From: Candidatus Magasanikbacteria bacterium GW2011_GWA2_56_11 | Lineage (GTDB): Bacteria; Patescibacteriota; Patescibacteriia; Magasanikbacterales; UBA922 | Assembly (NCBI GenBank): GCA_001004885.1 | Contig: LCRX01000003.1 | Coordinates: 1,650 to 65,649, forward strand | Length of the DNA stretch: 64,000 bases | Direction of reading: 5' to 3' | Shown: one piece after another, positions 1-64,000 of the stretch | How the letters are laid out: the number at the start of each line of letters is the position of its first letter | How positions within the stretch are numbered: the first letter of the stretch is position 1 | The notes under the pieces: generated by a model | Database searches by the model: none | Told to the model about the DNA's origin: nothing | What the model saw: only the letters and a program-made list of their open reading frames with translations | Program-made: the position numbers and the translations under genes

Positions 1-1095
1 GAAAGTGGTATCCCGAAGGACCCAACTTTCATCCAGTGCTCTACCACCGGAGGGATCATACGCAGCTAGCCCAAAAGCTATTTCGAGGAGAACCAGCTAT
101 TACCGAGTTCGATTAGAATTTCTCTCCTATCCACAGCTCATCCCCTTGTGTTGCACAGCAAGTGGGTTCGGACCTCCCCCTGTATCTCTACAGGGCTCAT
201 CCTGGCCATGGATTGCGCACCCGGTTTCGGGTCTACTCATTGCGACTAAACGCCCTTTCAGACTTGGTTTCCCTTCGGCTCCGTCCCAGAAGGACTTAAC
301 CTTGCCGCACCGAGTAACTCGTAGGCTCATTCTTCAATAGGAACACCGTCACCCTTGCAGGCTCCGGCTCATTGTAAGCGCACGGTTTCAGGATCTATTT
401 CACCGCCCTCGCCGGGCTGCTTTTCACCTTTCCCTCGCGGTACTGGTTCACTATCGATCACTGTGAGTATTTAGCCTTAGACCATAGTCGGCCTTGCTTC
501 CGACGAGATTTCTCGTGTCTCGCCGTACTCAAGAACAAGAACGATACTGGGTCTATGTATTTCGTCTACAGGATTATCACCTTCTAAGATGCTCCGTTCC
601 AGGAGTCTTCGACTATACATGGACACGCAATATTCAGTTTTATCAGGAAACTGAAGTTCTTATCTTTCTACACCTGTACTGCAACGGCCTGCCCTTTAAG
701 GCACCGCGTCGAAAAAAGTCAAAGACTCCTTTTTTCGCGATGCCAACACAGTATAGGTTTAGGCTCTTCCCCTTTCGCTCGCCACTACTAAGGGAATCAT
801 GCTCTCACAAATTCCTAATATCTAACTCCAACCCTTGCGGATTGGAAATTAGAAATTAGGAATTGAAAGTGAGGCTTGTCGTATTTTCTTTTCCTCTGGC
901 TACTGAGATGTTTCACTTCACCAGGTTGTCTCCGTATGCCTATGGATTCAGCATACAGTGTTCAATAAAATTGAACGGGTTCCCCCATTGGGAAATCTCC
1001 GGATCAAAGGTTGCTTGCCACCTCCCCGAAGCTTATCGCAGGCTGCTACGTCCTTCTTCGTCTCACAGTGTCAAGGCATCCACCGCGCGCTCTTA
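1..1095 (-). rRNA. rrl: 23S rRNA, 5' portion (partial; continues beyond the window start)
   Basis: Minus-strand sequence matches universally conserved 23S blocks: GGTAATAGCTGGTTCTCCTCGAAATAGCTTT, GGTGGTAGAGCACTGG, GATTCCCTTAGTAGTGGCGAGCGAAAGGGG, GAAGTGAAACATCTCAGTA. The 5' end lies near GGATGCCTTGAC around 1060-1095. Confidence 0.85.
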
Positions 1096-1263
1096 ACACA
1101 CTACAGAAGCACACAATGGTGCTTCCTGAACCTAATTATTGGTTTGGTAAATTGTAATGATCAGTCAGCACGCTCGCTTTGCAGGATTCCTGTCACAGAC
1201 CGAATACCTATTCCTGCTTACGCATCCGGTCTGTAATAAGAACTTTGTCCGCCGCCCCGATTC

Positions 1264-1297
1264 CCGAAAAAAAAGACCGCAGTCAAGCGGTCAAGCA
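1264..1297 (-). terminator. Rho-independent terminator, minus strand: gaccgc-ttgact-gcggtc followed by T8
   Basis: A hairpin followed by 8 T residues on the minus strand. Confidence 0.45.
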
Positions 1298-1437
1298 ACG
1301 TCATCGTTGAGTCTTAACAGCTTGGAGATTCTGAGTATGTCGGAAATTGAAGCATGCGGTTAAATGGTTCAATTAGCGTACCCAGAGGTCCGAAGCTTTG
1401 GACATGGTCCCGACCAAATCGGGATTTAGACGTGTGG

Positions 1438-1468
1438 CCATTGTATATTATGACCAAAAGGTTGTCAA
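1438..1468 (-). promoter_or_regulatory. Sigma70-like promoter, minus strand (TTGACA-17 bp-TACAAT), upstream of the 23S 5' end
   Basis: The minus strand reads TTGACAaccttttggtcataataTACAAT. A hairpin plus T8 terminator (1264-1297, minus strand) lies between this promoter and the 23S start, so the promoter's target is uncertain. Confidence 0.35.
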
Positions 1469-1530
1469 GAGGGGTTACAGGGAGTAAAATGTGGATAAGT
1501 TTTAAGCCAAATTTTGCCCAACCAAGCGGT

Positions 1531-2001
1531 ATGCTGAACCTACGGTTAATCGTGATCGGCAAATACAAAGAAACCTACTGGAAGCAGGCAGAGGCAGAGT
1601 ACCTCAAGCGCCTCAAACCCTATGCCCGGCTCGTTATTCATGAGATCGCCGAAGAGCCGTTTCGAAACGCGGCTGAACGAGAACGCATACAAATAAAAGA
1701 AGCCGAAAAAATCCAAAAACTGGTGCCGGACGGCAGCTTTACCATCGCGCTTCATGAACGCGGCCGTGGGTATACCTCGCGTGAACTGGCGGACTTTTTG
1801 TCCTCACTGAGTTTGCGTGGAGAGACGCTCACATTCATCATCGGCGGACCTCTTGGTCTGCACGAAAACCTGCTTAAAACAGCCGGCTGCCAGCTGTCGC
1901 TCTCGCCCTTGACTTTCCCCCACCAAATGGCGCGGGTAGCGCTCCTTGAACAGCTGTACCGGGCTGCCACGATCTTGAACGGCAAGACATACCACTATTA
2001 A
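1531..2001 (+). CDS. rlmH: 23S rRNA (pseudouridine1915-N3)-methyltransferase RlmH (SPOUT family)
   Basis: The protein MLNLRLIVIGK...FIIGGPLGL...LSLSPLTFPHQMARVALLEQLYRA follows the RlmH/YbeA pattern. The internal ATG at 1531 was chosen as the start. Confidence 0.8.
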   Translation: MLNLRLIVIGKYKETYWKQAEAEYLKRLKPYARLVIHEIAEEPFRNAAERERIQIKEAEKIQKLVPDGSFTIALHERGRGYTSRELADFLSSLSLRGETLTFIIGGPLGLHENLLKTAGCQLSLSPLTFPHQMARVALLEQLYRAATILNGKTYHY

Positions 2002-2061
2002 TTATTGACATCCCTGGGCCGCCGGCGTAGGGTAAACAAGCTTCAATCTTTTTTTCTTTTT

Positions 2062-2883
2062 ATGTCCGCGTTTACCGATGCCCAAACTCGCGATTATTAC
2101 GAATCCTACAGCGATGTTTATGCTTTGATCTGGAGCCAACAGATGCATACCGGCTATTTCGACCGGCCAAAAAACCTTGAAACTGCTTGCGCCGACATGA
2201 ATCATTACCTGGCAGCGGTTGCCGAAATAACCGCCGGTTCATCCGTTTTGAACGTCGGCTGCGGGCGCGGCGGTACCGACCGTTTTCTGGCCCGCCAGTT
2301 CGACGCCTCGGTTACCGGCATTGATATTAGCCAGCGGCAACTGGAAGAAGCGAGCCGTGAGGCCAAGCAAGCCGGCCTAGATAAAGCAATCAGGTACGAG
2401 TACGGCCTCATGACAGCGCTGCCCGCGGCCGACGCTTCGTTTGATTACGTCTGGGTGCAGGAGGCCCTCTTCCATTGCCACGACAAAAATCAGGCCGTGC
2501 GCGAATTCCACCGCGTGCTTAAACCCGGCGGGCGGGCGATTATTGAGGATACTGTGCTCCTCCACCCCGCCGCCAAGGCCGAGGTGATGGCCGCTTTCGG
2601 CGAACGCGTTTTTATCAACAGCCTTTCAACCAGCGCAGAGTATGAAGAGGCTTTCCTGGCTGCCGGTTTCCGGCTGGTTACAAAAAACGACTTGACCGAC
2701 CATTTAGCTTCTACCTACCGCGCCATCGCGGATTATATCGCGGCCAATATCCAGGAGTTAAAACAAAAAATCGACCAGAAATACTGGCCGACCCTGGAGA
2801 ATGACGGCGGCCGCGAGCGCACTCTGAAATTGGTCGAGGAGGACAAACTCGGCTGTGTCTGTCTGGTGTTCGAAAAAAGTTAG
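2062..2883 (+). CDS. Class I SAM-dependent methyltransferase
   Basis: SAM-binding motif VLNVGCGRGG, acidic loop VTGIDIS and motif LKPGGRAII are present. Confidence 0.7.
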   Translation: MSAFTDAQTRDYYESYSDVYALIWSQQMHTGYFDRPKNLETACADMNHYLAAVAEITAGSSVLNVGCGRGGTDRFLARQFDASVTGIDISQRQLEEASREAKQAGLDKAIRYEYGLMTALPAADASFDYVWVQEALFHCHDKNQAVREFHRVLKPGGRAIIEDTVLLHPAAKAEVMAAFGERVFINSLSTSAEYEEAFLAAGFRLVTKNDLTDHLASTYRAIADYIAANIQELKQKIDQKYWPTLENDGGRERTLKLVEEDKLGCVCLVFEKS

Positions 2884-4490
2884 CGGGCCGACAACTTCCG
2901 GTCAAGCCCCAAAACCCGGAGAATCCTCTCCGGCGAGAGAGCCTGAAACTCGGCTCGTCTGTCCGGCGAGGAATACAATACGTTATAGATATCCGGCAGC
3001 AGCGGACTCATCGCCTCGGACAAGGTGATTTTTTTTGCCAATTCCACAAAATGACCGTAACGTCCGGCGGACTGTTCGATTAGCATGTCGATGCCTGTGG
3101 CCGGCGACAGCCCCTGTTCGGCATCTCCCATGTAAGCGAGCACCATGCCGTCGCCTCCCAGCTCCTTAGTCTGGACCGGCAAGACAGCCGCCGCTTCGGT
3201 TTCTTCACCGACCGCGGCCAAAAAACCGCGCCAGGCTTCTTTGAGCATGGTCAGATCATTTACCTGGCTAAATCCTCCCAGGCACTTTACGCCGTAATAT
3301 AACGAAACCACCAGGTAGCACAGAGCCATACTCGGAAAAATTTGTTTGCGCGCCAGCGCTTCCTGAATCGCCTCCGGCGTCAGGGCGATCACGTGTTCGC
3401 CGCTATCGGAGCGCAGTTCGCCGTCTTTGAGAATCAGCCGAACGCGGTGCAATCGTTGATCCACCGCCCAAAAAAAATAGGTGCCCCAGCCGTTCTCAAG
3501 CGAGAAGCCGCCCGGCAGGTTATTAAAAAACCGCTGGGCCAAATTCTGGTGCCCGGGGTCAAAAAAGAGACGATACAAAAGCGACTCGGAATTTGTGAGG
3601 TGAAAACGCAGCAGGAGTTCATTCACCAGGGTTTCGATTTCGAGATAAATCAAATCCGGAATCCTCCCGGAGGGCCGGACGGGAGTCGCCGCCTCCGGCT
3701 GGTGGTGAAAAATAGCCGGCCACAGGTCGTAATTGATCTTCGTTACTTGAGCGGCAAAATCTGGCGCGGCCAAAACCGAAGGCAGAGAAAAATAACGATC
3801 GAGGACCTCCCCGATGCGCTGCGCGCGCCGGGCGGCAATCTCGCCGCTTTTTTGCTTCAGAGCGAGCTGCGCTTTGGCTTTGGCTATCTCTTTGTCGGCA
3901 AAAGCCGGCGCGCCATAGACCACCGACATCTTGAGCCGGTCGGGCAGGATGGGCAAACGGACAAGCACTCCGGCGCCATTGTCCTGGCTGTGAAAAACCA
4001 GACCGCGGGGGAATGAAGTATTGTTTACCGAAATGCTCGCGAAAGAAAAACTGACCAAATATGGAAGGTCGGGGCCGGACTGGTCAAAGTACGGCAAAGC
4101 TGAAATGATGTTTGAATTGACGAAAAACGGGTGGGTGATGGGGCCGTGATGGTCGGCAGTCGACACCAAGGGAAGACGCCCAAGCTGTCGGGCCACTGCG
4201 TCGCCGACATCCGCGCCGAGACGCGCGGTAACAAGTTCTCTGGCGACAGTAACCAAATCCTGTTTGCGGGTGTCTAAATGCGGAGTTTTGTTAACATCGG
4301 TAAAATCTTTCGCGTAGTCGTAAAGAGTTTTGCCGGCGTGCTTGCGCATGATCTCGCCGAGAATCGGCCGCCGCTGCCAGATATGCGTTTTCATCTCTTC
4401 GAAAACGGATAGCAGGTCAGTGCCAGTCTGTGCCGGTGATAAGCTCTCTGTGAGAGGATTAATGTCGAGGTTGGCCTCGCTAAGGGGCAT
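2880..4490 (-). CDS. Hypothetical protein (536 aa), no recognisable motif
   Basis: A long uninterrupted ORF with coding-like composition. No family was recognised. Confidence 0.5.
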   Translation of the reverse strand: MPLSEANLDINPLTESLSPAQTGTDLLSVFEEMKTHIWQRRPILGEIMRKHAGKTLYDYAKDFTDVNKTPHLDTRKQDLVTVARELVTARLGADVGDAVARQLGRLPLVSTADHHGPITHPFFVNSNIISALPYFDQSGPDLPYLVSFSFASISVNNTSFPRGLVFHSQDNGAGVLVRLPILPDRLKMSVVYGAPAFADKEIAKAKAQLALKQKSGEIAARRAQRIGEVLDRYFSLPSVLAAPDFAAQVTKINYDLWPAIFHHQPEAATPVRPSGRIPDLIYLEIETLVNELLLRFHLTNSESLLYRLFFDPGHQNLAQRFFNNLPGGFSLENGWGTYFFWAVDQRLHRVRLILKDGELRSDSGEHVIALTPEAIQEALARKQIFPSMALCYLVVSLYYGVKCLGGFSQVNDLTMLKEAWRGFLAAVGEETEAAAVLPVQTKELGGDGMVLAYMGDAEQGLSPATGIDMLIEQSAGRYGHFVELAKKITLSEAMSPLLPDIYNVLYSSPDRRAEFQALSPERILRVLGLDRKLSAR

Positions 4491-4605
4491 AGGGGGGATT
4501 TTGAAACCAAGCCAGTATAAGAGAAAAACCTAAATCCGTCAAGGGATAGGCAAATTTTAATTTTAAAATTAGCCCTGTAGGGGCTAATTCTGCTCGGGCC
4601 TAGGG

Positions 4606-4914
4606 CTAATAAACAGCTCTTTCCAAAGCCACAAGACAGGCGGCGCCGTCTTCGCACTCCCAAACTTTTACCAGCGTATGGCCCGGCAACACCCGGTGCG
4701 CTGCCGCGGCGAGCGCGCCGGTGCCGATGCCGTGGACGACCCGGCAATACAGTTTTCCTTCTTTATAAAGCAAAAACAACTCGCGTTCGAGCTGTTCTAT
4801 GGCGGCGGGGATAGTGCCGGCCTGGTGCAGATCAATAACCGCTATATTCGGGTCAAGACGGGCGGCGAGGAGACGGAAATAATTGTCATTCTGAGAATTC
4901 TTCGCTGCGCTCAT
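4606..4914 (-). CDS. Smr-domain protein
   Basis: IDLHQAGT...VVHGIGTGAL resembles the Smr signature IDLHG...IIHGKGTG. Confidence 0.55.
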   Translation of the reverse strand: MSAAKNSQNDNYFRLLAARLDPNIAVIDLHQAGTIPAAIEQLERELFLLYKEGKLYCRVVHGIGTGALAAAAHRVLPGHTLVKVWECEDGAACLVALERAVY

Positions 4915-4980
4915 AGCTTGCCGGGTAGGCGGAGTACAAATTAATTATAATCGGCTCTGCCAGGCTGTCGGCCGGCCATG

Positions 4981-5061
4981 TGCCGCGGGAGAGACTCGAA
5001 CTCTCATAGGTTGCCCTGCTTGCTCCTAAAGCAAGTGCGTCTACCATTTCGCCACCGCGGC
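4981..5061 (-). tRNA. tRNA-Leu (anticodon UAG)
   Basis: The minus strand reads GCCGCGGTGGCGAAATGGTAGACGCACTTGCTTTAGGAGCAAGCAGGGCAACCTATGAGAGTTCGAGTCTCTCCCGCGGCA. A 7-bp acceptor stem, a TTCGAGT T-loop, anticodon loop TTTAGGA and a long variable arm are all present. Confidence 0.8.
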
Positions 5062-5117
5062 CTGGGAGCGATTAAACCATACCGAAGCGATAAAATCAAG
5101 ACTGCTCGGCCAGCATA

Positions 5118-5150
5118 CTACCTGACACTGCGAAAATAAAGACCCCGAAA
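5118..5150 (-). terminator. Hairpin plus T-tract terminator following the minus-strand ORF that ends at 5172
   Basis: ggcccc-tttt-cggggtc followed by tttattttcg on the minus strand. Confidence 0.4.
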
Positions 5151-5171
5151 AGGGGCCTTTTAGCTTGGCTG

Positions 5172-6212
5172 TCATGTCTTGGCTGGAGTTCGAGGCGGCT
5201 TTTTCCCCCTGGCTCGAGCCAATCTCTTTATCTCCGCGTCGTACACAAATCTTAATTCATGAGGAGGGACATTACCAATAATCGCCCCCATCTGCCGCAT
5301 GGAAGCAGCATCTATCTCTTGGTCCCTTTTTTGTATTTCCGCCTTTATCGTGTCTTCTTCTTTTCTCTTTCTGGCCATAAATTCGTTGTACACCCGCTCT
5401 CGCGCGGCAGATTTTTTCGCCCTTAATTCTAGCTCCGCGCGTAACCTTTTTGATTTGCCGGATTGTTTAACCCCTTCCCTGCGACCACGGTCTTTATAAC
5501 CGCCAAATTCCATGACCACCTCTTTGCCCATACCCACCGTAGGTACGTTGTAGGGCGAAGAGTCGTCATTATGCTCGGAGTGGATCCAGCCTGATTCTAG
5601 TAGTGATTCGCTTCGGGCCGCCCGGTCCCCTCCCGTTACCGCTCCATGATCCTTCCCTGGTTCTATAGCCGCCGGCTTGATTTCTTGTTCTCCCCTTAGT
5701 CCATCCCCAGATGGTTTAGCCTCAGGAAGAGAATGAACTCCGGGTCGGCGGCCTTCTTCTGGGACAGAATCAACCGGAACTTGAGGATAATCCGAAATGT
5801 AGTCATCGCCTTCGCCGTTGTCTGCCCCCATCTCTTCGCGGTACAATAGTTCCTCTTCAGGGGTCCTTCCGCCATCAGGTAATTGTTCTACCGGCACAAA
5901 ATCGCCGCCGACGCGAGGCTGAAAACTGGCTGCGGCTGTCCGGCCATGCCTGCGGTGTGTTTTTAGCCCTGGCGGATCCCCAATCTTGGGGTTGTCGCTC
6001 GTACCCTTAGGTTCGGCATCACCCCAACTTTCCGCCGGTATATAGCGGCCCGAATCTGCGCGGGCAATTTCGCCAAAAGCATCCTGGCTAGGGTGTATTC
6101 CCAAAGTATCCCGGGAAGGATCCTCGCTCGGAGCTTTTTCAGGCCTGGATCTTTTAGGTGGCTTCCACCCGAACAACCCCCAGGGATTTTCACCTGCCGG
6201 TATACGTCGCAT
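5172..6212 (-). CDS. Hypothetical low-complexity, acidic/charged (likely disordered) protein
   Basis: A 346-aa ORF rich in E/D/G/P/R with a basic C-terminus. No domain was recognised. Confidence 0.4.
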   Translation of the reverse strand: MRRIPAGENPWGLFGWKPPKRSRPEKAPSEDPSRDTLGIHPSQDAFGEIARADSGRYIPAESWGDAEPKGTSDNPKIGDPPGLKTHRRHGRTAAASFQPRVGGDFVPVEQLPDGGRTPEEELLYREEMGADNGEGDDYISDYPQVPVDSVPEEGRRPGVHSLPEAKPSGDGLRGEQEIKPAAIEPGKDHGAVTGGDRAARSESLLESGWIHSEHNDDSSPYNVPTVGMGKEVVMEFGGYKDRGRREGVKQSGKSKRLRAELELRAKKSAARERVYNEFMARKRKEEDTIKAEIQKRDQEIDAASMRQMGAIIGNVPPHELRFVYDAEIKRLARARGKKPPRTPAKT

Positions 6213-6265
6213 ATGTCTTAATATTAATAAGCAGTACGATAAAAGTATAACAAATATTTAAATGA

Positions 6266-6294
6266 CCAACAAAAAAGGACCCATCATGGGTCCT
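6266..6294. terminator. Bidirectional hairpin terminator (aaaaaaggaccc-atcat-gggtcctttttt) downstream of pnp
   Basis: A perfect hairpin flanked by an A-run on one side and a T-run on the other. Confidence 0.6.
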
Positions 6295-6300
6295 TTTTTG

Positions 6301-8520
6301 CTACCGATCCCGAAACGGCCGACGCGGGCCGCCGAACGGCTTGCCGCCGCCCGGGCGCGGGCCGCGGTCAAACGTCGGCGGGGTCCAGCCTTCCGGTTTG
6401 GGCTTGAGTTCTTTCATGGTGAGATTGACGCGGCCGAGGTTGTCTATTTCCCTGACCTTGACCTGCACCTTGTCGCCCATCTTGAGCACATCCGACGGAC
6501 GACCGACGCGCTCCCAGGAAATTTCGCTTACATGAACGAGTCCATCCTTGTTGGGAAGAATCTGCACAAAGGCGCCAAAATCCTCAAGGCGCACCACGGT
6601 GCCGTCGTAAATCTCGCCCGGAGCCACCTCTTTGGTCAGGTCCTGCACCATCTTGATGGCGCGCTTCATGCCCTCGCTGTCGTTTGAAGTAATCATCACG
6701 CGGCCGTCCTGCTCGATGTCTATCTGGACGCCAGTCTCGTCAATAATCTTGTTAATAATCTTGCCTCCCGGACCGATCACGTCGCGAATCTTTTCCGGAT
6801 CAATCATAATGGTCTCAATGCGCGGGGCATACGGCGAAAGATCCGGCCGCGGCGCCGGGATAACCTTGGCCATGGCGTCGAGAATTTCGAGGCGGGCGCG
6901 GTAGGCCTGCTCGATAGTCTGCTTCACGATATCCCACGACAGACCCAGGGTCTTGGTGTCCATCTGAACAGCGGTAACGCCGTCGCGCGTGCCGGTGATC
7001 TTGAAGTCCATGCCGCCCGGACCGTCCTCCACGTCCTGCAGGTCGGTCAAAACTTTCCAATTGCCGGCCGTATCCGAGGCCAACCCCATGGCAATGCCGC
7101 CGACCGGTTTTTTGATCGGCACGCCGGCCGCCATCAGGGACAGGGTAGAACCGCAAGTAGAGGCCATCGAACTCGAACCGTTCGAGCCGAGCACCTCGGA
7201 GACGACGCGGATAGCGTACGGAAAATCTATTTCCGGCGGCAAGACCGGTTCCAAAGCGCGCTCGGCAAGCGCGCCGTGGCCGATAGCCCGGCGGCCCGGA
7301 CCGCGCAGCGGCCCGGTTTCGCCGTAGGTGAACGGCGCGTCGTTGTAGTGGTGCATGTAGCGCTTCTTGCCTTCTTCTTCCATCGTGTCAAGCGTCTGCA
7401 CGTCGCCCGGAGCGCCGAGCGTGGTCAGCGAGAGCACTTGCGTGTCGCCGCGCATAAACATAGCCGAGCCGTGCACGCGCGGCGGCAGGGCGTCAACTTC
7501 GATGTTAAGTTCGCGAATCTGCTCCAGGGCGCGGCCGTCCAGGCGCTGCCCGGTCTGCAAAATCCTCTTGGTCACTTCGCGCTGGACATAAAGCTTCACG
7601 TTCTTTAGAACCGGCTTGTAGTTGTCTTCTTCTATGCCCTCTGCGATCAAATGCGTTTTGAGCGCGGCGCTGATTTTCTCGATCATGCCGTAGCGGTCTT
7701 TGCGGTTGATCTTGGGCGAGTCAAAAATCATGGAATCGGCGACACTCGAAACGAACGCGGCGCCGAGTCCGTCTACGCGGCGGGCAAGCTCTTCTTCGTC
7801 CGACTGAGGACCAGCGGGTACGGCATCTTTGACCGTGCCCAAATCGGACTGGATAGTTTTAATGAGGTCAATCACCGGCTGAAGCTGGCTGCAGCCCCAC
7901 TTCATGGCTTCGTACATATCGGTCTCGGCCACTTCGCGCGCGCCGGCCTCGGTCATGATAAGCTTGTCCGGCGTACCGGCCACGACCAGATCCAAGTCCC
8001 CGGTCTGTACCTCTTCGATAGTAGCGTTCAGGATAAACTGGCCGTCTTTGCGGCCGACCCGGGCCGCGGCGATCGGGCCGTTCCAGGGCACCGGAGAAAT
8101 GGCCGCGGCGCAGGAGGCGGCAATAAGAGCCACGATAGCGGCGTCATTCACCCCGTCAACCGACAACGCCGTCAACACCACCTGCACGTCGTTGCGAACA
8201 CGGTCGTCGAACAGCGGACGGATAGCGCGGTCAATCAGGCGCCCGGTAAGGATCGCCTCGTCGCTCGGACGGCCTTCGCGCTTGATAAAACGCGAGCCTT
8301 TGATTTTACCCGCGGCGTAGAGCTTCTCCTCGAAGTCCACCATGAGCGGAAAATAGTCTATCCCGTCGCGGATATTGCCGCTTTTGACGATAGTGGCCAG
8401 AATCACGGTGTCCCCATAGCGGACAGTGCATGATCCTTGCGCCTGAAGCGCGAGCTTGCCTACCTCGATTTCGAGTTTACGGCCGGCCCAATCCACCGAC
8501 CACTGACGAATGTTCAACAT
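6301..8520 (-). CDS. pnp: Polynucleotide phosphorylase (PNPase), with a C-terminal S1 domain and a Gly/Arg-rich tail
   Basis: The N-terminus MLNIRQWSVDWAGRKLEIEVGKLALQAQGS and the domain order (two RNase PH-like domains, KH, S1) are typical of PNPase. Confidence 0.9.
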   Translation of the reverse strand: MLNIRQWSVDWAGRKLEIEVGKLALQAQGSCTVRYGDTVILATIVKSGNIRDGIDYFPLMVDFEEKLYAAGKIKGSRFIKREGRPSDEAILTGRLIDRAIRPLFDDRVRNDVQVVLTALSVDGVNDAAIVALIAASCAAAISPVPWNGPIAAARVGRKDGQFILNATIEEVQTGDLDLVVAGTPDKLIMTEAGAREVAETDMYEAMKWGCSQLQPVIDLIKTIQSDLGTVKDAVPAGPQSDEEELARRVDGLGAAFVSSVADSMIFDSPKINRKDRYGMIEKISAALKTHLIAEGIEEDNYKPVLKNVKLYVQREVTKRILQTGQRLDGRALEQIRELNIEVDALPPRVHGSAMFMRGDTQVLSLTTLGAPGDVQTLDTMEEEGKKRYMHHYNDAPFTYGETGPLRGPGRRAIGHGALAERALEPVLPPEIDFPYAIRVVSEVLGSNGSSSMASTCGSTLSLMAAGVPIKKPVGGIAMGLASDTAGNWKVLTDLQDVEDGPGGMDFKITGTRDGVTAVQMDTKTLGLSWDIVKQTIEQAYRARLEILDAMAKVIPAPRPDLSPYAPRIETIMIDPEKIRDVIGPGGKIINKIIDETGVQIDIEQDGRVMITSNDSEGMKRAIKMVQDLTKEVAPGEIYDGTVVRLEDFGAFVQILPNKDGLVHVSEISWERVGRPSDVLKMGDKVQVKVREIDNLGRVNLTMKELKPKPEGWTPPTFDRGPRPGGGKPFGGPRRPFRDR

Positions 8521-8639
8521 AATTGTACTCCTCGCGCTGATCAAGAAGCGATAGATCCCCAAGGGACCTAGATGTCTCCCGACCAGCGAATTAATAAATT
8601 TAATTAGTTTAAGTTAGAAACTTAATAAGATTTTACCCC

Positions 8640-8751
8640 TAGTAGCGGCGGGGATAAGCCGTTTTCATTCCGCCAGCTGTCTGAGCTGTAAAGCAAGCGA
8701 GTTCTGCCGGAATTAAAACGGGTTATCCCCGCCGCTACGCCCCGGCCGGAG
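8640..8751. repeat. About 110-nt structured inverted-repeat element, copy 1 (long hairpin with a conserved 28-nt loop)
   Basis: tagtaGCGGCGGGGataaGCCGttttcattccgccagCTGTCTGAGCTGTAAAGCAAGCGAGTTctgccggaattaaaaCGGGttatCCCCGCCGCtacgcc. A second copy lies at 12066-12169. Confidence 0.6.
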
Positions 8752-8801
8752 CACTCCAGCTATCATCAAAACGCAAACTATAGACGATAGCGCAAAAACT
8801 C

Positions 8802-9371
8802 CTACTGCGAAGCAGCTCCCCGCTTCAATTCCCGCCTCCGGTCAACAATCAAAAATTTCTCTTTGTCCCGGCCCAGATCAAGAAAATCGTCCGCGGCCTC
8901 GATAAGCCGGCCGGAAGTAGTGCCGCCGAAAGCGGCCACCTCGACCTGTTTGCCCATGCTCTGAAGATAATCCACCAGCGGCAGATAGTCGCCGTCGCCC
9001 GAGACAATCACGATGGCGTCTAGGCTGGGCGCGAGCCGGATAGCGTCAACCGCGAGCCCCACGTCCCAGTCGGCCTTTTTAAGGCCCGTGGAAAAAATCT
9101 GCAAATCCTTTTCGCGCGTTTCAATGCCAAGATTATACAGCGCCTCGAAAAAAGGCTGCTCTTCTTTGGACTCGGTCCGGACCACGTAGGCTATAGAGCG
9201 AATCAGCTTGCGGTTCAAAACCGACTCTTTAACGATGTTGCCAAAATTCACTTTCATGCCGAAAAGATTTTTGGCCGAATAGTAGAGATTCTGTACATCA
9301 ATAAACACCCCAACACGTTGGTCGGGGTGCTTGAGCGGATGTCTGGTACTATCTTTCAGGTTCGGGCTCAT
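8802..9371 (-). CDS. NYN-domain (LabA/DUF88-like) protein, predicted ribonuclease
   Basis: VGVFIDVQNLYYS...IVIVSGDGDYLPLV matches the NYN fold signature. Confidence 0.65.
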   Translation of the reverse strand: MSPNLKDSTRHPLKHPDQRVGVFIDVQNLYYSAKNLFGMKVNFGNIVKESVLNRKLIRSIAYVVRTESKEEQPFFEALYNLGIETREKDLQIFSTGLKKADWDVGLAVDAIRLAPSLDAIVIVSGDGDYLPLVDYLQSMGKQVEVAAFGGTTSGRLIEAADDFLDLGRDKEKFLIVDRRRELKRGAASQ

Positions 9372-9696
9372 GAGATTCCTCGATTAGATCGGCGTCATCT
9401 TCTTTTTCTGCCGCGGTCTCGAACTGCTTGGCCTGCTTAAGTTTGAGTTTCTTGACCAGATCCTCGTACGAGGCGGCGTTCTCGCGCTGCAGATAGCGCA
9501 GCAGGCGGCGGCGTTCGCCGACCTTGCGCAACAGACCGCGGCGGGAAGAGTGATCCTTGGCGTGAGCCTTGAGGTGGCCCACCAACTCGTCAATTTCCGC
9601 GGTCAGAATAGCGATCTGGACCTCGGTCGACCCAGTGTCGCCTTTGTGGGTCTGGTACTTCTTGATGACGTTCAACTTTTTTTGCTTGGTCAGCAT
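9349..9696 (-). CDS. rpsO: 30S ribosomal protein S15, with an acidic C-terminal extension of about 25 aa
   Basis: GDTGSTEVQIAILTAEI...HSSRRGLLRKVGERRRLLRYL is the S15 signature. Confidence 0.85.
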   Translation of the reverse strand: MLTKQKKLNVIKKYQTHKGDTGSTEVQIAILTAEIDELVGHLKAHAKDHSSRRGLLRKVGERRRLLRYLQRENAASYEDLVKKLKLKQAKQFETAAEKEDDADLIEESHEPEPER

Positions 9697-9836
9697 ACAT
9701 GCATGGTATTATCGAGCGGGGGCGGGGCATGTCCCGCGGCCGTCCGGACCCGACCGAGTCGGGATTAGTAGATGGGATGATTATACCAGGAGAGGCCGAT
9801 TATGTCAAGGTATCACCGAGGAATCGAGGCTGAATC

Positions 9837-10370
9837 TCAACCCGACCTTGGACTACGCCGGGATCGTTTCAGAGCCTGGGTAAAAGGCAAATTGGCTCCG
9901 GCGGCCAGGGCCACGGCGAGAGCGTCGGCCGCGTCGTCTTGCAGCCGCCCGGGCTTGAGGCCCAGGATAACTTTGACCATGTACTGCAGCTGGCTCTTTT
10001 CGGCGCGGCCATAGCCGGTCAGCGACTTTTTTATCTCAAGCGGCGTAAATTCCTCAATCGGCAGCCCGGCTTCGGAGAGCGTCAGGAGCACGACGCCGCG
10101 CGCCTGGCCGACCTCAATGGCGGTGGTAACATTTTTGTAAAAAAATAACTCCTCCACGGACGCCGACGCCGGCCGGTATTTCTGGATAATTTTAACTAAA
10201 TCGTCGCGGATCTCGCACAGACGCTCCGCAAAAGAAAGCTCGGCCGACGTTTCTATCAGCCCGTATACCACCGCCCGCCAGGCGCCGTTTCTTTGTTCGA
10301 TTATCCCATAGCCCAGCCGGCCGAAGCCGGGGTCAATTCCCAATATCCGCTGAGTTTTATTTCTTTTCAT
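9837..10370 (-). CDS. ruvC: Holliday junction resolvase RuvC
   Basis: ILGIDPGFGRLGYGI...DAADALAVAL matches the RuvC catalytic motifs. Confidence 0.85.
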   Translation of the reverse strand: MKRNKTQRILGIDPGFGRLGYGIIEQRNGAWRAVVYGLIETSAELSFAERLCEIRDDLVKIIQKYRPASASVEELFFYKNVTTAIEVGQARGVVLLTLSEAGLPIEEFTPLEIKKSLTGYGRAEKSQLQYMVKVILGLKPGRLQDDAADALAVALAAGANLPFTQALKRSRRSPRSG

Positions 10371-10384
10371 ACGAATACCAGACG

Positions 10385-11119
10385 TTAGACTTCATTCGTG
10401 TACACCGCCCGCACGTCGTCGTGGTCTTCGAGCGCGCCGTAAAGCCCCGCCGCCTGCTCGCTCCCGGCCTCGTCTGCCGAAACCCTGTCTTTGGGTAGCC
10501 ATTCCAATCCCGACTCTTCCGGCTCGATGCCGAACCGCTCCACGGTATGCAAAACCGGCTGGAACTTATCCACGGCGCAAATAATCTCCCACCCGAGCTC
10601 GCTCACAACGATATCCTCAGCGCCCGCGTCAATCACCGCGAGTTCAAACTCCGGCTCTCGGTCTTTGATTTTAGGCCTCTGGCTCTCGCCGACCCGCACC
10701 ACCGCGCGCCGTTCGAATTGCCACTGCACGCTGCCCGGACCGGCGACGCTGCCGCCATGCTTGGTAAAAATATTTTTTACCTCGCCGGCCGAACGATTGC
10801 GGTTGTCGGTCACGACTTCAACCAAAAAAGCGATGCCGCCCGGGCCGAAACCCTCATACAAAAGCTCCTCCAGCGCGGCCTCGTCTCCAAGCTCGCCAGT
10901 ACCTCGTTTTATAGCCCGATCTATATTATCTTTGGGTAAATTGGCGGCCTTGGCTTTTTCGATCGCGAGGCGCAGGGAAAAATTCATTTCCGGGTTGCCG
11001 CCGCCTTCTTTGGCGGCGATGGTAATCAAACGCGCCAGCTTGGTAAAAGCGCTGCCTTTTAGTTTGTCCTGCTTGCCCTTGCGGACCTGGATATTGTGCC
11101 ATTTCGAGTGCCGGGCCAT
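10385..11119 (-). CDS. yebC: YebC/PmpR-family transcriptional regulator
   Basis: MARHSKWHNIQVRKGKQDKLKGSAFTKLARLI is the YebC N-terminal signature. Confidence 0.85.
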   Translation of the reverse strand: MARHSKWHNIQVRKGKQDKLKGSAFTKLARLITIAAKEGGGNPEMNFSLRLAIEKAKAANLPKDNIDRAIKRGTGELGDEAALEELLYEGFGPGGIAFLVEVVTDNRNRSAGEVKNIFTKHGGSVAGPGSVQWQFERRAVVRVGESQRPKIKDREPEFELAVIDAGAEDIVVSELGWEIICAVDKFQPVLHTVERFGIEPEESGLEWLPKDRVSADEAGSEQAAGLYGALEDHDDVRAVYTNEV

Positions 11120-11262
11120 ATAGTTAAGAGCCGTGAAAAAGACTGTAAAAACTCAGGAAATGAGCGGCTCAACCGGCAAATCCGGTAAGCCACCGACGAC
11201 CTCACAGCCCTACATTATAGTATTTATTGCCAAAAATCAACGCTGCGGCACCTTATTTGCCG

Positions 11263-11913
11263 CTACTCGGACAACGGCCGGCTTATCTGCTCGATAGTTT
11301 TCGCTTCCGATAATCTGTACGGTCCGATTCTGGTGCGAACCAAAGCCGCCGCGTACGCCCCCGCACCCAAATCCTGCCCGATATCGTGAACCAAACTTCT
11401 AATATACGTCCCGGAGCTGCAAACCACCCGCAGGCGGGCCGAATCAGGAGCGCACTCCAAAATTTCCAGCTCAAAAATCGTCACCGTCTGCGGCCGGCGC
11501 TCGATTTCTGCTCCCTGCCGCGCCAGTTCGTATAATTTTTTCCCGCCTACCTTTTTGGCCGAAAACATCGGCGGAACTTGTTCAATGACACCGCGATATT
11601 TTGGTAAAATTTTTTCCAGTTCTTCCTTGGCCACCGGCCGCGCCAAGGGATGGGGAGCGATGACGCCATCGCAATCGTAGGAGTCGCTCACAAAGCCGAA
11701 CTTCATCGCCACCTCGTATTCCTTTTCCAGCCGTTTGAATTCATCCAACCGTTTCGTCGCCTCGCGGCCCACGCCCACGATTAGCAACCCCATGGCAAAC
11801 GGATCAAGCGTGCCCGCGTGGCCAATCTTTTTTTCGCGCAAAATACCGCGGAGTTTGGCCACCACGTCATGCGAGGTCCAGCCGACCGGCTTATTCACCA
11901 AAAGAAAAGGCAT
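11263..11913 (-). CDS. truB: tRNA pseudouridine(55) synthase TruB
   Basis: [46 protein letters not shown] is the TruB signature. The internal Met MPFLLVNKP was chosen as the start. Confidence 0.8.
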
Positions 11914-12002
11914 ACAAAAAGTAAAACTTAGCCCACGGCCGGCCGCTAACTCCGGCCGAAGGAAAGGAGATCCAAGCAAGAACAGTCTGTAATACAGCAA
12001 AG

Positions 12003-12040
12003 CTCCCCCGCTTGGGCGGGGGAGCTGGCAATACGCCTAA
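12003..12040 (-). terminator. GC-rich hairpin (gctcccccgc-ttgg-gcgggggagc) downstream of rpoC on the minus strand
   Basis: A perfect 10-bp stem, followed on the minus strand by ttgctgtatt. Confidence 0.4.
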
Positions 12041-12065
12041 AAGCCAACAAACACTGTTGAACTCA

Positions 12066-12169
12066 TAGTAACCGGGCGGTATAACTCATTTTAATTCCGC
12101 CAGCTGTCTGAGCTGCGTAGCAAGCGAGTTCTGCCGGAATTAAAATGAGTTATACCGCCCGGTTACGCC
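12066..12169. repeat. Structured inverted-repeat element, copy 2 (same conserved core as 8640-8751, different but self-complementary outer stem)
   Basis: tagtaACCGGGCGGtataaCTCAttttaattccgccagCTGTCTGAGCTGCGTAGCAAGCGAGTTctgccggaattaaaaTGAGttataCCGCCCGGTtacgcc. Confidence 0.6.
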
Positions 12170-12183
12170 TTTGCCGTAGCAGA

Positions 12184-15100
12184 CTATTCCTGTGCCGGAG
12201 CCCCCTCAGTATCAACTTCAGCTTCAGACACAAACCCCGTCCCCGCCGGAATCAAACGGCCGATGATAACGTTCTCTTTGAGACCTTCCAAGTAGTCCAC
12301 CTTGCCGGTGATAGCGGCGCTGACCAAAACCCGCGAGGTTTCCTGGAACGAAGCGGCCGAAAGGAAACTCTGCGTGGTCAAAGCGACCTTGCTGATGCCC
12401 AAAAGAAGTTCGCGCCCTTTTGCCGGCTTACGGCCGGCACTTTGGGCCTGGGCATTGGCCACCATCAACTGCGCTTTTTCAATAATTTCTCCGGGCAACA
12501 GGTCCGAGTCGCCCGATTCTTCCACGTAAACGCGGCTAAACATCTGCTTGATAATGATCTCGACGTGCTTGTCGTTCAGGCGCTGCCCTTGGGCGGCGTA
12601 AATTTCCTGTATTTCGGTCAAAATATAGCGCTGCACCGCATCCCGGCCCCTGAGCTCGTAGAGCTCGTTGAGGTCAATGCTGCCTTCCGTCAGCTGGTCG
12701 CCGCGCTCTACCTCGTCGCCGTCTTTCACCCAGAGCTTGTAGCCGATCGGGATGATATACTCTTTTACGCTCTTGCCTTCATAGACCAGAATCACCTTGT
12801 CGCCTTCGTGCCTAATAGTGCCATTGTACTTGGCCAGGACCTCTTCACCCGAAGAACCGCGGATCAGAAGACAATCGTCTTTTTTTACTTTGTCTCCGTC
12901 ATGGGCTTTGATCTCGTCCTCTCCGCTCACTTCAAAAGTCATTTCCTCTTGGCCTTCATGGTGTACCTGGATAATCTTCTGGCCGCGGCGGCCTTCAAAA
13001 ATCTTACGTCCGGTAGGACTCGTGATAACCTTGCCGTCCGCGTCCTCGATCTCCACCTTGCCGGAAACTTCGGACAAGACAGCTTTGCGTTTCGGCAGTC
13101 GCGATTCGAACAGCTCCTCCACGCGCGGCAGACCCTGGGTAATGTCGCCGCCGGCCACGCCGCCTAAGTGGAAAGTACGCATTGTCAACTGCGTGCCCGG
13201 CTCACCGATGGATTGCGCCGCGATAACTCCGGCGGCCACCCCAGGCTTGATTACTTCATTGTGCGCCAGGTCGTAACCGTAACATTTAACGCACACGCCC
13301 TTGGGCAACAGACACTGAAGAACGGACCGGACATGAACCGTATCAATGCCGGCCTGTTCAATCTGGCGGACGGCTTCGGCCGTTACCACGCCGCCTTCTT
13401 TGACGATAGTCTTGCGACCGTCCTTTACGGCCGAGATGACAAAACGTCCCAAAACTCTGTCCGTCAGTTTCTCACCCATCTGTTCCGATTCGTCCTTAGT
13501 GAAAATTTCACCCGTCGTGTCGCCGCAATCCTCAAACTTGACAATGACATCCTGCGCCACATCCACCAAGCGGCGGGTGAGGTAACCGGCGTTAGCCGTG
13601 CGCAGAGCCGTGTCCGAGAGACCCTTACGGGTGCCGTGCGAGGAAATAAAGAACTCGATGACGTCAAAGCCTTCTTTGAAGTTGCCCTTCACCGGCAGCT
13701 CGATAATCTCACCGCTCGGCGAGGCCACGAGGCCCTTCATGGCGATTACCTGCCCGAGTTGCGCCCAGCTGCCGCGGGCGCCGGAATCGATCATGGCAAA
13801 CACCGAGTCATTCTTATCCAGGGCGTCCTTGGTGTGCGCCAGCATGCGTTCTTTGACTTCGGTCCAAATCTCCAGCACTTTGGCGTGCCGTTCGGCATCC
13901 GTCAAAAGGCCCTGCTGGTACTGGTCCTCCACGATTTCGACGCGCTTAGCGCCCTCGTCGAGCAAAACCGGCTTGTCGGGAATTTCCGGAAACTGGTTCT
14001 TACCCAGCGAATAACCGGACTTGGTCACGTATTTGTACCCTAGATTTTTTATCTCATCGAGCATCTTGGCGGTCGTCTCTTGGCCGTAAAATTCCAATAA
14101 AAGCTGAATAATGGCCGACAGGTGCTTTTTGGTAATGGTCTCATTGTAGTACGGAATCCGGACCGGAAGAATTTCATTGAAGAAAACGCGGCCGATAGAC
14201 GTTTCGATAATTGTGCCCGTACCTTCGGGGAATTTGGACAAATCAGTGAAGCGGACTTTGATGCGCTCTTTGAGGCTGATTACCCGCGTCTTGTACGCGT
14301 ACTTGGCTTCGGTGATATTGGCGAAAAACCTCTTCACCTCGCCGGTGTCGCGGTCGTCGTATTTAGTCAGGTAATAACAGCCGAGGGCGATGTCTTGCTG
14401 CGGCGTAATTACCGGAGCGCCGGTGGCCGGCTTGAGCAAGTTTTTCTCCGACGCCATCAAATGCTCGGCCTCCCACTTGGCCTGTTCCGACAGTGGCAGG
14501 TGGACCGCCATTTGGTCGCCGTCAAAGTCAGCGTTAAAAGCGGCGCAGACGAGCGGGTGAAGACGGATGGCTTTGCCCTCTACCAGCCGCGGCCGAAAAG
14601 CCTGGATACCGAGCCGGTGCAGGGTGGGCGCGCGATTGAGCAGGACACGCGTGCTTTTGGTCAAATTTTCCAAGATATCCCACACCTCCGGAGCATTGCT
14701 TTCGATAAACCGCGAAGCGCTGCGGACATTGTGGGCCAGTTCACGCTTGATAATCTCGGCCATGACGAACGGTTTAAAAAGTTCGAGCGCCATAATTTTG
14801 GGCAAGCCGCACTCGTCGATATTGAGCTTGGGGCCTACCACGATAACCGACCGGCCGGAGTAGTCTACCCGCTTGCCCAGCAGATTCTGGCGGAAACGCC
14901 CCTGTTTGCCTTTGAGGATGTCGGCGAGAGAGCGCAGCTGACGTTTTTGTCCGGTCGAGGCGCGCACAGTCTTGGTGGCGCGGGCATTATTGTCGATAAG
15001 AGCGTCGACTGCTTCCTGCAGCATGCGTTTTTCATTGCGGCAGATCACCTCCGGCGCGTTAAGCTCCAACAGGCGCCGCAGACGGTTGTTGCGGTTGATC

Positions 15101-16089
15101 ACCCGGCGGTACAGGTCATTCAGGTCGGAAGTCGCGAACCGTCCGCCGTCTAGAGCCACCATCGGACGCAGGTCCGGCGGCACGACCGGAATCACGGTCA
15201 TAACCATCCATTCCGGACGGATTTCATTTTTGGCCAGGCTCGTCAAAAGCTTAACGCGGCGGATGAGCCGGCCGCGCTTGGCGCCTTTGCTCTTTTGAAT
15301 TTCCCTCTCCAAATTGACGATGGTGTCCTCCAAGTTAAGCCGGACCAAAAGTTCGCGGATCGCGCCCGCGCCGATGCCGGCCTCGAACAAATGGCCGTAA
15401 CGGATAGAGAGTTCCTGGTAGCGGGCTTCCGAAAGGATATTAAGCATCGTAATTTCCTTGAGCTCGGACTCGGCCTGATGAAAGTCTTCATCGAGCGCCG
15501 CGAGCTTCTCATCCCGTTCCCGGACAATCGCTTTGGCGTCTTTTGAATCGGCGCCGATGGCTTCGATTTTTTTGCCGAAATCGCCCTCGATCTGTTTGCG
15601 TTTGCTCTTGTATTCTTTCTTCAGCGAGTCTTCGGTGGACGCACGTTCCGCCTCGTCAACTTGCGTGATGATAAATGAAGCAAAATAGATGACCTTTTCG
15701 AGCGCCTGAATGGATAAATCGAGCACCAAACCCAGACGCGAAGGAATAGTACGCAAAAACCAGATGTGCGAAACCGGCGTAGACAGTTCAATGTGCCCCA
15801 TGCGTTCGCGCCGCACCAAAGAATGCGTAACCTCGACGCCGCACTTATCGCAGACAATTCCTTTGTAACGTATTTTTTTGTACTTGCCGCAGTAGCATTC
15901 CCAATCCTTGGTCGGGCCGAAAACTTCTTCGGCAAAAAGACCGCCCTTTTCCGGCTTTTGCGTGCGGTAATTTATCGTCTCCGGCTTGTAGACCTCGCCG
16001 TACGACCATTTTTTTATTACCTCTGGCGACGCCACTTTAAGGCGCAAGGCGTCAAACTGCAGGACGGTAAGTGAGTTGCGGGGTGTCAT
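12184..16089 (-). CDS. rpoC: DNA-directed RNA polymerase subunit beta'
   Basis: 1301 aa; NADFDGDQMAVH, the Zn-finger CGKYKKIRYKGIVCDKCG and the overall architecture fit rpoC. Confidence 0.95.
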   Translation of the reverse strand: MTPRNSLTVLQFDALRLKVASPEVIKKWSYGEVYKPETINYRTQKPEKGGLFAEEVFGPTKDWECYCGKYKKIRYKGIVCDKCGVEVTHSLVRRERMGHIELSTPVSHIWFLRTIPSRLGLVLDLSIQALEKVIYFASFIITQVDEAERASTEDSLKKEYKSKRKQIEGDFGKKIEAIGADSKDAKAIVRERDEKLAALDEDFHQAESELKEITMLNILSEARYQELSIRYGHLFEAGIGAGAIRELLVRLNLEDTIVNLEREIQKSKGAKRGRLIRRVKLLTSLAKNEIRPEWMVMTVIPVVPPDLRPMVALDGGRFATSDLNDLYRRVINRNNRLRRLLELNAPEVICRNEKRMLQEAVDALIDNNARATKTVRASTGQKRQLRSLADILKGKQGRFRQNLLGKRVDYSGRSVIVVGPKLNIDECGLPKIMALELFKPFVMAEIIKRELAHNVRSASRFIESNAPEVWDILENLTKSTRVLLNRAPTLHRLGIQAFRPRLVEGKAIRLHPLVCAAFNADFDGDQMAVHLPLSEQAKWEAEHLMASEKNLLKPATGAPVITPQQDIALGCYYLTKYDDRDTGEVKRFFANITEAKYAYKTRVISLKERIKVRFTDLSKFPEGTGTIIETSIGRVFFNEILPVRIPYYNETITKKHLSAIIQLLLEFYGQETTAKMLDEIKNLGYKYVTKSGYSLGKNQFPEIPDKPVLLDEGAKRVEIVEDQYQQGLLTDAERHAKVLEIWTEVKERMLAHTKDALDKNDSVFAMIDSGARGSWAQLGQVIAMKGLVASPSGEIIELPVKGNFKEGFDVIEFFISSHGTRKGLSDTALRTANAGYLTRRLVDVAQDVIVKFEDCGDTTGEIFTKDESEQMGEKLTDRVLGRFVISAVKDGRKTIVKEGGVVTAEAVRQIEQAGIDTVHVRSVLQCLLPKGVCVKCYGYDLAHNEVIKPGVAAGVIAAQSIGEPGTQLTMRTFHLGGVAGGDITQGLPRVEELFESRLPKRKAVLSEVSGKVEIEDADGKVITSPTGRKIFEGRRGQKIIQVHHEGQEEMTFEVSGEDEIKAHDGDKVKKDDCLLIRGSSGEEVLAKYNGTIRHEGDKVILVYEGKSVKEYIIPIGYKLWVKDGDEVERGDQLTEGSIDLNELYELRGRDAVQRYILTEIQEIYAAQGQRLNDKHVEIIIKQMFSRVYVEESGDSDLLPGEIIEKAQLMVANAQAQSAGRKPAKGRELLLGISKVALTTQSFLSAASFQETSRVLVSAAITGKVDYLEGLKENVIIGRLIPAGTGFVSEAEVDTEGAPAQE

Positions 16090-16127
16090 AGACAGAAAAT
16101 TTCAAATTCCTAATATCTAAGCTGTCC

Positions 16128-19100
16128 CTATTGGTTGGGCACTTCGGCCGCGGCCGGCTCATCCGCCGCTTTTTCAGACGCAATGGCCGTTTCATCGACC
16201 GAGGCGAAGCCCTCGCCCTCAACCCTTTTCTGAAGTTCGACATCCAGGGCCAGACCCTTAAGTTCGCGGACCAAAACATTAAACGACTCCGGCAGATTAA
16301 TCTTCGTTATCGATTCGCCCTTGATAATCGCCTCGTAAGCCTTGGCGCGCCCGGGCACGTCATCGGATTTAATCGTCAGCATTTCCTGAAGCGTGTGCGC
16401 CGCGCCATAGGCCTCGAGCGCCCAGACTTCCATTTCGCCAAAGCGCTGGCCGCCGAATTGCGCCTTGCCGCCGAGAGGCTGCTGGGTAATCAGGCTGTAA
16501 GGCCCGATAGAACGCTGGTGAATCTTGTCCTCGACCATGTGGTTTAGCTTCAGCATGTAGCTGTAACCCACCGTGGTTTTGTAGTCGTACGGTTCGCCGG
16601 TCCGGCCGTCGTAAAGCTGCAGTTGGCCGTTGTCCGGGAAACCGGCCTTCTCGAGCTCGGCCGCAATCTGCTCCTCGGTAATACCGTTCAAAACCGGAGT
16701 AGCCGCGCGGTAGCCGAGCGCGTTGGCGGCCAATCCCAAGTGATTCTCCAGGAGCTGGCCCAAATTCATACGCGAAATAACGCCGAGCGGCGAAAGAATG
16801 ATGTCAATAGGCGTTCCATCCTCCAAGAAAGGCATGTCGCCGACCGGGACCACGCGGGAAATAACGCCTTTATTCCCGTGGCGTCCGGCCATCTTGTCGC
16901 CCACCTGCACCTTCCGCAAATCGGCCACCGTAACCTGCACCTGTTTTATTACTCCGGGCTGGAGTTTGTCGCCTTGTTCGGCCGAAAAAACTTTCACGTC
17001 GATCACCTTGCCGTGCTCGCCGTGTTCCAAATACAGCGACGAGTCGCGCACATCTCGGGCCTTCTCGCCGAAAATAGCGCGCAGCAGCCTTTCTTCCGGC
17101 GTGAGTTCGGTCTCGCCTTTGGGCGTGATCTTGCCGACCAGGATATCGCCGGAATGAACTTCGGCGCCAATACGGACAATGCCTTCCGAATCCAGATTCT
17201 TGAGCTTTTCCTCGCTGACATTCGGGATGTCGCTTGTTACCACTTCGGGCCCAAGCTTGGTTTCGCGCACGTCGGTCGTATAATGCTCAATCTGGATGGA
17301 AGTGTAGCGATCGTCGCGCACCAGCCGCTCCGAGATAATGACGGCGTCCTCGTAGTTAAAGCCGTCCCACACCATGTAAGCCACGAGCACGTTCTGGCCC
17401 AGAGCCAGCTCGCCGTCCTTGATAGACGGACCATCGCACAAAGGTTGGCCCTTTTTTACCTTTTGGCCAAGCGTCACGATGGGAGACTGGTTAATGCAAC
17501 TCGAGGCGTTCGAGCGGACAAATTTATGAAGGCGGTAAGTGTACACTTTGCCTTTCTTGCCGGTAAGCTCGATACGGGCGCCGTCGACGGCCGTAATCTC
17601 GCCGTCGTCAGGAGCCGTAAAGACGTACCCCGAAGACATGGCCGCGGCCCGCTCCACGCCGGTACCGACGAGCGGCGGGTCAGCTTTGATGCACGGCACG
17701 CTTTGGCGCTGCATGTTCGTGCCCATGAGGGCGCGCGTAGCGTCGTCATGTTCCAAAAAGGGAATCAGGCTCGTCGCCACGCTCAAAATCTGGTTCGAAG
17801 CCACGTCCAGGTAATCTATGACAGACACATCGGCGACGGCCGGCTGGCCATGAACGCGGGCCGCCACTTTTTCTTCTTGAAAATAGCCTTTCTCGTCAAT
17901 CTCCACGGTAGCACTGGTTGTGCTTACGCGCTCTTCCTCGAAAGAATTGAGGTAGACAATCTCGTGAGTAACGCGGGGTTTTACCGGAATTTCCGTCCAG
18001 TCTTTTAGACCGGCGATCTTTTTGGCTTTCTCCGCCGTAATCACCTCGCCGGCGGCCGCCGCACTGCCGATATCCTCCCGGGCGATTTCCCCTTCCGTGA
18101 ATTTGGGATCATTAGGCACTGTTCGCAAAACTTTTCTGTACGGGGTCTCCAAAAAACCGAACCCGTTCATGCGCGCGAAAGCCGACAGATGGCCGACCAG
18201 TCCGATGTTGGGGCCTTCAGGAGTGGCAATGGGGCAGATGCGGCCATAGTGGGTACTGTGCACGTCGCGTACTTCAAAGCCGGCGCGGTCCCGCGACAAC
18301 CCTCCCGGACCAAGCGCCGAGACGCGGCGCTTGTGCTCCAACTCGGCCAGCGGGTTAACCTGGTCCATGAACTGAGAAAGCTGCGAACTCATGAAGAACT
18401 CGCGCACTACGCTGATAACCGGCCGGGCATTGATGAGCTTGTTGGGCACTATACTGTCGATTTCCATGGTGCTCATCCGGTCTTTGATGATGCGCTCCAT
18501 GCGCGCCAACCCGATCCGAAAGCGATTCTGCACGAGTTCGCCCACGGCGCGCACTCGACGGTTGCCCAGGTGGTCAATATCGTCCGGTATGTCCTGGGTA
18601 ACATTGAGGCGGACAACTTCTTTGATCACTAGGATGAGTTTTTCGAGAGAAAGCACGCGATGCTCTTTGGTGTCGAAATCTTTTTCACCCAAGTTGAGGT
18701 TGAACTTGGTGCTGAATTTATAAACGCCGACCTTGCCGAGATCGTAGCGATCAAAATTGAAAAACATCGAATGTATCAGGCTTCTGGCGTTGTCAGCCGT
18801 CGCCAAGTCGCCCGGCCGGATCCGGCGGTAAACTTCTATGAGGCCTTCTTCCTCGGAGCTGGCAGCGTCTTTCTTGAGTGTTTCTTCGATGTAATCAATG
18901 TTCGGATGGGCGTTAACATCTTTGAAAGTCTCACGGATACCGTCATCATTGGAGAGTCCAAAAGCGCGCAAAAGCGAAGTGGCGGCCACCTTGCGTTTGC
19001 GGTCCACTTTTACCCAAATTACGTTGTTTTGGTCGGTTTCCACTTCTATCCAGGCGCCGCGGTTCGGGATTATTTTGGCGCCGTAAAAACGGCGGCCGCG

Positions 19101-19559
19101 CGCCTGGTCGGCGGTAAAGAAAGCGCCCGGACTGCGGATAAGCTGGGACACGACGACGCGTTCAATACCGTTTATCATGAAAGTACCGCGGTCGGTCATG
19201 AGCGGGATATCACCCAAATAGATTTCCTGTTTATTGGATTTGCCGGTGCGCTTGTTTACCAGCTTGACCTGAACGCGCAACGGGGCTTCGTAGGTGATAT
19301 TCTTTTCGCGGCAGTGTATTTCGTCAAATTTGGCTTCATCGAGGTAGTAATCTTCAAAGTACAGTTCAAGATCGCGGCCGGTAAAATCTCCGATCGGAGA
19401 AATCTCGTCAAACAGTTCGCGAATACCCTCCTTGAGAAACCACTCATACGAGGTCTTCTGCACCTCGATCAGGTCCGGCGTCTCGATAGCGTCGCGGAGC
19501 TTCGTAAAGTAGACGCGCTCCAAATGCTGGAGGGGCTGGCGCTTATAGACTGGCGTCAT
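16128..19559 (-). CDS. rpoB: DNA-directed RNA polymerase subunit beta
   Basis: About 1140 aa, with conserved rpoB blocks throughout. The Met MTPVYKRQ was chosen as the start. Confidence 0.95.
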   Translation of the reverse strand: MTPVYKRQPLQHLERVYFTKLRDAIETPDLIEVQKTSYEWFLKEGIRELFDEISPIGDFTGRDLELYFEDYYLDEAKFDEIHCREKNITYEAPLRVQVKLVNKRTGKSNKQEIYLGDIPLMTDRGTFMINGIERVVVSQLIRSPGAFFTADQARGRRFYGAKIIPNRGAWIEVETDQNNVIWVKVDRKRKVAATSLLRAFGLSNDDGIRETFKDVNAHPNIDYIEETLKKDAASSEEEGLIEVYRRIRPGDLATADNARSLIHSMFFNFDRYDLGKVGVYKFSTKFNLNLGEKDFDTKEHRVLSLEKLILVIKEVVRLNVTQDIPDDIDHLGNRRVRAVGELVQNRFRIGLARMERIIKDRMSTMEIDSIVPNKLINARPVISVVREFFMSSQLSQFMDQVNPLAELEHKRRVSALGPGGLSRDRAGFEVRDVHSTHYGRICPIATPEGPNIGLVGHLSAFARMNGFGFLETPYRKVLRTVPNDPKFTEGEIAREDIGSAAAAGEVITAEKAKKIAGLKDWTEIPVKPRVTHEIVYLNSFEEERVSTTSATVEIDEKGYFQEEKVAARVHGQPAVADVSVIDYLDVASNQILSVATSLIPFLEHDDATRALMGTNMQRQSVPCIKADPPLVGTGVERAAAMSSGYVFTAPDDGEITAVDGARIELTGKKGKVYTYRLHKFVRSNASSCINQSPIVTLGQKVKKGQPLCDGPSIKDGELALGQNVLVAYMVWDGFNYEDAVIISERLVRDDRYTSIQIEHYTTDVRETKLGPEVVTSDIPNVSEEKLKNLDSEGIVRIGAEVHSGDILVGKITPKGETELTPEERLLRAIFGEKARDVRDSSLYLEHGEHGKVIDVKVFSAEQGDKLQPGVIKQVQVTVADLRKVQVGDKMAGRHGNKGVISRVVPVGDMPFLEDGTPIDIILSPLGVISRMNLGQLLENHLGLAANALGYRAATPVLNGITEEQIAAELEKAGFPDNGQLQLYDGRTGEPYDYKTTVGYSYMLKLNHMVEDKIHQRSIGPYSLITQQPLGGKAQFGGQRFGEMEVWALEAYGAAHTLQEMLTIKSDDVPGRAKAYEAIIKGESITKINLPESFNVLVRELKGLALDVELQKRVEGEGFASVDETAIASEKAADEPAAAEVPNQ

Positions 19560-19776
19560 AGGGGGACAAAAAAACAAAAAATTCCTTGGATGAAGGGAAT
19601 TATGTTGTCAGAGTTAGAAGTTAAGCTGTTCGGACATGGAGGTGAACCTGCTACCGGACAAGGGCCTGTCCGACAATAGCTAGCGCGTAGCCGGACCCCG
19701 TTGCCCCGTATGGTTTAGTAAAGCGGATTTTTCCGCCTGTGCCTCTAGTATCGCGAAGTATTCTGTAAGCTCCATC

Positions 19777-19805
19777 ACTATACCTTAGTCGGGAGGGGCT
19801 GTCAA
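19777..19805 (-). promoter_or_regulatory. Candidate sigma70 promoter for rpoBC (TTGACA-17 bp-TATAGT), leaving a leader of about 210 nt
   Basis: The minus strand reads cTTGACAgcccctcccgactaaggTATAGTg. Confidence 0.4.
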
Positions 19806-20128
19806 GGAGAACCATATCGTTGATTTTTGTCAAGAATCCATGATATTTTACTTTATTTTAGCCTTTTTTCTCAATTGTATCCGCCTCTTAAGGTTTTAAG
19901 CCCGGAGTTATCCCCACTTAGCGGGCCGTTTCGACCCCAAAAGCCGAACCAGCTTACCCCGGCATAACTGCACGAGACTGGCCCCAGCCGGATTGAAAAG
20001 CCGGGAACCTTCCGGCCGTCATCCATTTGGTAGCTTAGAGCAAATTAACGCCCTCGCCACTGTACGGCGCTGCCCAGCGGCAAGCTGGAGTCAGAAATAT
20101 TCATTCCTTTCCTACCTCGTGGTATACT

Positions 20129-22435
20129 ATGAGGTACTATTCGCGCTTCTACCCCCTATTTATGCCCCGTCGCCGCGAGTCTGCCCTCGATCCCACCCTT
20201 TCGCGTGGTATTATTGTCATTATTCTTGTCATCAGCGCGCTCATTATCGGCTTGAGCTTCTTCCACCGGGCCGGCGCTGTCGGCATCGCGCTTGATGAGT
20301 ATGTCTTGAGTTTCCTCTTTGGCGTCATGCGCTACGCCTCCCCCTTTGTCATCCTGCTCATTGCCTGGTTCCTCGTCAAAGACGTCGAGTACAACTATCG
20401 CCCCACCCACGGCCTGGGGGCGTTTCTCTTCTTTGTCTCGCTTTCCAGCCTTTTCCACCTAAAATTCGACCCTGCTCTCATGTGGAGAGAGGCTCTCTCC
20501 GGACATGGCGGCGGGATTTTCGGCCTGTTCGCCTGGGTTCTAAAAACTTATTTAGGGTCCATAGGCGGCATTATCGTCCTCGTCGGCCTGGCTTTGGTTT
20601 CGGTGATTCTCATGTTCAACACCTCAGTAACCGCGTTTATTCTGTTGCACCGAAAACTTTTCACTGGCCTCGGCGCGGGCGGCGTCGCCCTTGTTAACGG
20701 CGTAAAAAAACTCTTTGTCAAAAACCCGGGGCAGGTACAATTCCGTATCCGGGGAGATTATGCTGTAGCGGCCGAAGAGGAGCAAGATTCGGCCGAGGAA
20801 ACGCCAACGGCCACGGAGCGCGCTTTCCAGAAGAAATCCCTGGCTCCTGAGCGCGCGGAGAATGAAGATGACGACGGAGAAATGGACGAACAAACTGATA
20901 GCGAAGACACCAAACGGCCAAACCGGCCGGATGTATGGGCCAAGAAAGTCGTCATCCGCCAGCTTCCGCCGCTCGATCTCCTGTCGGACAAACGCAGCAA
21001 ACCCACGAGCGGCGACATCGAGGCCAACGCCGAGATCATCAAGGATACGTTCGAACAATTCGGCATCGATGTCGAAATGGGCGAAGTCCGCGTCGGCCCG
21101 ACAGTAACGCAGTACACGCTCAAGCCGGCCAAAGGCGTAAAGCTCTCGCGCATCACCGGTCTGAGCAACGACCTAGCGCTCTCTCTGGCGGCCCACCCGA
21201 TACGAATAGAGGCGCCGATTCCGGGAAAATCGCTGGTCGGCGTCGAGGTGCCCAACCAGCGCACGGCTCTAGTGAGCCTCAAAGAACTCCTCGAAGACAA
21301 AAACTTCAAACTGCGGCCCCACAACCTGATGCTGGCCCTGGGCAAAGACGTAGCCGGCAAAGTCTGGTTCGCGGATCTGCCCAAGATGCCCCACCTGCTG
21401 GTTGCCGGCGCGACCGGATCGGGGAAAACTGTCTGCGTGAACGCGGTGATTATGGGGCTTTTGTACCAAAATACGGCGGAGACGCTGCGTCTGATTATGG
21501 TGGACCCCAAACGAGTCGAGCTAACGCTGTACAACGGCATCCCCCATCTTCTGACGCCTGTCATCACCAACGTGCAAAAAACCGTTAACGCGCTCAAGTG
21601 GACGATTGGCGAAATGGAACGCCGGTTCGAGGTGCTGGCCACGGCCGGCAGCCGCGATATCACCTCGTACAACCAAAAAAATCCGGAAAACAAACTCCCC
21701 CATATTGTATTTATCATCGACGAGCTGGCCGACCTCATGGCTTCGGCCGCCAACGAGGTTGAGGCCGGCATCATCCGCCTGGCGCAAATGGCGCGCGCGG
21801 TCGGCATCCATCTGGTTCTCGCCACCCAGCGCCCCAGCGTGGATGTTATCACCGGCCTCATGAAAGCCAACATCCCGGCGCGGATCGCTTTCTCGGTGGC
21901 CTCGATAATCGATTCGCGCACGATTCTTGACTGTCCCGGCGCCGAAAAACTCCTGGGACGCGGCGACATGCTCTTCTCGTCGGCCGAGCTTTCCAAACCG
22001 GTGCGTATCCAGGGTGCCTATGTGTCCGAAGAAGAACTGAAACGCCTGTCCGAATACCTAAAAGGCGACGAGGAACCGGAATACGACGAATCCATCGTCG
22101 GACAAGCCGGCAACAACGGCACCATGAGCCTGTTTGGCGGCCCGAGCGATGATCAAGACCCGCTCTTTAACGAAACAAAAAATTACGTCATTCAGGCCGG
22201 CAAGGCGAGCGCCTCATTGATGCAGCGCCGTTTTAAGATCGGCTATGCCCGGGCCGCCAGAATTCTCGACGAACTTGAGGCCGCCGGTATTGTCGGCCCG
22301 GCTGACGGGGCCAAGCCTCGCGAAATTCTCGTGACAATCGGTGCTGGCAATGATACAATGGACTCTGGGCAAGAGTTGAACGTGTTCACCGACGCCGACA
22401 GCGAGTCCCAGGAAGAAAAACCCGGCCAGTTATAG
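20129..22435 (+). CDS. ftsK: DNA translocase FtsK/SpoIIIE (membrane N-terminus, acidic linker, ATPase, gamma domain)
   Basis: Walker A GATGSGKT, VMGLLYQ...LIMVDPK, IFIIDELADLM, plus the C-terminal winged-helix gamma domain. Confidence 0.85.
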   Translation: MRYYSRFYPLFMPRRRESALDPTLSRGIIVIILVISALIIGLSFFHRAGAVGIALDEYVLSFLFGVMRYASPFVILLIAWFLVKDVEYNYRPTHGLGAFLFFVSLSSLFHLKFDPALMWREALSGHGGGIFGLFAWVLKTYLGSIGGIIVLVGLALVSVILMFNTSVTAFILLHRKLFTGLGAGGVALVNGVKKLFVKNPGQVQFRIRGDYAVAAEEEQDSAEETPTATERAFQKKSLAPERAENEDDDGEMDEQTDSEDTKRPNRPDVWAKKVVIRQLPPLDLLSDKRSKPTSGDIEANAEIIKDTFEQFGIDVEMGEVRVGPTVTQYTLKPAKGVKLSRITGLSNDLALSLAAHPIRIEAPIPGKSLVGVEVPNQRTALVSLKELLEDKNFKLRPHNLMLALGKDVAGKVWFADLPKMPHLLVAGATGSGKTVCVNAVIMGLLYQNTAETLRLIMVDPKRVELTLYNGIPHLLTPVITNVQKTVNALKWTIGEMERRFEVLATAGSRDITSYNQKNPENKLPHIVFIIDELADLMASAANEVEAGIIRLAQMARAVGIHLVLATQRPSVDVITGLMKANIPARIAFSVASIIDSRTILDCPGAEKLLGRGDMLFSSAELSKPVRIQGAYVSEEELKRLSEYLKGDEEPEYDESIVGQAGNNGTMSLFGGPSDDQDPLFNETKNYVIQAGKASASLMQRRFKIGYARAARILDELEAAGIVGPADGAKPREILVTIGAGNDTMDSGQELNVFTDADSESQEEKPGQL

Positions 22436-22488
22436 ACAAAAGCACGGATCAAAAAAGACTTTGTTAATCCGCTGCCCGTTTCGCGATT

Positions 22489-23196
22489 ATGCCGCCTTTC
22501 ACCAAAAAATCCCTCACCTCTCCTTACCGGGTCTGCTTGCGTCTCAAGCAGGCGCGCGAAGAAAGAGGGGTATCCCTGGAGGCGATTGCGGAAAAGACGA
22601 AAATAAACAAGTGTTACCTGGCGGCGCTAGAAGAGTGCCGTTTCGACGATCTCAAACTGCCCCCGCTCTATCAGAAAAATTTTGTCAAAAAATACGTCTC
22701 CGCCCTGGGGCTGGATCCGGAGCCGTACGTAACCCAGTTTTTTATTGAGGAACTCGACCTGTCCGACCGCAGCGACTGTCACCCCAAAAAAACGCCGCGC
22801 TTGTCCAGCTTGAGCAACCTGCCCCGCCTGCTGCGGGCCGGCGCCGTGGGCCTCATTACGCTCGTCCTCGTTCTTTACCTGGGCCTCCAGGTAAAGAATA
22901 CCCTCGAACCGCCGCGCCTGGCGCTCTCCTCGCCCTTGAACGGATTCATCGCCCACAAAAATTCGATCGCCATCATCGGCGCCACCGATCCGGAAGTAAA
23001 GGTATCAATCAACGGCCAGCAGATAAAAAGCGATGAAACCGGACGCTTCAACGAGTCGGTTACCCTCAACCCCGGCATTAACACGATAGTTGTTTCAGCC
23101 GAAAAAAAACACGGCCAAATAACGGAGGAAACACGCCATATTATATACAAACAGACAGACCGGTTTAGCCTCACGGACAGCCCGGAAGATGGTTGA
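22489..23196 (+). CDS. RodZ-like protein: N-terminal HTH, one TM segment, C-terminal domain
   Basis: An XRE-type HTH (LRLKQAREERGVSLEAIAEKTKINKCYLAALE) followed by a hydrophobic segment. Confidence 0.5.
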   Translation: MPPFTKKSLTSPYRVCLRLKQAREERGVSLEAIAEKTKINKCYLAALEECRFDDLKLPPLYQKNFVKKYVSALGLDPEPYVTQFFIEELDLSDRSDCHPKKTPRLSSLSNLPRLLRAGAVGLITLVLVLYLGLQVKNTLEPPRLALSSPLNGFIAHKNSIAIIGATDPEVKVSINGQQIKSDETGRFNESVTLNPGINTIVVSAEKKHGQITEETRHIIYKQTDRFSLTDSPEDG

Positions 23197-23221
23197 CGGC
23201 CAGCCCCGGGCAGAGTATTAT
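23193..23221 (+). promoter_or_regulatory. Candidate recA promoter (TTGACG-17 bp-TATTAT)
   Basis: TTGACGgccagccccgggcagagTATTAT lies about 115 nt upstream of the recA ATG. Confidence 0.45.
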
Positions 23222-23234
23222 AGAGGTGTAATAT

Positions 23235-23256
23235 ACAGAGAGTAACTACTCTCTGT
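23235..23256. promoter_or_regulatory. Palindrome acagagag-taacta-ctctctgt just downstream of the -10; candidate repressor (SOS-type) operator
   Basis: A perfect 8-bp inverted repeat at about +6 to +27 relative to the predicted start site. Confidence 0.3.
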
Positions 23257-23335
23257 TTTAAATCGCGGAGAAGGCTGCCGAGCCAACCTTGAAACGTCTT
23301 CTCCAGAAAAAGAGCGCCTTAATTTTTCATGAAAT

Positions 23336-24418
23336 ATGGCAAAAATTTCCGAAGAACAAAATCTGAAACTGAAAGCCGCCGCTTCGGCCATTGACCAAAT
23401 AAAAGAAAAATACGGCGAAAACGCGATCATGCGCTTCGGCGAGGCTGAGCGGAGCAACGTGGACTCCATCTCTACCGGTTCGCTCTCCCTGGATATCGCG
23501 CTCGGGGTCAAGGGCGTACCGCGCGGCCGGGTGATCGAAATTTTCGGACCGGAGGCCAGCGGCAAAACCACCCTAGCCCAGCATATTATCGCCGAGGTGC
23601 AGAAAAAAGGCGGCATCGCCGCGTTTGTGGACGCCGAGCACGCCCTAGACCCGGACTACGCGCGCAAAATCGGCGTGGACGTGGATAATCTGCTTATCTC
23701 GCAGCCCGACACGGGCGAACAAGCGCTCGAGATCGTCGAAACGCTGGTGCGCTCGAACGCCGTCGACGTCATTGTCGTGGACTCGGTCGCCGCGCTCGTG
23801 CCCAAAGCCGAAATCGAAGGCGAAATGGGCGAGTCCCACATGGGGCTCCAGGCCCGGCTCATGAGCCAGGCTCTGCGCAAGCTCACCGGCGTCGTGAGCA
23901 AAACCAAAACAGTCGTGATATTCATCAACCAAATCCGCCATAAGATCGGCGTCTTTTTCGGCAACCCCGAAACGACGACCGGCGGTACGGCGCTTAAATT
24001 CTACTCCTCGGTGCGCATCGAGGTGCGCCGGGCCGCTCAGATCAAGCAGGGCGACAAGATTATCGGCAACCGCGTCAAAGCGAAGGTAGTAAAAAATAAA
24101 GTGGCCGCGCCGTTCCGCACCACTGAATTCGACATCATGTACAACGAAGGTATTTCCACCTCGGGCGATACCCTCGACACGGCCGTTCTCCACCGGATAA
24201 TCGCCAAAACCGGCAACAGCTACAGCTTCGGCGAGGAAAAGCTCGGCGTCGGCCGGGAAAAAGCCAAGCAGTACCTGCGTGAAAATCCGGCGCTCTTGAA
24301 GGCTATCTCTGACAAAGTTTGGGAGGCCGTCGAACGCGGCGAGGCGCCGGAAGAGGAGAAAGGACGCCCCGGAGTCGCCGAAGAAATTGGCGACGAGGCG
24401 CCGGCTCCGCTCGAGTAA
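23336..24418 (+). CDS. recA: Recombinase RecA
   Basis: [11 protein letters not shown] (Walker A), [26 protein letters not shown] are all present. Confidence 0.95.
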
Positions 24419-24422
24419 TGAA

Positions 24423-24449
24423 AATCACCGGCTTGAGCCGGTGATTTTG
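24423..24449 (+). terminator. Rho-independent terminator downstream of recA (atcaccggc-ttga-gccggtgat then TTTTG)
   Basis: A perfect 9-bp hairpin followed by a T-tract. Confidence 0.7.
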
Positions 24450-24461
24450 TTCTTCGCTTTG

Positions 24462-26372
24462 TTAAGAAAAAATCTTAGCTACCTCCACGCCGGAATAGTA
24501 GTACTTAATCAAAGCCACCCAATCCAGTCCCTCCTCTTCTGCCCGGATAGCCGCATCCCGCTGGCTCATGCCCACCCCGTGGCCGTAAAGGCGTTTGCCG
24601 TCACGCTTGTCGTAGGTAGCCGGCACGGAAACCAACCAGGGTTTATGGCTGCCGCCCCAGACTTCGGTCCAACTCAAAGTCCGTCCGCCGGTGTTGCCGA
24701 AATAAGGCGTGATGACGATGTCGTTGTCATAAGTTACCATGTAGCCGCGGGTAGCCTTGGCAGACTCGACGAAACGCGGCATAATCCGCTCGCTTTCGTA
24801 ACCTAGGTAGAGCTGATCGCCCGTAGTAGCGACCACATCGAAATTACGCGTGTCGTGTTTTGAACTCTGCTCCTTGATGTAGTAGGCATAGGTCCGCTGG
24901 GCCACTGCCTGAGACTTGAGGTACTCCAAGGGAGAACTATTGGCATTCTCGCCAATGCCGTTTACATAGTCCTCCAAAAGCAGATCGTTGATAACATAAA
25001 GAGTGCTGCCGTCTTTGGTCAGCCGGTACTCGATCGCTCCGCGATAGGCGTTAAAATTGCGGCTGCCTTTCCAGGAAACCTCCCGGCTGTAATTCAAAAG
25101 CGTAAACACGGCCCGGGCGTCCGCGGCCGGTTCGAGGCGAATGTAGCGCCCAGTGGCAAATTCCATCCCGCCGCCTTTGAATGAATACTGCCCGTCCGCG
25201 AAGCTCAAAAAGCCTACTTTATTTTTTTCTAATACGCCGACCAAATCCGTGCCGTCGTACACATTGTAATCATCATCATAGGAGACAAACTGCACCGTAG
25301 CATCGGGTTTGTAGAGTCCGACCCTAATACGCGGCTCCGCGGACAAGCGCGGCGTCTCTGCCGGCGGCTCGACGGCGTCCTCCCCGGGAAAAATCGGATC
25401 GGCATAATGCGTCGGGGCGTCTTCGGTGACTGTTACCGGAATACTGAAAGCCCCGCCTTCCACCGGCGCATCATTTGCCTTTAGTTCAAAACTGGCGGTA
25501 TACGAGCCCCGAACGCGCGGCGCGCGGAATAAAAATGTCTCACGCAAAATACTGCCCGGACCGATATTCCCTTCGCGGGCAAGCACCAAAGACCGACCCT
25601 GCCAGGCAGAGTCGGCAAACGACGGCGAAACCGAGGCCAAGGCAGTGGCTCCGCCCGGGACCAGAGTGTATTTTGGCCAGGCCGCCGTGCCGGTGTTTTG
25701 AAAACCGACTACTATCTTGACCTGTTCCCCGCCGACTGCCGTTACTGCTTTGCGACTCAGGATAAAACGGCTGGCGCGGTAGGCTGTCTGCGGACTCGAA
25801 ACACTGTCAGCCGGAACATTGGCCGGCAAATCCGACGGCAGCGGTGGCGCCGGTTTTGCGGTTGCCGCGGTTACTTTAATCTGTAAATAGAAATAACCGC
25901 CCTTAACCCAAGTATGGTTCTCGGCGGCCAGATAAAATCGCTCGGTGTAATCGCCCGGCTTGGACGGCGCGACCAAATCAATAATTAATTCTCCGGTCTG
26001 GCCAGGATTGGTAATGCCGGCTAACTTTCCGGTCTGCCCGGCAGAGAGCCAGGATCTCCCCCTAAACTCGGACGCGCGGTAGCGTGGCTCCATGGTATAG
26101 GCGGAAATAAAGCGGCTGCCCGAGGAGTTCCAAACGGTCGTACCGGTATTTTTAAACTTAATGGCCACGCTTTTCGTCTCGCCGGCGGCCAGGACAATCG
26201 GATCGGGCACAGACTGAGACACGTACTTGGCCGCGTAGCCAGTGTCTTTGACCGCAACCTCCGGCTCGGCGGCCATGGCTGGCAGACTCAGCAGGATCAG
26301 GACTAGGCTAACCAAAGTCAAATAAATCCACCGCAGTGGACTTAAGGGGCTTTTTTTGCTAAGATAACGCAT
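24462..26372 (-). CDS. Secreted SpoIID/LytB-domain protein with N-terminal Ig-like repeats
   Basis: Signal peptide MRYLSKKSPLSPLRWIYLTLVSLVLILLSLPAMA. The C-terminal SpoIID domain carries YVNGIGENANSSPLEYLKSQAVAQRTYAYY and GHGVGMSQ. Confidence 0.7.
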   Translation of the reverse strand: MRYLSKKSPLSPLRWIYLTLVSLVLILLSLPAMAAEPEVAVKDTGYAAKYVSQSVPDPIVLAAGETKSVAIKFKNTGTTVWNSSGSRFISAYTMEPRYRASEFRGRSWLSAGQTGKLAGITNPGQTGELIIDLVAPSKPGDYTERFYLAAENHTWVKGGYFYLQIKVTAATAKPAPPLPSDLPANVPADSVSSPQTAYRASRFILSRKAVTAVGGEQVKIVVGFQNTGTAAWPKYTLVPGGATALASVSPSFADSAWQGRSLVLAREGNIGPGSILRETFLFRAPRVRGSYTASFELKANDAPVEGGAFSIPVTVTEDAPTHYADPIFPGEDAVEPPAETPRLSAEPRIRVGLYKPDATVQFVSYDDDYNVYDGTDLVGVLEKNKVGFLSFADGQYSFKGGGMEFATGRYIRLEPAADARAVFTLLNYSREVSWKGSRNFNAYRGAIEYRLTKDGSTLYVINDLLLEDYVNGIGENANSSPLEYLKSQAVAQRTYAYYIKEQSSKHDTRNFDVVATTGDQLYLGYESERIMPRFVESAKATRGYMVTYDNDIVITPYFGNTGGRTLSWTEVWGGSHKPWLVSVPATYDKRDGKRLYGHGVGMSQRDAAIRAEEEGLDWVALIKYYYSGVEVAKIFS

Positions 26373-26458
26373 AACAAGCGTATCATCAATACCTTTGTAG
26401 TATAGCAAAATTTGGGCCGCTCGGCAATTGTTTTTTATTGATGAGGTAGCGTAAACCT

Positions 26459-27886
26459 ATGTCTCTCAGCCGCCAAATCGCCTGGAATACACTCGTCCAA
26501 ATCATTGGCAAGATAGCCTCCACTGGCCTCGGGCTCGTGGCTCTGGGCATGATGACCCGCTATTTAGGCACCGAACAGTTCGGCTGGTATACGACCGTAA
26601 TCAGTTTTTTGGGATTTGCCGGCATTGTGATTGATTTGGGTTTAATCCCGGTCAGCGCGCAGATGTTTGGCGAGGCCAAATACGGCCAAACAACACTGCT
26701 CCAGAACCTCATTGCTTTTCGCCTTGTCACCGCCGTCATCTTCTTTGGACTCGCCCCTGGGCTGGCCTGGTTTATGCCGTATCCGGAAGAAGTTAAAATC
26801 GCTATCAGTTTTACCACTATTTCTTTTCTGGCAATAGCGGTAAACCAGGTCCTGACCGGTTTCTACCAAAACGAACTGAAAATGCACCTGCCGGTGATCG
26901 GCGAGAATATCGGCCGGGTGGTGCTCGTGGCCGGACTGTGGCTGCTCATGCGCGAAGGCGCCTCGTTTTTGCCCCTCATGGCCGTCATTTCACTCTCCAG
27001 CGTCGCCTACACCGCTTTCCTGTGGATCGCGGCAGCCAGAATCCGGCCGGCCAGCCTGGCCTACGATCCTGTAATCTGGAAAGACATTCTTAAAAAAAGC
27101 TGGCCCATAGCCGTTTCCATTATATTCAATGTCATCTATCTCAAGGGCGACATTCTGCTTTTGAGCCTTTACCGGCCGCAAGCCGAGGTTGGGGTCTATG
27201 GCGCCGCCTACCGCGTGCTCGACATTCTTTCCCAGACCGCGATGATGATCATGGGCGTGATGCTGCCACTTTTGGCCGCGGCCTGGACGCAGGGCAAAAA
27301 AGAAGATTTTCGCGCCCGCTATCAAACCTCGTTCAACGTGATGATGCTCTTGGCCGTGCCGGCGCTGGTCGGGATCATGGTGCTCTCCGTCCCGATCATG
27401 CGCCTGGTTGCCGGCGCCGAGTTCGAATACGCGCTTTCCGGCCGCGTACTCGCCATCCTGGCCCTGGCTGTTTTTGGGCTTTACCTTGGCGCCGTGTTCG
27501 GGCATGCCGCCGTGGCTATAAACAAACAGAAGGCGACTATGTGGATATATATTTCCGATGCCCTGATTACGCTTTGCGGTTATCTTATCGTCATCCCGCG
27601 CTACGGCCTGTGGGGCGCCGCCTGGATGACAGTCTTCTCCGAAGTCTACGCCGGCCTCCTATTGGCGTACGTGGTCGGCCGCCATGTAAAACACAAACTG
27701 CGCCTCATAACTTTGGGCAAGATTATCCTGGGGAGCGGCCTCATGGGCCTATGCCTTTTGGCGGTCCGCGACTGGCCGGTGCTCGGAGCCGTGGCTCTGG
27801 GTATCGCCATCTATACCGGCGCGATCTACCTGCTCAGAGCCGTGCCTCGTGAAACCCTGCGCGAGGTATTTTCGCGCGCCCCTTAA
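26459..27886 (+). CDS. MOP-superfamily polysaccharide/oligosaccharide flippase (Wzx-like), about 14 TM
   Basis: Polytopic membrane protein with the typical flippase N-terminus QIAWNTLVQIIGKIASTGLGLVALGMMTRYLG. Confidence 0.65.
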   Translation: MSLSRQIAWNTLVQIIGKIASTGLGLVALGMMTRYLGTEQFGWYTTVISFLGFAGIVIDLGLIPVSAQMFGEAKYGQTTLLQNLIAFRLVTAVIFFGLAPGLAWFMPYPEEVKIAISFTTISFLAIAVNQVLTGFYQNELKMHLPVIGENIGRVVLVAGLWLLMREGASFLPLMAVISLSSVAYTAFLWIAAARIRPASLAYDPVIWKDILKKSWPIAVSIIFNVIYLKGDILLLSLYRPQAEVGVYGAAYRVLDILSQTAMMIMGVMLPLLAAAWTQGKKEDFRARYQTSFNVMMLLAVPALVGIMVLSVPIMRLVAGAEFEYALSGRVLAILALAVFGLYLGAVFGHAAVAINKQKATMWIYISDALITLCGYLIVIPRYGLWGAAWMTVFSEVYAGLLLAYVVGRHVKHKLRLITLGKIILGSGLMGLCLLAVRDWPVLGAVALGIAIYTGAIYLLRAVPRETLREVFSRAP

Positions 27887-28007
27887 AACTACCGCGACTG
27901 GCTTTTGATCTGATATTGTATGCGGGCAGACGCGAGTTCCTGGCCCAGATAGCCGGGTTTGCCCGCGAGGAGATTGATTTTGAGTAACTGCTCCGGCCTT
28001 CGAACTT

Positions 28008-28052
28008 GGGATTATAAATGAGCCGGCTATTAGCTGGCTCATTTATAATCCC
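28008..28052 (+). promoter_or_regulatory. 20-bp-stem hairpin in the rpsD 5' leader (candidate S4 autoregulatory structure, or flippase terminator)
   Basis: gggattataaatgagccggc-tatta-gctggctcatttataatccc, about 100 nt upstream of the rpsD ATG, with no T-tract. Confidence 0.3.
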
Positions 28053-28152
28053 AACGGCTGGATCTTGCCAGCCGGAGGGCAAACTACGCCCCAGATTGAA
28101 ATCCGGTGCCGCCAAACCGTATACTGGATATATACCTTCATTACTTGTCATT

Positions 28153-28707
28153 ATGGCCAAAGGACTCCGACACAAACTCGGCCAGCATTGGCCGACCAAA
28201 CCGCTCGACCGGAACAAAACCGCCCGCAAACCGGTGCGGGAAAAATTGGACATGGAAAAATGCCAACAGGAAAAGGACAAACTCAGGACCCTGTACGACA
28301 TCGGGGAAAACGAACTCAAACGTTACGTAAAAAAAGCCATCCTCTCGCCCGAAGATGACGCCGAACATTTGCTGCGCAAACTGGAGCTGCGCCTCGACAC
28401 CGTCGTCTACCGCCTGGGCTTCGCCGCCACCCACGCCGGCGCCTGCGAACTCATCAAAAGCGGACACGTATCGGTAAACAACGTTATTTTGGACACCCCG
28501 TCATTCCCGGTGGCGCATCACGACCAGGTGGCGTGCAAACAAACGTCGCTCCAGCAAGCGCTCGTCAAGGCCGGAGCGCCGCCCTTGCCGCCCTGGCTCA
28601 CGCGCGAGGGACTGGCCGGCTCGGTGCGGCATCTGCCGTCGCTGCACGAGCTGCGGCGGCGTGATGTAGATATTAACTGCGTACTGGAATACTACGCCGT
28701 CATTTGA
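28153..28707 (+). CDS. rpsD: 30S ribosomal protein S4 (divergent N-terminus lacking the usual Zn-finger cysteines)
   Basis: S4 domain LELRLDTVVYRLGFAATHAGACELIKSGHVSVNN and the S4-like C-terminal end DVDINCVLEYYAV. Confidence 0.75.
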   Translation: MAKGLRHKLGQHWPTKPLDRNKTARKPVREKLDMEKCQQEKDKLRTLYDIGENELKRYVKKAILSPEDDAEHLLRKLELRLDTVVYRLGFAATHAGACELIKSGHVSVNNVILDTPSFPVAHHDQVACKQTSLQQALVKAGAPPLPPWLTREGLAGSVRHLPSLHELRRRDVDINCVLEYYAVI

Positions 28708-29131
28708 GCGCCGCCGCCAAAGCCTGCTCTATCGAGAGCATCTCCGGCGAAGCGGGCGCGAGAATGTAACTCTTTTCCGAACCATTTTTTTCGAGCTCGA
28801 TAAGACCAGAAGTCAGCCTCCTGTTATCTATATGCGCCGCGGTATTTTGGACGCCGCTCTCGAGACGCGACACAATATCCGCGTACTCAGTCTCAGCGAT
28901 GGCCTTCCGGACCGGCTCCCCGCCGCTGTAAACGCCGCTCGAACTCTGGGACGATTTCACCGGCACATATTCCAACTGTTTCTGTTTTCCGCCGGTAATA
29001 ACATAAGTGTTGCCGCTGCCGTCGGAGTAGCGGTAGACGGGAGCGGAGGCGCGGAGACAGCCGGAAAGAAAGACGAGACTTAGACCGATAAAAAATAAAG
29101 TGGACAAACTCCTCAAGGTCGAACTGGCCAT
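28700..29131 (-). CDS. Hypothetical lipoprotein (lipobox LSGC)
   Basis: Signal peptide plus Cys: FFIGLSLVFLSGC. Confidence 0.45.
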   Translation of the reverse strand: MASSTLRSLSTLFFIGLSLVFLSGCLRASAPVYRYSDGSGNTYVITGGKQKQLEYVPVKSSQSSSGVYSGGEPVRKAIAETEYADIVSRLESGVQNTAAHIDNRRLTSGLIELEKNGSEKSYILAPASPEMLSIEQALAAALK

Positions 29132-29162
29132 ATTTTCTAGAATAGATTATCTAATGCCGCCT

Positions 29163-29729
29163 CTACTCGGTCTGCAAATACCGGCGGTTTTTGTACAACC
29201 TAAAGCTGTAGGCCGTCCCAAGCAAAGAAACAATAAACATAGCCGCAAACACCGCCCGAAAATCGTAAATGTTGGCCAGATAGCCGCCGGCCAGAGCGGC
29301 CGCGGCAGTTACGATGTAGCTCATGGCCTCCCAAGCGCCCCAGTTCGAGGCCTCGTGTTTGGCTTTCACATAGTGGGAGTAGACGGCGTCAAAGGCCGGA
29401 TCGAGCAGCGCGACCGACAGGCCGAGCACGGCCTGGGTGGCCATGAGAGTGGCCTGATTAAATACAAATATGTACATGAGGCAGCCCAGACTGGTGATGG
29501 CGTAACCGATGACCACGAACTTCTCCTTATGTTTGGAACGGTCTTCCCAGCGGCTCAAGAGATACATAACGGCGCCGGCGGTGATCATGTAGACAAAGTA
29601 GGCCCAACTCGCGTCTAATATGTCGCCGCCGATTTCTTCGACGAAGATAGCGTAAATAGGACCGATCATGCCCAGGGAGAAGTCAATCAAAGCGTCGGCG
29701 AGAAGAAGAACTTTGAGGCCGTTTTTCAT
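29163..29729 (-). CDS. Small 6-TM membrane protein (MFS-like half transporter)
   Basis: Hydrophobicity pattern only. Confidence 0.4.
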   Translation of the reverse strand: MKNGLKVLLLADALIDFSLGMIGPIYAIFVEEIGGDILDASWAYFVYMITAGAVMYLLSRWEDRSKHKEKFVVIGYAITSLGCLMYIFVFNQATLMATQAVLGLSVALLDPAFDAVYSHYVKAKHEASNWGAWEAMSYIVTAAAALAGGYLANIYDFRAVFAAMFIVSLLGTAYSFRLYKNRRYLQTE

Positions 29730-29795
29730 AGCGGCGGCGCGGTTCTAGATAAATATCCTACAGTATACTACAATAAAGCCGGTTAGCGGTACTCT

Positions 29796-31136
29796 ATGTT
29801 AGAGACAATACTTATTACTTTCTTCGTCTTCGCTTACGCCGCCCTCGCCTGGCGCCGCTTTAATATCGCCCTTAGCCTGCTGTTCCTGCTGCTGCCCGCC
29901 TATCTTATCCGCTTTGAGATCGGCCCGCTGCCGACAACGCTTCTTGAGGCCATGATCTGGGTTATTATTCTGGTCTGGCTGGTTAAAAATTGGCGGCAGC
30001 TACCCCATAGCATCTTCGCCTGGCTCCTTTCCCGGCAAAACCGCTCCCTGGTCATAGCCGTCGCGCTTTTCCTTCTGGGGGCCACGCTGGCCGTTTTCAC
30101 ATCTGCGCACACCCGCGCCGCGCTTGGCGAGTGGAAGGCTTTCTACATCGAGCCGGTACTCCTGTTTTTGGTCCTCACGACAGTGTTTATCAAAAAGGGC
30201 TCCTCAGGAGATTCTCAGGAACGGCTGGCCAGCAACCCTCCCGATCTTATTCTTTTGTCACTGATTGCCGGCGCCCTCGCCACGAGCGCGCTCGCCATTT
30301 ACCAGCACTACACCGGCTGGCTCGTGCCGCATGCTTTTTGGGCCAACCGGAATACCTACCGCGTGACTGCCTGGTACGGTTTTCCGAACGCGGTGGGACT
30401 ATTTCTGGCGCCCGTCATGCCGCTCTCCGCGTACCTGGTACGACAGAGCTGGACGCGGCTAAAAAAAGAATCCGCCGGCGCGCGGTTCAAACACTGGGCA
30501 GCCCTCGCAACCTCCCTCATTTTTATTCCGGCCTCTCTACTGGCTATTTTGTTTGCCAGATCCACGGGCGGACTCGTAGGTATCACGGCCGGAGCCGGCG
30601 TGCTGCTCCTTATCTGCCGAAAAACCCGCTACTGGGCGGCGGCGCTCGGCGTTATCGGGCTTATAGGTATTATCCTTACTCCGGGCATTAACCCGATTAA
30701 ACAGGAGCTCCTTATGCAGGACCGCTCCGGAAAACTTCGTCTGGATATGTGGGCCGAAACGTCGTCATTCCTGATGGAGCGGCCGCTCGCCGGCGCCGGC
30801 CTGGCTTCCTATTCGACCCTCATTTACCCTTATCGGATAGACAAATGGATAGAAGTATTCCACCATCCGCATAATATATTCCTCACGATGTGGGTGAATA
30901 TCGGCCTTATCGGACTCGCCGGATTCGTATGGATTGTAGTCTGGTTTTACCGGGTAGGGTTTGGGGGTCTAAAGGCCGGAAAAACCAACCTGCTGCCGTT
31001 TGTTATCAGCGCCATGACAGTTTGGCTCACAACCGGCCTGGTAGATTCTCCGTATATCAAAAACGACCTGTCCGTGTTATTTTGGCTCCTGCCGGCGCTC
31101 CTGGTATACGCCGGGCAAAAAAACTCCGGGGGGTAA
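29796..31136 (+). CDS. O-antigen ligase/polymerase-family (Wzy_C-like) membrane protein
   Basis: Polytopic membrane protein with a periplasmic-loop motif HHPHNIFLTMWVNIGLIGL, typical of the WaaL/Wzy family. Confidence 0.6.
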   Translation: MLETILITFFVFAYAALAWRRFNIALSLLFLLLPAYLIRFEIGPLPTTLLEAMIWVIILVWLVKNWRQLPHSIFAWLLSRQNRSLVIAVALFLLGATLAVFTSAHTRAALGEWKAFYIEPVLLFLVLTTVFIKKGSSGDSQERLASNPPDLILLSLIAGALATSALAIYQHYTGWLVPHAFWANRNTYRVTAWYGFPNAVGLFLAPVMPLSAYLVRQSWTRLKKESAGARFKHWAALATSLIFIPASLLAILFARSTGGLVGITAGAGVLLLICRKTRYWAAALGVIGLIGIILTPGINPIKQELLMQDRSGKLRLDMWAETSSFLMERPLAGAGLASYSTLIYPYRIDKWIEVFHHPHNIFLTMWVNIGLIGLAGFVWIVVWFYRVGFGGLKAGKTNLLPFVISAMTVWLTTGLVDSPYIKNDLSVLFWLLPALLVYAGQKNSGG

Positions 31137-31351
31137 ACCATCCACATCCGGCAGGCGCGCCAACCGCTTCTCCGTTCTCGCTGACTCTGTCTCGGATCAT
31201 CTGTCTCTGGAGATGGACTTCAGAGCCCGGAAATAATTTTCCCGGCCGCCAACCTCGGCCGTAAGCCGGTCAGACGAGTTTGTACCGCTACCCCGCGATA
31301 CTTTTTTTTTAATTTTGCCTGTGCTACTCTACTTTCACTAACAGATCTGCC

Positions 31352-31981
31352 ATGTCCCCCACTGCCTTCCTGGTAACTTTTATCACCAATGCCATAGCCG
31401 CTGGCGGTTATCCGGCGCTCCTGCTTTTAACCATGCTCGACAGTACGGTGCTGCCGGTGCCGAACGAGGCGATTATGCCCTTTGCCGGTTTTCTCATCTC
31501 GGGCGGACGGTTCGGCTTTGGCGAAGTGGTCGGCGTAAGCGTGATTGGAGGGGTGGCCGGTTCGCTCACTTCGTACGCTATCGGCTACTACGGAGCGGAG
31601 CGGTTCGTAGAGCGGTTCGGCAAGTACGTCCGCCTCTCTCCGGACGACCTGAAAAAAACCCACGTTTTTTTTGAAAAATACGGCCACAAGGTGATCCTCG
31701 TCAGCCGCTTCATCCCGCTCGTCCGCCAGTTCATCTCCATCCCGGCCGGCGCCGGCAAAATGCACTTGGGCAAATTCGTCCTTTACACCGCCGTTGGCGC
31801 CGCGCTCTGGAACAGCGCGATTACCTATGTGGGCTACGTGCTCGGAAACAACTGGCAGACGATCGGGCGGTATACGAAAGTGTTTGACGTACTTATTCTC
31901 GCCAGCGCGGTGATTGCCGGGTATGCGGTATACCGGAAGTTGAGGAAACGCCAAAAACCTGACTTCAACACGCATGCATAA
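31352..31981 (+). CDS. DedA-family (VTT/SNARE-associated domain) membrane protein
   Basis: LLTMLDSTVLPVPNEAIMPFAGFLIS...KYGHKVILVSRFIPLVRQFISIPAGAGKM. Confidence 0.75.
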   Translation: MSPTAFLVTFITNAIAAGGYPALLLLTMLDSTVLPVPNEAIMPFAGFLISGGRFGFGEVVGVSVIGGVAGSLTSYAIGYYGAERFVERFGKYVRLSPDDLKKTHVFFEKYGHKVILVSRFIPLVRQFISIPAGAGKMHLGKFVLYTAVGAALWNSAITYVGYVLGNNWQTIGRYTKVFDVLILASAVIAGYAVYRKLRKRQKPDFNTHA

Positions 31982-32069
31982 CTAGCTGGCAGTCTGTTTT
32001 AGATGGCAAATTCTTTTAATACTGACAAAATCTGCTGTCTCAAGCAGTTTTTTGTTTTAGGGCGCAAAA

Positions 32070-32684
32070 ATGACCATTTCTTCAAGTTACCCCCACGCAA
32101 ATTCGACATTGACCATCTTTACTTTTTATGATATGAAACATCCGCAACCGAAGGGGGATGCCATGACACGTTTCAAATTGCCAAGATGGCTTCTGCAAAG
32201 GGTGAAAATGGTCACCTATGACCAAGGGCGGGGGTACGTCTCGTTCGCCATCTCCGATGAGGCCCCAAACGGTCCCAGCCAATGCATCGGCTGGGAGGAG
32301 GGGGCGAACGGACACGAGTTCCCTTGCGGGGATCCCGCCTCGTTCCGGACCATACTCGAAATCGTGGAGGGCGTAACCGGCCACGACTTCGAGGCCATCC
32401 GGACCGGGGTCTATGTGCGCGACGACCATCCCCTCTACCCGCATTGTGTGCAGGAAGGGGGCTTCCGTATCCACGTCAAGACCGGGCCTCCGATCGTCGT
32501 GGTATTCGAAGACCACGGGCCGCTGCCAATGCTGCCTAGGCACGGAGTGTACCGAAGCCTGGACGAAATCACACGAGAGGCCGTCATCGGTTTGCTCCGC
32601 CACCGCTCAGACGATCTCGTTCGCTGTCTGTCGGATGCGGCGGTGCGTCTAGCCAGGCGCGTCAAGTCATCCTCCGGTTCGTAG
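32070..32684 (+). CDS. Hypothetical protein (GC-rich; start uncertain)
   Basis: ORF only. GC is locally elevated (about 63%). Confidence 0.35.
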   Translation: MTISSSYPHANSTLTIFTFYDMKHPQPKGDAMTRFKLPRWLLQRVKMVTYDQGRGYVSFAISDEAPNGPSQCIGWEEGANGHEFPCGDPASFRTILEIVEGVTGHDFEAIRTGVYVRDDHPLYPHCVQEGGFRIHVKTGPPIVVVFEDHGPLPMLPRHGVYRSLDEITREAVIGLLRHRSDDLVRCLSDAAVRLARRVKSSSGS

Positions 32685-32689
32685 CGCCC

Positions 32690-32760
32690 GTCCGTCCATG
32701 TCTGCCCTACGCGGCGCGCTGGACGGACGGGAAACAACACCATACCGGTGTTTTTTTGTT
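32690..32760 (+). terminator. Double-hairpin terminator (gcccgtccgtcca...tggacggacggg, then acacc-atac-cggtgt followed by T7)
   Basis: Two consecutive hairpins, the second followed by 7 T residues. Confidence 0.6.
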
Positions 32761-33686
32761 TAGTGCTGTTTAAAACTCTGCAGCCCCTGGTGCTGCCGAA
32801 GCCAACGCGAGTGCAGCGGCACTTCCGAGGCGATAAGTCCGGCCACCATAATGGCCCCGCCCGCGAGCTCGGCGAGGCCGACCGCTTCACGCAGGAAGAT
32901 AAAAGCGATAAGCGTGGCAAATACCGGGTAAAGGGCGTCAAAAAAGCCTGCTTCGCTCGATTTAATCTTCTCGAGCGAGCTGTACCACAAGGTTTGCGCG
33001 AGAATAATCGGAACAACGACAATGAGGGCAATGCCGGCCAGAGAGGCCGGATCGAATGACACGCGCACCGTCTCTTCGGCGGAGAAAAAAATGAGCCCGG
33101 CAAAAATTACCAGCGCGCCCAAAAGATTGCGGTTAATAAGTATCAGTTCATGCGCGATGTGGCTGAGCTTTCGCTTGTAGATAATATTGGAAACGCCAAA
33201 AGATACGGCCGCGAGTACGAAATAAATGTCGTTCGGAGTAAACTGGGGCGTGAGGCGCAAAAGATCGGTGCTATAGAGCACGAGGCCGAAAGCCAAAAGG
33301 CCCATGCCTGCCAGATGGGCTGCGCGCACCCGTTCACGCAGGAAGATATAGGCCAGGGCGAGCACCAGTGGCGTCTGCAGGGAAATCAAGAGAACGCCGT
33401 TAAGCACGCTCGAATGTCTAAAGCCCATGAGGCTAAACAGCGGCCCGGCTACGCCGGCCAGGAGGCCCATGATAAAAAGGGGACCCAATCCTTCCCGGTG
33501 CCGCAGGGCCAAAATTTTTTTAAACTCCGGAAAAATGCCGAAGACGAGCAGCAGAACCGCTACGGATAATATCTCAGTCAAAAACGTTACCACGGCCGGG
33601 CTGTTATTCTCGAGCACCAATTTCGCCAGCGCCGGGTAGGCGGCGAACAGGGCGACCGAGGCCAAACACTTGATTTTATCCGCCAT
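32760..33686 (-). CDS. EamA/DMT-superfamily transporter (10 TM)
   Basis: Duplicated EamA-like halves and the typical hydrophobic pattern. Confidence 0.7.
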   Translation of the reverse strand: MADKIKCLASVALFAAYPALAKLVLENNSPAVVTFLTEILSVAVLLLVFGIFPEFKKILALRHREGLGPLFIMGLLAGVAGPLFSLMGFRHSSVLNGVLLISLQTPLVLALAYIFLRERVRAAHLAGMGLLAFGLVLYSTDLLRLTPQFTPNDIYFVLAAVSFGVSNIIYKRKLSHIAHELILINRNLLGALVIFAGLIFFSAEETVRVSFDPASLAGIALIVVVPIILAQTLWYSSLEKIKSSEAGFFDALYPVFATLIAFIFLREAVGLAELAGGAIMVAGLIASEVPLHSRWLRQHQGLQSFKQH

Positions 33687-33811
33687 ATCGTGTAATCTAA
33701 TGGAACAAATCGCTCATAGTATACCGCAAATTTATTAAAGCTCCCAACCTAGTAGTAGAGGGACGCCAGAGCTGTTGAGTTAAAAATTGTAAGCGGTATA
33801 CTAGTCGGGCT

Positions 33812-34834
33812 ATGCCCAGAATAAAGTTCGTTAAAATTCAACCCTGGGACTTCTTTCTCAAAGTCAAAAAAGCCAGCGGCCTTTCGTTCAAAGAAATGGC
33901 CCAGCTATGCGCCACGCACCGGCGCACGCTTTCCGACTGGAAAAGAGGCCGGTACCTAATGCCATTGTCGGCCTATGAGGCTTTATTTAAGCTAGGCGGA
34001 AATGAAGAGGTGATTTCAATCATTCCAGATTATAGCCACGCCTCGGCAGCCGGCAAGAAAGGAGCGGCGCGACGTTACCAAATCCATGGGAATCCCGGCA
34101 CGGATGAAGGCCGGAAACGCGGTGGATTGGCCGCGGTAAGAAAACTTACCGCAATTTACCCCCATGCCATAATCACTAAATTCCAAAGGAGACGGCCGAT
34201 TGCCTTGCCGGAACTTTCCTGCAATCTGGCGGAAATGATCGGAATTATTCTGGGAGATGGGCACGTTAGCGCTTACCAGACTACTGTTACACTGCACTCA
34301 CTGGACGACCGGTTATACTCTGGATACGTAGCCAAGCAATTTGAATCCCTCTTCCAAATTAAACCGGCCATATACGAGCGGCAATCCACACTGGTGATTA
34401 CCGTTGCCCGCGTGGCTTTATCCGAATACCTGCACTGCCAACACGGACTTTCAAGCAATAAAGTGAAGACACAGGTGTCAGTGCCGTCGTGGATAGTACG
34501 CCATGATAAATTTGCCCAAGCGTGCGTACGGGGGTTAATTGACACTGATGGCTGTTTCTATGTCGACCGGCACCAATATCTGAATAAACGATATCTTAAT
34601 TGCGCCCTGAACTTTACCAATCGTTCCTTGCCGATACTAAAGTTCGTGAAAGACACCCTGAGCAGCCTGGACTTGCATCCGACACAAAAGACGCCGTACA
34701 GTATTTTTCTGCGGCGGGAAAGGGAAATCGAGCGCTACTTCAAGGAAATCGGATCTAACAATCCCAAACATACAGATAAATTTAAGAAGTTCATCGCCAA
34801 CAAAACACACGGAGGAGTACCGAAGCGGTCATAA
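33812..34834 (+). CDS. Free-standing double-motif LAGLIDADG homing endonuclease with an N-terminal HTH-like region
   Basis: Two LAGLIDADG motifs: LAEMIGIILGDGHVS and VRGLIDTDGCFYVD. The last 8 codons overlap the 5' end of tRNA-Ser(CGA). Confidence 0.8.
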   Translation: MPRIKFVKIQPWDFFLKVKKASGLSFKEMAQLCATHRRTLSDWKRGRYLMPLSAYEALFKLGGNEEVISIIPDYSHASAAGKKGAARRYQIHGNPGTDEGRKRGGLAAVRKLTAIYPHAIITKFQRRRPIALPELSCNLAEMIGIILGDGHVSAYQTTVTLHSLDDRLYSGYVAKQFESLFQIKPAIYERQSTLVITVARVALSEYLHCQHGLSSNKVKTQVSVPSWIVRHDKFAQACVRGLIDTDGCFYVDRHQYLNKRYLNCALNFTNRSLPILKFVKDTLSSLDLHPTQKTPYSIFLRREREIERYFKEIGSNNPKHTDKFKKFIANKTHGGVPKRS

Positions 34835-34902
34835 CGGGACGGTCTCGAAAACCGTTTGCCCTCAAAAGGGGCACGAGGGTTCGAATCCCTCCTCCTCCGC
34901 CA
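34811..34902 (+). tRNA. tRNA-Ser (anticodon CGA), CCA encoded
   Basis: GGAGGAG ta CCGAagcggtcataaCGGG aCGGTCTCGAAAACCGt long variable arm GAGGGTTCGAATCCCTC CTCCTCC g CCA. Confidence 0.8.
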
Positions 34903-34921
34903 AATTATTCATACACCCAAT

Positions 34922-35008
34922 GGAGAGATGGCTGAGCGGTTGAAGGCGGCGGTCTTGAAAACCGTTGAGGATGAAAGTCCTCCGTGGGTTCGAATCCCAC
35001 TCTCTCCG
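34922..35008 (+). tRNA. tRNA-Ser (anticodon UGA)
   Basis: GGAGAGA tg GCTGagcggttgaaGGCG gCGGTCTTGAAAACCGt variable arm CGTGGGTTCGAATCCCAC TCTCTCC g. Confidence 0.8.
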
Positions 35009-35032
35009 CTTCCCGGGATGATCCCCCAAGGA

Positions 35033-35057
35033 GCCGTACGAATCGTACGGCTTTTTT
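35033..35057 (+). terminator. Rho-independent terminator after the tRNA-Ser pair (gccgtacg-aatc-gtacggc then T6)
   Basis: A perfect hairpin followed by T6. Confidence 0.65.
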
Positions 35058-35059
35058 GC

Positions 35060-35500
35060 TGAGATGAGCAGCGTTCCGTCTTTGAGTACGAGGTTCGAAC
35101 TGAGATTTCGGATTATGACGCGGCGTTCTTCGGGCGTCCCGTTCACGAACAGTTCCGGGGCCTTGCTTAGCCAAGAAACGCGGGAGGCCAAGGGTTCGAA
35201 CTGCTCTGGTCGCTCGGTCCGCGCGAGCTCCTGAGAGAGCCGCTCGCGCTCGAGCGTGTAGCGGCGCGAGTCGAGCTCGAACGCCTGGTCGTCGAAGCGG
35301 CCGTCAAGCCAGCCTTCGCGCAGGCTCGCGAGGCGCGGCGCGGGTAGAAGAGGCCGGCGTCGGTCCCGCGCGTGTTCATATTCTCGAAGAGCTTCCCGAT
35401 GATGTCGAGCTCGGTCATCGTGATCATGGGTTCGTGGTTGCCCGAAGCCGTTTGTCCGCCGAGCACCATGACCCCGGCGCAGAACTGGTCGCGAAGCATA
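35060..35500 (-). pseudogene. Degraded high-GC segment with a metallophosphoesterase-like fragment (GNHE) and a recombinase-like C-terminal fragment abutting the tRNA-Ser 3' end
   Basis: Minus-strand fragments VMVLGGQTASGNHEPMITMTELDIIGKLF and, in another frame, ...YTLERERLSQELARTERPEQFEPLASRVSWLSKAPELFVNGTPEERRVIIRNLSSNLVLKDGTLLISAKK. The frames are broken and GC is about 68%, against about 57% nearby. Confidence 0.3.
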
Positions 35501-35634
35501 CGGCAGTTGGCTGCCCGTTCAGCGATGGTATATACTGAAATTCTACACCTGGGAAGGGCGGCGGATTGCTGCCTTCCGGCTACCGATCGCAGACGGAGCT
35601 GCTGTGGTCGGTTTTGAAAGACAGGAGGAATCCA

Positions 35635-35751
35635 TGAGGAGGACAGAGAGCTGGTTTGCGCGGTGGCATGAGCTTCTGATGGTGCTCGCCCTCATCGCCA
35701 TGGTGGGCCTCGTTGCTCTGGCGGTTTGGGCCTTCGTAGCAGCCACATGAG
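35635..35751 (+). CDS. Candidate 38-aa single-TM peptide (MRRTESWFARWHELLMVLALIAMVGLVALAVWAFVAAT) with an AGGAGG RBS
   Basis: A strong Shine-Dalgarno (gacAGGAGGaatcc ATG), and an 11-bp-stem hairpin immediately downstream (ggacagcgtgt...acacgctgtcc). Confidence 0.25.
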
Positions 35752-36102
35752 ACAGGGACAGCGTGTTGTTGCTCGGCGACACACGCTGTCCACATCCACG
35801 AAAGCCCCACACTTGTGTGCTCGTGGCGCGCAGTACCCGTGGGCCACACGCACGGCTCGCCGGCTGCTTGGGAGAGTAGTGTGGGCTGATTCTGTGTGAA
35901 GTTAGCTAAATCTAGCTTCTTGGATGAACGGCTGAGACGGTCCAACCGGGCCCAGATACGCCGTCTTCCGGCGCGCGCTTCACCTTCTGGTCGGCGTCCC
36001 TACCGAGATCGCTCCGGCCCGCCCCTTTTACCGCGCCGAAGATTACCACCAGCGCTATCTGGAAAAAAGCGGCCGCGGTTCCTGCCGCATCTAATATTGC
36101 TT

Positions 36103-36942
36103 ATGATCGGTTCTACTTTTAGCCTGAACGGACAACTCCGGCCAATTACTGAAGCCTGCCTGCCGGTAGACCATACCGAGCTCGCCTACGGTTTCGGCGT
36201 CTACGAGTCGCTGCGGCTGCGGCGCGGATGCGTGTATTTTCTCGGCGAGCACATCGAACGCCTGCTCTGCTCGGCGCAAGTCGTCGAACTGGAACACCTC
36301 TTTACGAAAGAAAAAATCAAAAAATGGACCGAGGCGCTTGTCGCCGTTAATCCGGCCACGGCGGCCAACGTCAAAATGCTCCTCATAGGCAGCCAAACCC
36401 CGGCCGGCGCGCTCCTGTATATCTTTCTCCTGTCGCCGTTTTTTTTGGAAAAAAAAGACTACCGCGGCGGGGTCAAAGTAACCACCTTCCGCCACGAACG
36501 TTTTCTCCCCGAAGCCAAGACGCTCAATATGCTTCCGAGCTATCTCGCGTATCGCGAGGCCAGACGCGCCGGCGCTTTTGACGCCCTCCTTGTGGCGCGC
36601 GACGGCACTATCCGCGAGGGTACGCGGACCAATTTTTTTGCCGTCAAGGGCCGGACGCTCATTACTCCGCCGGTTAAGCTGGTGTTGGACGGCATCACCC
36701 GGCGCACGGTCATCGCCTGCGCCCGCCAACATGGCTACGGGATAATCGAGGACTCAATCCGCCTTAAGGAGATCTCTGCCTACGGGGGTGCTTTTGTTAC
36801 TAATACCTCAGGCGGCATCGTCCCTGTTAAGCAAATTGATAATTTCGTCTTCCCGGACGTGGCGGTAGAAATTTCCGACCTTAGGAAATGCTATTCGGCC
36901 CATCTTGACGCGCTTTTCGCGCCCACTGTTTCCTGTCCCTGA
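36103..36942 (+). CDS. Class IV aminotransferase (branched-chain amino acid / D-amino acid aminotransferase family)
   Basis: GFGVYESLR, NFFAVKGRTLITPP, LDGITRRTVI, EAFVTNTSGGIVPV. Confidence 0.7.
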   Translation: MIGSTFSLNGQLRPITEACLPVDHTELAYGFGVYESLRLRRGCVYFLGEHIERLLCSAQVVELEHLFTKEKIKKWTEALVAVNPATAANVKMLLIGSQTPAGALLYIFLLSPFFLEKKDYRGGVKVTTFRHERFLPEAKTLNMLPSYLAYREARRAGAFDALLVARDGTIREGTRTNFFAVKGRTLITPPVKLVLDGITRRTVIACARQHGYGIIEDSIRLKEISAYGGAFVTNTSGGIVPVKQIDNFVFPDVAVEISDLRKCYSAHLDALFAPTVSCP

Positions 36943-38038
36943 CTACCGAACGACTCTCCCCGAACCGTCCATACATGGCGCCGCGGTGCGGCGGTGCCAT
37001 GGACTGGCCGGCGGCCCGGCGCAGCGCCTCGGCGTAGGCGAGTTCATACCCGTCCGCCATGCGGACCGCGGTAAATCGCTCCAACACCCGCGCCCGGCAG
37101 ACCCGGCGGCTTATCCGGTCTATATTCCGAACCGCCGTTATCATCTCAGGCACACTGGCCACCACGTAACCGGTACGGCCGTGTTCAATCACTTCGGGAA
37201 TGGCTCCGCGGTTGAAAGCCACCACCGGACACCCGCAAGCGCCGGCCTCGATAAGAGCCAAACCGAACGGCTCCGGCCAGTTGGTCGGATGCAGAAAACA
37301 CAGCGCCCGGCTCATGAGACGGTTCCGCTCGCTTTCGTCTACCTCTCCTATCCAGCGAACGCGCTTACTCAAGCGCGGCTTAATATGTTCCCGAAAGTAG
37401 GCCATGTCAACAAAATCCAGCTTCGCGGCAATAATGAGCGGCAGATCCAAGGCCTCGGCCACATCGATGGCGTAGTGTACCCCCTTGTCCTTCGAGATGC
37501 GGCCCACAAAAAGCAAGTATTCGCCATAATCGGCCGCAAACGGGTAATGCTCCATAGGCAACCCGTTATATACGGTGGCCAGATGATTAAGTTCGGGCGC
37601 CAGCGCGGCCTGCGCGCGCGAAATCGTGACTACGTAAGGACGCCGTAGCGCCATAAACATATTCCGGCGCACGTCATCGAACAGGCCATGCATGGTCATA
37701 ATGACGGGCGTCGGACAGATGTTGCCGGTTGACAAGCCAAAAAAAGCCGTATGATCATGAATTACGTCAAACTCTTTGAACCGGCTGTAAGCCAACCCGA
37801 TGTTAAGGAGCGTCCAGGTAGCTACATTGCCCAGGCTTCTCTGTTGCGCTTCGCGCAACCCCGAAGGAAAAACTGAGGCCAACCGGGCGCTGGTTACGGA
37901 ATCTCCGCTGGCAAACAGCGTTACCTCGTGACCGCGCCGGACAAGCTCTTCGGTCAAGGCTGACACTACTCTTTCGGTCCCGCCGTACTTTTTCGGCGGT
38001 ACGCGCTCTATTAACGGTGAAATTTGGGCTATTTTCAT
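36881..38038 (-). CDS. GT4-family glycosyltransferase (GT-B fold)
   Basis: N-terminus MKIAQISPLIERVPPKKYGGTERVVSALTEELVRRGHEVTLFA, with C-terminal EX7E-like motifs. Confidence 0.8.
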   Translation of the reverse strand: MKIAQISPLIERVPPKKYGGTERVVSALTEELVRRGHEVTLFASGDSVTSARLASVFPSGLREAQQRSLGNVATWTLLNIGLAYSRFKEFDVIHDHTAFFGLSTGNICPTPVIMTMHGLFDDVRRNMFMALRRPYVVTISRAQAALAPELNHLATVYNGLPMEHYPFAADYGEYLLFVGRISKDKGVHYAIDVAEALDLPLIIAAKLDFVDMAYFREHIKPRLSKRVRWIGEVDESERNRLMSRALCFLHPTNWPEPFGLALIEAGACGCPVVAFNRGAIPEVIEHGRTGYVVASVPEMITAVRNIDRISRRVCRARVLERFTAVRMADGYELAYAEALRRAAGQSMAPPHRGAMYGRFGESRSVVRDRKQWARKARQDGPNSIS

Positions 38039-38345
38039 AGAACTATAGGTATGTCATAGCAGACCCCCACCTGGTACGTTACCAGTTAGCCGCCAACCCG
38101 CCAAGCAAAAGTAAAGTGTCGGTACCGCCGAACCTTCCGTCCCCAGCTCTTGACCCTGCCGCCGGGCGCCGGTTACGGTACCGTATGGAGCGCGAATGCC
38201 TGCCCAGGATCCTGAACGTACTTCTACAAGAGCACTTATCACTCAGCCGGAGCATTTTCTCGCAGCCGTAAGAGGGTGGAAGCGCCGGGCGTCAAATAGT
38301 ATAAGGCGCGTGAGAGCAGAATATTGTCCTTAGGGTTATGGGCGT

Positions 38346-38678
38346 ATGCCGACCACAGTGGAAAAAATTTTGGTTGAGCAGGCTTTCTACGCTCTTGACC
38401 GCAAGGTACTGCAAATCCGAGGCCTGGCCGACAGCGGCGGACTTGGCTTTTGGTTTAAGTTCGCCCCCGCTGTGGTGGACCTGGACAGGGAAAAGGGGGC
38501 CACCCGGCTATGGCTCCACCGGGTGGAGCGAGCAGCCCGCAAGGCTGAAAGCGATGAAGAAAAAACTAAGGTAGAGGCGGAATGGGCCGAACTTAAAAGC
38601 ACCATCGCCCGTCTCTCCCAAACGGCTGATGAACTGATGGAAAAAATCAGATCGGCCCGACAAGAAGAAAGAAGGTGA
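38346..38678 (+). CDS. Hypothetical protein (110 aa)
   Basis: ORF only. Confidence 0.35.
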   Translation: MPTTVEKILVEQAFYALDRKVLQIRGLADSGGLGFWFKFAPAVVDLDREKGATRLWLHRVERAARKAESDEEKTKVEAEWAELKSTIARLSQTADELMEKIRSARQEERR

Positions 38679-38696
38679 TTTTACTTAAGAAGGGAG

Positions 38697-38981
38697 GTGA
38701 ACTATATGGAATTCCTGTGGTTTATCCTTATCGGACTTATTGCCGGGTGGATAGCCGGCGTTATCATGAAAGGACGAGGATTCGGCGTTCTGGGTGACAT
38801 CATAGTCGGCATCGTGGGCGCCCTGATCGGCGGTTATATTTTTGGCCTGTTCGGCTTTACTCCCGACAACCTCTTGGGCTCTCTCCTGACCGCGGTCATC
38901 GGCGCGATTATCCTTTTGGCCCTGGTAGCCCTTATCCGAAGCCCCGGCGGAGGCGGCCGGCCGTATTTCCATCCCCGCTAA
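38697..38981 (+). CDS. GlsB/YeaQ/YmgE-family (transglycosylase-associated) small membrane protein
   Basis: FLWFILIGLIAGWIAGVIMKGRGFGVLGDIIVGIVGALIGGYIF. Confidence 0.7.
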   Translation: MNYMEFLWFILIGLIAGWIAGVIMKGRGFGVLGDIIVGIVGALIGGYIFGLFGFTPDNLLGSLLTAVIGAIILLALVALIRSPGGGGRPYFHPR

Positions 38982-39035
38982 AAGACTCGTTTCCATTCAT
39001 GAATGGGAAGCCGTTACTACTCGCAGAAGCTAAAT

Positions 39036-39085
39036 ACTAACACCGCCCGGCCGGGCGGTGTTAGTATTTAGCTTCCTCCCTTGCC
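39036..39085. repeat. Perfect 50-bp palindrome (25+25, no spacer), preceded by a perfect 14-bp palindrome ccattcatgaatgg at 39002-39015
   Basis: gaagctaaatactaacaccgcccgg|ccgggcggtgttagtatttagcttc, with no T-tract on either side. Confidence 0.7.
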
Positions 39086-39172
39086 ACCATCCACCTGCCC
39101 CTATAAACTACAAGAACAGCCCGGGCAATCCGGCGCGGAAGTAAGAAAACCCGGCTGTTTCCGTCATCCTAT

Positions 39173-39685
39173 ATGCATTCCAAGCAGGTGGAAACACAAT
39201 TCATCACGGCCTACGAAGCGCATTCAGACGCTATTTTTCGATATTGTTATTACCGGGTATTCAACCGCGAACTGGCCCGGGATCTAACCCAAGAAGCGTT
39301 TATGAAAACCTGGAAAAGCCTGGCTGCGGGCAGCGAAGTGAGAAATATCCGGGCTTACCTCTACCGGGTGGCCAAACACTTGGTAATAGACCACTCGCGC
39401 AAGCGCCGCGAGGCCTCGCTTGACGAGATGAGCGAACAAGGTTTCGAGCCGGAAATCGAAGAGCGAGAGGCGATCGAGATTGGGATAGACGCCCGTTCAG
39501 CCATTGTCCATATCCGGCGTCTCAACGACATTTACCGCGAAGTCATGCTCCTGCGCTTCGTAGACGGATTTTCGCCCAAAGAGATATCGGCCTTAATTGG
39601 AGAAACCCAAAACGTTGTCTCGGTCCGTATCAACCGCGGCTTAAAGCAATTGAGGTCGTCTCTGGAATCAGAAAAATCCGTATGA
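39173..39685 (+). CDS. RNA polymerase sigma-70 factor, ECF subfamily
   Basis: Region 2 (AIFRYCYYRVFNRELARDLTQEAFMKTWK) and a region 4 HTH (EVMLLRFVDGFSPKEISALIGETQNVVSVRINRGLKQLR). Confidence 0.8.
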   Translation: MHSKQVETQFITAYEAHSDAIFRYCYYRVFNRELARDLTQEAFMKTWKSLAAGSEVRNIRAYLYRVAKHLVIDHSRKRREASLDEMSEQGFEPEIEEREAIEIGIDARSAIVHIRRLNDIYREVMLLRFVDGFSPKEISALIGETQNVVSVRINRGLKQLRSSLESEKSV

Positions 39686-40326
39686 AAAAAATCTTCCGTC
39701 TCCTGAAACGCGTCCGGCTGTCGGAGGGCGAACGCGCCCACATGAGGCAGGCGCTGCGCGAGTACATGGCCGAATACCCGGCACGTGTGGCCGACCATCC
39801 GGCCGGACAAAACCGTATGCCACTGTACCGGCCCGCTTTTTTCTTGGGCGTAACCGCGCTTCTCGTCTCTTTCGTCGGCGCTGCCTACGCCGCCGAGGGA
39901 ACGGTACCCGGCGATTGGCTCTATCCGATTAAAATCCGCCTGTCTGAAAACGCCGAACGTATATTTTTGTTTTCCGACGAAAGCCAGACCGAGTGGGAGG
40001 CCGTGCGGGCGGCCAGACGGCTCAAAGAGGCGGAGGCGCTGGCAAAGCGCGGCGAACTAAATGCGCCTGCCCGCGCTAAACTGGAACAACAATTCGAGCG
40101 CCACATCAGACGCGTGCAATCCGGACTAGCCGAATTGGCCGCCGCCGGACGCCAAGACAAAGCGGCCGCCCTAGGCCGAAAATTTGCCGCCTCGCTGCGC
40201 GCCCACGAGCTGATTCTCGAACGTCTGGAGAGCGGCGAAATCGCTGAATCTTTTGCTTTTGAGACAATAAACGCCGAGCCGACCAGCTCGACCAGAACAG
40301 AGCCCATCCGGCTCTTCGGCCGCTAA
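39682..40326 (+). CDS. Putative anti-sigma / DUF5667-like membrane protein co-encoded with the ECF sigma (4-nt overlap)
   Basis: Translational coupling to the sigma gene, one TM segment, and the motif DWLYPIKIRLSE. Confidence 0.45.
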   Translation: MKKIFRLLKRVRLSEGERAHMRQALREYMAEYPARVADHPAGQNRMPLYRPAFFLGVTALLVSFVGAAYAAEGTVPGDWLYPIKIRLSENAERIFLFSDESQTEWEAVRAARRLKEAEALAKRGELNAPARAKLEQQFERHIRRVQSGLAELAAAGRQDKAAALGRKFAASLRAHELILERLESGEIAESFAFETINAEPTSSTRTEPIRLFGR

Positions 40327-40425
40327 TCCGATTCAGACTGCCCCAGAGGGCGGTCTTTTATCGCGCGTGTAAAATGCTTACTCGGCCAAACTACGAAAAA
40401 AAATCTTGCCGTCTGGTAACCAAAG

Positions 40426-41379
40426 GTGTACACTCGTGTAAATTACGATTCCTCTATGCCGTGGATTAGCATCATTATTATCGTCGGTCTTATCGTCTTT
40501 GAGACCGTAAGCAGCGTTGACAACGCCATAGTCAACGCCCATATGCTGCGCACCATGAGCGAACGGGCGCGGCGCTGGTTCCTGCTTTGGGGTCTATTCT
40601 TTGCCGTTTTTCTGGCCCGGGGCATCCTACCGCTCCTGATCGTCTGGCTTACGGCTCCGAACGTAACTCTGCTCGGGGCCCTGCGGGCCACCTTTGGGGG
40701 CGACGATTTGGCCCGGCAGGCCATAGAGCAGAGCTCGTTCATCCTCTTGATCGGCGGCGGGATGTTCCTGCTCCTACTCTATCTCCACTGGCTATTTCTC
40801 GAAAAAAAAGAACCGTACTTCGTGCCGGATAAATGGGTAAAAGAACACCACGGAGTTTGGTTCTTCGCCTTGTCCGCGATTCTATTGGTTACTATTCTCT
40901 ACCTCACGCGCCACTCTCCCCTGGCTATGATTGCGGCGGCCACCGGAAACGCGGTCTTTTTTATTCTCTACGGCTTCCGCGAACTGGCGGAAAAAGAAGA
41001 GGCCAAACTGGAGCGTACCGGGCGATCGGATATTTCAAAATTCTTATACCTGGAGGTACTTGATCTGTCGTTTAGCATCGACGGCATCTTTGGCGCCTTT
41101 GCCTTTACGACCAATATTCTTCTCATTTTTATCGGCAATGGCATTGGAGCGTTTGTGGTACGCGAACTCACCATCAGGGGCATAAACCAAGTGGCCAAAT
41201 ACCGCTGGCTAAAAAACGGCGCCATGACTTCGATCGGTTTCTTGGGAGTCTTTATGATACTGGAATCACTCGGCGCGCACATACCGGAGTGGCTGCCCAC
41301 TGTTATTACCTGCGGATTGGTCGGCATTACCTTCTGGTCTTCGCACCGGCATCTGAAAAAAGCCTCTGACAGCGACTAA
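40426..41379 (+). CDS. TerC/DUF475-family integral membrane protein
   Basis: SSVDNAIVNA motif, polytopic membrane protein. Confidence 0.6.
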   Translation: MYTRVNYDSSMPWISIIIIVGLIVFETVSSVDNAIVNAHMLRTMSERARRWFLLWGLFFAVFLARGILPLLIVWLTAPNVTLLGALRATFGGDDLARQAIEQSSFILLIGGGMFLLLLYLHWLFLEKKEPYFVPDKWVKEHHGVWFFALSAILLVTILYLTRHSPLAMIAAATGNAVFFILYGFRELAEKEEAKLERTGRSDISKFLYLEVLDLSFSIDGIFGAFAFTTNILLIFIGNGIGAFVVRELTIRGINQVAKYRWLKNGAMTSIGFLGVFMILESLGAHIPEWLPTVITCGLVGITFWSSHRHLKKASDSD

Positions 41380-41405
41380 AAAAGAGGCTTACCGCCTCTT
41401 TTTTA
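41378..41405. terminator. Bidirectional terminator (aaaaaa-gaggc-ttacc-gcctc-ttttt)
   Basis: A hairpin flanked by an A-run and a T-run. Confidence 0.65.
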
Positions 41406-41416
41406 GTCGCCAATTT

Positions 41417-42691
41417 CTAAATTAGATACCGCAGGTAGACGTATATCGTGCACACGATCAAACCGACAATAGTTATGGGAACTGCTACTTTCATATACTC
41501 GCCAAATCCGATTTTGTGCCCCTCACGTCCGGCAATGCCGCTCACGACCACATTGGCCGAGGCGCCGACAATCGTCGCGTTGCCGCCGATATCCGCGCCC
41601 AAAGCCAGCGCCCACCAGAGCGGCAGAAGCGGCAATCCCGAAATCGCTCCGACATCCTTTATGAGCGGGATCATGGTAGCGACAAAGGGAATATTATCTA
41701 CCACGGCCGAAAAGATAGCCGAACCCCACAGAACAGAGAGGGTCGTGGCCGTCATATTGCCGCCGGTAACCTCAAGCAGCTTCTCGGCGAGCATCCGAAT
41801 CGCGCCGACCTCTTCGAGACCGGTAACAAGAATGAACAGCCCGATAAAAAAGAAAATCGTGCTCCACTCCACCTCGCGCAAATGATCATCCGGCTCACGC
41901 ACGGTCAAAAGCATGAGAAGCGCCGCTCCGGCCATGGCAATAGTGGCGCCCTCGAGGTGCGTAACGCTATGCGTGAAAAAACCCACCAGCACCAGGCCAA
42001 GCACGATAAGCGACTTGACGAGGACAGACCGGCTGCTAATCGCCTCTTTCGGGTCAAATTTCATGATAGCTGCCTGCGATTCGGGAGCGGCGACTAGCTG
42101 CTTGCGGTACCAAAAGTAAAGCAACCCCAAGGTTACTCCCGTAACAAGCAAAGACGCCGGCGCCAGATTGACCAAAAACTGGTTAAAGGTCAAACCGGCC
42201 GCGCTGCCGATGAGAATATTAGGCGGGTCGCCGATAAGCGTGGCCGTACCGCCGATATTGGACAAAAGAATGGTGCCGATCAAAAACGGCTTCGGGTTGA
42301 CTTTAAGGTTGTTTGTTACGACGAATGTTACCGGCACCATAAGGAGCACCGTGGTAACGTTATCAAGAAAAGCGGAAAAGACGGCGACGATACCGCCCAA
42401 AATCAGAAAAATGGGAATAGGTTTGCCCCGGCCCATCTTCGCCGCCCAGATGGCGACGTATTGGAACATGCCGCTTTGCTTGGCAATGCCCACGACGATC
42501 ATCATGCCGATAAGCAGGCCGAGCGTATTAAAGTCTATGCCCTCGATAGCTTTCTCCTGGTGAAGAATGCCCAGGAGTATCATGAGGGAGGCTCCTAACA
42601 GGGCGACAATCGTCCGATGAATTTTTTCCGATATAATGACTGCGTAAGTAAAGACAAACAACACGATCGCGATATAGAACATTGCCGGCAT
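41417..42691 (-). CDS. ArsB/NhaD-superfamily (YbiR/CitMHS-like) anion permease
   Basis: A 424-aa polytopic membrane protein with the typical N-terminus and internal repeat. Confidence 0.65.
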   Translation of the reverse strand: MPAMFYIAIVLFVFTYAVIISEKIHRTIVALLGASLMILLGILHQEKAIEGIDFNTLGLLIGMMIVVGIAKQSGMFQYVAIWAAKMGRGKPIPIFLILGGIVAVFSAFLDNVTTVLLMVPVTFVVTNNLKVNPKPFLIGTILLSNIGGTATLIGDPPNILIGSAAGLTFNQFLVNLAPASLLVTGVTLGLLYFWYRKQLVAAPESQAAIMKFDPKEAISSRSVLVKSLIVLGLVLVGFFTHSVTHLEGATIAMAGAALLMLLTVREPDDHLREVEWSTIFFFIGLFILVTGLEEVGAIRMLAEKLLEVTGGNMTATTLSVLWGSAIFSAVVDNIPFVATMIPLIKDVGAISGLPLLPLWWALALGADIGGNATIVGASANVVVSGIAGREGHKIGFGEYMKVAVPITIVGLIVCTIYVYLRYLI

Positions 42692-42721
42692 AAAAACGGG
42701 GGGATAACAACTAAAGAACAG

Positions 42722-43192
42722 CTAGGCGGAAAGACCGAGGACGTCGGCTATCGCCTTTTTGATATCAGTCCGGTTGAGATATCCAACAAGCACGCCGTCG
42801 TCATCCACTACCGGCAGCTGACGAATACGGAATTCCGAAAGAAGTGTGGCCGCCTCCATTAGCGAATGGTTGGCCTTGCACGTATGCACCTTGGCGGACA
42901 TGAACTTGGCTATAGGGTCGTCCTTGAGTTCTTTCACCCTCTCGGCGAAAACGTCGCCGGATTCGAACGCGGCCAAGTGCTTGTCCTCTTCGAGATAATC
43001 CGGCACGATATGCTGGATAAAATCCCAGCTCGACAGGATTCCCGCTACCCGGCGGTTTTCATCCACGACAACCACGCCGTTGGTCTTCGCGCTAAGCATG
43101 GTCGCAACCGCCTCGCTCAGGGTAGCCGTCGGCGCGATAGTTACCACCTCGCTGCGCATGTAGTCGGCCACTGTGTACTTTTTGTCCGGCAT
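42722..43192 (-). CDS. CBS-pair domain protein
   Basis: Two CBS motifs: VVTIAPTATLSEA...VVVVDENRRVAGILS...IRQLPVVDDDGVLVGYLNRTDI. Confidence 0.7.
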   Translation of the reverse strand: MPDKKYTVADYMRSEVVTIAPTATLSEAVATMLSAKTNGVVVVDENRRVAGILSSWDFIQHIVPDYLEEDKHLAAFESGDVFAERVKELKDDPIAKFMSAKVHTCKANHSLMEAATLLSEFRIRQLPVVDDDGVLVGYLNRTDIKKAIADVLGLSA

Positions 43193-43333
43193 ACGGATAA
43201 ATTAAGGTTAAACGGTCTGTTTAGACCGGCGCTAGTATAATCTATATACCGCCGTTGGTCAAGGATCAGTTCGCTCCAACGCCACGGCCGTGATTGACAA
43301 AATAGCTCCCAGAGGTATAATGATAACTGAAAT

Positions 43334-43768
43334 ATGAAGCAAACGCGGCTACACAGTCTCTACCGCCTGACAGCTTTTCTTCTGAGCATTATTTTTGCCT
43401 TTGTCTACTTCTCATCTCTGGTCGCCATGCATCCGGATCATGGCTTGGGTATGACGCCGACGACCGGCGGTTGCGCTTTGGCGCTGGCAGAAGGCGTCCC
43501 GTGCTTCATGAGCATCAATGAGCATATCAACAGTTGGCACAGCACTTTCCTCGGCATTGTGGCAGCGGGCGCGGCCCTAGCGCTTATCGTCATTATCAGC
43601 GCCTGGCTCATTCTGCCCCGGCCTCCTTTCTCTGACCAAAACACCCAAATGCGCGGCTCCGTACGGGAAAAAATCCGTTACCGGCGGCGCAACCCTCTTG
43701 ACCAAACTTACACCTACCTCCGACAAATTTTTGCCCAAGGCATCCTGCAGTCCCGGCTCTACGCCTAA
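43334..43768 (+). CDS. Hypothetical membrane protein
   Basis: ORF with two hydrophobic segments. Confidence 0.35.
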   Translation: MKQTRLHSLYRLTAFLLSIIFAFVYFSSLVAMHPDHGLGMTPTTGGCALALAEGVPCFMSINEHINSWHSTFLGIVAAGAALALIVIISAWLILPRPPFSDQNTQMRGSVREKIRYRRRNPLDQTYTYLRQIFAQGILQSRLYA

Positions 43769-43830
43769 TACCTCTCTCGTCCGTTTTGCTTCGAGAGTCA
43801 ATTTGGTATTAGGTTTTTATTATTTTCAGT

Positions 43831-45321
43831 ATGCCGGAAACACATGTCTACAAATTCTCGGCGCCGGGCATTAGCGACGCTGCCCGGGCCAGTGAGCTAA
43901 AAAAATTCTGCCGTAATTACCCCGGCGTTGTGCAGGTGGATGACAACCGCGACAAAGAGCTCCTGCGCCTCATCAGCCAAGAACCGCTCAATCTAAATTC
44001 GTTCCTAAACGAAGCCAAAACCGCCGGCTTTGAGCTCTCCGCTCTCAGCGAACCGCCGGCACCGCAAAAAACCCCGCCGCCATCTTCTGTCATGCGCGTC
44101 TCGATCGAGGGCATGACCTGCCGCAGCTGCGAACTGACTATCGAACGGGCCTGCGTCGGCCCCACAGAGGTGGTCCGTTCCAAACAGTTGGCCAAGGAGC
44201 GCCCCTCTTTCATAAGATTAATAGGCCTATTCGGACTAGTTTTCATGCTGGGGCTCATACTCTCCAATCTTGGACTCTTCCAAACCAGCTTCACGCCCGG
44301 CGCCGCCATGAGTTTCGGCGCCATCTTCGTCGTCGGACTCATTGCGGCGAGCTCTTCGTGTATCGCGGTTACCGGCGGACTCCTGCTCTCCTCGGCCGCG
44401 CGTTTCAACGAACGCTACGCCTCGGCCACACGGGCGCAAAAAATCCGGCCGGTCCTTATCTTCGTGCTTGGCCGGATTGCAAGCTACGCCGTCTTGGGCG
44501 GACTGCTCGGAGTGGTGGGAAGCGCGCTCTCGCCCTCGCCCGCCGTTACGGCCGTCATCACGATCGTGGCCGCTCTCTATATGCTGATTATGGGGCTCGA
44601 CATGCTCGGCCTCGCCCCGGTCTGGCTCAAGCGGTTCCTGCCCCGCCTGCCCAAATCCCTCTCGCACCGAGTGCTTGATGCCGACGACAAATCCCACCCG
44701 GCCATGCCGTTTTTCCTCGGCGCCGGCACGTTCTTCCTGCCATGCGGCTTTACCCAGGCGCTTCAGCTCTATGCGCTCACTACCGGCAGCTTCGCTGTCG
44801 GAGCCACGAGCCTCCTGGCCTTTGCCCTGGGTACCGCGCCGGCGCTCATCGGCCTGGGAGTGGCCTCGGCCTCGCTCAAAGGAAAAACCGGCAAATTCTT
44901 CTTTCAGTTCAGCGGGGCGCTAGTGGTGGTCCTGGGTCTGTGGAATATCCAGAATGGGCTGGCTATCGCCGGTTATTCAGGGCCAGACCAAACGGACAAC
45001 TTGCCGGGTCCGGCCGCGGCGGCCGACCCCGGCGTTGTCATAAAAAACGGCGTGCAAGTAGTAAAAATGAAGGTCAACTCCTATGGCTACTCTCCAGAGC
45101 GCTTCACGATCCAAGCCGGCGTGCCGGTCCGCTGGGAGGTGGACGGCACCCAAGCCGGCGGTTGCGCCGGAGTCATCATCTCCCGCCAGCTCGGCATCCA
45201 GAAGCTTCTCGAAAGCGGAATTAATGTCTTCGAGTTCACGCCGGACAAACCGGGAGAAATTAAATTCAGTTGTTCTATGGGCATGTACCGCGGCAGTTTC
45301 ACGGTCGTGCCCCAATCTTAA
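43831..45321 (+). CDS. Heavy-metal-associated (HMA, GMTCxxC) domain, polytopic DsbD/TauE-like membrane domain and C-terminal cupredoxin-like domain protein
   Basis: SIEGMTCRSCE is the HMA motif, a membrane core follows, and the C-terminal beta-rich domain carries YSPERFTIQAGVPVRWEVDG...FSCSMGMYRGSFTVV. Confidence 0.6.
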   Translation: MPETHVYKFSAPGISDAARASELKKFCRNYPGVVQVDDNRDKELLRLISQEPLNLNSFLNEAKTAGFELSALSEPPAPQKTPPPSSVMRVSIEGMTCRSCELTIERACVGPTEVVRSKQLAKERPSFIRLIGLFGLVFMLGLILSNLGLFQTSFTPGAAMSFGAIFVVGLIAASSSCIAVTGGLLLSSAARFNERYASATRAQKIRPVLIFVLGRIASYAVLGGLLGVVGSALSPSPAVTAVITIVAALYMLIMGLDMLGLAPVWLKRFLPRLPKSLSHRVLDADDKSHPAMPFFLGAGTFFLPCGFTQALQLYALTTGSFAVGATSLLAFALGTAPALIGLGVASASLKGKTGKFFFQFSGALVVVLGLWNIQNGLAIAGYSGPDQTDNLPGPAAAADPGVVIKNGVQVVKMKVNSYGYSPERFTIQAGVPVRWEVDGTQAGGCAGVIISRQLGIQKLLESGINVFEFTPDKPGEIKFSCSMGMYRGSFTVVPQS

Positions 45322-45334
45322 ACCCTTGCCCATT

Positions 45335-45547
45335 ATGAAAACCGCCATCAAAGTTACAGGCATGCACTGCGCCTCGTGCAAAGTTCTTATCGAAGATATC
45401 GCCGGAGATATCCCCGGCGTGCAGGCGGCCGAAATCGACTTCCGCACCGGGGAGGGCGTTATCGAGCACGATGAATCATTCGACCTAAACGCCCTCAAGC
45501 GCGAGGTCGCAGGCGCCGGCGATTATTCAATCGAGACAACCAAGTAA
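45335..45547 (+). CDS. copZ: Copper chaperone CopZ-like HMA-domain protein
   Basis: MKTAIKVTGMHCASCKVLIEDIAGDIPGVQAAEID. Confidence 0.75.
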   Translation: MKTAIKVTGMHCASCKVLIEDIAGDIPGVQAAEIDFRTGEGVIEHDESFDLNALKREVAGAGDYSIETTK

Positions 45548-45734
45548 CTCGCTCCCCCTATGTCGCCCATCAATCTTCACGATCCGGATTTCGACTCCCC
45601 CAGCCATACCATGGGTAAAAGCCCGGCCGGTCTTCCGGCCCGGTTCCTGTTCGCCGCCGGCATCGTGGCTGGTTTTCTCTCGGTGTGCACGGTTGGTTTC
45701 TTCATCCTTTTGGCAGTACTGATCAAAAACTAAT

Positions 45735-46373
45735 ATGGTCTGGCGCGACCGACAACAGGCCGGACAGAAGCTGGCCGAACGCCTGGAAAAATACCGCGGC
45801 AAACAAAAAGCGGTAGTTCTTGGCTTGCCCCGCGGCGGCGTAGTTACGGCGTATCAAGTGGCGCGTTACCTTGATTTGCCGCTCGACATTATTGTTACCC
45901 GAAAAATCGGCGCGCCGGACAATGAAGAATACGCCATCGGCGCCATAGATGAAACCGGCGCCGGTTTCTTCAACGACACGGCTGTCCAGGCGCTCGGAGC
46001 CGGCCCCGGCTACCTCAAGGAAACCGTGCGAAAAGAAAAAAAAGAAGCCGAGCGGCGGCTCCGGGCTTATCGTGCCGGCCGGCCGCCGCTTGATCTAACC
46101 GGCGCCACTGCTATTATCGTGGACGATGGCGTTGCCACCGGGTACACTATGCGCGCCGCGCTGCACTCGTGCCGGAAAAAAAACGCCGGCCGCGTCATCG
46201 CGGCGGCCCCGGTGATCGCGCCGGATACTATCCCCGGCCTCAAGGCGCTCGCCGACGAGGTCGTATGTCTTGAAACGCCCGAAAATTTCGGCGGGGTCGG
46301 ACAATTTTACGCCGACTTCTCGCCAACGACCGACGAGAAAGTCCTGTCATTGTTATCCCAAAAAAAGCAATAG
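45735..46373 (+). CDS. Phosphoribosyltransferase-family protein
   Basis: PRPP-binding motif IIVDDGVATGYTMRAA. Confidence 0.65.
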   Translation: MVWRDRQQAGQKLAERLEKYRGKQKAVVLGLPRGGVVTAYQVARYLDLPLDIIVTRKIGAPDNEEYAIGAIDETGAGFFNDTAVQALGAGPGYLKETVRKEKKEAERRLRAYRAGRPPLDLTGATAIIVDDGVATGYTMRAALHSCRKKNAGRVIAAAPVIAPDTIPGLKALADEVVCLETPENFGGVGQFYADFSPTTDEKVLSLLSQKKQ

Positions 46374-46433
46374 AAAATGCGGGGGGCGCGGTCAGTTGCT
46401 CCCGGGCGAATAATCAGCTATCATCCAGATACT

Positions 46434-47750
46434 ATGCCGACAGTTCGAATTGAAAAACTAGTCTTCGGCGGCCAGGGTCTCGCCCGTGTCAGCGCCCAAA
46501 AAGCGTCGGTACCGGACAAAAGCGGCCAAGTGGTTTTTGTCTGGAACGCGCTCCCCGGAGAAGAGGTTGAAATCGAATACCTGAGCAACAAAAAAGATTA
46601 CGCCGAGGCCGTAGCCACGCGCGTGATTATTTCTTCGCCAGACCGCATCCAGCCGCGCGAAGGCCACTTCCTCTCTTCGAGCCCCTGGCAGATGATGACG
46701 TGGGAAGCGGAAAATTCCTGGAAGCAAAAAATCGCGGCCGAAACGTACGGCCGCCAGGGCGGTCTGATTCTTGACCCCGGAGAGCCGGCGATAGAGTTCG
46801 ACAGCGCCGGCCAGTACGGTTACCGCAATAAACTTGAATACAGTTTTACGGCGCTCGCCGACGGTACTATCTCATTGGCCTTTTTTGAGCGCGGACAAAA
46901 ACAGCGGACTCCGGTTACCGAGTCATTATTGGCCGAGCCGGTCATCAACGAAGTTTCCGCGGCCATTTTGGCCTGGATCAACCGCCAGCAAATTCCGCTG
47001 CGCAGCCTAAAAAGCCTGATCGTGCGCAGCAATCACCGCGGCCAGGCGATCGCGGCGCTGTTTATCAAAGACCAACTGGTCTTCCCCGACTACCCCGCTC
47101 CAAACGAAAAACTAGTCGGCTTCCAGCTCTACTACTCTACCCACAAAAGTCCGGCCTCGGTGCCGACCAAAATACTGCAGAGCGCCGGAGAGAACCATCT
47201 GGTTACCGAGCTGCTCGGAACCAAACTCAAGTTCGGTCTCACTAGTTTCTTCCAAGTCAACATCCCGGTATTCGAAAACGCGCTCCGGGATATGGCCGCG
47301 TTTATCGGACCGCACGAGCCGCTTATCGACTACTACTCCGGCGTTGGCGCTATCAGCCTGCCGCTCGCCCGCAACCGGGCGGATACCAAACTGATAGACA
47401 ATAATGAAGAGGCTATCCAGTACGCAAAGGAGAATATTACGCTTAACCGTCTGCCCCACTGCCAGGCCCGCTGCCTGCCGGCGGAAAAAATACCCGAACT
47501 CATATCCTCCGACGGCGTCGTCGTCCTCGATCCGCCGCGAGCCGGGTTGCACGAAAAAATTATCCGCCGGCTGGCGGCGGTGCGGCCGCCGCGTTTGGTG
47601 TACCTGTCGTGTAATCTAAGCACCCAGGCGCGCGACATCAACCTCTTGAGCGACAGCTACAAAGTAGTCCACCTGAAACTCTACAACTTCTTCCCCCGCA
47701 CGCCGCATATAGAGGGATTGTGCGTCTTAGACCGGTTACGCAGTGATTGA
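46434..47750 (+). CDS. RNA (uracil-5-)-methyltransferase, RlmD/TrmA family (TRAM domain plus class I methyltransferase)
   Basis: N-terminal TRAM (VRIEKLVFGGQGLARV) and C-terminal VVLDPPRAGL...LVYLSCN. Confidence 0.75.
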   Translation: MPTVRIEKLVFGGQGLARVSAQKASVPDKSGQVVFVWNALPGEEVEIEYLSNKKDYAEAVATRVIISSPDRIQPREGHFLSSSPWQMMTWEAENSWKQKIAAETYGRQGGLILDPGEPAIEFDSAGQYGYRNKLEYSFTALADGTISLAFFERGQKQRTPVTESLLAEPVINEVSAAILAWINRQQIPLRSLKSLIVRSNHRGQAIAALFIKDQLVFPDYPAPNEKLVGFQLYYSTHKSPASVPTKILQSAGENHLVTELLGTKLKFGLTSFFQVNIPVFENALRDMAAFIGPHEPLIDYYSGVGAISLPLARNRADTKLIDNNEEAIQYAKENITLNRLPHCQARCLPAEKIPELISSDGVVVLDPPRAGLHEKIIRRLAAVRPPRLVYLSCNLSTQARDINLLSDSYKVVHLKLYNFFPRTPHIEGLCVLDRLRSD

Positions 47751-47811
47751 ACTCTTCCCAAGCGCGTGCTATAGTAAGCCAATTATTTTAGCAGTTTATC
47801 CGTCTCAACTT

Positions 47812-48468
47812 ATGAACCCAAACACCCGTCGTATTCTTATCTGGTCAGCTTTTACACTGGGACTAGTCGGGCTGCTGTTCGGCTTGGCGAAGCTTGGCAC
47901 CTCAGGCCAGGGAGCCAGCCCGGCGGCCGGTCTTGCGCTAGCTGTCCCGGTGACGGACGAGGATTGGAGCAAAGGAAACAAGGACGCCCCGGTAACCGTC
48001 GTCGAATACAGCGACTTCCAGTGTCCGGCCTGCCAACTGTACTATAAAATAGTCAAACAAATCAGCGAGGATATGCCGGACAAGGTGCGTTTTGTTTACC
48101 GCCACTATCCGTTGCGCCAGACCCACCCCAATGCCGAAGCAGCGTCCCTGGCCTCTGAGGCGGCAGGCATGCAGGGCAAATTTTGGCAGCTGCACGACGC
48201 CCTGTTTGAAACCCAGGACTCCTGGGCCAGGGATACCAACCCCGCTATTTATTTCGAAGACCTCGCCAGCTCCCTAGGACTGGACGTGAAAAAATTCAAA
48301 GAAGATATGAAAAGCCCGGCTGCTAAAAATAAAGTTGACCGCGACTACCGTTCCGGCGCCGGTATCGAGGGCACGCCCACTTTCTTTGTTAATGGCCGGC
48401 TGGTAAACTCTCCCCGCTCGTATGAGGAATTTAAGACTCTTGTTGAACAGGCGGCACAACCTTCCTAA
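47812..48468 (+). CDS. DsbA-family thiol:disulfide oxidoreductase
   Basis: Signal/TM segment plus VVEYSDFQCPACQ (CPAC active site). Confidence 0.75.
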   Translation: MNPNTRRILIWSAFTLGLVGLLFGLAKLGTSGQGASPAAGLALAVPVTDEDWSKGNKDAPVTVVEYSDFQCPACQLYYKIVKQISEDMPDKVRFVYRHYPLRQTHPNAEAASLASEAAGMQGKFWQLHDALFETQDSWARDTNPAIYFEDLASSLGLDVKKFKEDMKSPAAKNKVDRDYRSGAGIEGTPTFFVNGRLVNSPRSYEEFKTLVEQAAQPS

Positions 48469-48895
48469 GTGGCTCAGCGCGAGCTTCTTAGCCGTCGCGC
48501 TCATCGGCTTTGCCGACGCCACTTACCTGGCTGTCAACCACTACCGCGGCAATGTCCCGCCGTGCGCCATCCTTAGGGGCTGCGAAACCGTAACTAGCAG
48601 CTCCTATTCCATGCTGTTCTCGACTGTGCCGGTTGCCCTTCTGGGCGCGTTGTATTATCTTACTCTCCTGGTCCTGATTGTGGGCTATCTTGACACCAAG
48701 CGCCTAGGCCTGGCTCTGGCCGCTTTCTTTCTCACCCCCCTTGGCTTTATAGCCTCTCTTTATTTTTTCCACCTGCAACTGAACGTCATCGGGGCTTGGT
48801 GCGTCTATTGCCTGGGCTCTATCGCCAGTTCGACTCTCTTGTTCGCGCTCGGAGGCGCCGGAGCGAAATACAAAAAATTGCTCCTAGACAACTGA
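48422..48895 (+). CDS. Vitamin K epoxide reductase (VKOR)-family protein; start uncertain, overlaps the dsbA gene
   Basis: 4-TM protein with a Cys pair (PPCAILRGC) and a CxxC motif (CVYC). Confidence 0.65.
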   Translation: MRNLRLLLNRRHNLPKWLSASFLAVALIGFADATYLAVNHYRGNVPPCAILRGCETVTSSSYSMLFSTVPVALLGALYYLTLLVLIVGYLDTKRLGLALAAFFLTPLGFIASLYFFHLQLNVIGAWCVYCLGSIASSTLLFALGGAGAKYKKLLLDN

Positions 48896-48935
48896 CCGCG
48901 GCCGGCCAGTAAAAATTATTTTTCTTACCCGATAT

Positions 48936-49880
48936 ATGCCCGTCCTCATTTCCGGTTCCCTCGCCTACGACTACATCATGGATTTCCCGGATTCTTTCAA
49001 GAACCACATTCTCCCGGACCACATCCATATTCTGAACGTCTGCTTCGTCGTAGACCAGCTGAGCAAAAATCTTGGCGGCTGCGCGGGCAACATCGCCTAT
49101 ACCATGAAACTCCTGGGCGGCGAACCGCTGGTGATAGCGCCTCTCGGCAGCGACGCCGGCGAGTATCTGGCGCATTTTCAGAAACACGGCATTAACACCA
49201 AATACGTGCCGCTAACGCCGGACAAGCTGTCCTCCTCGGCGCACATTACCACGGACAAGGACGACAACCAAATAATCGCTTACTACAACGGCGCCGGAGA
49301 CGCGGCGGCGGATCTTAGCGTATCGCAGGTAACAGAACCGATCGACCTGGCTATCATCGCGCCCACCAAAAAGGACGCCATGATCCGCCACGCCAAAGAA
49401 TGCTACGAGAAAAAAATCCCTTTTGTCTTTGACCCCAGCCATCAGCTGACAGCCTTTGATCCGCGCGAGCTTAGTATGCTTATCGGCCAGGCGAAATTTT
49501 ACATCGCCAATGACTACGAAATGAAACTGACGGAAGAAAAAACCGGCTGGGACACGCTAGAGATGCTCAATCACGTGGAAGTGATCATCATGACACTCGG
49601 CGAACGCGGTTCGGTCGTTATTACCGGCAATGAACGCTTCGAGATCCCGTCGTGCACAGCGCTCTCGGTAGACGATCCGACCGGCGCCGGCGACGCCTAC
49701 CGGGCCGGTTTTTTTACGGCCTACTCCCAGGGTTTTGACCTCGAGACCTGCGGCCAGGTCGGGAGCCTGGCCGCCACCTATGCGGTCGAACACTACGGCA
49801 CGCAAAACCACTTCTTTACCCGCGCCAGCTTTGAGGAGCGTTTCCAGACAGCCTTCCGGAAAACCCTGGCCCTGGCCTAA
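48936..49880 (+). CDS. PfkB-family carbohydrate/nucleoside kinase (ribokinase-like)
   Basis: LGGCAGN and DPTGAGDAYRAGF motifs. Confidence 0.75.
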   Translation: MPVLISGSLAYDYIMDFPDSFKNHILPDHIHILNVCFVVDQLSKNLGGCAGNIAYTMKLLGGEPLVIAPLGSDAGEYLAHFQKHGINTKYVPLTPDKLSSSAHITTDKDDNQIIAYYNGAGDAAADLSVSQVTEPIDLAIIAPTKKDAMIRHAKECYEKKIPFVFDPSHQLTAFDPRELSMLIGQAKFYIANDYEMKLTEEKTGWDTLEMLNHVEVIIMTLGERGSVVITGNERFEIPSCTALSVDDPTGAGDAYRAGFFTAYSQGFDLETCGQVGSLAATYAVEHYGTQNHFFTRASFEERFQTAFRKTLALA

Positions 49881-49943
49881 CCCATTGTCGGGACAAAATA
49901 AAGCAGCTATACTACCGCTGCTTTATTTTTCTTCGCGTTTTTT

Positions 49944-50900
49944 ATGTGGCTTGCCCTCTTTCTCATTCTCATTGGCCTGGGCATATTGATTGCCGGCGGC
50001 GACGCGCTTGTACGCGGCGCTGCCTCGCTGGCCAAACGCCTGGGAGTGGCGCCGATAGTTATCGGGCTCACCATTGTCGCTTTCGGCACTTCGGCGCCGG
50101 AGCTTATCGTAAATATCTTCTCCGCCATCAGGGGAACCACCGACATTGCCATCGGCAACGTGGTCGGCAGCAATATCGCCAATATCCTCCTCATCCTAGG
50201 TGTGAGCGCTGTAATTTTCCCGCTGCGCGTCGGCAAAGGCACAGTGTGGAAAGAAATTCCGCTGGCGCTTCTCTCGGCTATCATGGTGTTAGTCTTGGCC
50301 AATGACGCCCGTCTGGACGGGCTAGATACATCGGCCCTTACCCGCACCGACGGACTGGCGCTAATCGCTTTTTTTGCTATCTTCATCTATTATACTTTCG
50401 GTGTTGCCAAGGCCGAAAACGGCGGCGACAGCCAGGTAAAAACATACAGCCACGCGTTTTCCCTGCTGTTTATTGTCGGCGGACTGGTTGCTTTATTTTT
50501 CGGAGGCAAACTTCTGGTCGATAATGCCATTATCCTCGCGCGGATGGCCGGCCTGTCCGAACTCCTTATCGGCACCACCATAGTCGCGGTCGGCACCTCG
50601 CTGCCGGAACTTGTTACCTCGGTAATAGCAGCCCTAAAAAGGCACGACGACATCGCTATCGGCAATGTGGTCGGCTCGAACATTTTTAACGTGTTCTGGA
50701 TTCTCGGCCTGACCTCCATCATGAAACCGCTGCCGGTTTTGCCCAGCATGAACGCGGACATCTTGGTCAACGTGGTCGCCACGCTGCTCCTGTTCAGCTT
50801 TATGTTCATTCACACCAAACACCGCCTGAACCGCTGGCAGGGCGTTATGTTTATAGGTTTGTATATCGCTTACACCACGGCCGTGATTATACGCGGTTAG
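49944..50900 (+). CDS. CaCA-family Na+/Ca2+ antiporter (YrbG-like)
   Basis: Two alpha-repeats: GTSAPEL...GNVVGSNIANILLILG and GTSLPEL...GNVVGSNIFNVFWILG. Confidence 0.8.
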   Translation: MWLALFLILIGLGILIAGGDALVRGAASLAKRLGVAPIVIGLTIVAFGTSAPELIVNIFSAIRGTTDIAIGNVVGSNIANILLILGVSAVIFPLRVGKGTVWKEIPLALLSAIMVLVLANDARLDGLDTSALTRTDGLALIAFFAIFIYYTFGVAKAENGGDSQVKTYSHAFSLLFIVGGLVALFFGGKLLVDNAIILARMAGLSELLIGTTIVAVGTSLPELVTSVIAALKRHDDIAIGNVVGSNIFNVFWILGLTSIMKPLPVLPSMNADILVNVVATLLLFSFMFIHTKHRLNRWQGVMFIGLYIAYTTAVIIRG

Positions 50901-50903
50901 GCT

Positions 50904-51473
50904 ATGCCAGGCTCTTTCAAAGATTATCGGTACACAATCGCTTTTGGCGTTTCTATCCTGCTGGCAGCGGCCGCCTACGCCTGGGGCTGGTTTGACAAGG
51001 TCGCCGATATACCCGGTTCATTCGGCTACGTTACCAGCTTTATTGCCGGTCTCATGTTCTCCTCCACATTCACCGCCGCGCCGGCGGCGTTTTTGTTTGT
51101 CGAATTTGGCAGCCATCTATCGCCGCTCTCTGTGGCCCTTGTGGGCGGGCTCGGCGCCATGGCCGGCGATCTCATTATGTACCGGTTTATCAAAAACAAT
51201 TTATTGAAAGAATTAAAAACTTTGGGCGCTCTGCTATTTTCGACCCGCAGCCGCGTCTACCTCGAAAGAATCTCCCGGCATCGGGTTTTTCTTTGGACCA
51301 CGCCGTTTATCGCGAGTCTGCTCATCGCCTCGCCTCTGCCGGATGAACTCGGCGTGGCGCTGTTCAGCCTCGTAAATTTTCAGCCCAAGTACCTCTCCCT
51401 AATTACTTTCCTGCTTAATGCCGCCGGCATATTTGCGCTGGTATTTTTCGGCCACACGCTCAGCCGGCCATAA
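50904..51473 (+). CDS. Hypothetical membrane protein
   Basis: ORF and hydrophobicity only. Confidence 0.4.
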   Translation: MPGSFKDYRYTIAFGVSILLAAAAYAWGWFDKVADIPGSFGYVTSFIAGLMFSSTFTAAPAAFLFVEFGSHLSPLSVALVGGLGAMAGDLIMYRFIKNNLLKELKTLGALLFSTRSRVYLERISRHRVFLWTTPFIASLLIASPLPDELGVALFSLVNFQPKYLSLITFLLNAAGIFALVFFGHTLSRP

Positions 51474-51569
51474 ACGCAAAACCACCCGCCTCCGGCCCCA
51501 ATATTCCGAACACTCGGAACATAGGGCTGAATCGGGTGGTTCTACGAAGGGGCGGGTATGAAGGGGGGG

Positions 51570-51758
51570 TCAAGCGGCCATCTCACCCGGCGTGGGCGAG
51601 TCGTCCGTCATCTCCCCGGACCAACCGGGCGGAACATCAAGCCCGATGTGGTCCAAGAGTACTACCACGGGGTAGTACGGCAGGAGTGCGAGCCATACAG
51701 CCCGCACGACCAGGGCCTGGGCGGCCTTTTTCATCACCCTCAAAACCCACATTGTCAT
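51570..51758 (-). CDS. Candidate small protein (about 62 aa) with a GGAGG RBS, in a GC-rich intergenic region
   Basis: The minus strand reads cGGAGGtgctccATGacaATGtgg. Several ORFs overlap here, so this call is tentative. Confidence 0.2.
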   Translation of the reverse strand: MTMWVLRVMKKAAQALVVRAVWLALLPYYPVVVLLDHIGLDVPPGWSGEMTDDSPTPGEMAA

Positions 51759-51839
51759 GGAGCACCTCCGTATTGAGCTTACCACCTTTTCCAGAATATA
51801 CAAGATGATTGGGTCCGGCGGCGACGGAACCGCGCACGC

Positions 51840-51868
51840 TTGCCAGCCGGCGCCAAATCGGCTATAAT
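51840..51868 (+). promoter_or_regulatory. Sigma70 promoter of ahcY (TTGCCA-17 bp-TATAAT)
   Basis: TTGCCAgccggcgccaaatcggcTATAAT, 29 nt upstream of the ahcY ATG. Confidence 0.55.
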
Positions 51869-51896
51869 CAGACTGTTTTTCTATTTTTATTAACTT

Positions 51897-53336
51897 ATGC
51901 CCGACTATAAAATAGCCGACATCAAACTTGCCGACTGGGGGCGCAAGGAGATGGACATCGCCGAACAGGAGATGCCAGGTCTCATGTCTATCCGAAAAAA
52001 ATACGCCCAGAGCAAACCCCTAAAAGGCGTCAAAATCACCGGAGCGCTCCACATGACCATCCAGACCGCGGTCTTGATCGAAACCCTCCGCGCGCTGGGC
52101 GCCAAAGTCCGCTGGGCGAGCTGCAACATTTTCTCGACCCAGGACCACGCCGCGGCCGCGATTGCCAAGGCCGGGATACCGGTCTTTGCCTGGAAAGGCG
52201 AAACGCTCGAGGAGTACTGGTGGTGCACCGAACAGGCCCTAAACTTCGGCCACGGAACCGGTCCGGATCTGATTGTAGACGACGGCGGCGACGCGACGCT
52301 TATGATCCACCAGGGCGCGGAAGTAGAGGCCAAACCGGCGCTGCTTGGCAAGAGCTACAAGCAAGAAGGCCCGGACGCGCAGGAACTGATGAAACTCCTT
52401 AAAAAGGAATACGCCAAAAACCCGACGCGCTGGACCAAGGTCGCCAAAAATGTCCGCGGCGTCTCCGAAGAGACGACGACCGGCGTCCACCGACTCTACC
52501 AGATGATGAAAACCGGCCGGCTTCTTTTCCCGGCCGTGAACGTCAACGACTCGGTAACCAAAAGCAAGTTCGACAATATCTACGGCTGCCGTCACTCGAT
52601 AGTGGACGGCCTAAACCGCGCCATGGACGTCATGCTCGGAGCCAAAACCGCGGTCGTGTGCGGCTTTGGCGAGGTGGGCAAGGGCTGCGCCCAGGCTCTG
52701 CGGGGCCAAGGAGCCCGCGTGATCGTAACCGAAATCGATCCCATCTGCGCGCTCCAGGCGGCGATGGAAGGTTACGAGGTAACGACACTTGAGGACACGC
52801 TCGGACGGGCCGACATATATGTTACCACTACCGGCAACAAGGACGTGATTACGCTTGAACACCTGAAACAGATGAAAGACCAGGCGATCGTGTGCAATAT
52901 CGGGCACTTCGACAACGAAATCCAGGTCGAGAAGCTTAACCGGGCCAAGGGAGTGAAACGGGTCAACATCAAGCCGCAGGTAGACAAATATATCTTTCCG
53001 GCCGCCTCCGTCAGTGCTTCGGGGAGCCGAAGCAAAAAAGAAATCTACCTTCTCGCCGAAGGCCGGCTGGTGAACCTGGGTTGCGCCACCGGACACCCGA
53101 GCTTTGTCATGAGCAACTCATTCAGCAACCAGGTACTGGCCCAAATCGACTTGTGGGCCAACCGGGACCGCTATGAGATCGGGGTCTACCGCTTGCCCAA
53201 ACACCTGGATGAAGAGGTAGCCCGGCTCCACCTGGAAAAGATCGGGGTCAAGCTCACGAAACTTACAAAAGATCAGGCGAATTATCTCGGGGTCGAGCAA
53301 AACGGACCGTACAAGCCGGAGCACTACCGCTATTAG
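51897..53336 (+). CDS. ahcY: Adenosylhomocysteinase
   Basis: N-terminus [27 protein letters not shown] and the NAD-binding [10 protein letters not shown]. Confidence 0.9.
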
Positions 53337-53353
53337 ACGGCTTACCCATCGTC

Positions 53354-53380
53354 AAAGCCCCGACCTGGTCGGGGCTTTTG
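53354..53380 (+). terminator. Rho-independent terminator after ahcY (aaagccccgacc-tggtc-ggggctttt)
   Basis: A hairpin followed by T4. Confidence 0.6.
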
Positions 53381-53451
53381 CATGCCGGGTGGAGGGGAAT
53401 TGAAAAAATATCTAAAATAAGGTTAAATAAGGGATATTAATTACTCGTTTT

Positions 53452-54144
53452 ATGCCTATAAAAAGCTACCGCTATCTGGACATCATTACCATCGCCTTTG
53501 TAACCGTTCTCTTGCTCTCGAACATCATCGCCGTCAAAATAGTCTCGCTCGGGGCGCTCGCTCTTCCGGCGGCTGTTTTTCTCTTTCCGCTCTCCTATAT
53601 TTTCGGCGATATCCTGACCGAGGTCTACGGCTACGCCAAGGCGCGCCGGGTGATCTGGACCGGGTTGGCGGCCAATGTTTTTATGGCGCTCGTCTTTATG
53701 GCAGCCAGCGCCTTGCCGCCCGCCGCGCCCTGGCCGCTCCAGGAGGCGTTTGCGAGCATCCTCGGCCAGACGCCGCGGATAGTGGCCGCGAGCGTTATCG
53801 CCTATTGGGCCGGCGAATTTCTGAACTCGTACGTACTGGCCAAAATTAAAGTAAAAATGCAGGGCCGCCGGCTGTGGATTCGCACTATTGGTTCAACCGT
53901 CGTCGGCGAGGCGATAGATACCGCCCTGTTTATTTCCCTCGCTTTCGGCGGCGTTTTGCCCGGCAGTCTGGTTATTACGATTATGATCTCGAGTTATCTC
54001 GCCAAGGTAGCGCTCGAAATTATACTCACGCCGGCGACTTACGCCGTGGTACGGACTCTCAAGCGCGCCGAAGGCGAAGACTACTATGACACGGCGACTA
54101 ACTTTAACCCTTTTCACCTGCGTGATCGGTCGGCCGCATCCTGA
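53452..54144 (+). CDS. yhhQ: Queuosine-precursor transporter YhhQ/QueT-like (DUF165/VUT family)
   Basis: 6-TM protein with FPLSYIFGDILTEVYGY. Confidence 0.7.
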   Translation: MPIKSYRYLDIITIAFVTVLLLSNIIAVKIVSLGALALPAAVFLFPLSYIFGDILTEVYGYAKARRVIWTGLAANVFMALVFMAASALPPAAPWPLQEAFASILGQTPRIVAASVIAYWAGEFLNSYVLAKIKVKMQGRRLWIRTIGSTVVGEAIDTALFISLAFGGVLPGSLVITIMISSYLAKVALEIILTPATYAVVRTLKRAEGEDYYDTATNFNPFHLRDRSAAS

Positions 54145-54149
54145 TAATT

Positions 54150-55379
54150 ATGTTCCTGGACGCCTCCATTCTGATTCTTCTGATTGCTGCCTCAGCTTTT
54201 TTTTCGGCGTCGGAGATAGCCTTTGTCTCGCTGTCGAACGCCAAAGTGGATGACATGGTACGCCGCTCTGTCCCGCGATCCCGGCTTATCCAGAAACTTA
54301 AAAGCGAGCCGCGCCGGCTGCTTATTACCGTCCTTATCGGCAATAACCTCGTCAACATCGGCGCTTCTTCGCTCGCGACCGTGCTTTTTGCCCGGCTTTT
54401 CCAATCGACGGCCGTGGGTATAACGACCGGCATCATGACGCTCGCTATCCTAATCTTCGGGGAGATTGTGCCCAAGGCCTACGCCACAAACCACAACAAA
54501 AAAATCGCCGCTCTGGCGGCGCCGATTCTGCGCGCGCTCGCCTGGATGTTTCATCCGCTGGTGGTGATATTCGGGTATCTTACGACCGCTCTCGCCGGCG
54601 CCCCCAAAGAGGAGAGCATCACCGAAAATGAAGTCCGCGCGCTGGTATTGGCCGGGAGCCGGCAAGGAACAATTGAAAAAGAGGAACAAGCCATTATCGA
54701 GCGCCTGTTCGCTTTCAACGACATTACCGCCGAAGACATCATGACCCCGCGCGTCAATGTGGCCTATATCGAGGACGCATCCACCATCGCCCAGGCGGCC
54801 GCCGTGATCGCCCGCAATCCGCACACCCGCTTCCCGGTGGTGCACGAAACCCCGGACGATATTATCGGCTTCGTGCACTCGCGCGACGTTCTTTTGGCGC
54901 TTAACCAGGACCGGGACGCCGATCCGGTAACCAAAATTGTCCGGCCGATCATCGCCATCCCCAAGCAAATGCGCCTCGACGACCTAATGCGCGAATTCCA
55001 AAAGAAAAAAACCCACCTGGCGGTCGTGCTCGACGAGTTCGGCGGCACCGAGGGCATTGCCACGCTTGAGGACGTTATCGAGGAGCTGGTCGGTGAAATC
55101 ACCGACGAGTACGACGTGGACAAGCATTTTATCCAACGGCTCGACAAGAACACCATCATGGTTTCAGGCGACACTCTTATCCGCGATATCAACCACTTCT
55201 TCAATATTGCCATCCCGGGTGATCCGCTCGACACCATCGCGGAAGTTCTGCTCGACAAACTGCAGGTCGTGCCCCGTCCGGGGATGTCGGTCTCCTTTAC
55301 CGAGGTTACTGCCGCCATACACGAAGTGCGGCGGCGGACTATCGGCCTGGTGAAAATAATCAAGTCCAGTTCGGTCTAA
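54150..55379 (+). CDS. HlyC/CorC-family transporter (CNNM/DUF21 TM domain, CBS pair, CorC_HlyC)
   Basis: The domain order and the transporter-associated C-terminal domain. Confidence 0.8.
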   Translation: MFLDASILILLIAASAFFSASEIAFVSLSNAKVDDMVRRSVPRSRLIQKLKSEPRRLLITVLIGNNLVNIGASSLATVLFARLFQSTAVGITTGIMTLAILIFGEIVPKAYATNHNKKIAALAAPILRALAWMFHPLVVIFGYLTTALAGAPKEESITENEVRALVLAGSRQGTIEKEEQAIIERLFAFNDITAEDIMTPRVNVAYIEDASTIAQAAAVIARNPHTRFPVVHETPDDIIGFVHSRDVLLALNQDRDADPVTKIVRPIIAIPKQMRLDDLMREFQKKKTHLAVVLDEFGGTEGIATLEDVIEELVGEITDEYDVDKHFIQRLDKNTIMVSGDTLIRDINHFFNIAIPGDPLDTIAEVLLDKLQVVPRPGMSVSFTEVTAAIHEVRRRTIGLVKIIKSSSV

Positions 55380-55408
55380 AGCAAACTTCGGCCGCCAGGG
55401 CCAGGTAA

Positions 55409-56212
55409 ATGTCGGTTATGTCCAGAAAATATCTGGTGGCCTACGCCAACGGCCTGTCTAGCGCTTTTCAATACCGGCTCAACCTGGGGCTGTTGTTTGT
55501 CAGCCATCTGGTTAGCCTTTCGGGCCTGGTCTATCTTTGGCTAGCCGTTTACGCCGCCGGCGAGAGCCTGCCCGGCTACTCTTTGCCGGAAATAATTACC
55601 TACTACCTGGTGCTCACGGCTCTGCGCATTACCATAGCCGACGGGATCGGAATGGGGTTCAAAGTATCCGAAGATATTCGGGAAGGCCTGATTACCCATT
55701 ACCTCTTGAAGCCTTTCAGCTATTCTCTGGAACAAGGTCTGCTGCTCGCCGCCCAGGCCAGCATCAACCTGGTCTTTGCCTTGCCCCCGTTCATTATTTT
55801 GGGATTATTCATAAACCGGTTTATCGAGCTGCCCGACCTTGGCGATATCGCGGCTTTTGCGCTGCTGACGTTAATCGGCCTGATCTTTTATTACCTAGTT
55901 TATTTATTATCAGCTTTCTCGTCTTTTTGGATCGAAAAAGGCAGCACCGCTATCTATGCCATGATTGTCGTCAGCCTGCTCCTCAGCGGTTCGCTCCTGC
56001 CTTTGGATCTTTTTCCGGACTGGTTCCAAACCGCGAGCCGGTACGCGCCCTTTCAGTATCTCATGTACGTGCCGATCCAGGGATTCTTAGGCCAGATCAC
56101 CGACTGGAGCCGGACGCTGGCGGTTGCCGCAGTCTGGATAGTCCTTTTGGCGGCGGCAGCCCGGACCGTCTGGCTCCGGGGCCTCAAAAAATACGAAGCT
56201 GCCGGCCGGTAA
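55409..56212 (+). CDS. ABC-2-type-permease-like 6-TM protein, paralog 1 (type A, ends ...KKYEAAGR)
   Basis: About 260 aa. It is homologous to the next five ORFs, with N-terminus ...AFQYRLNLGLLFVSHL and C-terminus W...LRGLKKYE. Confidence 0.6.
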   Translation: MSVMSRKYLVAYANGLSSAFQYRLNLGLLFVSHLVSLSGLVYLWLAVYAAGESLPGYSLPEIITYYLVLTALRITIADGIGMGFKVSEDIREGLITHYLLKPFSYSLEQGLLLAAQASINLVFALPPFIILGLFINRFIELPDLGDIAAFALLTLIGLIFYYLVYLLSAFSSFWIEKGSTAIYAMIVVSLLLSGSLLPLDLFPDWFQTASRYAPFQYLMYVPIQGFLGQITDWSRTLAVAAVWIVLLAAAARTVWLRGLKKYEAAGR

Positions 56213-56215
56213 ATT

Positions 56216-57001
56216 ATGAAATACTTTTCTCTCTATCTCGCGTTCTTCCGGGCGAACTTGATGAAAGACATGGCCTACCGGGGCAACTTTCTTTTAGGCT
56301 CCTTGACTACGGCCCTGGAGTCGCTCATGGTCTATTTCGGCGTGGCGGTTCTTTTCCGCCACGTTACGACCATCGCGCAGTGGACCTATGAAGAGATGCT
56401 CATTCTCCTCGGGGTCTACATGATCAGCAACAGCGCGGCCTGGCTGCTCTTCCGGGCGGGCGTGTCCGATCTGGACCGGACAATTAACCGGGGCGACCTC
56501 GATTGGTACCTGGTCAAGCCGATCGATGCCCAATTCCTCTCCACCGTTACCCGCATAGATATAGAAGACGCGGCGCGCTCGCTGGTCGGATTGGTGCTGG
56601 TCGGTTTGGGCCTCTATCGAGGCACGGCCGAGGTAAGTTTCTGGAGACTTTTAGCCTTTGTCATCACTTTTCTGGCCGGCCAGGCGATCCTCTATAGCAT
56701 CCAGCTCGCTCTCAAAACCGTCAGCTTCAAATCGCTCCAGGGCTGGGCCACCAACAGCATCGCTTTCCGCTTTCACGATCTGGCGCAATACCCGACGGAT
56801 ATTTACCGCGGCCTCATGCGCGTCGTCTACACGTTCGTTTTGCCGCTCGCCTTCATCGCCACCGTGCCGGCCAAGGCGCTGATCGGCGAGATCACCGCCG
56901 GACTTTTCGCCCTCTCGCTCCTCATCGCCGCGGCCGCTCTGGCCATCACCCGCCTGATCTGGAAACGGGCGCTGCGGACTTATACGAGCGCGTCGAGTTA
57001 G
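56216..57001 (+). CDS. ABC-2-type-permease-like protein, paralog 2 (type B, ends ...RTYTSASS)
   Basis: Starts 3 nt after paralog 1, and carries the B-type C-terminus YTSASS. Confidence 0.6.
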   Translation: MKYFSLYLAFFRANLMKDMAYRGNFLLGSLTTALESLMVYFGVAVLFRHVTTIAQWTYEEMLILLGVYMISNSAAWLLFRAGVSDLDRTINRGDLDWYLVKPIDAQFLSTVTRIDIEDAARSLVGLVLVGLGLYRGTAEVSFWRLLAFVITFLAGQAILYSIQLALKTVSFKSLQGWATNSIAFRFHDLAQYPTDIYRGLMRVVYTFVLPLAFIATVPAKALIGEITAGLFALSLLIAAAALAITRLIWKRALRTYTSASS

Positions 57002-57150
57002 AGCCCACTCCAAAAATAATTCGGAGCCGGTTTTGAGCGAAAAATGTCCGGGTTGAAGTAGGCATAATGGTATTATGGCGACGAAACCCCGGAAATTTTT
57101 CGCTCAAAACCGGCTCGAAAATGAGCCAGAATTATTTTTGGGAGTGGGCT
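57002..57150. repeat. About 150-bp imperfect inverted repeat (45-57-nt arms flanking a 48-nt centre with a nested palindrome cataat-ggt-attatg), filling the gap between permease pairs 1-2 and 3-4
   Basis: agcccactccaaaaataattcggagccggttttgagcgaaaaat ... atttttcgctcaaaaccggctc[gaaaatgagccag]aattatttttgggagtgggct. Confidence 0.6.
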
Positions 57151-57157
57151 AAATAGT

Positions 57158-57949
57158 ATGAAACACAGAATTTTATTCAAAAACTACCTCAGCCATTTTC
57201 TCGCCTACCGTGCCCGGGTCGGTATCTGGGCCGTAACCGACGTCGCCGAGTTTCTCGTCTTCCCGTTTATCTGGCTAGCTGTCATAACCGATAATATCGG
57301 CATCGAGGGGTACGGCCGCGCCGACATTATAACTTACTATTTGATAGCCGCCTTCGTCAGCCTGGTCTTCACCTCGCACCCGGCGCGCAAAGTCAAAGAA
57401 GACATTATGCAAGGCGGCCTCAACGCCTTCCTGGTCAAACCCCTGGGGCATTTTAGCCGGCACCTAATTGAACAGGCTACATACAAAATTTTATCCTTAG
57501 GCATAGGATTGGGCCTCATGCTGCCGCTCGTCTACTTTCTGCCGGAATATACGTATCTGCCGCTATCCTGGACAACTTGGGTGTTTTTTACTCTGTCCCT
57601 CTTGATTGCGTTTTTTGTCTCCCACCTGTTGGAGTATACCCTCGGCCTCGCCTCGTTCTGGTTCGGCGAAATCCGGGCGCTCCAACACGTGCTTGAGATT
57701 GCCTCGATTTTGTTCTCCGGCCGACTGGCGCCCCTGGTGTTCTTCCCTCCGCTGTTCGCGAGCCTAGCCGAATGGCTGCCGTTTGCCGCTTTGGCGTCTA
57801 TTCCGGCGGACATTTACCTTGAACGGATGACCGCTGCCGAGTCAGTCGGTCAGTTGTCCATCTCCGCCCTTTGGCTATTCGTCTTGTCTGGCCTGGCCAT
57901 CCTCGCATGGAAAAGGGGCTTACGGCGTTATGAAGGTATTGGCATATGA
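57158..57949 (+). CDS. ABC-2-type-permease-like protein, paralog 3 (type A, ends ...RRYEGIGI)
   Basis: Homology to paralogs 1 and 5. Confidence 0.6.
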   Translation: MKHRILFKNYLSHFLAYRARVGIWAVTDVAEFLVFPFIWLAVITDNIGIEGYGRADIITYYLIAAFVSLVFTSHPARKVKEDIMQGGLNAFLVKPLGHFSRHLIEQATYKILSLGIGLGLMLPLVYFLPEYTYLPLSWTTWVFFTLSLLIAFFVSHLLEYTLGLASFWFGEIRALQHVLEIASILFSGRLAPLVFFPPLFASLAEWLPFAALASIPADIYLERMTAAESVGQLSISALWLFVLSGLAILAWKRGLRRYEGIGI

Positions 57950-58734
57950 GAAAATACCTCTTTATTTATCTAACTCTTTTAAAAAATGCCTTCTCGTACG
58001 AAGCACAGTACCGGCGTGACACTTGGCTGCATTTAGCCTCCAACTTTCTCTACCTTGGCCTGCTGTCCGCCACAATTGAAGTGGTTTTCCGGCATACGCC
58101 GGAACTTAACGGCTGGAGCCGGGAAGAGACTTACCTTTTAATGCTTCTTTGGATTATCGCCGACGAACTGTTTACCATGGTCTCCAAGCATAATCTCTGG
58201 AACCTGCCTGGCCTCGTTACCGACGGCGCGCTGGACGCCTATCTCACCAAGCCGGCAAATACCTTGTTCCTAGTCAGCACCAAGATATTTCTCATGCGCG
58301 CGGGATACCGCCTATTTATACAAATTGGATTCCTCGTTTGGCTGGTCTGGAGTTTTGATTTTGCTCCTTCCCTCTGGCACGGTGCTATGGCCATAGTTTT
58401 AGTGATAGGCGGCGCCTTGGTTCACTATTCTTTCTCGCTCATTCTCAATACTCTCAGTTTCTGGTGGCTCAGAATAGACAACATCAACGATGCCTGGGAG
58501 AGTCTGAGCAATATGGGCCGCTACCCACTCGGAATTTTTCCCAAATTTGTTCGCGTGCTTTGCCTCACTTTCCTGCCGATCGCGTTCATCGGCTATATCC
58601 CGGCTGCCGCCATGACCGGCCGGGCCGGGTGGTGGCTGATACTGTATGCGTTTGCCTTTACCGCGCTCATATTCTATTTCGCGGTCAGTTTCTGGAAGTA
58701 CGCCCTCCGGCGCTACACCAGCGCCTCGAGCTAA
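57946..58734 (+). CDS. ABC-2-type-permease-like protein, paralog 4 (type B, ends ...RRYTSASS)
   Basis: ATGA overlap with paralog 3, and the B-type C-terminus. Confidence 0.6.
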   Translation: MRKYLFIYLTLLKNAFSYEAQYRRDTWLHLASNFLYLGLLSATIEVVFRHTPELNGWSREETYLLMLLWIIADELFTMVSKHNLWNLPGLVTDGALDAYLTKPANTLFLVSTKIFLMRAGYRLFIQIGFLVWLVWSFDFAPSLWHGAMAIVLVIGGALVHYSFSLILNTLSFWWLRIDNINDAWESLSNMGRYPLGIFPKFVRVLCLTFLPIAFIGYIPAAAMTGRAGWWLILYAFAFTALIFYFAVSFWKYALRRYTSASS

Positions 58735-58896
58735 AACTTACTTCAAAATGAGGTCATCTCTGGCAAGCGGGGCCGGCAGATTAAATTTTGAGCTCCGAGG
58801 ACGAGTGCGAGAGCGAAGCGGGTATCCCTCCGCAGGAGCTCGTCCCGCGAGCTCACCTACCGGCTCGATTTCGCGCTCGGGCGCCTGCGCCACCTG

Positions 58897-59598
58897 GTGG
58901 TGCTGCTTTTGCTCTATTACGTTTGGCGCACGCTCACCTCCGGCACAGGCGCTTTTGCCCTCTACAGCGATGAGCAGCTCATGACTTATCTATTCGGCGG
59001 CAATATTCTGCGCGCTTTTGTCTTCGGCACCCAGTCGCGCCGCGTCGCTCTCGAAATAAACGACGGCGCCTTCTCTCAGTACCTGGTTAAACCGGCCAAT
59101 CATTTCTGGTACTGTTACGCCCGCGAGCTGGCCGGAAGAATTTTGGCGACCATAAGCGCGGCAGTTGAAGCGGCCGGCATTTCTTTGCTGCTCGACATAA
59201 ATTTTTTCTGGCAAACAGATCCAGTTCTCTTGTCCTGGTTCGCGCTCGCCGTCCTCCTGGCTCACATTCTCTACTATTTCCTCAGCTACGGCATGAGCCT
59301 CATCGCTTTTTGGTCGCGCGAGGCCATGGGACCGCGTTTTTTGTTTGAGTGGCTCCTGGAGTTTGCCTCGGGCGCGTATTTCCCTTTGGATATACTCAAA
59401 GCCGCCTTTGCGCGCATCTTCATTTTTCTGCCTTTTGCCTATCTCATTTTCTCTCCTCTAAGCCTGTACTTGGGCGGCAGCGGACCACCGGGCTGGATTG
59501 TCGCCGCCTGGCAGCTCCTCTGGATAGCTATCGCTGCCCTGTCGGTATTTTTCTTGTGGCGCCGGGGACTCCGGCGCTACTCCGGGGAGGGAATTTAG
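58897..59598 (+). CDS. ABC-2-type-permease-like protein, paralog 5 (type A, ends ...RRYSGEGI); N-terminus apparently disrupted
   Basis: The homologous N-terminal residues (RVSLRRSSRELTYRLDFALGRLRHL) are encoded in-frame upstream but without an ATG, and a stop lies at 58789. The nearest ATG (58748) is in another frame. This may be a pseudogene, a sequence error, or a GTG/CTG start. Confidence 0.45.
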   Translation: MVLLLLYYVWRTLTSGTGAFALYSDEQLMTYLFGGNILRAFVFGTQSRRVALEINDGAFSQYLVKPANHFWYCYARELAGRILATISAAVEAAGISLLLDINFFWQTDPVLLSWFALAVLLAHILYYFLSYGMSLIAFWSREAMGPRFLFEWLLEFASGAYFPLDILKAAFARIFIFLPFAYLIFSPLSLYLGGSGPPGWIVAAWQLLWIAIAALSVFFLWRRGLRRYSGEGI

Positions 59599-59599
59599 T

Positions 59600-60382
59600 A
59601 TGCGCTACGCCCGCGTCTGGAAACAACTGACCGTGTGTTCATTCTCCACCTGGTCGTCCAACCGTCTGGACGCCGTTACCTATTGGCTGGGCAAACTTAT
59701 CCGCTTCGGCTTTTTTTGGCTGTTCGTCGCCTCGGTCTTTGAATTCACGCCGGCTTTTGCCGGCTACGGAAAATACGAGGTCCTGCTTTTCTTTTTGACC
59801 TTCAATCTGGTGGACGTGGTTACCCAGGCGTTTTTCCGCGGCATTTACCTGTTCAGCGACGATATCAACAAAGGCAACTTCGACTTTGTGCTCACCAAGC
59901 CGGTAAACCCGCTGTTCTATTCTCTGGCTCGCCTGACCGACCTGCTGGATTTTATTTTTCTTATCCCCCTCGTCGGCTTTCTCGCCTACGTAATCGCCAA
60001 GCTCGGGCTCGACCTCACTCTGGCCTCTTACCTGCTTTATCTGGCATTCGTCGGCGTCGGCATCATTTTGGCGCTCGCCATACATATTCTCTCGGCCGCG
60101 GCCACTATGTGGACCATGGAGAGCGATCACATTATCTGGCTCTACCGCGAAACCATGACCGTCGGCCGTTTCCCGCCGGAGGTTCTATCGCCCGCGCTGC
60201 AATTTGTCTTTACCTATCTTATGCCGGTTATTCTCATCGTGGCCTATCCGGCGAAAATCATACTGGGTCTGATCGGCCCGGGAGATATTGCCCGCCTCGG
60301 CGCGGTGACGGTCATATTCACGACCGTGGCTCTCGGGCTCTGGCGGGTGAGCCTGCGGCACTACGCGAGCGCTTCGAGCTGA
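59600..60382 (+). CDS. ABC-2-type-permease-like protein, paralog 6 (type B, ends ...RHYASASS)
   Basis: Starts 1 nt after paralog 5, and carries the B-type C-terminus. Confidence 0.6.
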   Translation: MRYARVWKQLTVCSFSTWSSNRLDAVTYWLGKLIRFGFFWLFVASVFEFTPAFAGYGKYEVLLFFLTFNLVDVVTQAFFRGIYLFSDDINKGNFDFVLTKPVNPLFYSLARLTDLLDFIFLIPLVGFLAYVIAKLGLDLTLASYLLYLAFVGVGIILALAIHILSAAATMWTMESDHIIWLYRETMTVGRFPPEVLSPALQFVFTYLMPVILIVAYPAKIILGLIGPGDIARLGAVTVIFTTVALGLWRVSLRHYASASS

Positions 60383-60418
60383 ACAAAAAAACGACGCCGG
60401 TCGGCTCCTCTGAGCTTT

Positions 60419-61313
60419 TTAGTGGGCCTTGTTTATCCATACCTCATTTTTCAATTCCTCTTCTATTTTATAACCCTGGCAATGGCCTAGAATACCCAGG
60501 TAAGATTGTACGGTCTGGTCCAGCCGGTAATCATCGCCAATGCCCCGGTTAAACTCATCTGTCTTCCGGCGCACCTTGGCGAACATCCGGTGTTTGGTTT
60601 TGGCGCGGATTACCCGGTAGCGCGGCAAAAGAACATCCCCGAGCCAGTCTAAAATCATCGGCGTAGCGAAAATAATAATGTTCCCGTAAATGATGTTTGA
60701 CGAAATAATCGAGCTCGGAAAGGTAGACATTGGCGAAAATCTGACTCGTCAAATTGCCGATTGGCATCCCCTTTCCCGACATCCCGGGCGTAGAAAAACT
60801 TCGTATCACTTTTTCTACAAGCCACATAACTTCGGTGTCCCCTAGTTTATTTATAAGCAACTGCAGCAAAATCTCATGGTCAACCGACGCAAAGAATTTT
60901 TTAATGTCCATCTTGAGAGACCACACCGTTTGGTTATGATTCTTACTGGCTTTCCTTAATGCCCTATCTACCGCGCCAACCGCCACATGAACCCCTTTGC
61001 CCCTCTGACACGAATACGAATGATGAATAAACGTCGGCTGGAGTATTGGTTCCAAAAACCGGAACAGAAGGTGATGCACAATACGATCCCGTACCGTTGC
61101 CTTGTTAATGATCCGAAATTTGGGGTCATAAATGTGGAAGGTCTCATACCCTTGATGTTGGTATGTTTTTGTGCTAAGCTCGTCCTGTAATTGAAAGAGA
61201 TTATCCTCTAAATATCTCTCAAAGAGGAGGACATCGGCTTTATTCTGTTTACCTTTTCTAAATTCGTACCAGGCATCGAGTATATTTTCGAGCCTAATCA
61301 GTTTTGAGTACAT
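60419..61313 (-). CDS. Diversity-generating retroelement (DGR) reverse transcriptase; the reading frame is interrupted (frameshift plus an apparent ~40-aa deletion between the YADD motif and the GxDFLGY-like motif)
   Basis: MYSKLIRLENILDAWYEFRKGKQNKADVLLFERYLEDNLFQLQDELSTKTYQHQGYETFHIYDPKFRIINKATVRDRIVHHLL...SYSCQRGKGVHVA...MPIGNLTSQIFANVYLSELD...YFRYADDF runs in one frame (61313-60651). The C-terminal ...PMILDWLGDVLLPRYRVIRAKTKHRMFAKVRRKTDEF...QSYLGILGHCQGYKI is in another frame (to 60419). The pattern matches DGR RTs such as Bordetella phage Brt. Confidence 0.8.
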
Positions 61314-61346
61314 AGTTTTTATGATCACCAATACCACCAAGGAAAG

Positions 61347-61356
61347 CCCCCCCCCC
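61347..61356. repeat. C10 (G10 on the other strand) homopolymer tract in the 83-bp divergent RT/avd intergenic region
   Basis: ggaaagCCCCCCCCCCtcagc. Confidence 0.8.
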
Positions 61357-61396
61357 TCAGCAATTTTTACGAACAGGTTCTTCTCAGGTAGATGAA

Positions 61397-61726
61397 GTGC
61401 CAATCTTAAAGAAAACAATTGATTTGTATAAAACGTACTATGTATACGCGCAGCTCTTCCCGAAGAAAGATAAGTATACACTCGGTGCAACGTGTGAGCG
61501 TTACCTAATTTCGGTTATTGAACTATTACTTGAAGCAACCTACCTGCCCAAAGAAACGAAACGGGCTAGGCTTATGCTTGCCAACAGTAAATTTGAAGTC
61601 CTGAAAGTATTTATACGACTTCTCAAAGAGCTGAACGTTATTGACCAGAAAAAATATATCATCCTCCAAACCATGATCCAGGATATTGGGAGGATGTTTG
61701 GCGGGTGGATGAGATCGCTCACCTAA
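61397..61726 (+). CDS. avd: DGR accessory variability determinant (Avd; four-helix-bundle protein)
   Basis: A 109-aa basic protein with FPKKDKYTLGATCERYLISVIELLLEA...IGRMFGGWMRS, matching the Avd/TIGR02436 pattern (compare BPP-1 bAvd ...VGRILGSWIARV). Confidence 0.7.
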   Translation: MPILKKTIDLYKTYYVYAQLFPKKDKYTLGATCERYLISVIELLLEATYLPKETKRARLMLANSKFEVLKVFIRLLKELNVIDQKKYIILQTMIQDIGRMFGGWMRSLT

Positions 61727-61741
61727 ATGACCGAATACAGC

Positions 61742-61772
61742 GAAGCCTCGACGTATGTGTCGAGGCTTCTTT
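61742..61772 (+). terminator. Perfect 11-bp-stem hairpin (gaagcctcgac-gtatgt-gtcgaggcttc) between avd and the TR; a weak avd terminator and/or the 3' flank of the TR on the other strand
   Basis: A perfect inverted repeat, with only 3 T residues after it on the + strand. Confidence 0.4.
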
Positions 61773-61787
61773 AGGCTATAGGCACTT

Positions 61788-61901
61788 CCAGAGCACGACC
61801 ACCCCGCCGGAGTAGTTCTCGTTCGCGTCGAGGTTCCTGTTGTCGAAGTCGAGCTTCGCGTCGTTCGGGTTGAAGTACAGCGAGTTCTCGGGGTCCTGCC
61901 A
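61788..61901 (-). repeat. DGR template repeat (TR), read on the minus strand
   Basis: 114 bp identical to 62322-62435 except at about 20 positions. Every one of those is an adenine in the minus-strand TR (T on +). The TR carries multiple AAC codons (NSLYFNPNDAKLDFDNRNLDANENYSGGVVVLW). Confidence 0.85.
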
Positions 61902-62187
61902 AAATGCGCTCTTTTCCGTCCGTAATCACCGAAGACAGAGCTTCTCCACTACAAGCCGCTCCATCTCCTGAATTTTATGCGGTTCCAGGATGAACCAAAG
62001 AAAAAAACACGCAGTGCCTATATCTTTCGTATACCCTCCGGCGATGTGAGAAAAGCAACCATTCACCTCCAGACTCCGATACGTTTCCAAAGATATATAA
62101 TTTCGGCGACGATAATCCTTATTCAGAACTATCGTGCATGAGCCTACTTTCGGTTGAGAAGTATACCAGTTTTGTATAAAAACACGA

Positions 62188-62236
62188 AGGCGGGCCATGG
62201 CTCGAAGCGTCGAAACGCTGCGCCGATGGCCCGCCT
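62188..62236 (-). terminator. GC-rich hairpin (ggcgggccat...atggcccgcc with an inner palindrome), followed on the minus strand by a T-run; terminator of the DGR target gene and/or a DGR cruciform element
   Basis: aggcgggccatggctcgaagcgtcgaaacgctgcgccgatggcccgcct. The minus strand continues tcgtgtttttatac. Confidence 0.5.
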
Positions 62237-62312
62237 GAAATGGTGGGTGTCCAAGGGACCAAGTGACCAAGGGTCCTTGATCCAAGGGACAAGTGAGACA
62301 AGAGAACGAGGG

Positions 62313-63242
62313 CTAGGACTGCCAGAGCACGACCACCCCGCCGGAGCAGAGCCCGTGCGCGACGAGGTTCCCGATGCCGAAGCCGAGCTTCGCGTCGCCC
62401 GGGCAGAAGAACAGCGAGCGCCCGGGGCCCCGCCACAGGTTCGCGGGGCAGTCGAGGGCGGGCGTCATGCCGTCGCGGCCGAGGACCTCGGAGTAGCCGA
62501 TGAAGCCCATGGCCGGCTCGAAGGCACCGGTCAGGAGGACGTCGTTCGGGAACTGCTGGACCATCGTGCGGTCCGCGAGAATGCCGAAGCCCTGGAGGCA
62601 GGTGGGGAAGTAGACACCGACCGTCGGGCCCTGCCGCATCGCCTCGATGAGGCACTCGTGCCGGGTGCCGGAGACGACCGTGACCTGCCCCGCGAGCGTG
62701 CCCCGGCGCCAGTTCTCGAAGGTGCGCTCGGGGAACGCCTCGGCGTAGGCCAGGCCGACGGCCGCGAGGAACATGTCCTCGAGGACGGCGCCGTAGTCCA
62801 CGACCTCGCAGTGCGGGAAGCAGACCGGGAGGTAGGTGCCCTGGAGGAGGTTCGCGATCTGCCGGTCGCTCTTCACCCGCTCGATGACCGCGAGGCCCCG
62901 CTCACGGAACTGGTCGGCCGTGACGAAGGTCTGTCCGGGCATGTGCCGCGTGAACCGGGCGTGCACCGCCGCGTAGTCGACCGTGGGCTGCGCGAGGTGG
63001 TAGCCCCGGTCGGCGTCGACGATCTCCTCGGTCATGCCGGGCAGCGGGATCCAGCGGCCGTTCCGGTCGACGAGCTTGACCGTGGTGTCCTGGACGACGA
63101 TCTTGAGCTCTCCGGAGAGCACGCCCTGGAGGATCGTCTCCACCTGGGACTCATCGCCGGTGAGACCGCGGGCCACCTTGCGGATGATCGCGGACTTCTG
63201 ACCGTCGCTGAGACCGGACACCACCTCTTCAAACGTCTTCAT
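62313..63242 (-). CDS. DGR variable (target) protein; the C-terminal domain carries the VR (C-type-lectin/FGE-like fold inferred)
   Basis: A 309-aa ORF with about 65% GC. The VR falls in its last ~40 codons, and an AAGGAG RBS lies 7 nt upstream of the ATG. Confidence 0.75.
   Translation of the reverse strand: MKTFEEVVSGLSDGQKSAIIRKVARGLTGDESQVETILQGVLSGELKIVVQDTTVKLVDRNGRWIPLPGMTEEIVDADRGYHLAQPTVDYAAVHARFTRHMPGQTFVTADQFRERGLAVIERVKSDRQIANLLQGTYLPVCFPHCEVVDYGAVLEDMFLAAVGLAYAEAFPERTFENWRRGTLAGQVTVVSGTRHECLIEAMRQGPTVGVYFPTCLQGFGILADRTMVQQFPNDVLLTGAFEPAMGFIGYSEVLGRDGMTPALDCPANLWRGPGRSLFFCPGDAKLGFGIGNLVAHGLCSGGVVVLWQS
62322..62435 (-). repeat. DGR variable repeat (VR) within the 3' end of the target gene
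   Basis: See the TR entry. The VR encodes ...RSLFFCPGDAKLGFGIGNLVAHGLCSGGVVVLWQS, and the stop codon lies 7 nt after the VR. Confidence 0.85.
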
Positions 63243-63317
63243 GGGACTCCTTTCAGGCTTGTTATCACCCGAAGAGCTGCCCTTACCCGGGGCCCAGGGC
63301 CTCCTCTATCCCTCGAT

Positions 63318-63366
63318 GAGGAAAGCTTTCGCCTTATTACTAGCTAGTACGGCTAAAGCTTTCCTC
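63318..63366 (-). promoter_or_regulatory. 19-bp-stem inverted repeat (gatgaggaaagctttcgcc...ggctaaagctttcctcatc, loop containing ctagctag) in the 5' leader of the DGR target gene
   Basis: Located between the predicted promoter and the target-gene start. Confidence 0.4.
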
Positions 63367-63414
63367 ATCTTTTTCTCTTGTTTTAGCCTAATTTGTGCAA
63401 AGAACGAATATAAA

Positions 63415-63443
63415 ACTATAGCATATTTTAGCGATTTTGTCAA
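63415..63443 (-). promoter_or_regulatory. Sigma70 promoter for the DGR target gene (TTGACA-17 bp-TATAGT), giving a leader of about 165 nt
   Basis: The minus strand reads TTGACAaaatcgctaaaatatgcTATAGT. Confidence 0.5.
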
Positions 63444-63551
63444 GGGTATAAATTCAGAAACAGTACCACCCCACGGTTGGTACCACTCCAATTCCGGCGC
63501 TACCGTTAGCGAAAAATCCAAAAATTTACCGCCTTCAGATAGCAAATCAGC

Positions 63552-63582
63552 CCGGCTTTGGCCGGGCTGATCGCATAGAAAT
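63552..63582 (-). terminator. Hairpin terminator (atcagcccggc-tttg-gccgggctgat) following the upstream minus-strand gene
   Basis: A perfect 11-bp stem, followed on the minus strand by a T-rich stretch (tttgctat). Confidence 0.55.
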
Positions 63583-63601
63583 CTAATTTAACGCGCCAGA
63601 A

Positions 63602-64000
63602 CTATTCAATTCGCACCTCATCCAAGTAGAACGTCCCCTCGTTCGCCCCGGTATTACCCTGGATGGCAAACCCGGTAATCGTACCCCCGGCCGCGCCGAT
63701 ATCCGCGAGCGGAATAGAGACCGTCTGCCACTGACCGGCCTTCAATACGCCGTCCGGCAGATACGGGGCCAGCTTGTAGTGATTCGGCCCGGCGCCGGTT
63801 GCGTCGAACGGCACAATCTGGAGCTGCTGCCCGGCGGGCACGGTGCCGTAGAGGGTCATGGTAAGCGTCGTCCGGCCGGTGGTGTCGAGCCCTGGATGAT
63901 GGAGGAAATAACCGGCCCAGGGGCTTAGAAACTCGACCGCCAGAGCTTGCGTGCCCTGGTACACCGGGGTAGTCGTCGCGGACGCGTTTATCTCCCACGA
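63602..64000 (-). CDS. C-terminal part of a protein continuing beyond the window (beta-rich, possibly a surface or binding domain)
   Basis: The ORF is open to the window edge and ends ...GNTGANEGTFYLDEVRIE. Confidence 0.4.
   Translation of the reverse strand, partial: SWEINASATTTPVYQGTQALAVEFLSPWAGYFLHHPGLDTTGRTTLTMTLYGTVPAGQQLQIVPFDATGAGPNHYKLAPYLPDGVLKAGQWQTVSIPLADIGAAGGTITGFAIQGNTGANEGTFYLDEVRIE

Follow-up and report, generated by a model that had tools for sequence, protein, structure and literature searches.

A hairpin-forming intergenic repeat with a near-identical apex and copy-specific arms in an uncultured groundwater Magasanikbacteria genome

An uncultured groundwater member of the Magasanikbacteria (CPR), Candidatus Magasanikbacteria bacterium GW2011_GWA2_5x (locus-tag prefix UY92), carries a hairpin-forming repeat of about 100 nt in at least four copies (A, B, C, and D), all of which lie between genes. 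The apex of the hairpin is near-identical in the four copies and its base is different in each. We give about even odds (a probability of roughly 0.5) to the reading that this is a lineage-restricted family of dispersed palindromic DNA repeats, of the REP/REPIN/ERIC/RPE/Correia kind, which is co-transcribed as a stable intercistronic hairpin. The repeat would then be an unusual member of an already known class, the bacterial intergenic palindromic repeats. The class-level properties were found: the repeat is short, non-coding, dispersed, extragenic, hairpin-forming and located just 3' of genes. It fits the class only loosely, however, because its conservation is reversed; to our knowledge, the known palindromic repeat families have conserved ends and a variable interior. 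The origin of the copy-specific arms is the only really unusual aspect of the repeat.

Copies A and B lie inside the window, the 64,000-nt stretch of DNA that was analysed, and about 96 kb of the host genome was sampled for the whole family. Copy D is on the window's own scaffold, about 4.7 kb beyond the window end, and copy C is on a separate contig which most likely comes from the same species. The first-pass annotation had described two elements, at 8640-8751 and 12066-12169, and had proposed a search for further copies. Its placement was correct, with the arms located at 8642-8738 and 12068-12166, and the finding of C and D makes this a real repeated family. The window contains a 38-nt core pattern exactly twice, and 100 dinucleotide shuffles did not produce it once. 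The cores of A-D are near-identical, agreeing at 52-56 of 57 positions; the sampled host sequence (about 96 kb) gave no solo or partial apical module. The number of copies known in the roughly 96 kb sampled, four, speaks against the palindromic-repeat reading.

Copy A, including a flanking TA and GCC that it has in common with copy B, spans 8640..8741, and its sense (transcribed) strand is the minus strand. Its copy-specific left basal arm (8642..8661, GTAGCGGCGGGGATAAGCCG) pairs, with one mismatch, with the right basal arm (8719..8738, CGGGTTATCCCCGCCGCTAC). Inside these are the conserved left inner arm (8662..8676, TTTTcATTCCGCCAG), which contains the position of a family-wide C.C mismatch, the conserved right inner arm (8704..8718, CTGCCGGAATTAAAA), and a conserved, asymmetric centre of 27 nt (8677..8703, CTGTCTGAGCTG-TAA-AGCAAGCGAGTT) whose hypervariable triplet (8689-8691) falls in a predicted apical tetraloop. 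Copy B (12066..12169 with the flanking TA and GCC, minus strand) is built in the same way. Its copy-specific basal arms (12068..12088, GTAACCGGGCGGTATAACTCA, and 12146..12166, TGAGTTATACCGCCCGGTTAC) pair perfectly, its conserved inner arms are at 12089..12103 (TTTTAATTCCGCCAG) and 12131..12145 (CTGCCGGAATTAAAA), and its conserved 27-nt centre at 12104..12130 has the variable triplet CGT at 12116-12118. As inverted repeats, the arms of A (8642-8676/8704-8738) are 35 nt long and 91% complementary and those of B (12068-12103/12131-12166) are 36 nt long and 97% complementary, with 27 nt between them in both cases.

The inner stem and loop had been called near-identical between A and B, and the 57-nt apical module indeed differs only at three apical nucleotides and one stem position. 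The loop, given earlier as 28 nt, is a centre of 27 nt in which three nucleotides differ (TAA in A, CGT in B). Perfect self-complementarity, claimed for both copies, holds for the basal arms of B; A has two copy-specific mismatches, and the C.C mismatch (G.G on the opposite strand) is conserved in the inner stem of every copy. Nor are the outer arms of A and B completely different, as had been stated: they have a common frame, TAGTA...ATAA / TTAT...TACGCC, and 9 of 15 positions match in an ungapped alignment. Fully unrelated outer arms emerge only once C and D join the comparison. The common outer ends of A and B (TAGTA / TACGCC) are neatly explained neither by insertion into unrelated palindromes nor by free divergence.

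Across the family, the conserved apical module measures 57-69 bp per copy and consists of 15-bp inverted arms (TTTTnATTCCGCCAG / CTGCCGGAATnAAAA) with a fixed mismatch and a fixed asymmetric 27-nt centre, and its outer edge is a fading AAC-YCR / YGR-GTT collar. Beneath the module is a copy-specific basal stem of 20-29 bp, almost perfectly Watson-Crick, to which copy C adds 9 further bp beyond a bulge. In C and D the basal arms, of 22-29 nt, again show no sequence relationship, and their complementarity is almost perfect. Apart from A versus B, the outer 15-24 bp of the arms are similar between copies only at chance level. The predicted helix is 35-46 bp long, with folding energies of -64 to -69 kcal/mol on either strand (z-scores -6.7 to -12), and neither strand gives a more stable hairpin than the other. 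Both the G.G/C.C mismatch, which is fixed, and the asymmetric centre, which is invariant, hint at a specific ligand that the palindromic-repeat model leaves unnamed.

The covariation of the arms had been read as selection on structure. Pairing is clearly kept, through two-sided changes at 17 of 34 stem pairs (a level reached by 0 of 500 shuffles), and 97.8% of the 136 cells are paired. That this covariation implies selection on an RNA structure is not supported. The changes are almost all from one Watson-Crick pair to another (29 double-change cells vs. one G.U). Basal arm lengths are 20, 21, 22, and 29 nt, and each difference is mirrored on the opposite arm. The core is about 1-2% divergent outside the apical triplet, whereas the arms are unalignable. 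B and D differ by one SNP within 67 nt, beyond which their similarity is at chance level, and the sharing of its derived state by B and D in one strain points to gene conversion. Taken together, these features are the pattern of a DNA palindrome rather than that of a slowly co-evolving RNA helix, and we found no good evidence for a new structured RNA gene. The basal arms, without homology between copies, may have evolved or originated independently at the DNA level. One arm could have been copied from the other by template switching or fold-back synthesis, or the module could have been inserted at the dyad of palindromes already present.

All four copies are intergenic, 4-63 nt past a stop codon, with co-directional neighbour genes, and 4 of 4 point the same way with respect to transcription. 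The NYN stop codon (8802-8804) is followed after 63 nt by copy A, which in turn precedes the pnp leader; between the rpoC stop codon (12184-12186) and copy B there are 17 nt, and the rpoC terminator and truB come after the copy. The gene orders reported before, rpoC-[B]-truB and NYN-[A]-pnp with every gene on the minus strand, are right. The four junctions occupied are rpoC/truB, NYN/pnp, grpE/hsp20, and ABC ATPase/AI-2E permease. Judged by their position in operon-like gene strings, A-D are very probably co-transcribed with their neighbour genes. Copy D and its flanking genes are inverted on the chromosome while the sign of the GC skew is unchanged; thus the orientation of the element follows transcription, not replication. 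The 5' leader of pnp has a small hairpin of its own (UAGGUCC-n5-GGAUCUA, 8552..8570, minus strand). Because relatives without the repeat also conserve this hairpin, it is context and not a part of the repeat.

A role as terminator or attenuator, one of the functions proposed at first, is not supported by the sequence downstream of the hairpins. None of the copies has a U-tract after the hairpin, with no T-run within 9 nt downstream on the sense strand in A-D, and a terminator scan called none at A or B. Moreover, B is trailed 41 nt later by a separate canonical terminator, a GC-rich hairpin read from the sequence as AGCTCCCCCGC-ccaa-GCGGGGGAGCT followed by TTGCTGTATT (12001..12026, minus strand). 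It is likely the intrinsic terminator of rpoBC, and its sub-threshold Rfam matches are to the terminator ends of RsmY/istR. B would thus sit within the rpoC 3' UTR and not itself be the terminator. No outward promoters were detected.

In a polycistronic mRNA each copy would fold into a hairpin of 35-46 bp with about -65 kcal/mol. By analogy, it would most likely act post-transcriptionally, by being cut by RNase III and/or by blocking 3'-5' exonucleases, and the hairpin would uncouple the stability of the upstream cistron from that of the downstream cistron at each of the four junctions. RNase III hairpins call for at least about 20 bp of near-perfect double-stranded RNA in the transcript; the predicted helix has this length, in a region whose transcription is deduced from gene order. 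The hairpin is probably an RNase III site or an exonuclease barrier.

A dedicated cis-acting structured RNA for processing, stability or attenuation, with true compensatory evolution of the helix and the 27-nt apex as a protein- or RNA-binding platform, is a possible but doubtful alternative. The single orientation relative to transcription would suit such an element, as would the mismatch conserved in every inner stem. The only three hypervariable nucleotides of the centre coincide with the tetraloop predicted at the apex, which an invariant GCU/AGC stem closes, and the family's single wobble is G.U on the sense strand and C.A if read on the opposite strand. Copy A lies within the rpsO-NYN-pnp unit, and in E. 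coli an RNase III hairpin at the equivalent position controls pnp. However, one G.U in 136 cells is very few: by our estimate, which assumes about 7% G.U, at most one among some 80 variable-stem cells has P of about 0.02. The length differences are compensated on both arms, and no bacterial RNA motif known needs a perfect duplex nearly as long as 35-46 bp. Core identity is about 99% and the arms are saturated, yet the family is missing from the nearest relatives; the age read from the stems contradicts the age read from the distribution. Gene conversion offers another cause for the identity of the core. Finally, there was no Rfam match. As the first-pass annotation had asked to be checked, no family in Rfam release 15 matches A or B at gathering thresholds, and at E<=10 only generic long-hairpin miRNA models appear, with 24-35 bits against thresholds of 70-95.

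The distribution of the family agrees with the lineage restriction in the palindromic-repeat reading. The core pattern is absent from GTDB species representatives and from viral contigs. By fuzzy matching and a covariance model, the repeat is absent from 1.43 Mb of more than 80 related Magasanikbacteria, and it is absent from the closest relatives despite conserved synteny. The small non-autonomous mobile element that had been suggested is a plausible candidate. Comparison with IS/MITE ends gave no recognisable match. In the sequence, no consistent direct repeat flanks the whole hairpin as a target-site duplication; the 57-nt module is flanked by inverted rather than direct repeats. No empty site was found in any strain-level contig covering a copy, and no transposase, RAYT or recombinase among the scanned ORFs and gene tables (about 96 kb).

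These results bear on an unlikely variant of the mobile-element idea, in which the 57-69-bp apex is a tiny non-autonomous transposable module that integrates at the dyad of pre-existing long palindromes, so that the variable arms are old host hairpins. Possible empty targets exist: the host has long perfect palindromes, spacer-less or with a short loop and with arms of 15-25 bp, at 28006-28054, 39026-39075, 41372-41410, and 6268-6302, and others in contigs L092 and L003. The abrupt end of the B-D identity also fits insertion, and in one relative (L088) the equivalent NYN-pnp position is occupied by an unrelated hairpin with arms of about 24 nt. But the ordinary palindromes of this genome are bidirectional terminators of the A-run / GC-rich apex / T-run type, and the arms of A-D are unlike them, those of A and B being GC-rich at the base and AT-rich beside the module. 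A and B have outer ends and an internal ATAA frame in common, and the boundary of the module is fuzzy, with decaying identity in the AAC-YCR collar. The lack of target-site duplications, of a transposase and of solo or partial modules in about 96 kb, and of empty-site polymorphism in the strain-level contigs covering a copy, also argues against insertion.

Strain variation gave a glimpse of how the cores may be kept alike. In a variant strain (contig L097), position 12097 of copy B is changed from C to G, as in copy D. Apart from this case, the derived ATTGCGCC state is confined to D; the window's B, like A and C, has C at the position. B and D of the variant strain are thereby identical across 67 nt. 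The shared derived SNP, read from this one strain, indicates gene conversion, by which the apical modules may be kept near-identical between copies. In another contig, L091, the left arm of B continues into the right arm of D, and the ABC-transporter/DGR region comes to lie beside truB; an inversion between these two oppositely oriented copies would give exactly this order. Together with the architecture, two inverted 15-bp arms flanking an asymmetric centre, this could mean that the copies are substrates of a site- or structure-specific recombinase that makes programmed inversions, for example of the 56-kb B-D segment. We consider this very improbable. Independent assemblies of the same strain type keep the parental junctions (rpoC-B-truB in L097, ABC-D-AI-2E in L099), and L091 can be explained as an assembly chimera because B and D are identical over 67 nt in that strain. 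A spacer of 27 nt is also far too long for the core sites of tyrosine or serine recombinases, and there is no recombinase gene nearby.

Several known systems resemble the repeat in part. Like TIGR-Tas systems, it occurs in CPR/parasitic bacteria and has palindromic stems that vary from unit to unit (PMC12045711). TIGR units are tandem, with box C/D motifs, variable loop spacers and an adjoining Nop-domain Tas gene (PMC12045711). That such systems with variable palindromic stems are known from CPR bacteria, and that A and B have variable blocks of 9-10 nt within a conserved frame, could be taken to mean that the copy-specific stems are addresses of guide-RNA-like hairpins (TIGR-like, or siRNA-like duplexes released by RNase III) against phage or host nucleic acids. 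This idea is barely credible. The copies occur singly at scattered sites and not as tandem arrays. TIGR spacers are located in the loop, but in the repeat the loop does not vary, and the parts that do vary are wholly self-paired. Searches of IMG/VR viral contigs with the four arms gave no match, and their matches elsewhere in the sampled genome are chance 11-12-mers only. With no Nop-domain (Tas) gene in the gene tables either, the repeat was not assigned to TIGR-Tas.

Integron attC sites are likewise imperfect palindromes of about 60-140 nt whose structure is conserved over sequence and whose strands are made unequal by fixed positions that are mismatched or extrahelical. Their outer R''/R' boxes (RYYYAAC / GTTRRRY) are conserved, their centre is variable, and they stand in cassette arrays beside intI. 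In the repeat GTT is followed by ATC, ATA or CAG, which do not fit RRRY; with this misfit, single copies dispersed among housekeeping genes and no integrase seen, it does not match an attC site. IS1397 and ISKpn1 insert in the loops of REP palindromic units and are full-length IS3-family elements with transposase and target duplications. Targeted insertion of this sort into hairpin loops would place a conserved sequence at the centre of palindromes that are otherwise unrelated. The insert would here be only 57-69 bp, without coding capacity, and in arms unlike the ordinary palindromes of the host.

The palindromic-repeat reading finds its closest relatives among REPs, REPINs and Correia elements. 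REP/REPIN sequences with RAYT (PMC3116915, PMC3337134) are likewise short non-coding sequences scattered between genes, and they form a long hairpin as single-stranded DNA or mRNA; compensatory arm changes and lineage restriction are common to both. Mobilisation by RAYT transposases has been proposed for the hairpin-forming REPINs with their compensatory changes (PMC3116915), and for REPs gene conversion is a long-standing suspicion (Higgins et al. 1988, as cited in PMC3116915). The topology is inverted, however: in a REPIN the ends are invariant (16-mers within each REP) and the apical spacer varies, whereas our repeat has an invariant apex and a copy-specific base. Since its termini are copy-specific and its interior is invariant, the repeat does not match the REP/REPIN layout. 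It also differs in that a GTAG-type REP head is inconsistent (GTAG in A, GTAA in B, neither in C and D), no RAYT gene was seen in the roughly 96 kb examined, and copy number is apparently low, 4 in that sequence.

Correia elements duplicate a TA target. The repeat has neither conserved terminal inverted repeats nor a flanking direct duplication and thus does not match a MITE of this type; Correia elements (CREE/NEMIS of Neisseria) have conserved 26-bp terminal inverted repeats, whereas the termini of the repeat differ per copy. By eye, its 27-nt centre has no recognisable IHF-like consensus, in contrast to Correia elements. The likeness lies in a length of about 100-150 bp, in inverted repeats around a conserved core, and in co-transcription with neighbour genes, which for our repeat is deduced from position. 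RNase III binds or cleaves the Correia RNA hairpin and this alters the expression of adjacent genes (PMC2649163), which is the functional analogy that we propose for the repeat.

Hairpin repeats lie at both places where the first-pass annotation had put a structured element. Copy A (8640-8741, minus strand) occupies the gap between the NYN gene and pnp, and copy B (12066-12169, minus strand) that between rpoC and truB. An inverted-repeat search resolved A into 35-nt arms (8642-8676/8704-8738) and B into 36-nt arms (12068-12103/12131-12166), each pair enclosing a centre of 27 nt, not the 28 nt claimed earlier. The 38-nt core CCAGCTGTCTGAGCTGnnnAGCAAGCGAGTTCTGCCGG has exactly two matches in the window, and none arose in 100 shuffles. 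Folding energies of A and B on either strand were -64 to -69 kcal/mol, with z-scores of -6.7 to -12. The perfect self-complementarity ascribed to each copy was overstated: A carries two private mismatches, and a fixed C.C mismatch (G.G on the other strand) is present in the inner stem of all copies. Likewise, the outer arms of A and B, described as completely different, have the frame TAGTA...ATAA in common.

On the sense strand the repeat reads basal arm, a semi-conserved AAC-YCR collar, TTTTnATTCCGGCAG, AACTCGCTTGCT-nnn-CAGCTCAGACAG, CTGGCGGAATnAAAA, collar' and basal arm'. The apical module of 57 nt is identical between copies at 52 to 56 positions, and nearly all of its variation falls in the central triplet and in one stem pair: B and D have A-U there, C has U-A, and A has a mismatch. 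In the RNAalifold prediction the triplet belongs to an apical tetraloop with an invariant GCU/AGC closing stem. Inspected by eye, the 27-nt centre shows neither an IHF consensus nor a hammerhead core nor a sigma-70 promoter. The basal arms are 20, 21, 22 or 29 nt long and unrelated in sequence between copies. Beyond about 5 bp outside the module their similarity is that of chance, except between A and B.

Copies C and D were found outside the window; the family is represented by the pattern TTTTNATTCCGCCAGCTGTCTGAGCTGNNNAGCAAGCGAGTTCTGCCGGAATNAAAA and the covariance model R1. Among JGI metagenome contigs, a scan recovered a single genuine further copy, C, besides three chance matches within coding sequence; the collection scanned was incomplete, and a JGI contig carrying A and B (L086) was missed. 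Copy C is located at 6764-6886 of contig L003, between grpE and hsp20 in an hrcA-grpE-hsp20-dnaK string. Its locus recurs in sample ERZ28563808, where a strain of the window's organism is present too, and L003 has the G+C content of the window (55.2%) and a second repeat family in common with it. Thus, C most likely comes from the same species. The second family (window 57003-57150; L003 4076-4237 and about 11359-11402) is unrelated and has a classic MITE architecture, with conserved terminal inverted repeats of about 30 bp (AGAgCCCACTCCcAAAAATAATTCcG...) around a variable interior, the opposite of the apex-conserved pattern of the hairpin repeat. One of its copies has the 10-mer GCCGGAATTA in common with the right arm of the module, which may be chance. 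A hybrid contig, L091, led to the prediction of another copy on the window's own scaffold, and copy D was then found on the extending contig L092 at 4864-4978 (about 68.7 kb in window coordinates), where the stop codon of an ABC ATPase gene precedes the repeat by 4 nt and an AI-2E permease gene lies downstream. Each basal arm of D is 29 nt long, and the two pair without a mismatch.

The first-pass annotation had suggested a search for further copies and a comparison with Rfam. The former yielded C and D but nothing in related genomes, and the latter nothing matching the repeat, either at gathering thresholds or at E<=10. No additional copy was present in a further 9.5 kb of the window's scaffold. 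The GTDB species representatives had no match to the core pattern, and viral contigs had none to the whole core or to each half separately. No copy was present in eighty Magasanikbacteria pnp loci or in the three closest TruB relatives, which have the same synteny, whether up to 10 mismatches were allowed or the covariance model was used. A repeat search of the closest relatives found no analogous families, and the literature searched describes no repeat of this kind.

The window is 100% identical to a 97.8-kb ENA scaffold (ANAN16-1_SAMN03202995 scaffold_466; window x = record x - 190) of a groundwater MAG with locus tags UY92. The gene order, all on the minus strand, is rpoB, rpoC, copy B, truB, yebC, ruvC, rpsO, NYN, copy A, pnp. 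Copy B lies 17 nt past the rpoC stop codon, and 41 nt beyond it stands a distinct hairpin, GC-rich and followed by a T-rich tail, which is likely the rpoBC terminator. Copy A lies 63 nt past the NYN stop codon. A perfect sigma-70-type promoter precedes rpsO, so A most likely lies inside an rpsO-NYN-pnp transcript. Downstream of A is a small pnp 5' leader hairpin, CAUCUAGGUCC-n4/5-GGAUCUAUCGC (window 8552-8570, minus strand; about 6017-6040 and 6462-6485 in the relatives' contigs L088 and L090). This hairpin is kept across Magasanikbacteria, including relatives without the repeat, with no other intergenic sequence in common; it is not in Rfam and might serve as a signal for PNPase autoregulation or for processing. 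In all four copies of the repeat a stop codon precedes the hairpin by 4-63 nt, and the orientation relative to the co-directional flanking genes is the same. Since D is inverted on the chromosome along with its genes while the sign of the GC skew is unchanged there, the orientation tracks transcription and not replication.

A terminator role had been among those proposed, and no U-tract occurs at any of the four copies; therefore the repeats are not canonical terminators. The real terminators of this genome are long hairpins with an A-run, a GC stem and a T-run. When co-transcribed, a helix of 35-46 bp offers RNase III a textbook substrate and impedes 3' exonucleases; by analogy the repeat hairpin may act in both ways. 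Correia elements provide a precedent for such hairpins (PMC2649163). A TIGR-like or guide-like role, considered after a literature match to TIGR-Tas, was excluded: the loop is invariant, the copies are single and dispersed, no Tas gene was found in the window and its extensions, and the arms had no matches in viral contigs or the sampled genome. CPR/Patescibacteria genomes are small and regarded as repeat-poor. A hairpin family in core operons (rpoBC-truB, rpsO-pnp, hrcA-grpE-dnaK) is a potential handle on the processing of CPR polycistronic mRNA.

The view of the repeat as a covarying element stood in that pairing is kept by two-sided changes, seen in 17 of 34 pairs; 97.8% of stem cells are paired, none of 500 shuffles scored as high, and slid registers collapse. 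Selection on an RNA is not what the pattern indicates. Double changes number 29, and G.U occurs once; arms that differ in length between copies do so on both sides; either strand forms an equally good helix; and the arms are saturated around a module about 99% identical, yet the family is absent from the nearest relatives. On these features the covariation is that of DNA palindromes. Palindromic DNA repeats can thus yield strong "compensatory" statistics without RNA-level selection, a caution for covariation-based discovery of ncRNAs.

In the variant strain represented by L097, copy B has the derived ATTGCGCC state, elsewhere specific to D; A, C and the window's B have a C nucleotide there. 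Gene conversion between copies 56 kb apart is the simplest explanation. Concerted evolution of this kind can hold the module uniform without strong functional constraint, and the basal arms, which have no homology, escape it. On a small scale, the family cleanly illustrates how gene conversion can make dispersed copies evolve in concert. We also considered that the repeat is a programmed inversion site, since L091 (ENA ERZ28563808 scaffold_879) at 9748-9844 joins half of B to half of D and places the DGR/ABC-transporter region next to truB. This explanation is weakened by L097 and L099, which have both parental junctions in the same strain type, and by the 67-nt identity of B and D in that type, enough for an assembly chimera. 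L091 is either a chimera through the identical module or a 56-kb inversion polymorphism. In assembly, 67 identical nucleotides suffice for a chimeric or inverted join.

Paired arms could arise or persist if one arm was copied from the other, if the module was inserted into pre-existing palindromes, or if selection acted on the hairpin. Targeted insertion into palindromes would fit the "empty" long palindromes of this genome and the abrupt boundary of the similarity between B and D, which have the triplet and five further base pairs in common and are a single SNP apart. However, the arms are not built like the genome's ordinary palindromes; A and B have their ends in common (the outermost bases and the unpaired flanks TA/GCC); and no target-site duplication, transposase or empty-site or presence/absence polymorphism was found, the strain-level contigs spanning a copy (L001, L086, L091, L093-L095, L097, L099 and L100) all carrying the elements. 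The sampled sequence contains neither empty TAGTA...TACGCC palindromes nor solo module halves. A spacer-like origin of the arms was rejected, as they matched nothing in viral contigs or elsewhere in the sampled genome. With arms of 15-25 bp, the ordinary intergenic hairpins are unusually long; they are near-perfect, and they often have no spacer (window 6268-6302, 28006-28054, 39026-39075 and 41372-41410; L092 381-415 and 3690-3736; L003 2146-2188). Most consist of an A-run, GC stem and T-run, and they look like bidirectional terminators with extended stems.

As for copying of one arm from the other, the apical module might itself generate the palindrome, as a hairpin that is mobile or recombinogenic. 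Following its integration, or a break, snap-back priming on the module hairpin would copy one flank to the other side, giving an inverted target duplication of 16-30 bp, unique to each copy. Arms so made would be Watson-Crick-perfect, length-matched and mutually unrelated. In a variant, the invariant 27-nt apex would be the binding site of a putative CPR protein that uses the hairpins as intercistronic RNA-processing modules. That either of these two proposals holds is unlikely; either, if true, would be considerably more interesting, and fold-back copying would be a way for repeats to spread and palindromes to form that is undescribed for bacterial mobile elements.

No partner gene (transposase, RAYT, integrase or Nop/Tas) was found in the window and its extensions. 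The sole reverse transcriptase there, about 50 kb from A and B, belongs to a diversity-generating retroelement (DGR; 60555-63242) with an RT ORF (RVT_1; 60555-61490, minus) and bAvd (61397-61726, plus). Two direct repeats of 118 nt with 82% identity (61784-61901 and 62318-62435) are likely its template and variable regions, since one is at the 3' end of the target gene (62313-63242, minus; 309 aa, no Pfam match). Six consecutive paralogous ABC-2-type membrane protein genes (PF06182) lie at 55409-60382 on the plus strand, according to the L092 gene table. At 1-1106 (minus), the 5' part of the 23S rRNA gene covers model positions 1-946 over 1106 nt, and the excess of about 160 nt may be an insertion; insertions are often reported in CPR rRNA genes. 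A 27-nt in-frame indel at 5561-5587, in an ORF without Pfam match (5172-6212), makes its product 346 aa in the window and 337 aa in JGI Ga0209211_10007209. Beyond the window end, ribonucleotide reductase is split into two ORFs of 182 and 1015 aa on the window's scaffold (L098 11599-15169) and is one 1184-aa ORF in the variant strain (L099 11599-15153), which points to a frameshift or assembly error.

By kind, the repeat is a bacterial intergenic palindromic repeat. It lacks the invariant ends and variable spacer of REPINs, the conserved terminal repeats and target duplication of MITEs and Correia elements, the R boxes of attC sites, the tandem array and Tas gene of TIGR systems, and the U-tract of intrinsic terminators. 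An invariant apex over a private base is unusual, with no described precedent among the families compared, and is the reverse of REPINs and MITEs; this reversed architecture poses the mechanistic question of the origin of the matched arms.

Follow-up and report, generated by a model that had tools for sequence, protein, structure and literature searches.

A LAGLIDADG gene ending inside a tRNA-Ser gene

The window, i.e. the whole stretch of 64,000 nucleotides analysed here, contains a homing endonuclease gene (HEG) at positions 33812..34834 that starts with ATG, encodes a protein of 340 amino acids and is named a secretion ATPase at NCBI. All window coordinates refer to the plus strand. The HEG is followed by the genes for tRNA-Ser(CGA) at 34811..34902 and tRNA-Ser(TGA) at 34922..35009, and by an intrinsic terminator hairpin with a U-run at 35028..35060 (RNA fold -17.3 kcal/mol, z-score -3.6) that closes the HEG-tRNA-tRNA unit. 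The original prediction, made from the sequence without database searches, was that the ORF ends in the D-arm of tRNA-Ser(CGA) and that both tRNAs are intact, and this holds. The TAA stop codon at 34832-34834 coincides with nucleotides 22-24 of the tRNA, giving an overlap of 24 nt, and both tRNAs were found by ARAGORN and matched the Rfam tRNA model at 55.7 bits (CGA) and 58.3 bits (TGA), with a gathering score of 29. The tRNA-Ser(CGA) gene appears to be a functional chimera, of which the 5' part (34811..34837) is composed of the acceptor 5' strand and a variant D-arm, TA-CCG-AAGCGGTCATAA-CGG, and is classed as a replacement from the linkage of D-arm type to HEG status described below. The D-arm of tRNA-Ser(TGA) is canonical and this gene is uninvaded. 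The HEG and the two tRNA genes would be co-transcribed as a single unit. A putative recombinase remnant downstream of tRNA-Ser(TGA) was rejected, being unsupported by Pfam or by phage tblastn.

The protein consists of a probable Xre-type helix-turn-helix (HTH) region at aa 1-125 and a monomeric double-LAGLIDADG core at aa 135-335. The second LAGLIDADG motif, CVRGLIDTDG (34523..34552), carries the catalytic Asp246 and falls within a match to Pfam LAGLIDADG_3 (aa 236-314, E=1.5e-7, 32 bits versus a cut-off of 22.5). The first motif, LAEMIGIILGDG (aa 139-150, 34226..34261), with the catalytic Asp149, obtained no Pfam score, yet it is invariant in the family alignment and forms the first LAGLIDADG helix in the AF2 model (pLDDT 91.4). 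Residues E141, G144, G148, D149 and G150 of motif 1 and G241, D244, D246 and G247 of motif 2 are each kept in 71/71 loci, as is K217, so that both predicted motifs stand. The predicted N-terminal HTH-like region is probably present as well: a segment at aa 19-59 (33866..33988) has a weak match to HTH_31 (18.8 bits, below the cut-off of 27), contains an R38 that is invariant and a D42/W43 pair that is near-invariant across the family, and lies in a helical bundle at aa 11-59 of the AF2 model. Among 33 relatives, this region matched HTH_3 in 7 and HTH_26 in 5 (best E about 4e-6).

Searches of solved structures with the protein sequence gave no informative match. A Foldseek comparison of the AF2 model to PDB identified I-Tsp061I as the best hit (E=5e-10), followed by I-AniI, I-DmoI, I-OnuI and intein endonuclease domains, and the tandem alpha-beta-beta-alpha-beta-beta-alpha fold of the DNA-binding saddle is present. 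By sequence and modelled fold, the protein is thus a monomeric two-motif LAGLIDADG endonuclease with a probable N-terminal HTH, for which site-specific cleavage of both DNA strands at a target of about 20 bp is predicted. An intein-associated endonuclease was ruled out, since Pfam recognised LAGLIDADG and HTH domains only and the protein has its own Met start and HTH region. The tail of the enzyme, GGVPKRS*, is encoded within the 5' part of the tRNA and is predicted to be disordered (pLDDT <50, AF2).

A large family linked to tRNA-Ser

Coupling of such a gene to a tRNA, which had been thought uncommon, turned out to be the rule in a family of at least 559 genomic loci, a lower bound, and about 920 protein clusters at 50% identity. 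A tRNA-Ser gene is located at the 3' end of the ORF in 79 of the best 80 loci, rather than the ORF being found in unrelated contexts, and none of these 80 loci has another type of tRNA in that position. The 79 loci comprise 74 in which the tRNA abuts the ORF on the same strand, two that are cut by the contig end, one in which the tRNA is 762 nt away and two with convergent genes (L032 and L046), which the model proposed below does not account for. Overlap between the ORF and the tRNA is far beyond chance, as the stop codon lies within the tRNA-Ser gene in 41 of the 74 abutting loci. A conserved NPKH motif is placed 31-44 nt from position +1 of the tRNA.

The protein clades track the serine isoacceptor (CGA/TGA, GGA or GCT) and not host taxonomy. 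They span Patescibacteria, Nitrospirota, Omnitrophota and Planctomycetota, although many loci come from MAGs with taxonomic labels that are possibly wrong. A search of IMG/VR for carriage by phages recovered only distant LAGLIDADG cores, 25-33% identical and lacking the HTH region, and a full-text literature search yielded no account of an association between bacterial LAGLIDADG genes and tRNA-Ser. We apparently have a large and undescribed family of selfish genes that invade tRNA-Ser and are predicted to cut DNA.

Empty, occupied and decayed alleles

We compared the locus with relatives lacking the ORF, as had been suggested. Four orthologous sites (L199, L200, L201 and L202) are empty, with EamA followed by 52-135 nt and then by a tRNA-Ser(CGA) gene without a HEG, so that the tRNA-Ser region is indeed the insertion site. 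The tRNA has a canonical D-arm in all four, versus the variant D-arm of the window. The original idea that the tRNA pair is the homing target is correct in that a tRNA is the target, but the target is the single abutting tRNA-Ser, the TGA neighbour having a canonical D-arm.

A second set of alleles was obtained from Nitrospira, where six genomes contain an intact HEG in the order serS-HEG-tRNA-Ser(TGA). Eight empty alleles were found in marine Nitrospira, some of them in strains with a SerRS 95-97% identical to that of an occupied strain, and the HEG is decayed in L197 and disrupted in L198. Occupied, empty and decayed states are interleaved on the SerRS tree, and a metagenome scan with SerRS yielded at least three empty sites in Nitrospirota. 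The variant D-arm is present in 7/7 occupied and 0/8 empty alleles, while the remainder of the tRNA is identical.

The segment that is replaced in occupied alleles corresponds to nucleotides 8-27 of the tRNA. Together with the final ~45 nt of serS, this D-arm co-varies with HEG status, which puts the left breakpoint about 45 nt inside serS, whereas the downstream flank shows no such co-variation. A polymorphism in the variable arm of the Nitrospira tRNA likewise segregates independently of HEG status, placing the other recombination breakpoint after the D-arm. The dN/dS ratio of the Nitrospira HEG is 0.17-0.29, and its dS values are 2-3 fold below those of serS for the same pairs, a difference to which codon usage or saturation may contribute in part. 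With presence/absence polymorphism, decayed copies and co-conversion of the flanks, the gene has the marks of a mobile homing gene.

Across the family, tRNA position 13 is not G in 57/77 HEG-linked and 15/43 unlinked tRNAs (Fisher p=4e-5). This is a statistical bias only (74% versus 35%), and a rule that linked tRNAs have non-canonical D-arms was rejected. In the GGA clade a canonical-looking rebuilt tRNA goes with a displaced fragment of the TC-GCA-TAG type; the relevant feature is the difference between the displaced and rebuilt D-arms, not the non-canonical type as such.

Displaced tRNA fragments and a predicted hybrid promoter

Upstream of the HEG we identified a putative decayed 5' end of the original tRNA-Ser, AGAGGGACGCCAGAGCTGTTGA (33757..33778), which would correspond to nucleotides 1-22 with a D-arm of the canonical type. 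It matches 17/21 consensus positions and is degenerate, with p about 0.04 taken alone; 16/21 positions are identical to nucleotides 2-22 of the neighbouring tRNA-Ser(TGA) (shuffle p about 0.04). The fragment starts 55 nt before the ATG, and the same spacing is seen for the clear fragments of L021, L001 and L030. Fragments of nucleotides 1-22 that end in GGTTGA and start 53-58 nt before the ATG are present in these three loci, in L079 and in the window, with comparable ones in L014 and L015. In all, 8 loci scored at least 15/21 versus about 0.9 expected, while 39 of the 47 scanned loci lack a clear fragment and Nitrospira has none. The signal was obtained with the canonical consensus as query; a comparison of mean scores with the linked, variant tRNA as query gave a negative result. 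The acceptor strand of the fragment is that of the linked tRNA in L001, L021 and L023, and it is 1-2 nt off pairing with the 3' strand of the linked tRNA in L014, L015, L079 and L071. A divergent copy of the gene end accompanied by a truncated native duplicate, as the sequences indicate here, is what defines a mobile ORF that replaces a gene end.

The promoter scan predicted a sigma70-like promoter, TTGAGT-N16-TATACT, at 33775..33802. It would be a hybrid to which the displaced D-loop (GTTGA) contributes the -35 box and the cassette the -10 box, and since it ends 9 nt before the ATG, its use would imply a near-leaderless mRNA. The same geometry was observed in 11 of 37 loci, such as L021 (TTGACA-17-TATACT) and L018 (TTGACA-17-TATAAT), compared with 4.8% of shuffles. 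An additional -10-like box of the AGTATA type near the EamA start (33728..33735) is kept in the HEG-less orthologous loci, as inferred from an alignment with L199, L200 and L202, and is probably, though tentatively, a retained part of the native tRNA-Ser promoter region.

A proposed homing cassette within the D-loop

The locus is in our judgement probably a compact homing cassette inserted in the D-loop of the tRNA-Ser(CGA) gene, at about nucleotide 22/23. The cassette would consist of a short leader with a -10 box, the HTH-LAGLIDADG gene of 340 codons and a replacement for nucleotides 1 to about 27 of the tRNA, which overlaps the last 8 codons of the HEG and bears a different D-arm. The overlap of the HEG with the tRNA would follow from this substitute for the first ~25 bases of the tRNA, by which the tRNA would be kept working. 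The original nucleotides 1-22 would have been displaced about 1.05 kb upstream, where they are decaying and where their GGTTGA may provide the -35 box of the HEG. The native 3' two-thirds of the tRNA gene would be joined to the imported 5' third, and therefore a working chimeric tRNA-Ser would be made. We infer that the enzyme cuts an uninvaded tRNA-Ser gene of the matching isoacceptor around the DNA of the D-loop and anticodon stem, after which repair templated by the invaded allele would copy in the cassette. With a site that is altered as well as split, the rebuilt allele would be immune. On both sides the homology arm can consist of tRNA sequence, and this would account for the spread across phyla.

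An ordinary free-standing HEG in the spacer just 5' of the tRNA, and not inside the tRNA gene, is an unlikely alternative. The ORF would then merely run to the first stop codon within the tRNA, the differing D-arm would be a hitch-hiking or immunity polymorphism, as for the Seg and Mob genes of T4, and the tRNA-like fragments upstream would be leftovers of neighbouring tandem tRNA-Ser genes. This would suit Nitrospira, where the HEG sits cleanly between serS and the tRNA without a fragment, as well as L024, L033 and L078, where 11-17 nt separate the end of a complete tRNA-Ser(TGA) from the ATG, and the lack of a recognisable fragment at most loci. It fits poorly with the common D-loop end-point and fixed distance of 53-58 nt to the ATG of the fragments across clades, which make random decay of a neighbouring gene an unlikely source, and with the acceptor strands shared between fragment and linked tRNA in three loci. 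Moreover, the whole D-arm is replaced together with its 3' stem strand, as expected for a junction within the gene.

WhiA is a domesticated transcription factor that combines LAGLIDADG with a C-terminal HTH, has lost the catalytic residues and is vertically conserved. The proteins studied here share its combination of a LAGLIDADG scaffold with an HTH domain, and purifying selection (dN/dS about 0.2), the synteny kept in several Nitrospira species and weak WhiA-type Pfam matches in 3 of 33 relatives could all be taken to suggest a host regulator of this kind, or a tRNA-Ser-associated factor, kept for its function and not its mobility. The proteins differ from WhiA in their N-terminal HTH, their invariant catalytic Asp residues (71/71 loci) and their patchy distribution. 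Hosts with and without the gene alternate on the host tree, decayed copies exist, and the dS of the HEG is lower than that of the flanking gene. The invariance of D149 and D246 and the absence of the gene from strains with a SerRS 95-97% identical to that of occupied ones speak against a WhiA-like regulator, and we regard domestication as very improbable. The suggestion of a former group I intron or intein, with decayed ribozyme or splicing domains and an endonuclease ORF left stranded beside the tRNA, has in its favour that LAGLIDADG genes of CPR bacteria are best known from insertions in rRNA genes (PMC11270868) and group I introns occur in bacterial tRNA genes (PMC3984707). It is now effectively refuted. 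The flanks contain no intron family in Rfam, either at the gathering threshold or at E<=1, where only the two tRNAs were recovered at the window locus, in agreement with the original remark that the ORF is not obviously within an intron, and Pfam detected no Hint or intein domain. The ORF is situated upstream of the tRNA instead of in its anticodon loop, 79/80 loci share this anatomy, and many loci have only 0-60 nt of non-coding DNA flanking the ORF. The preferred reading is instead a cassette inside the tRNA gene with a 3' end that would serve as the replacement 5' part of the tRNA.

In a more ambitious version, which we put forward tentatively and consider rather doubtful with all four of its features taken jointly, the family would home into a structural RNA gene as a self-sufficient system of exon replacement. 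The recombination arms may be nucleotides 1-22 and 28-end of the tRNA, enabling moves between phyla, by which foreign D-arms may spread and chimeric tRNA-Ser genes arise. The element may build its own promoter, with a -35 box taken from the displaced D-loop and a -10 box of the cassette, and the HEG mRNA may be leaderless. Lastly, in the clade of the window, maturation of the tRNA by RNase P may cut the mRNA 21 nt before the stop codon, which may couple endonuclease dosage inversely to tRNA processing via non-stop decay.

Comparison with known systems

Integrative elements use the 3' ends of tRNA genes as att sites and restore the tRNA. Like the tRNA-Ser family they insert inside a tRNA gene and keep the tRNA functional by means of a duplicate of the segment that they displace, but they employ tyrosine or serine recombinases, the 3' end and an identical duplicate, whereas the family would rely on repair of LAGLIDADG-induced double-strand breaks, the 5' end and a different D-arm.

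The closest analogue is the mORF elements of fungal mitochondria, LAGLIDADG or GIY-YIG ORFs that insert into atp6, atp9, cox2 and nad3 along with a replacement gene end, for example in atp6 of Allomyces macrogynus and in Glomus sp. (PMC3630166). On the model proposed here, both combine an endonuclease ORF with a foreign version of the host-gene part that is displaced, creating a hybrid functional gene and leaving the native piece as a non-functional duplicate, with no intron or intein. The targets of mORFs are organellar and protein-coding, while those of the tRNA-Ser family are bacterial tRNA genes, and in mORFs the 3' (C-terminal) end is exchanged and the native piece comes to lie downstream, as opposed to the 5' end and an upstream position. 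Only in the tRNA-Ser family does the replacement overlap the last codons of the endonuclease, and only there does the displaced piece appear to give a -35 box.

SegB of phage T4 is a free-standing GIY-YIG homing endonuclease in a tRNA gene cluster (PMC2330249). Like the tRNA-Ser family it is intron-less, has a recognition site in tRNA-gene DNA and drives co-conversion of neighbouring tRNA sequence, but it belongs to another nuclease family, recognises a T-psi-C motif common to many tRNAs, is intergenic, acts between co-infecting phages and does not rebuild its target gene. The best structural matches come from monomeric LAGLIDADG enzymes of archaeal and CPR rRNA insertions, such as I-Tsp061I, I-DmoI and those encoded by insertion sequences in CPR rRNA genes (PMC11270868), which have the same compact two-domain fold and the same kinds of host (CPR). 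In rRNA genes, these enzymes are carried by introns or insertion sequences, and they have no N-terminal Xre-type HTH, in contrast to the intron-less family bound to tRNA-Ser.

Implications

The family accounts for hundreds of unexplained or misnamed ORFs beside tRNA-Ser genes in Patescibacteria, Nitrospirota, Omnitrophota and Planctomycetota. It is a source of about 900 meganucleases that are compact and diverged and have an additional HTH module, and the natural targets of which would be readable straight from pairs of empty and occupied alleles. With its empty, occupied and decayed alleles, it also offers a clean natural case in which the homing cycle can be followed in full in free-living bacteria.

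The usual view is that homing endonucleases survive in essential genes because self-splicing introns or inteins hide them. The tRNA-Ser family would represent a third route to survival, in a bacterial RNA gene, whereby the element replaces the piece of the gene that it displaces. It would follow that a selfish element transfers segments of tRNA genes, the D-arms, horizontally, which bears on studies of tRNA evolution and identity.

A LAGLIDADG gene family joined to tRNA-Ser genes

The homing endonuclease gene (HEG) in the window is an ATG-started ORF at 33812-34834 on the forward strand that encodes a protein of 340 aa (P0001). The original prediction of a LAGLIDADG ORF ending in tRNA-Ser(CGA) was exact: the TAA stop codon of the ORF (34832-34834) is nt 22-24 of this tRNA (34811-34902; ARAGORN, Rfam 55.7 bits), which is followed by tRNA-Ser(TGA) (34922-35009; ARAGORN, Rfam 58.3 bits). 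In Pfam, the protein matched LAGLIDADG_3 above the gathering score (aa 236-314, 32 bits) and, weakly, an Xre-type HTH (aa 19-59). The AlphaFold model, built on 33 relatives, was confident (pLDDT 91.4), and its C-terminal 200 residues matched monomeric LAGLIDADG enzymes, with I-Tsp061I as the best match (E=5e-10), then I-DmoI, I-AniI and intein endonuclease domains, while the final five residues, which are encoded by the tRNA, were disordered. The identical protein was found on 11 contigs with the same context in all. NCBI names it a "Type II/IV secretion system ATPase" (record "Candidatus Magasanikbacteria GW2011_GWA2_56"), a misnomer for which the sequence offers no support. No intron or intein was found at the locus in an Rfam scan and a Pfam analysis of the protein.

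Many of 33 aligned homologues (31-49% identity) share the C-terminal peptide G[GE]VPK[RW]S because the 5' end of tRNA-Ser is translated, and the overlap is a trait of the family. Scanning a single genome for each species yielded at least 559 loci, and 920 clusters at E<=1e-30 emerged when 1.8 billion cluster representatives were searched with a profile. Among the best 80 of the at least 559 loci, 74 had a same-strand tRNA-Ser gene abutting the ORF end, with gaps from stop codon to tRNA position +1 of -148 to +63 nt and the stop codon inside the tRNA gene in 41. The start of the tRNA was visible before the contig end in 2 further loci of these 80, tRNA-Ser was convergent in 2 and 762 nt away in 1, and the contig ended at the stop codon in 1; no other tRNA species was present at the 3' end of the ORF. 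All four isoacceptor types were linked (CGA 29, GGA 18, GCT 17, TGA 11), and in a neighbour-joining tree the proteins clustered by isoacceptor, not by host. Both motifs keep their catalytic Asp in 71 of 71 loci, as does one conserved Lys its place. Hosts include many classes of Patescibacteria, marine Nitrospira (complete chromosomes), Omnitrophota and Planctomycetota; binning errors may lie behind some labels of MAGs, such as "Gammaproteobacteria". At two loci (L051, 1205-1391; L055, 3815-4001) the longest reading of the ORF extends back across a tRNA-Ser(TGA) that precedes it, which creates a false N-terminus (MAEWLKATVLKTV...), and gene callers likely mis-start such genes.

Mobility among marine Nitrospira

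The gene order serS, 10 nt, HEG, 10 nt, tRNA-Ser(TGA) is common to five representatives of marine Nitrospira. Searches anchored on SerRS brought up eight empty alleles, with a spacer of 31-680 nt between serS and tRNA-Ser(TGA). Two of them belong to Ca. N. allomarina and Ca. N. neomarina, in which SerRS is 97% and 95% identical, respectively, to the SerRS of strain DJ, which bears the HEG; their spacers were free of HEG remnants. A further intact copy (L196) was found in a lineage whose SerRS is only 75% identical, another copy was disrupted (L198), and a third (L197) was clearly decayed, having lost residues ~5-230 and acquired a frameshift and in-frame stops. In the SerRS tree, occupied, decayed and empty alleles were intermixed at every depth. 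The dN/dS values of the HEG (0.17-0.29) point to purifying selection, and its synonymous divergence was 2-3 fold below that of the adjacent serS in the same genome pairs, as expected if the HEG had moved between lineages. On this sequence evidence, the element is mobile.

In one Nitrospirota contig (L109, 945-1627), the place of the HEG between serS and tRNA-Ser(TGA) is taken by a 700-nt insert that contains an unrelated ORF of ~120 aa. In a HEG-less Nitrospirota genome (L195), a called GIY-YIG/T5orf172 ORF (4420-4887) starts within or just after tRNA-Ser(TGA) (4406-4493), which is thus adjoined by a second nuclease type. Similarity between Nitrospira species breaks off precisely where tRNA-Ser(TGA) ends (3' side) at five loci (L004, L008, L010, L017 and L019), and Ca. 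N. neomarina carries a serine-recombinase island there (Resolvase + Recombinase, DUF2924; L191, 4384-6284); thus, this tRNA gene is hit 5' by the HEG and 3' by integrating elements.

Replacement of the tRNA 5' end

Of the seven Nitrospira alleles that are occupied or decayed, all had the D-arm TA-GGA-AAGCGGTTTAA-TCC-T, except L197 with TA-CCG-AAGTGGTCACAA-CGG, whereas all eight empty alleles had the canonical TG-NNN-GAGYGGNYGAA-NNN-A (exact probability of the split, 1/6435). The other 60 nt of the tRNA were identical between occupied and empty alleles, and a variable-arm polymorphism was present in both classes, which places a recombination breakpoint just after the D-arm. On the left side, an occupied and an empty strain are ~95% identical up to a point 45 nt before the serS stop, where the similarity breaks down, and the distinctive SerRS tail ...GLDRIALK (425 aa) foretold the presence of the HEG in new lookups. 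The D-arm travels with the HEG. Across all loci, a non-G at tRNA position 13 was found in 57 of 77 HEG-linked but only 15 of 43 unlinked tRNA-Ser genes (p=4e-5).

The window locus fits this pattern too. Its upstream EamA has homologues of 53-57% identity with Wzy-VTT-EamA synteny kept, and at these loci tRNA-Ser(CGA) lies divergent from the EamA start, 52-135 nt off, with the HEG absent and a canonical D-arm (TG-TCT-GAGTGGTTGAA), as against TA-CCG-AAGCGGTCATAA-CGG in the window. One of the empty sites (L202) has a ~20-nt repeat of the tRNA 3' end (GCGGAGAGGGGGAGATTCG) ~150 nt beyond the gene (3028-3050 and 3199-3284), which looks like an att-type scar of an integrated element.

Alignment of the 125-nt spacer upstream of the window HEG with the empty sites revealed a tRNA-like stretch directly before the gene. 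Using the canonical consensus of the tRNA-Ser 5' end, we scanned the 170 nt that precede each of 47 HEGs and found matches at 15 or more of 21 positions in 8 loci, compared with ~0.9 expected from shuffles and 1 on the reverse strand; the high-scoring matches lie at a near-constant distance. The clearest fragments are those of L021 (GGAGAGATGTCTGAGTGGTTGA, cassette next) and L001 (GGAGAGGTGCGTGAGCGGTTGA), followed by L030 and L079, and two more (L014, L015) were found by inspection. The window fragment (33757-33778, AGAGGGACGCCAGAGCTGTTGA) is degenerate, and the fragment has been lost from most loci. The fragments correspond to tRNA nt 1-22, start 53-58 nt before the ATG and are always truncated in the D-loop; the cassette was therefore inserted at about nt 22/23. 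Several imperfectly match the acceptor strand of the linked tRNA.

These alignments place the insertion inside the tRNA-Ser gene. The cassette, consisting of a -10 box, the ORF and a replacement tRNA 5' end, carries its own tRNA nt 1 to ~27 and leaves the native 5' piece upstream. In the window clade, the right-hand junction is the exact position of the ORF stop codon. At L015 and L079 the displaced piece has a TC-GCA-TAG D-arm and the rebuilt tRNA looks canonical, so the rule is that the rebuilt gene differs from the target, not that it is odd. We infer cleavage by the enzyme, its target site and immunity. The earlier suggestion that the tRNA pair is the homing target was right in kind and understated, as the cassette sits inside the tRNA gene and rebuilds its 5' end. 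The two convergent loci (L032, 4990-5120; L046, 4993-5180), where the tRNA-Ser following the HEG lies on the opposite strand, are not accounted for by this model; their tRNAs also have non-canonical D-arms, and in L032 a terminator separates the two genes.

Predicted expression

The TTGA of the displaced D-loop and the first cassette bases form a -35-like hexamer (TTGACA in L006, L018 and L021, TTGACT in L030, TTGAAA in L001, TTGAGT in the window), with a -10 box 16-17 nt further on that ends 6-10 nt before the ATG. Such an arrangement was present in 11 of 37 loci compared with 4.8% of shuffles, and would imply a hybrid promoter and a near-leaderless mRNA. A promoter scan of the window found none between the ORF and the tRNA, and a strong terminator follows tRNA-Ser(TGA); therefore, the ORF and both tRNAs probably form one transcript. 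In that case, processing by RNase P at 34811 would strip the stop codon from the ORF. At other loci another tRNA ends 0-17 nt before the ORF, whose transcription must come from the tRNA operon.

Two further features of the window were noted. The region at 35060-35900, which abuts the 3' end of tRNA-Ser(TGA), is GC-rich (0.615 vs about 0.55) with no intact ORF and minus-strand frames broken by frameshifts, and may be a decayed island; a recombinase tail suggested there by eye had no match in Pfam or phage tblastn. A 23S rRNA gene is cut by the window edge so that only its 5' part is present (1-1106, reverse strand), and these 1106 nt span only model positions 1-946; the ~160 nt extra could be a CPR-type rRNA insertion.

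Relation to known systems

A full-text literature search found no report of this family. The CPR LAGLIDADG enzymes described so far reside in rRNA insertions, with tRNA unmentioned (PMC11270868). T4 SegB is an intron-less homing enzyme directed at tRNA genes, of the GIY-YIG type and recognising the T-arm (PMC2330249), but unlike the family described here it rebuilds nothing. The nearest known design is that of the mORFs of fungal mitochondria. These LAGLIDADG or GIY-YIG ORFs insert in atp6, atp9, cox2 or nad3; each brings a replacement C-terminus of foreign origin, and the native C-terminus is left behind (PMC3630166). The tRNA-Ser family is the mirror image of this design, being bacterial, directed at a tRNA gene and replacing the 5' end.

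Follow-up and report, generated by a model that had tools for sequence, protein, structure and literature searches.

The locus described here lies in a stretch of 64,000 nucleotides (the window) and holds, in this order, the gene of a variable protein (the target), a non-coding template repeat (TR), avd and a reverse transcriptase (RT) gene, with the variable repeat (VR) at the 3' end of the target gene (Table 1). Together these form a genuine diversity-generating retroelement (DGR) of a kind known from the ultra-small bacteria of the CPR, with the tip of a lectin-like protein as the part that is rewritten; the identification of a DGR in the first-pass annotation is thus supported. The order target-TR-(avd)-RT corresponds to the published architecture B3 (TR-(avd)-RT with a reverse-strand avd; Wu et al. 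2018, PMC5758913) and is shared, including the inverted avd, by 13 related CPR-type loci. No second RT, Avd, TR, target or VR was found in the 64-kb window.

Table 1. Features of the retroelement locus, with positions in the window.
Feature	Position	Strand	Remarks
Promoter-like site of the target gene	63415..63443	-	TTGACA, 17-nt spacer, TG, TATAGT; 11/12 consensus positions, TG ahead of the -10 hexamer; consensus match only
Target gene (variable protein), 309 aa	62313..63242	-	ORF 63242..62313; helical N-terminal part and C-terminal C-type-lectin-like domain; GC 0.695, GC3 0.96
VR	62318..62435	-	Final 39 codons of the target ORF
GC-rich invariant 3' end of the VR (IMH-like), GGCGGGGTGGTCGTGCTCTGG	62322..62342	-	Identical 21-mer terminates the TR at 61788-61808
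Array of 6 CTTG(G) repeats, 7-9 nt spacing	62246..62304	-	Central inverted copy CTTGGATCAAG; begins right after the stop codon
GC-rich hairpin GGCGGGCCAT...ATGGCCCGCC, then T-run	62176..62235	-	Equivalent hairpin and T-run in every related locus
Extended -10-like element TGGTATACT	62160..62168	-	12 nt upstream of conserved GTAGGCTCATG
Conserved structured leader RNA	61902..62147	-	Directly upstream of the TR; helices P1 and P2
TR	61784..61901	-	Non-coding
11-bp hairpin GAAGCCTCGAC / GTCGAGGCTTC	61742..61769	-	15 nt past the TR, between TR and convergent avd
avd, 109 aa	61397..61726	+	GTG start; strand opposite to target, TR and RT
C10 tract (G10 on the RT strand)	61347..61356		Within the 83-bp divergent avd-RT intergenic region
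RT gene, in-frame N-terminal part	60651..61313	-	aa 1-221 through YADDF; same as L001 up to the deletion junction, then out of frame to a stop at 60555
RT C-terminal remnant	60419..60650	-	Other frame, DWLGDVLLPRY to stop; deletion junction 60650/60651

Alignment of the TR (61901..61784 on the minus strand) with the VR (62435..62318) yields two repeats of 118 bp each that are 82% identical. The first-pass annotation had reported a pair of 114 bp (61788-61901 and 62322-62435): the pair is real, but its true extent is 61784-61901 and 62318-62435. It had further placed all of about 20 differences at an A of the first copy, and indeed all 21 mismatches are found at TR adenines (hypergeometric P = 4.5e-17). 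Overall, 21 of the 29 TR adenines are changed in the VR (A>G 12, A>T 5 and A>C 4, from TR to VR on the minus strand), and in the VR reading frame all 29 occupy codon positions 1 or 2, from which some 9e16 protein variants are possible. The A-rich copy was correctly taken for a non-coding TR rich in AAC (seven in total; its translation reads WQDPENSLYFNPNDAKLDFDNRNLDANENYSGGVVVLWK), and the VR for the last 40 or so codons of a GC-rich ORF at 62313-63242. The GC-rich 21-mer shared by both repeats has two matches in 64 kb (against 0.01 expected), and directly past it VR and TR part (CAGTCCTAG in the VR, AAGTGCCTATAG in the TR). Such a shared stretch followed by divergent sequence agrees with the published IMH at the VR end and the non-identical IMH* at the TR end; judged from the BPP-1 element (PMC5758913), the 21-mer at the VR end may represent the IMH.

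Two near-identical public contigs (L001 and L002, both 99.5% identical to the window over the cassette) allowed a comparison of alleles. Only 15 differences to these contigs are seen in 3243 bp, of which 14 are in the VR, all at TR-adenine positions, whereas the TR itself is unchanged among the three; about 3.6 kb of extra flanking DNA adds just 3 further substitutions. Given that 14 of the 15 differences concern adenine-templated VR sites, this sequence comparison indicates that diversification of the VR was recent. The VRs of L001 and L002 are identical, so two VR alleles are seen in all. Variation of the VR in the population had been named beforehand as a test that could refute the DGR, and at the level of contigs such variation is present. 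Across the family, codons with a TR adenine show a VR entropy of 3.00 bits, the remaining VR codons one of 1.60.

The VR is located within a protein-coding gene, in a lectin-like, variation-tolerant fold: the predicted model of the target matches C-type-lectin folds, though weakly. For the N-terminal part (approximately 130 residues) no structural match was found, and Foldseek returned no significant match from BFVD or PDB. Scanning 110 family members with Pfam and searching PDB sequences by profile were likewise negative, and the target has no match to Pfam FGE-sulfatase or DUF1566; identity to the C-type-lectin-fold DGR targets of Treponema denticola (TvpA), Thermus (TaqVP) and Legionella is 5-8%. 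Searches of viral contigs, of GTDB species genomes (exact peptide patterns) and of JGI metagenomes (N-terminal patterns) did not recover the family. Its alignments (A1 and A3) are too divergent for pattern searches, and relatives were reached via profile search and via the RT. In total the family comprises 555 clusters at 50% identity, without a Pfam domain. CPR DGRs with domain-less targets have already been described, and Roux et al. 2021 forecast that new lectin-fold variants are hidden in such targets (PMC8144416); the target model supports this prediction, and provides a hitherto unannotated family with a confident fold model.

The high GC3 of the target forms an island that is restricted to this gene and is seen throughout the lineage. 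Past the first fifth of the gene its level is constant, with no gradient towards the VR, and gene conversion centred on the VR is therefore not supported as a cause. Erosion of adenines by the RT (A to N) predicts the loss of third-position A only; it is rejected as the sole cause because third-position T is depleted about 6-fold as well. A 397-aa antisense ORF (62154-63347, plus strand) is not considered a gene, but a by-product expected from a gene that is nearly without A-ending codons.

Between VR and TR we find candidates for a recipient site. The CTTGG array is the only 75-nt stretch with at least 6 motifs on either strand of the 64-kb window (background mean 0.44). It follows the VR in the window and in L013-L015, L020, L022, L008, L010, L024 and L025, is degenerate in L016-L019, and follows no TR among the loci compared, which makes it a candidate recipient-site marker. 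The GC-rich hairpin downstream of it might serve as terminator of the target gene and/or as analogue of the inverted repeat downstream of the IMH.

The extended -10-like element, a putative promoter of the TR RNA, has a TGnTAnAAT-like equivalent at the matching place in L013, L015, L020, L022, L018, L008 and L024. In the leader that follows, helix P1 pairs 62144-62127 with 62117-62105 and the long-range helix P2 pairs 62010-61999 with 61917-61906, ending 5 nt short of the TR. Across the loci 98.8% of the cells are paired (slid controls: 44-58%), changes on both sides affect 19 of 25 pairs (slid controls: 7-10) and none of 500 shuffles matched the observed values: judged from the aligned sequences, the leader helices covary. 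Rfam returned no family for the TR region and leader, apart from a His_leader match that is below threshold and lies on the wrong strand. Past the TR, a stable hairpin of 8-12 bp is found at the same place in 10 out of 10 loci, with differing sequences and in several cases flanked by an A-run and a T-run. Stem-loops bound by Avd have been described just downstream of TRs (bioRxiv 10.1101/2023.10.23.563531), and the hairpin is a candidate bidirectional terminator and/or Avd-binding stem-loop. A primer duplex of the TR 3' end with RNA further downstream, the antisense 'FGGW' codons of avd among it, was rejected: pairing energies do not differ from those of shuffles, and the complementarity seen in the window (GGCGGGGTGG with CCACCCGCC) does not recur in L013 or L015.

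The presence beside the RT of an Avd-like gene, an accessory variability determinant that most DGRs have, was annotated before and is confirmed by scores above the cutoffs of both NCBIfam NF033474 DivGenRetAVD (85.6 bits, cutoff 80) and Pfam bAvd (66.3 bits, cutoff 40). The C10 tract between avd and RT is the only G/C homopolymer of at least 8 nt in the 64-kb window, and a single G9-G11 tract stands at the matching place in L001-L003, L013-L015, L018-L020, L028 and L030-L033. Its length differs between strains that are 99.45% identical (G9 in L032, G10 in L019), a difference for which homopolymer sequencing error is a possible source. In L022 and L036 the RT ORF is broken exactly at the poly-G tract, and in L021 at a (GA)n repeat. 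These observations suggest that the tract by avd and RT may have a regulatory role. Poly-G contingency loci are known from Neisseria and Campylobacter (PMC3786947, PMC8355987); here G9-G11 lies in the divergent avd-RT promoter region or within the RT ORF, and a difference in tract length is seen only between strains. The literature searched did not link poly-G tracts to a DGR.

The adjacent RT carries DGR-type motifs, as the first-pass annotation stated: RVT_1 and IGNLTSQ (the IGxxxSQ motif of the DGR clade) are present, and among solved structures the intact allele (L001) matches chain 8ub7 best (E 4.5e-41; group II intron RTs reach 1.3e-19). The deposit of 8ub7 is labelled only 'Reverse transcriptase'; its length of 328 aa and its entry series lead us to take it for the Bordetella phage bRT. 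NCBIfam has no curated DGR-RT model. The interval 60419-61313 is not one frame, as had been assumed, but is split into two ORFs (61313..60555 and 60730..60419) in different frames. The window lacks L001 bases 12593-12719, i.e. 127 bp encoding LFLHADVAHLKEIENTVAPFVENRLGLTAHPGKIVYRKFSQG right after YADDF, which shifts the frame and removes the last quarter of the RT domain: Pfam RVT_1 is covered from 8 to 156 of 205 in the window against 8 to 204 in the intact allele. The RT is thus broken in the window copy and intact (340 aa) in L001 and L002. One further substitution is seen in the remnant, at 60637 (LGY to LGD). Given this frameshifting deletion, the copy in the window is probably no longer active and its VR probably frozen, unless the genome provides an RT at another locus.

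It might be argued that the element is fully active and that the 127-bp gap is an artefact of assembly or consensus, or a rare allele picked by the assembler. The intact RT of the two public contigs, the heavy diversification of the window VR and the single further substitution in the remnant, which gives no indication of long decay, are in line with this idea. Nevertheless, the deleted segment is unique and flanked by a repeat of at most 1 nt, an atypical cause of assembly collapse, and the junction is clean, with the extra substitution 14 nt off; overall we regard an active element as unlikely. Complementation of the broken RT in trans by another DGR-type RT in the genome, with a VR that is still diversifying, appears highly improbable: CPR genomes are small, and the 64-kb window has no other RT, Avd or TR. 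In addition, a DGR RT requires the flanking RNA that is cognate to it (bioRxiv 10.1101/2023.10.23.563531). What speaks for complementation is that some DGR targets are far from any RT, as documented for remote-target DGRs (PMC5758913), and that family member P0007 has the CTTGG array and hairpin after its VR but shows no RT in the roughly 3 kb that follow (L010) or the 2 kb or so that precede (L011).

Divergence of a duplicated gene fragment by ordinary mutation, with no retroelement template, would account for the existence of a direct repeat and for nothing else. It is ruled out for practical purposes by the restriction of every mismatch to the adenines of one copy, a copy that is non-coding, is situated inside a conserved structured RNA and adjoins Avd and RT; a like pattern, with adenine-specific TR/VR pairs and a conserved layout, is found in 10 related genome loci.

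We are thus confident that the window contains a chromosomal CPR/Patescibacteria DGR of four separate units, with a presumed BPP-1-like mechanism and probably inactive in this copy. One unit would be the target gene with its own promoter-like site and terminator, the VR being on the lectin-like C-terminal domain; to our knowledge CPR promoters have not been characterised. Another would be a non-coding RNA of about 430 nt (-10 element, leader with P1 and P2, 118-nt TR, A-rich linker and terminal hairpin), followed by avd, convergent with the TR RNA, and by the RT gene, divergent from avd. By analogy with BPP-1, RT-Avd would bind the structured TR RNA and copy the TR to cDNA with misincorporation opposite the 29 adenines, after which the mutagenised cDNA would replace the VR up to the shared GC-rich 21-mer as 3' limit. 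Recipient specificity may derive from the sequences that are found downstream of the VR only, namely the CTTGG array and the GC hairpin. Conservation is the sole basis in this scheme for the promoters and terminators, the ends of the RNA, the priming site and the elements of the recipient site.

Resemblance to the BPP-1 DGR (mtd-avd-TR-brt) concerns the adenine-specific transfer from TR to VR, the position of the VR, at the 3' end of a lectin-fold gene, the presence of Avd, the RT (whose best solved relative is the presumed bRT), the GC-rich invariant 3' end common to TR and VR, the GC-rich hairpin downstream of the VR and the stem-loop just 3' of the TR. In contrast to the phage element, the DGR in the window is chromosomal and apparently cellular (without matches in viral contigs or BFVD), its avd is inverted and lies between TR and RT, the conserved structured RNA is mainly 5' of the TR (against a 3' spacer in BPP-1), about 80 nt, including the CTTGG array, lie between the VR and the GC hairpin, the target (309 aa) has no recognisable sequence family and the RT is broken. 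No feature was found to separate the element from the CPR DGRs, described as the 'CPR set' (Wu et al. 2018, PMC5758913) and as 'DGR clade 2' (Roux et al. 2021, PMC8144416), which have the layout target-TR-(avd)-RT in common with it and whose targets are likewise reported to be without a transmembrane or known domain. For the RT, a place in the CPR-restricted clade 2 would be compatible with its relatives in GTDB species genomes: 10 out of 11 are Patescibacteria MAGs (41-63% identity; Magasanikbacteria, Jorgensenbacteria, Uhrbacteria, Zambryskibacteria, Doudnabacteria and Parcubacteria), the eleventh belonging to Chlorobiales (37%).

A more speculative reading, possible though in our opinion doubtful, is that the DGR machine is under a stochastic on/off switch. 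Here a hypermutable G9-G11 tract or a (GA)n repeat, in the divergent avd-RT promoter or the RT ORF, would control the output of RT and Avd, and the 127-bp deletion would count as a hard 'off' for a system that otherwise toggles. The 5' structured leader and the CTTGG-marked recipient VR would then constitute a design unlike that of BPP-1, and the GC3 island that spans the target gene would hint at an additional constraint. All four features (poly-G tract, CTTGG array, leader RNA and GC3 island) are lineage-wide, and no description of them was found in the DGR papers searched.

As a DGR alone the locus adds little, CPR bacteria being known to be rich in DGRs of such layout with unannotated targets. 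Experiments on recipient-site recognition and on the regulation of activity have mainly concerned the Bordetella and Legionella elements (PMC5758913). The comparison of some 20 related loci now provides candidates that can be put to the test, namely the poly-G tract, the CTTGG array and the leader RNA with its covariation. Moreover, one and the same element is available with an intact RT (L001 and L002) and with a deleted RT (the window), and with different VRs; this natural contrast could reveal the rate at which the VR changes when the RT is present, and its freezing once the RT is lost.

Adenine-specific divergence of the two repeat copies, as put forward in the first-pass annotation, is clearly borne out, and the element is a genuine diversity-generating retroelement (DGR) as interpreted there. 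A repeat search yields a direct repeat with two copies of 118 nt (61784-61901 and 62318-62435; 82% identity), so that the coordinates reported earlier missed 4 nt at one end but were otherwise right. On the minus strand, the template repeat (TR) and the variable repeat (VR) show 21 mismatches, all of them at an A of the 61784-61901 copy (12 A>G, 5 A>T and 4 A>C; P = 4.5e-17 for all 21 falling on adenines by chance), meaning that 21 of the 29 TR adenines are changed. In the frame of the ORF at 63242..62313 all 29 are located at codon positions 1 or 2; the TR holds seven AAC codons, and the only codons able to yield a stop are two AAG. The computed VR repertoire comprises ~9e16 protein variants. 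No second reverse transcriptase (RT), accessory variability determinant (Avd), target or TR-like sequence was found within the 64-kb window.

The Avd-like gene described beside the RT exceeds the cutoffs of both NCBIfam NF033474 and Pfam bAvd (see the table), and the RT motifs quoted earlier are all present, with an RVT_1 match and IGNLTSQ in addition. Among solved structures, the intact RT (the allele of L001, a near-identical copy of the cassette in public sequence) comes closest to chain 8ub7 (E 4.5e-41; 328 aa, deposited as 'Reverse transcriptase'), with group II intron RTs far behind (E 1.3e-19). Its length and entry series lead us to take 8ub7 for the Bordetella bRT, a name not given in the deposit.

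An RT search of GTDB species genomes yielded 11 loci. Ten belong to Patescibacteria (CPR) MAGs at 41-63% identity (Magasanikbacteria, Jorgensenbacteria, Uhrbacteria, Zambryskibacteria, Doudnabacteria and Parcubacteria), and the eleventh (L023, 37% identity) to a Chlorobiales MAG. An A-specific TR/VR pair is present in 10 of the 11; the pair of L021 could not be scored because only the 3' end of the target gene remains at the contig edge. All nine CPR MAG loci with a pair share one layout: target, a spacer of 313-447 nt, TR, avd on the reverse strand, and RT. The target family of the window recurs in L013, L014, L015, L020 and L022, and in part in L021. The layout corresponds to architecture B3, 'TR-(avd)-RT', of Wu et al. 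2018 (PMC5758913). The question left about the strand of avd is thereby settled: the gene lies opposite to the RT, and given the shared CPR layout and the published architecture, its inversion is a known and stable feature. Roux et al. 2021 described a cellular DGR clade restricted to Patescibacteria, having targets without recognisable domains, and predicted that such targets conceal new lectin-fold variants (PMC8144416). The element appears to belong to an already known lineage and has an already known architecture.

The genes around the DGR are housekeeping and ABC-2 permease genes, which places it on the chromosome and not in an obvious prophage. A bacterial 23S rRNA gene (5' 946 nt) is found at the window edge (1-1106, minus strand), and three tRNA genes lie elsewhere (4981-5061; 34811-35008). 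In L003 a HicB/HicA-like pair, recognised by eye from translations, directly follows the RT (3508-4096). The VR is a frequent point of breakage or collapse in the assemblies of relatives (L003 1090-2148; the ends of L025 and L006), and several contigs end less than ~50 nt past it. The L003 target ORF passes from an unmutated, TR-like 'VR' directly into the avd region, indicating that the assembler collapsed VR and TR into one.

Features of the DGR cassette, in window coordinates
Feature	Position	Strand	Description
RT gene	start 61313	-	RVT_1 match and IGNLTSQ motif
G/C homopolymer	61347-61356	G on RT strand	avd-RT intergenic region
avd	61397-61726	+	NCBIfam NF033474 'DGR protein Avd' 85.6 bits (cutoff 80); Pfam bAvd 66.3 bits (cutoff 40)
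Structured leader RNA	61902-62147	-	two helices, P1 and P2, predicted by RNAalifold; strong covariation
Extended -10-like element	62168-62160	-	3' of hairpin/T-run; putative promoter, inferred from conservation
CTTG(G) array	62246-62304	-	5-7 repeats across loci, 7-9 nt spacing, central inverted copy; immediately past VR stop codon
GC3 island (target gene)	62313-63242	-	GC at third codon positions (GC3) 0.96; A-ending 3/310 codons, T-ending 10/310

The target (309 aa) has no match in Pfam or NCBIfam. When 1.84 billion cluster representatives were searched with a profile, 555 clusters matched, 300 of them at E <= 1e-30, and almost all are ~300 aa long; none of 110 family members matches Pfam, and the family profile has no match among PDB sequences. 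The alignment from this search gave an AlphaFold model predicted with high confidence (pLDDT 96.5, pTM 0.90), for which Foldseek found nothing significant in PDB and BFVD. From these search outcomes and the model we assign a divergent lectin fold, with moderate confidence, to the C-terminal half. No structural match was found for the three-helix bundle and linker that make up the N-terminal part. Family-wide, variation falls on the same surface, with an entropy of 3.00 bits in TR-adenine codon columns against 1.60 in other VR codons. Upstream of the target lies a large protein without Pfam domains (its C-terminus at 63602-64000, minus strand; 1046 aa at L001 6449-9589), whose C-terminal end has a weak SGBP_B_XBD match (E 0.005), recalling a carbohydrate-binding module.

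A word-indexed protein search with the target returned six relatives only. The gene for the one that is 96% identical (P0001) sits in the same cassette, here with an intact RT of 340 aa, on two ENA contigs: L001 (16.7 kb) and L002 (5.2 kb). The window and L001 align over 3243 bases (63893..60651) with 15 differences: 14 are in the VR, all at TR-adenine positions, and the remaining one is W64C in the target. Past 63893 the L001 alignment ends; that of L002 goes on to 64000. As the TR is the same in all three, this distribution indicates that VR diversification postdates the divergence of the window and L001/L002 genomes. In a further ~3.6 kb of flanking DNA there are just three substitutions beyond these, including one in the RT remnant (LGY -> LGD).

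In the window the ORF loses the RT frame directly past YADDF, the C-terminal part being read in a different frame (60730..60419). DNA comparison shows that 127 bp found in both L001 (12593-12719) and L002, coding for LFLHADVAHLKEIENTVAPFVENRLGLTAHPGKIVYRKFSQG, are missing at 60650/60651. The length is no multiple of 3, no flanking repeat exceeds 1 nt, and coverage of the 205 positions of the RVT_1 profile falls to 8-156 against 8-204 for the intact allele. Probably the window genome has since lost its RT, the copy being disabled by this deletion; alternatively, the apparent deletion might be an assembly error. A poly-G tract lies at the RT. Throughout 246 kb (the window and 14 loci) G/C runs of at least 8 occur only once per DGR, as a tract of G9-G11 on the RT strand, 20-85 nt before the start of the RT gene; JGI contigs added further examples. 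The tract is in the avd-RT intergenic region in the window, L001-L003, L013-L015, L018-L020, L028 and L030-L033, and inside the RT ORF in L022/L036/L037 (5557-5566-type), with a related site in L021/L035. Tract length differs between L032 (G9) and L019 (G10) at 99.45% identity. L022 and L036 share just 79% DNA identity; in each, a G10 tract within the RT ORF coincides exactly with the frame change, and the downstream frame is kept. In L021 a (GA)n repeat occupies the same spot and the RT ORF is likewise split, again with its downstream frame kept. These comparisons suggest that the RT may be subject to slipped-strand phase variation or recoding, though homopolymer sequencing errors may also account for them. 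Our literature search found no papers linking DGRs to such homopolymer tracts.

The CTTG(G) array recurs at the same place in L008, L010, L013-L015, L020, L022, L024 and L025. The 75 nt past the VR form the sole six-motif CTTG(G) site on both strands of the 64-kb window (background mean 0.44), and no such array stands behind any TR; it is a candidate recipient-site determinant. A GC-rich hairpin followed by a T-run, kept in all related loci, lies 3' of the array. Conserved GTAGGCTCATG is located 12 nt past the -10-like element and opens a leader of ~245 nt reaching to the TR. A count independent of RNAalifold finds 98.8% of cells paired (against 44-58% with partners slid) and 19 of 25 pairs changed on both sides (against 7-10 in slid controls); none of 500 shuffles reaches the observed values. 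The leader/TR RNA has no match in Rfam. Helix P2 ends 5 nt short of the TR, and the gap between TR and convergent avd contains an A-rich linker and a hairpin of 8-12 bp in 10 of 10 loci, though sequences differ; several of these hairpins are flanked by an A-run and a T-run. Handa et al. report that Avd binds stem-loops located just 3' of TRs, and that cDNA synthesis is stopped by a duplex on the 5' flank of the TR (bioRxiv 10.1101/2023.10.23.563531). Compared with the Bordetella phage DGR (BPP-1), the post-TR hairpin is a plausible counterpart of the former, and P2 of the latter. Promoter-like element, leader and hairpin suggest that the TR is most likely made as a separate RNA of ~430 nt, without co-transcription with the RT.

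The array and GC hairpin also follow the VR of a second target relative, P0007 (L010 3-935, L011, L012; GC3 0.87). As no RT or Avd was found within ~3 kb downstream (L010) or ~2 kb upstream (L011), P0007 may be an orphan or trans-acting target.

Base composition singles out the target gene as well (A3 0.01, T3 0.03): GC3 of the other window ORFs averages 0.66 (sd 0.07, maximum 0.78), with RT and avd at ~0.5. In each of the ten flanked CPR loci, four of which have other target families, the target stands +0.12 to +0.38 above the host background; L013-L020 and L022 show the shift, as do L010, L024 and L025. Neither the Chlorobiales locus L023 nor L027, a distant family member, has it. The shift is limited to the target ORF, is flat past the first fifth of the gene, and extends to amino-acid composition. 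Antisense to the target, a 397-aa ORF (62154-63347, plus strand) with a 335-aa counterpart in L003 was rejected as a gene: its translation is of low complexity, and such an ORF is to be expected when A-ending codons are nearly absent from the target (no TTA, CTA or TCA). What stands out most comes from comparison across the lineage, namely the candidate recipient-site array, the leader RNA, the poly-G tract and the GC3 island.

Follow-up and report, generated by a model that had tools for sequence, protein, structure and literature searches.

A Broken Reverse Transcriptase Frame in the DGR of a Magasanikbacteria Draft Genome Is Most Likely an Assembly Join Artifact

Organization of the DGR Locus

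The window, the whole 64,000-nt stretch of DNA analyzed here, comes from Candidatus Magasanikbacteria GW2011_GWA2_56_11 and carries a DGR. The reverse transcriptase (RT) gene runs on the minus strand from an ATG at 61313 to a stop at 60419, as judged from the ORF list and the sequence. The accessory gene avd (61397–61726) is on the plus strand, opposite to RT, TR, and target. Its product is identical to KKW42855.1, matches the Pfam family bAvd (4.1e-18), and scores 85.6 bits against the NCBIfam model NF033474 (DivGenRetAVD), for which the equivalog cut-off is 80. The TR (61784–61901, minus strand) is 118 nt long, contains 29 adenines, and has the same sequence in all loci. The VR (62318–62435, minus strand) lies at the 3′ end of the target gene (62313–63242, minus strand), inside the ORF, with 5 nt separating it from the stop-inclusive end. 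The target is a protein of 309 aa, identical to KKW42856.1, that carries the VR at its C terminus; no family match for it was found in Pfam, NCBIfam, or PDB.

Across the 118 nt of the TR/VR pair, all of the mismatches (21/21) are located at TR adenines. A sister VR allele is carried by five other assemblies (L001–L005; allele 1, the window's VR being allele 2) and has 12 mismatches to the TR, again exclusively at TR adenines. The two alleles differ from one another at 14 sites, every one a TR adenine, which gives 12 amino-acid differences within the last 50 residues of the target. Gaps aside, 13.5 kb of flanking sequence differs between the alleles only at 57094 and at base 60637 in the RT site. 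The window's allele recurs in five other contigs (L006, L007, L008, L027, and L028). With two VR alleles in near-identical genomes, this aquifer CPR population preserves a natural trace of recent mutagenic homing.

The locus possesses an RT of the DGR clade, adenine-only TR/VR differences, a 3′ VR in a coding target, an Avd, and evidence of homing. The feature missing from this record is an uninterrupted RT frame, which is found in the five sister-allele assemblies. Judged from its sequence, the DGR is complete apart from the RT break in the record and recently active. The initial annotation had proposed that the precise correspondence of TR and VR argues against long-term decay, and the placement of the 21 mismatches shows that it was correct.

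The avd gene sits between TR and RT on the opposite strand, so a transcript from TR to RT would carry antisense avd. The avd and RT genes are divergent, with a spacer of 83 nt between them. A run of ten C residues (61347–61356; G10 on the RT strand) lies 34–43 nt upstream of the RT start and is constant in length in all loci compared.

The RT Reading Frame Is Interrupted by a 128-nt Gap

The RT is in frame from the ATG through ...HYYFRYADDF, with Phe221 encoded by 60653–60651. This 5′ part (codons 1–221; 60651–61313, minus strand) covers the N-terminal extension, fingers, palm, YADD, and Phe221 itself. Beyond Phe221 the frame is out of register (RLARGCSFAALPGNPRQ...) and ends at a stop at 60555. 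The C-terminal part, DWLGDVLLPRYRVIRAKTKHRMF...GHCQGYKIEEELKNEVWINKAH, is found in the +1 frame relative to the 5′ part (60649–60419, minus strand). It corresponds to codons 265–340 plus the stop, and contains motif 7 (D-W-L-G) and the thumb; the conserved region reads DWLGDVLLPRYRV...KAH. In Pfam, the N-terminal piece matches RVT_1 over model positions 8–156 of 205 only, and the C-terminal piece has no match.

Searching proteins with a conceptual fusion of the two RT parts retrieved a 340-aa protein (P0001) that is identical to the RT on both sides of the break. P0001 is encoded on five contigs (L001–L005) with a matching gene neighborhood, and all five genes are intact. Comparison of the window to these contigs by blastn showed 100% identity along the 950 nt upstream of a clean gap of 128 nt (L001 10664–10791), and 351/352 matching positions downstream of it. 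In the window this gap is reduced to the junction 60651|60650 on the minus strand, whose boundaries are without repeat and whose position is ambiguous by a single T. The absent sequence comprises codons 222–263 (42 residues) and two bases of codon 264. The 5′ part is 100% identical to P0001 residues 1–221 and to the DNA of L001–L008, and the 3′ part is 100% identical to a further contig, L012; tblastn maps P0001 residues 253–340 to window 60685–60422. The initial annotation had described a frame break right after YADD, a conserved C-terminal region in another frame, and the absence of about 40 residues. All three observations are confirmed, the break being at 60651/60650 after YADDF, the second frame being +1, and the loss relative to the P0001 contigs amounting to 42 residues.

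The Absent Segment Is Conserved in the RT Family

All full-length RT homologues aligned (114/114) have 45–46 residues between YADD and LG. Within the segment, His251 is present in 113 of the 114, and Lys254 and Gly263 are invariant. When compared to the bRT structure (8ub7), the segment aligns with residues ∼218–258, right after the catalytic Asp215/Asp216 (active-site numbering from bioRxiv 10.1101/2023.10.23.563531) and ahead of G-I-N-F-L-G-Y. The alignments predict that an RT without this segment would be dead.

One reading of the locus is that the truncated RT is functional as it stands, either as a natural variant, by programmed frameshifting, or with a second RT acting in trans. Consistent with this, TR and VR form a pristine pair, the DGR has been recently active, and a +1 shift near the junction would fuse both frames. 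We consider this reading to have almost no chance of being right. The proposal in the initial annotation that some DGR RTs naturally lack the segment is rejected by its retention in every full-length homologue. A programmed frameshift fares no better, as the fused product would still miss the 42 conserved residues that directly follow the catalytic D215/D216. Within the 64-kb window, neither another RT nor another VR-like copy of the TR was found. The suggestion that the RT is serviced in trans is therefore left without support, nor is a second RT needed, as the intact gene in other assemblies is a simpler account of the recent activity.

Assemblies of the Same Genotype across the Break

Three assemblies encode the window's exact target protein, VR allele included: L006 (ANAN16-1_SAMN03202995 scaffold_466, 97.8 kb), L007 (SRR1658344 k127_60072), and L008 (ERZ27254745 k141_2250349). 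Leaving aside the sites discussed here, alignments of the window to scaffold_466 and to MEGAHIT and JGI contigs show 100.000% identity across more than 45 kb (stretches 10129–32435, 40070–44153, 44153–58841, 58842–60650, and 60651–64000). Because L006–L008, L027, and L028 have the same VR allele and are 100% identical elsewhere, they are assemblies of the window's genotype.

Contig ends are described relative to point b (window 60650), where AGACTGG begins on the RT strand. L007 contains all 128 nt, in frame, and ends at b+6, 7 nt beyond the right boundary of the gap. L008 contains the absent segment except for its last 4 nt and ends at b−5. In L006, 117/128 nt are present; a separate gap of 11 nt is located just before b and has the same right boundary (AGACTGGCTCGGGGATG). 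L027 retains 116/128 nt and switches at b−12 to 158 nt of unrelated sequence. L012, a MEGAHIT contig of 1908 nt, has its end at window 60650, to the base; it overlaps L007 by 7 nt and is separated from L008 by a gap of 4 nt. No assembly of the window's VR allele crosses b cleanly, and an intact allele-2 RT is therefore reconstructed only by the 7-nt overlap of L007 and L012. The five allele-1 assemblies (L001–L005) pass b normally, with an intact RT and identical flanks.

A two-path de Bruijn bubble, as expected of a mixed population, was considered as the cause of the contig breaks and rejected: the ends overlap by 7 nt or leave a gap of 4 nt, not an overlap of k−1. Since graph branches would overlap by k−1, the ends of L007, L008, and L012 are coverage dead ends.

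Trouble at b recurs in at least two BioSamples (SAMN03202995 and SAMN03202999). This is more recurrence than would be expected from low coverage at random, a hint of some local factor. A structural hotspot in the allele-2 RT, an insertion or nested deletions with AGACTGG as the right boundary, could be untraversable by short-read assemblers and be rendered differently by each. Contigs from the two or more BioSamples break less than ∼20 nt apart, the 128-nt and 11-nt gaps have a common right boundary, and the end of L007 and the start of L012 are the same 7 nt (AGACTGG), as in a target-site duplication. Furthermore, L027 (ANAN16-1_SAMN03202999-S001 scaffold_113804) has an intact RT as far as ...PGKIVYRKF, joined at b−12 to 158 nt (L027 1–158) that are AT rich (36% GC) and contain an open frame.

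We nevertheless judge such a hotspot to be very unlikely. Contigs entering an insertion should hold up to k−1 nt of it, whereas L007, L008, and L012 hold none, and five allele-1 assemblies cross the site normally. The 52-aa frame of the L027 tail has no homologue in the protein database, and its DNA is unmatched in the window, the fetched loci, and the viral contigs. ANAN16-1 scaffolds have junk tips elsewhere: at window 59717, inside a permease gene, scaffold_466 (L033 19865–20001) carries 94 nt, N10, and 33 nt of foreign sequence, and here all other assemblies agree with the window. This foreign insert indicates that the re-assemblies carry errors of their own, and the L027 tail is probably a junk or chimeric tip of the same type.

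Two Further Private Gaps in the Contig

The contig has two more gaps that are private to the window. At 58841/58842 (plus strand) the window lacks 90 nt, and with them the start codon of an ABC-2 permease, which is 233 aa in the window (KKW42852.1) versus 263 aa; the lost bases also include the right arm of an inverted repeat of 43 bp. At 44153/44154 (plus strand) 126 nt are absent from inside an HMA/DsbD (also HMA/DsbD/cupredoxin) gene, whose product is 496 aa in the window (KKW42834.1) versus 538 aa elsewhere. Both segments are present in scaffold_466, and the gaps also stand out against the sister-allele contigs (at 44153, against one sister-allele scaffold). L012 starts 9 nt before the 58841/58842 junction, and the MEGAHIT contig L035 starts 16 nt inside the segment absent at 44153. 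The chance of all three private gaps coinciding with independent contig ends is ∼3e-8. In plus orientation the three gaps have the same form: the left piece reaches the break, and ∼100–130 nt are lost from the start of the right piece. The gap at 44153 is probably a join artifact of the same kind as that in the RT.

Repeat-mediated deletion or collapse was rejected for the three gaps. The boundaries share 1 nt (RT and 44153) or 0 nt (58841), and the absent segments are not tandem copies.

In the other assemblies, a perfect 43-bp inverted repeat with a loop of ∼40 nt separates two ABC-2 permease genes as a long hairpin, of which the window retains the left arm alone (58754–58796). Scaffold_328 has an N gap at the 58841/58842 site.

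A Single-Base Difference near the Junction

The one mismatch downstream of the gap is at 60637, a T to G change on the RT (minus) strand that is 14 nt from the junction and converts Tyr269 to Asp in the conserved LGY. The change is common to three assemblies (the window, L006, and L012) and is also 14 nt from the end of L012. L007 has two changes to G that are private to it and lie close to its end. This pattern at contig ends suggests that the T to G change is a read-tail error at very low depth. As it is shared by three assemblies, it may also be a true variant. Tyr269 is Tyr in 109 of the 114 homologues and Asp in none; if true, Tyr269Asp would alter a nearly invariant residue.

Origin of the Break

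The break in the RT gene is real in the record but most likely not biological. An assembly error is the most likely cause because the missing bases are found when this population is assembled by others. Two further points favor this reading: the junction falls on the end of an independent contig, and two other private gaps of like type occur in the window's contig. We thus regard a join artifact as the probable origin of the frame break, a judgement reached with good confidence from comparisons among contigs. The initial annotation had listed a collapsed or mis-assembled region as one of its options, and this is the option now favored, as the absent segment is found in frame in same-genotype assemblies. 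It had named read-level evidence for ∼120 extra nucleotides and a corrected frame as the observation that would overturn a genuine break, and at the contig level such evidence was found.

In the proposed sequence of events, a local coverage gap would fall inside the RT gene of the GenBank contig UY92_C0003, and two contig ends would have been joined directly across it. In the process the right-hand piece (plus orientation) would have lost about 128 nt from its start, simulating a deletion and a frameshift. The underlying gene of the population is most likely that of a normal DGR RT of 340 aa.

The peculiar products of the record occur only in GenBank GW2011_GWA2_56_11, under locus tags UY92_C0003G00xx of a 75,145-nt contig (KKW42834.1 and KKW42852.1); the neighboring permease equals KKW42853.1 to the residue. 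For the RT itself (UY92_C0003G0060), truncated products of 252, 260, 311, and 103 aa were looked up, and none is on record. The genome name implies a GC content of 56% and a coverage of ∼11×, a naming convention (GC, coverage) that is visible in a table of PMC4736985. The bins of that study were built from 150-nt reads with IDBA-UD, and scaffolding errors were re-assembled with Velvet (PMC4736985). At 11×, Lander-Waterman statistics put the expected number of coverage gaps at 0.4–6 per 64 kb, according to the overlap that is required. The junction in the RT contains no Ns and has a 1-nt overlap. Two of the gaps, at 126 and 128 nt, differ by just 1 from k = 127, a hint, but no more than a hint, of an overlap-trimming step applied across the gap.

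A different origin would be a real and very recent 128-nt deletion, possibly together with Tyr269Asp, in a subpopulation sampled by GWA2, with the other assemblies having caught an intact variant. The junction is clean, without Ns, and the distinct VR means that a separate lineage exists. Given flanks that match the intact allele at 100%, a deletion of this kind would have to be very recent, and mixed variants could likewise disturb assembly at this position. We think a real deletion unlikely, although less so than a hotspot. L007 and L008 run through the left boundary, and their 7-nt overlap or 4-nt gap with L012 differs from the k−1 of a bubble. L006 has a different gap (11 nt) at the shared right boundary. 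It is implausible that 64 kb of a genome that is 100% identical elsewhere would have suffered three independent deletions, each damaging a gene. The junction sequence had no exact match in the public genome and metagenome contig collections scanned, and neither had a sequence common to both alleles; viral contigs gave no matches.

A recently inactivated RT, another option of the initial annotation, is disfavored by the coincidence of the junction with an independent contig end and by the two additional private gaps. A pseudogene would be expected to show its lesion in every assembly of the same genotype, but L006, L007, L008, and L027 hold 116–128 of the 128 nt. It would also show further decay, but the flanks are 100% identical bar one base and the TR/VR mismatches are adenine only. 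Were the deletion real, it would mark a subpopulation of the aquifer Magasanikbacterium in which the DGR had been shut off, on a clonal background, after a burst of VR change. It would then offer a natural snapshot of the shutdown of a hypermutation system. An assembly join, as preferred here, is in accord with both the missing sequence being present in independent assemblies and the junctions being located at independent contig ends.

Relation to Known Systems

Among solved structures, P0001 is closest to bRT of the Bordetella phage BPP-1 DGR (8ub7–8ube; for 8ub7, E = 4.5e-41, with residues 5–314 aligned to 12–303). As in that system, the Avd passes the NCBIfam equivalog cut-off for DGR Avd proteins, TR and VR differ only at adenines, and the target ORF carries the VR at its 3′ end. 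The arrangement is different: here avd is placed between TR and RT and read from the other strand, whereas the phage order is avd-TR-RT on one strand. Unlike the phage system, the target has no detectable family, the host is a CPR bacterium, and the RT is interrupted in the record.

DGRs are abundant in CPR genomes from this aquifer. The nearest homologues of the RT (45%–60% identity) come from sources named Magasanikbacteria, Falkowbacteria, Woykebacteria, and Saccharibacteria/Patescibacteria group, in keeping with the origin of the window in a Magasanikbacteria genome. Only the broken frame sets the element apart from other DGRs of the CPR (Patescibacteria), and this difference is probably artifactual. 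The element is evidently an ordinary, complete, and active CPR DGR, and the break matters little as biology.

The break resembles known mis-assemblies of draft MAGs in that private gaps of 90–128 nt lie at independent contig ends, without boundary repeats, in a genome of ∼11× coverage that went through automated re-assembly of scaffolding errors. It differs in that the usual errors carry Ns or sit at repeats, whereas the joins seen here are seamless and mimic true deletions. The public draft contig contains at least three such seamless gaps, and they result in truncated records (the RT, KKW42834.1, and KKW42852.1). Joins of this type could mislead surveys of low-coverage MAGs in which degenerate DGRs or RT pseudogenes are counted.

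Other Features of the Region

The region 60400–63200 is a GC mosaic, in which the RT and avd have ∼40%–46% GC, the target has 68%–71%, and the flanking genome has ∼55%. Six tandem paralogous ABC2_membrane_6 permease genes (55409–60382) adjoin the DGR. At the other end of the window, a 67-nt stretch at 12084–12150, located just downstream of rpoC, is 98.5% identical to L001 2966–3032, which lies beside an ABC-transporter ATPase gene at a place past the window's right end. Scaffold L004 switches from one of these places to the other, and the stretch at 12084–12150 is a short dispersed repeat that misleads scaffolding.
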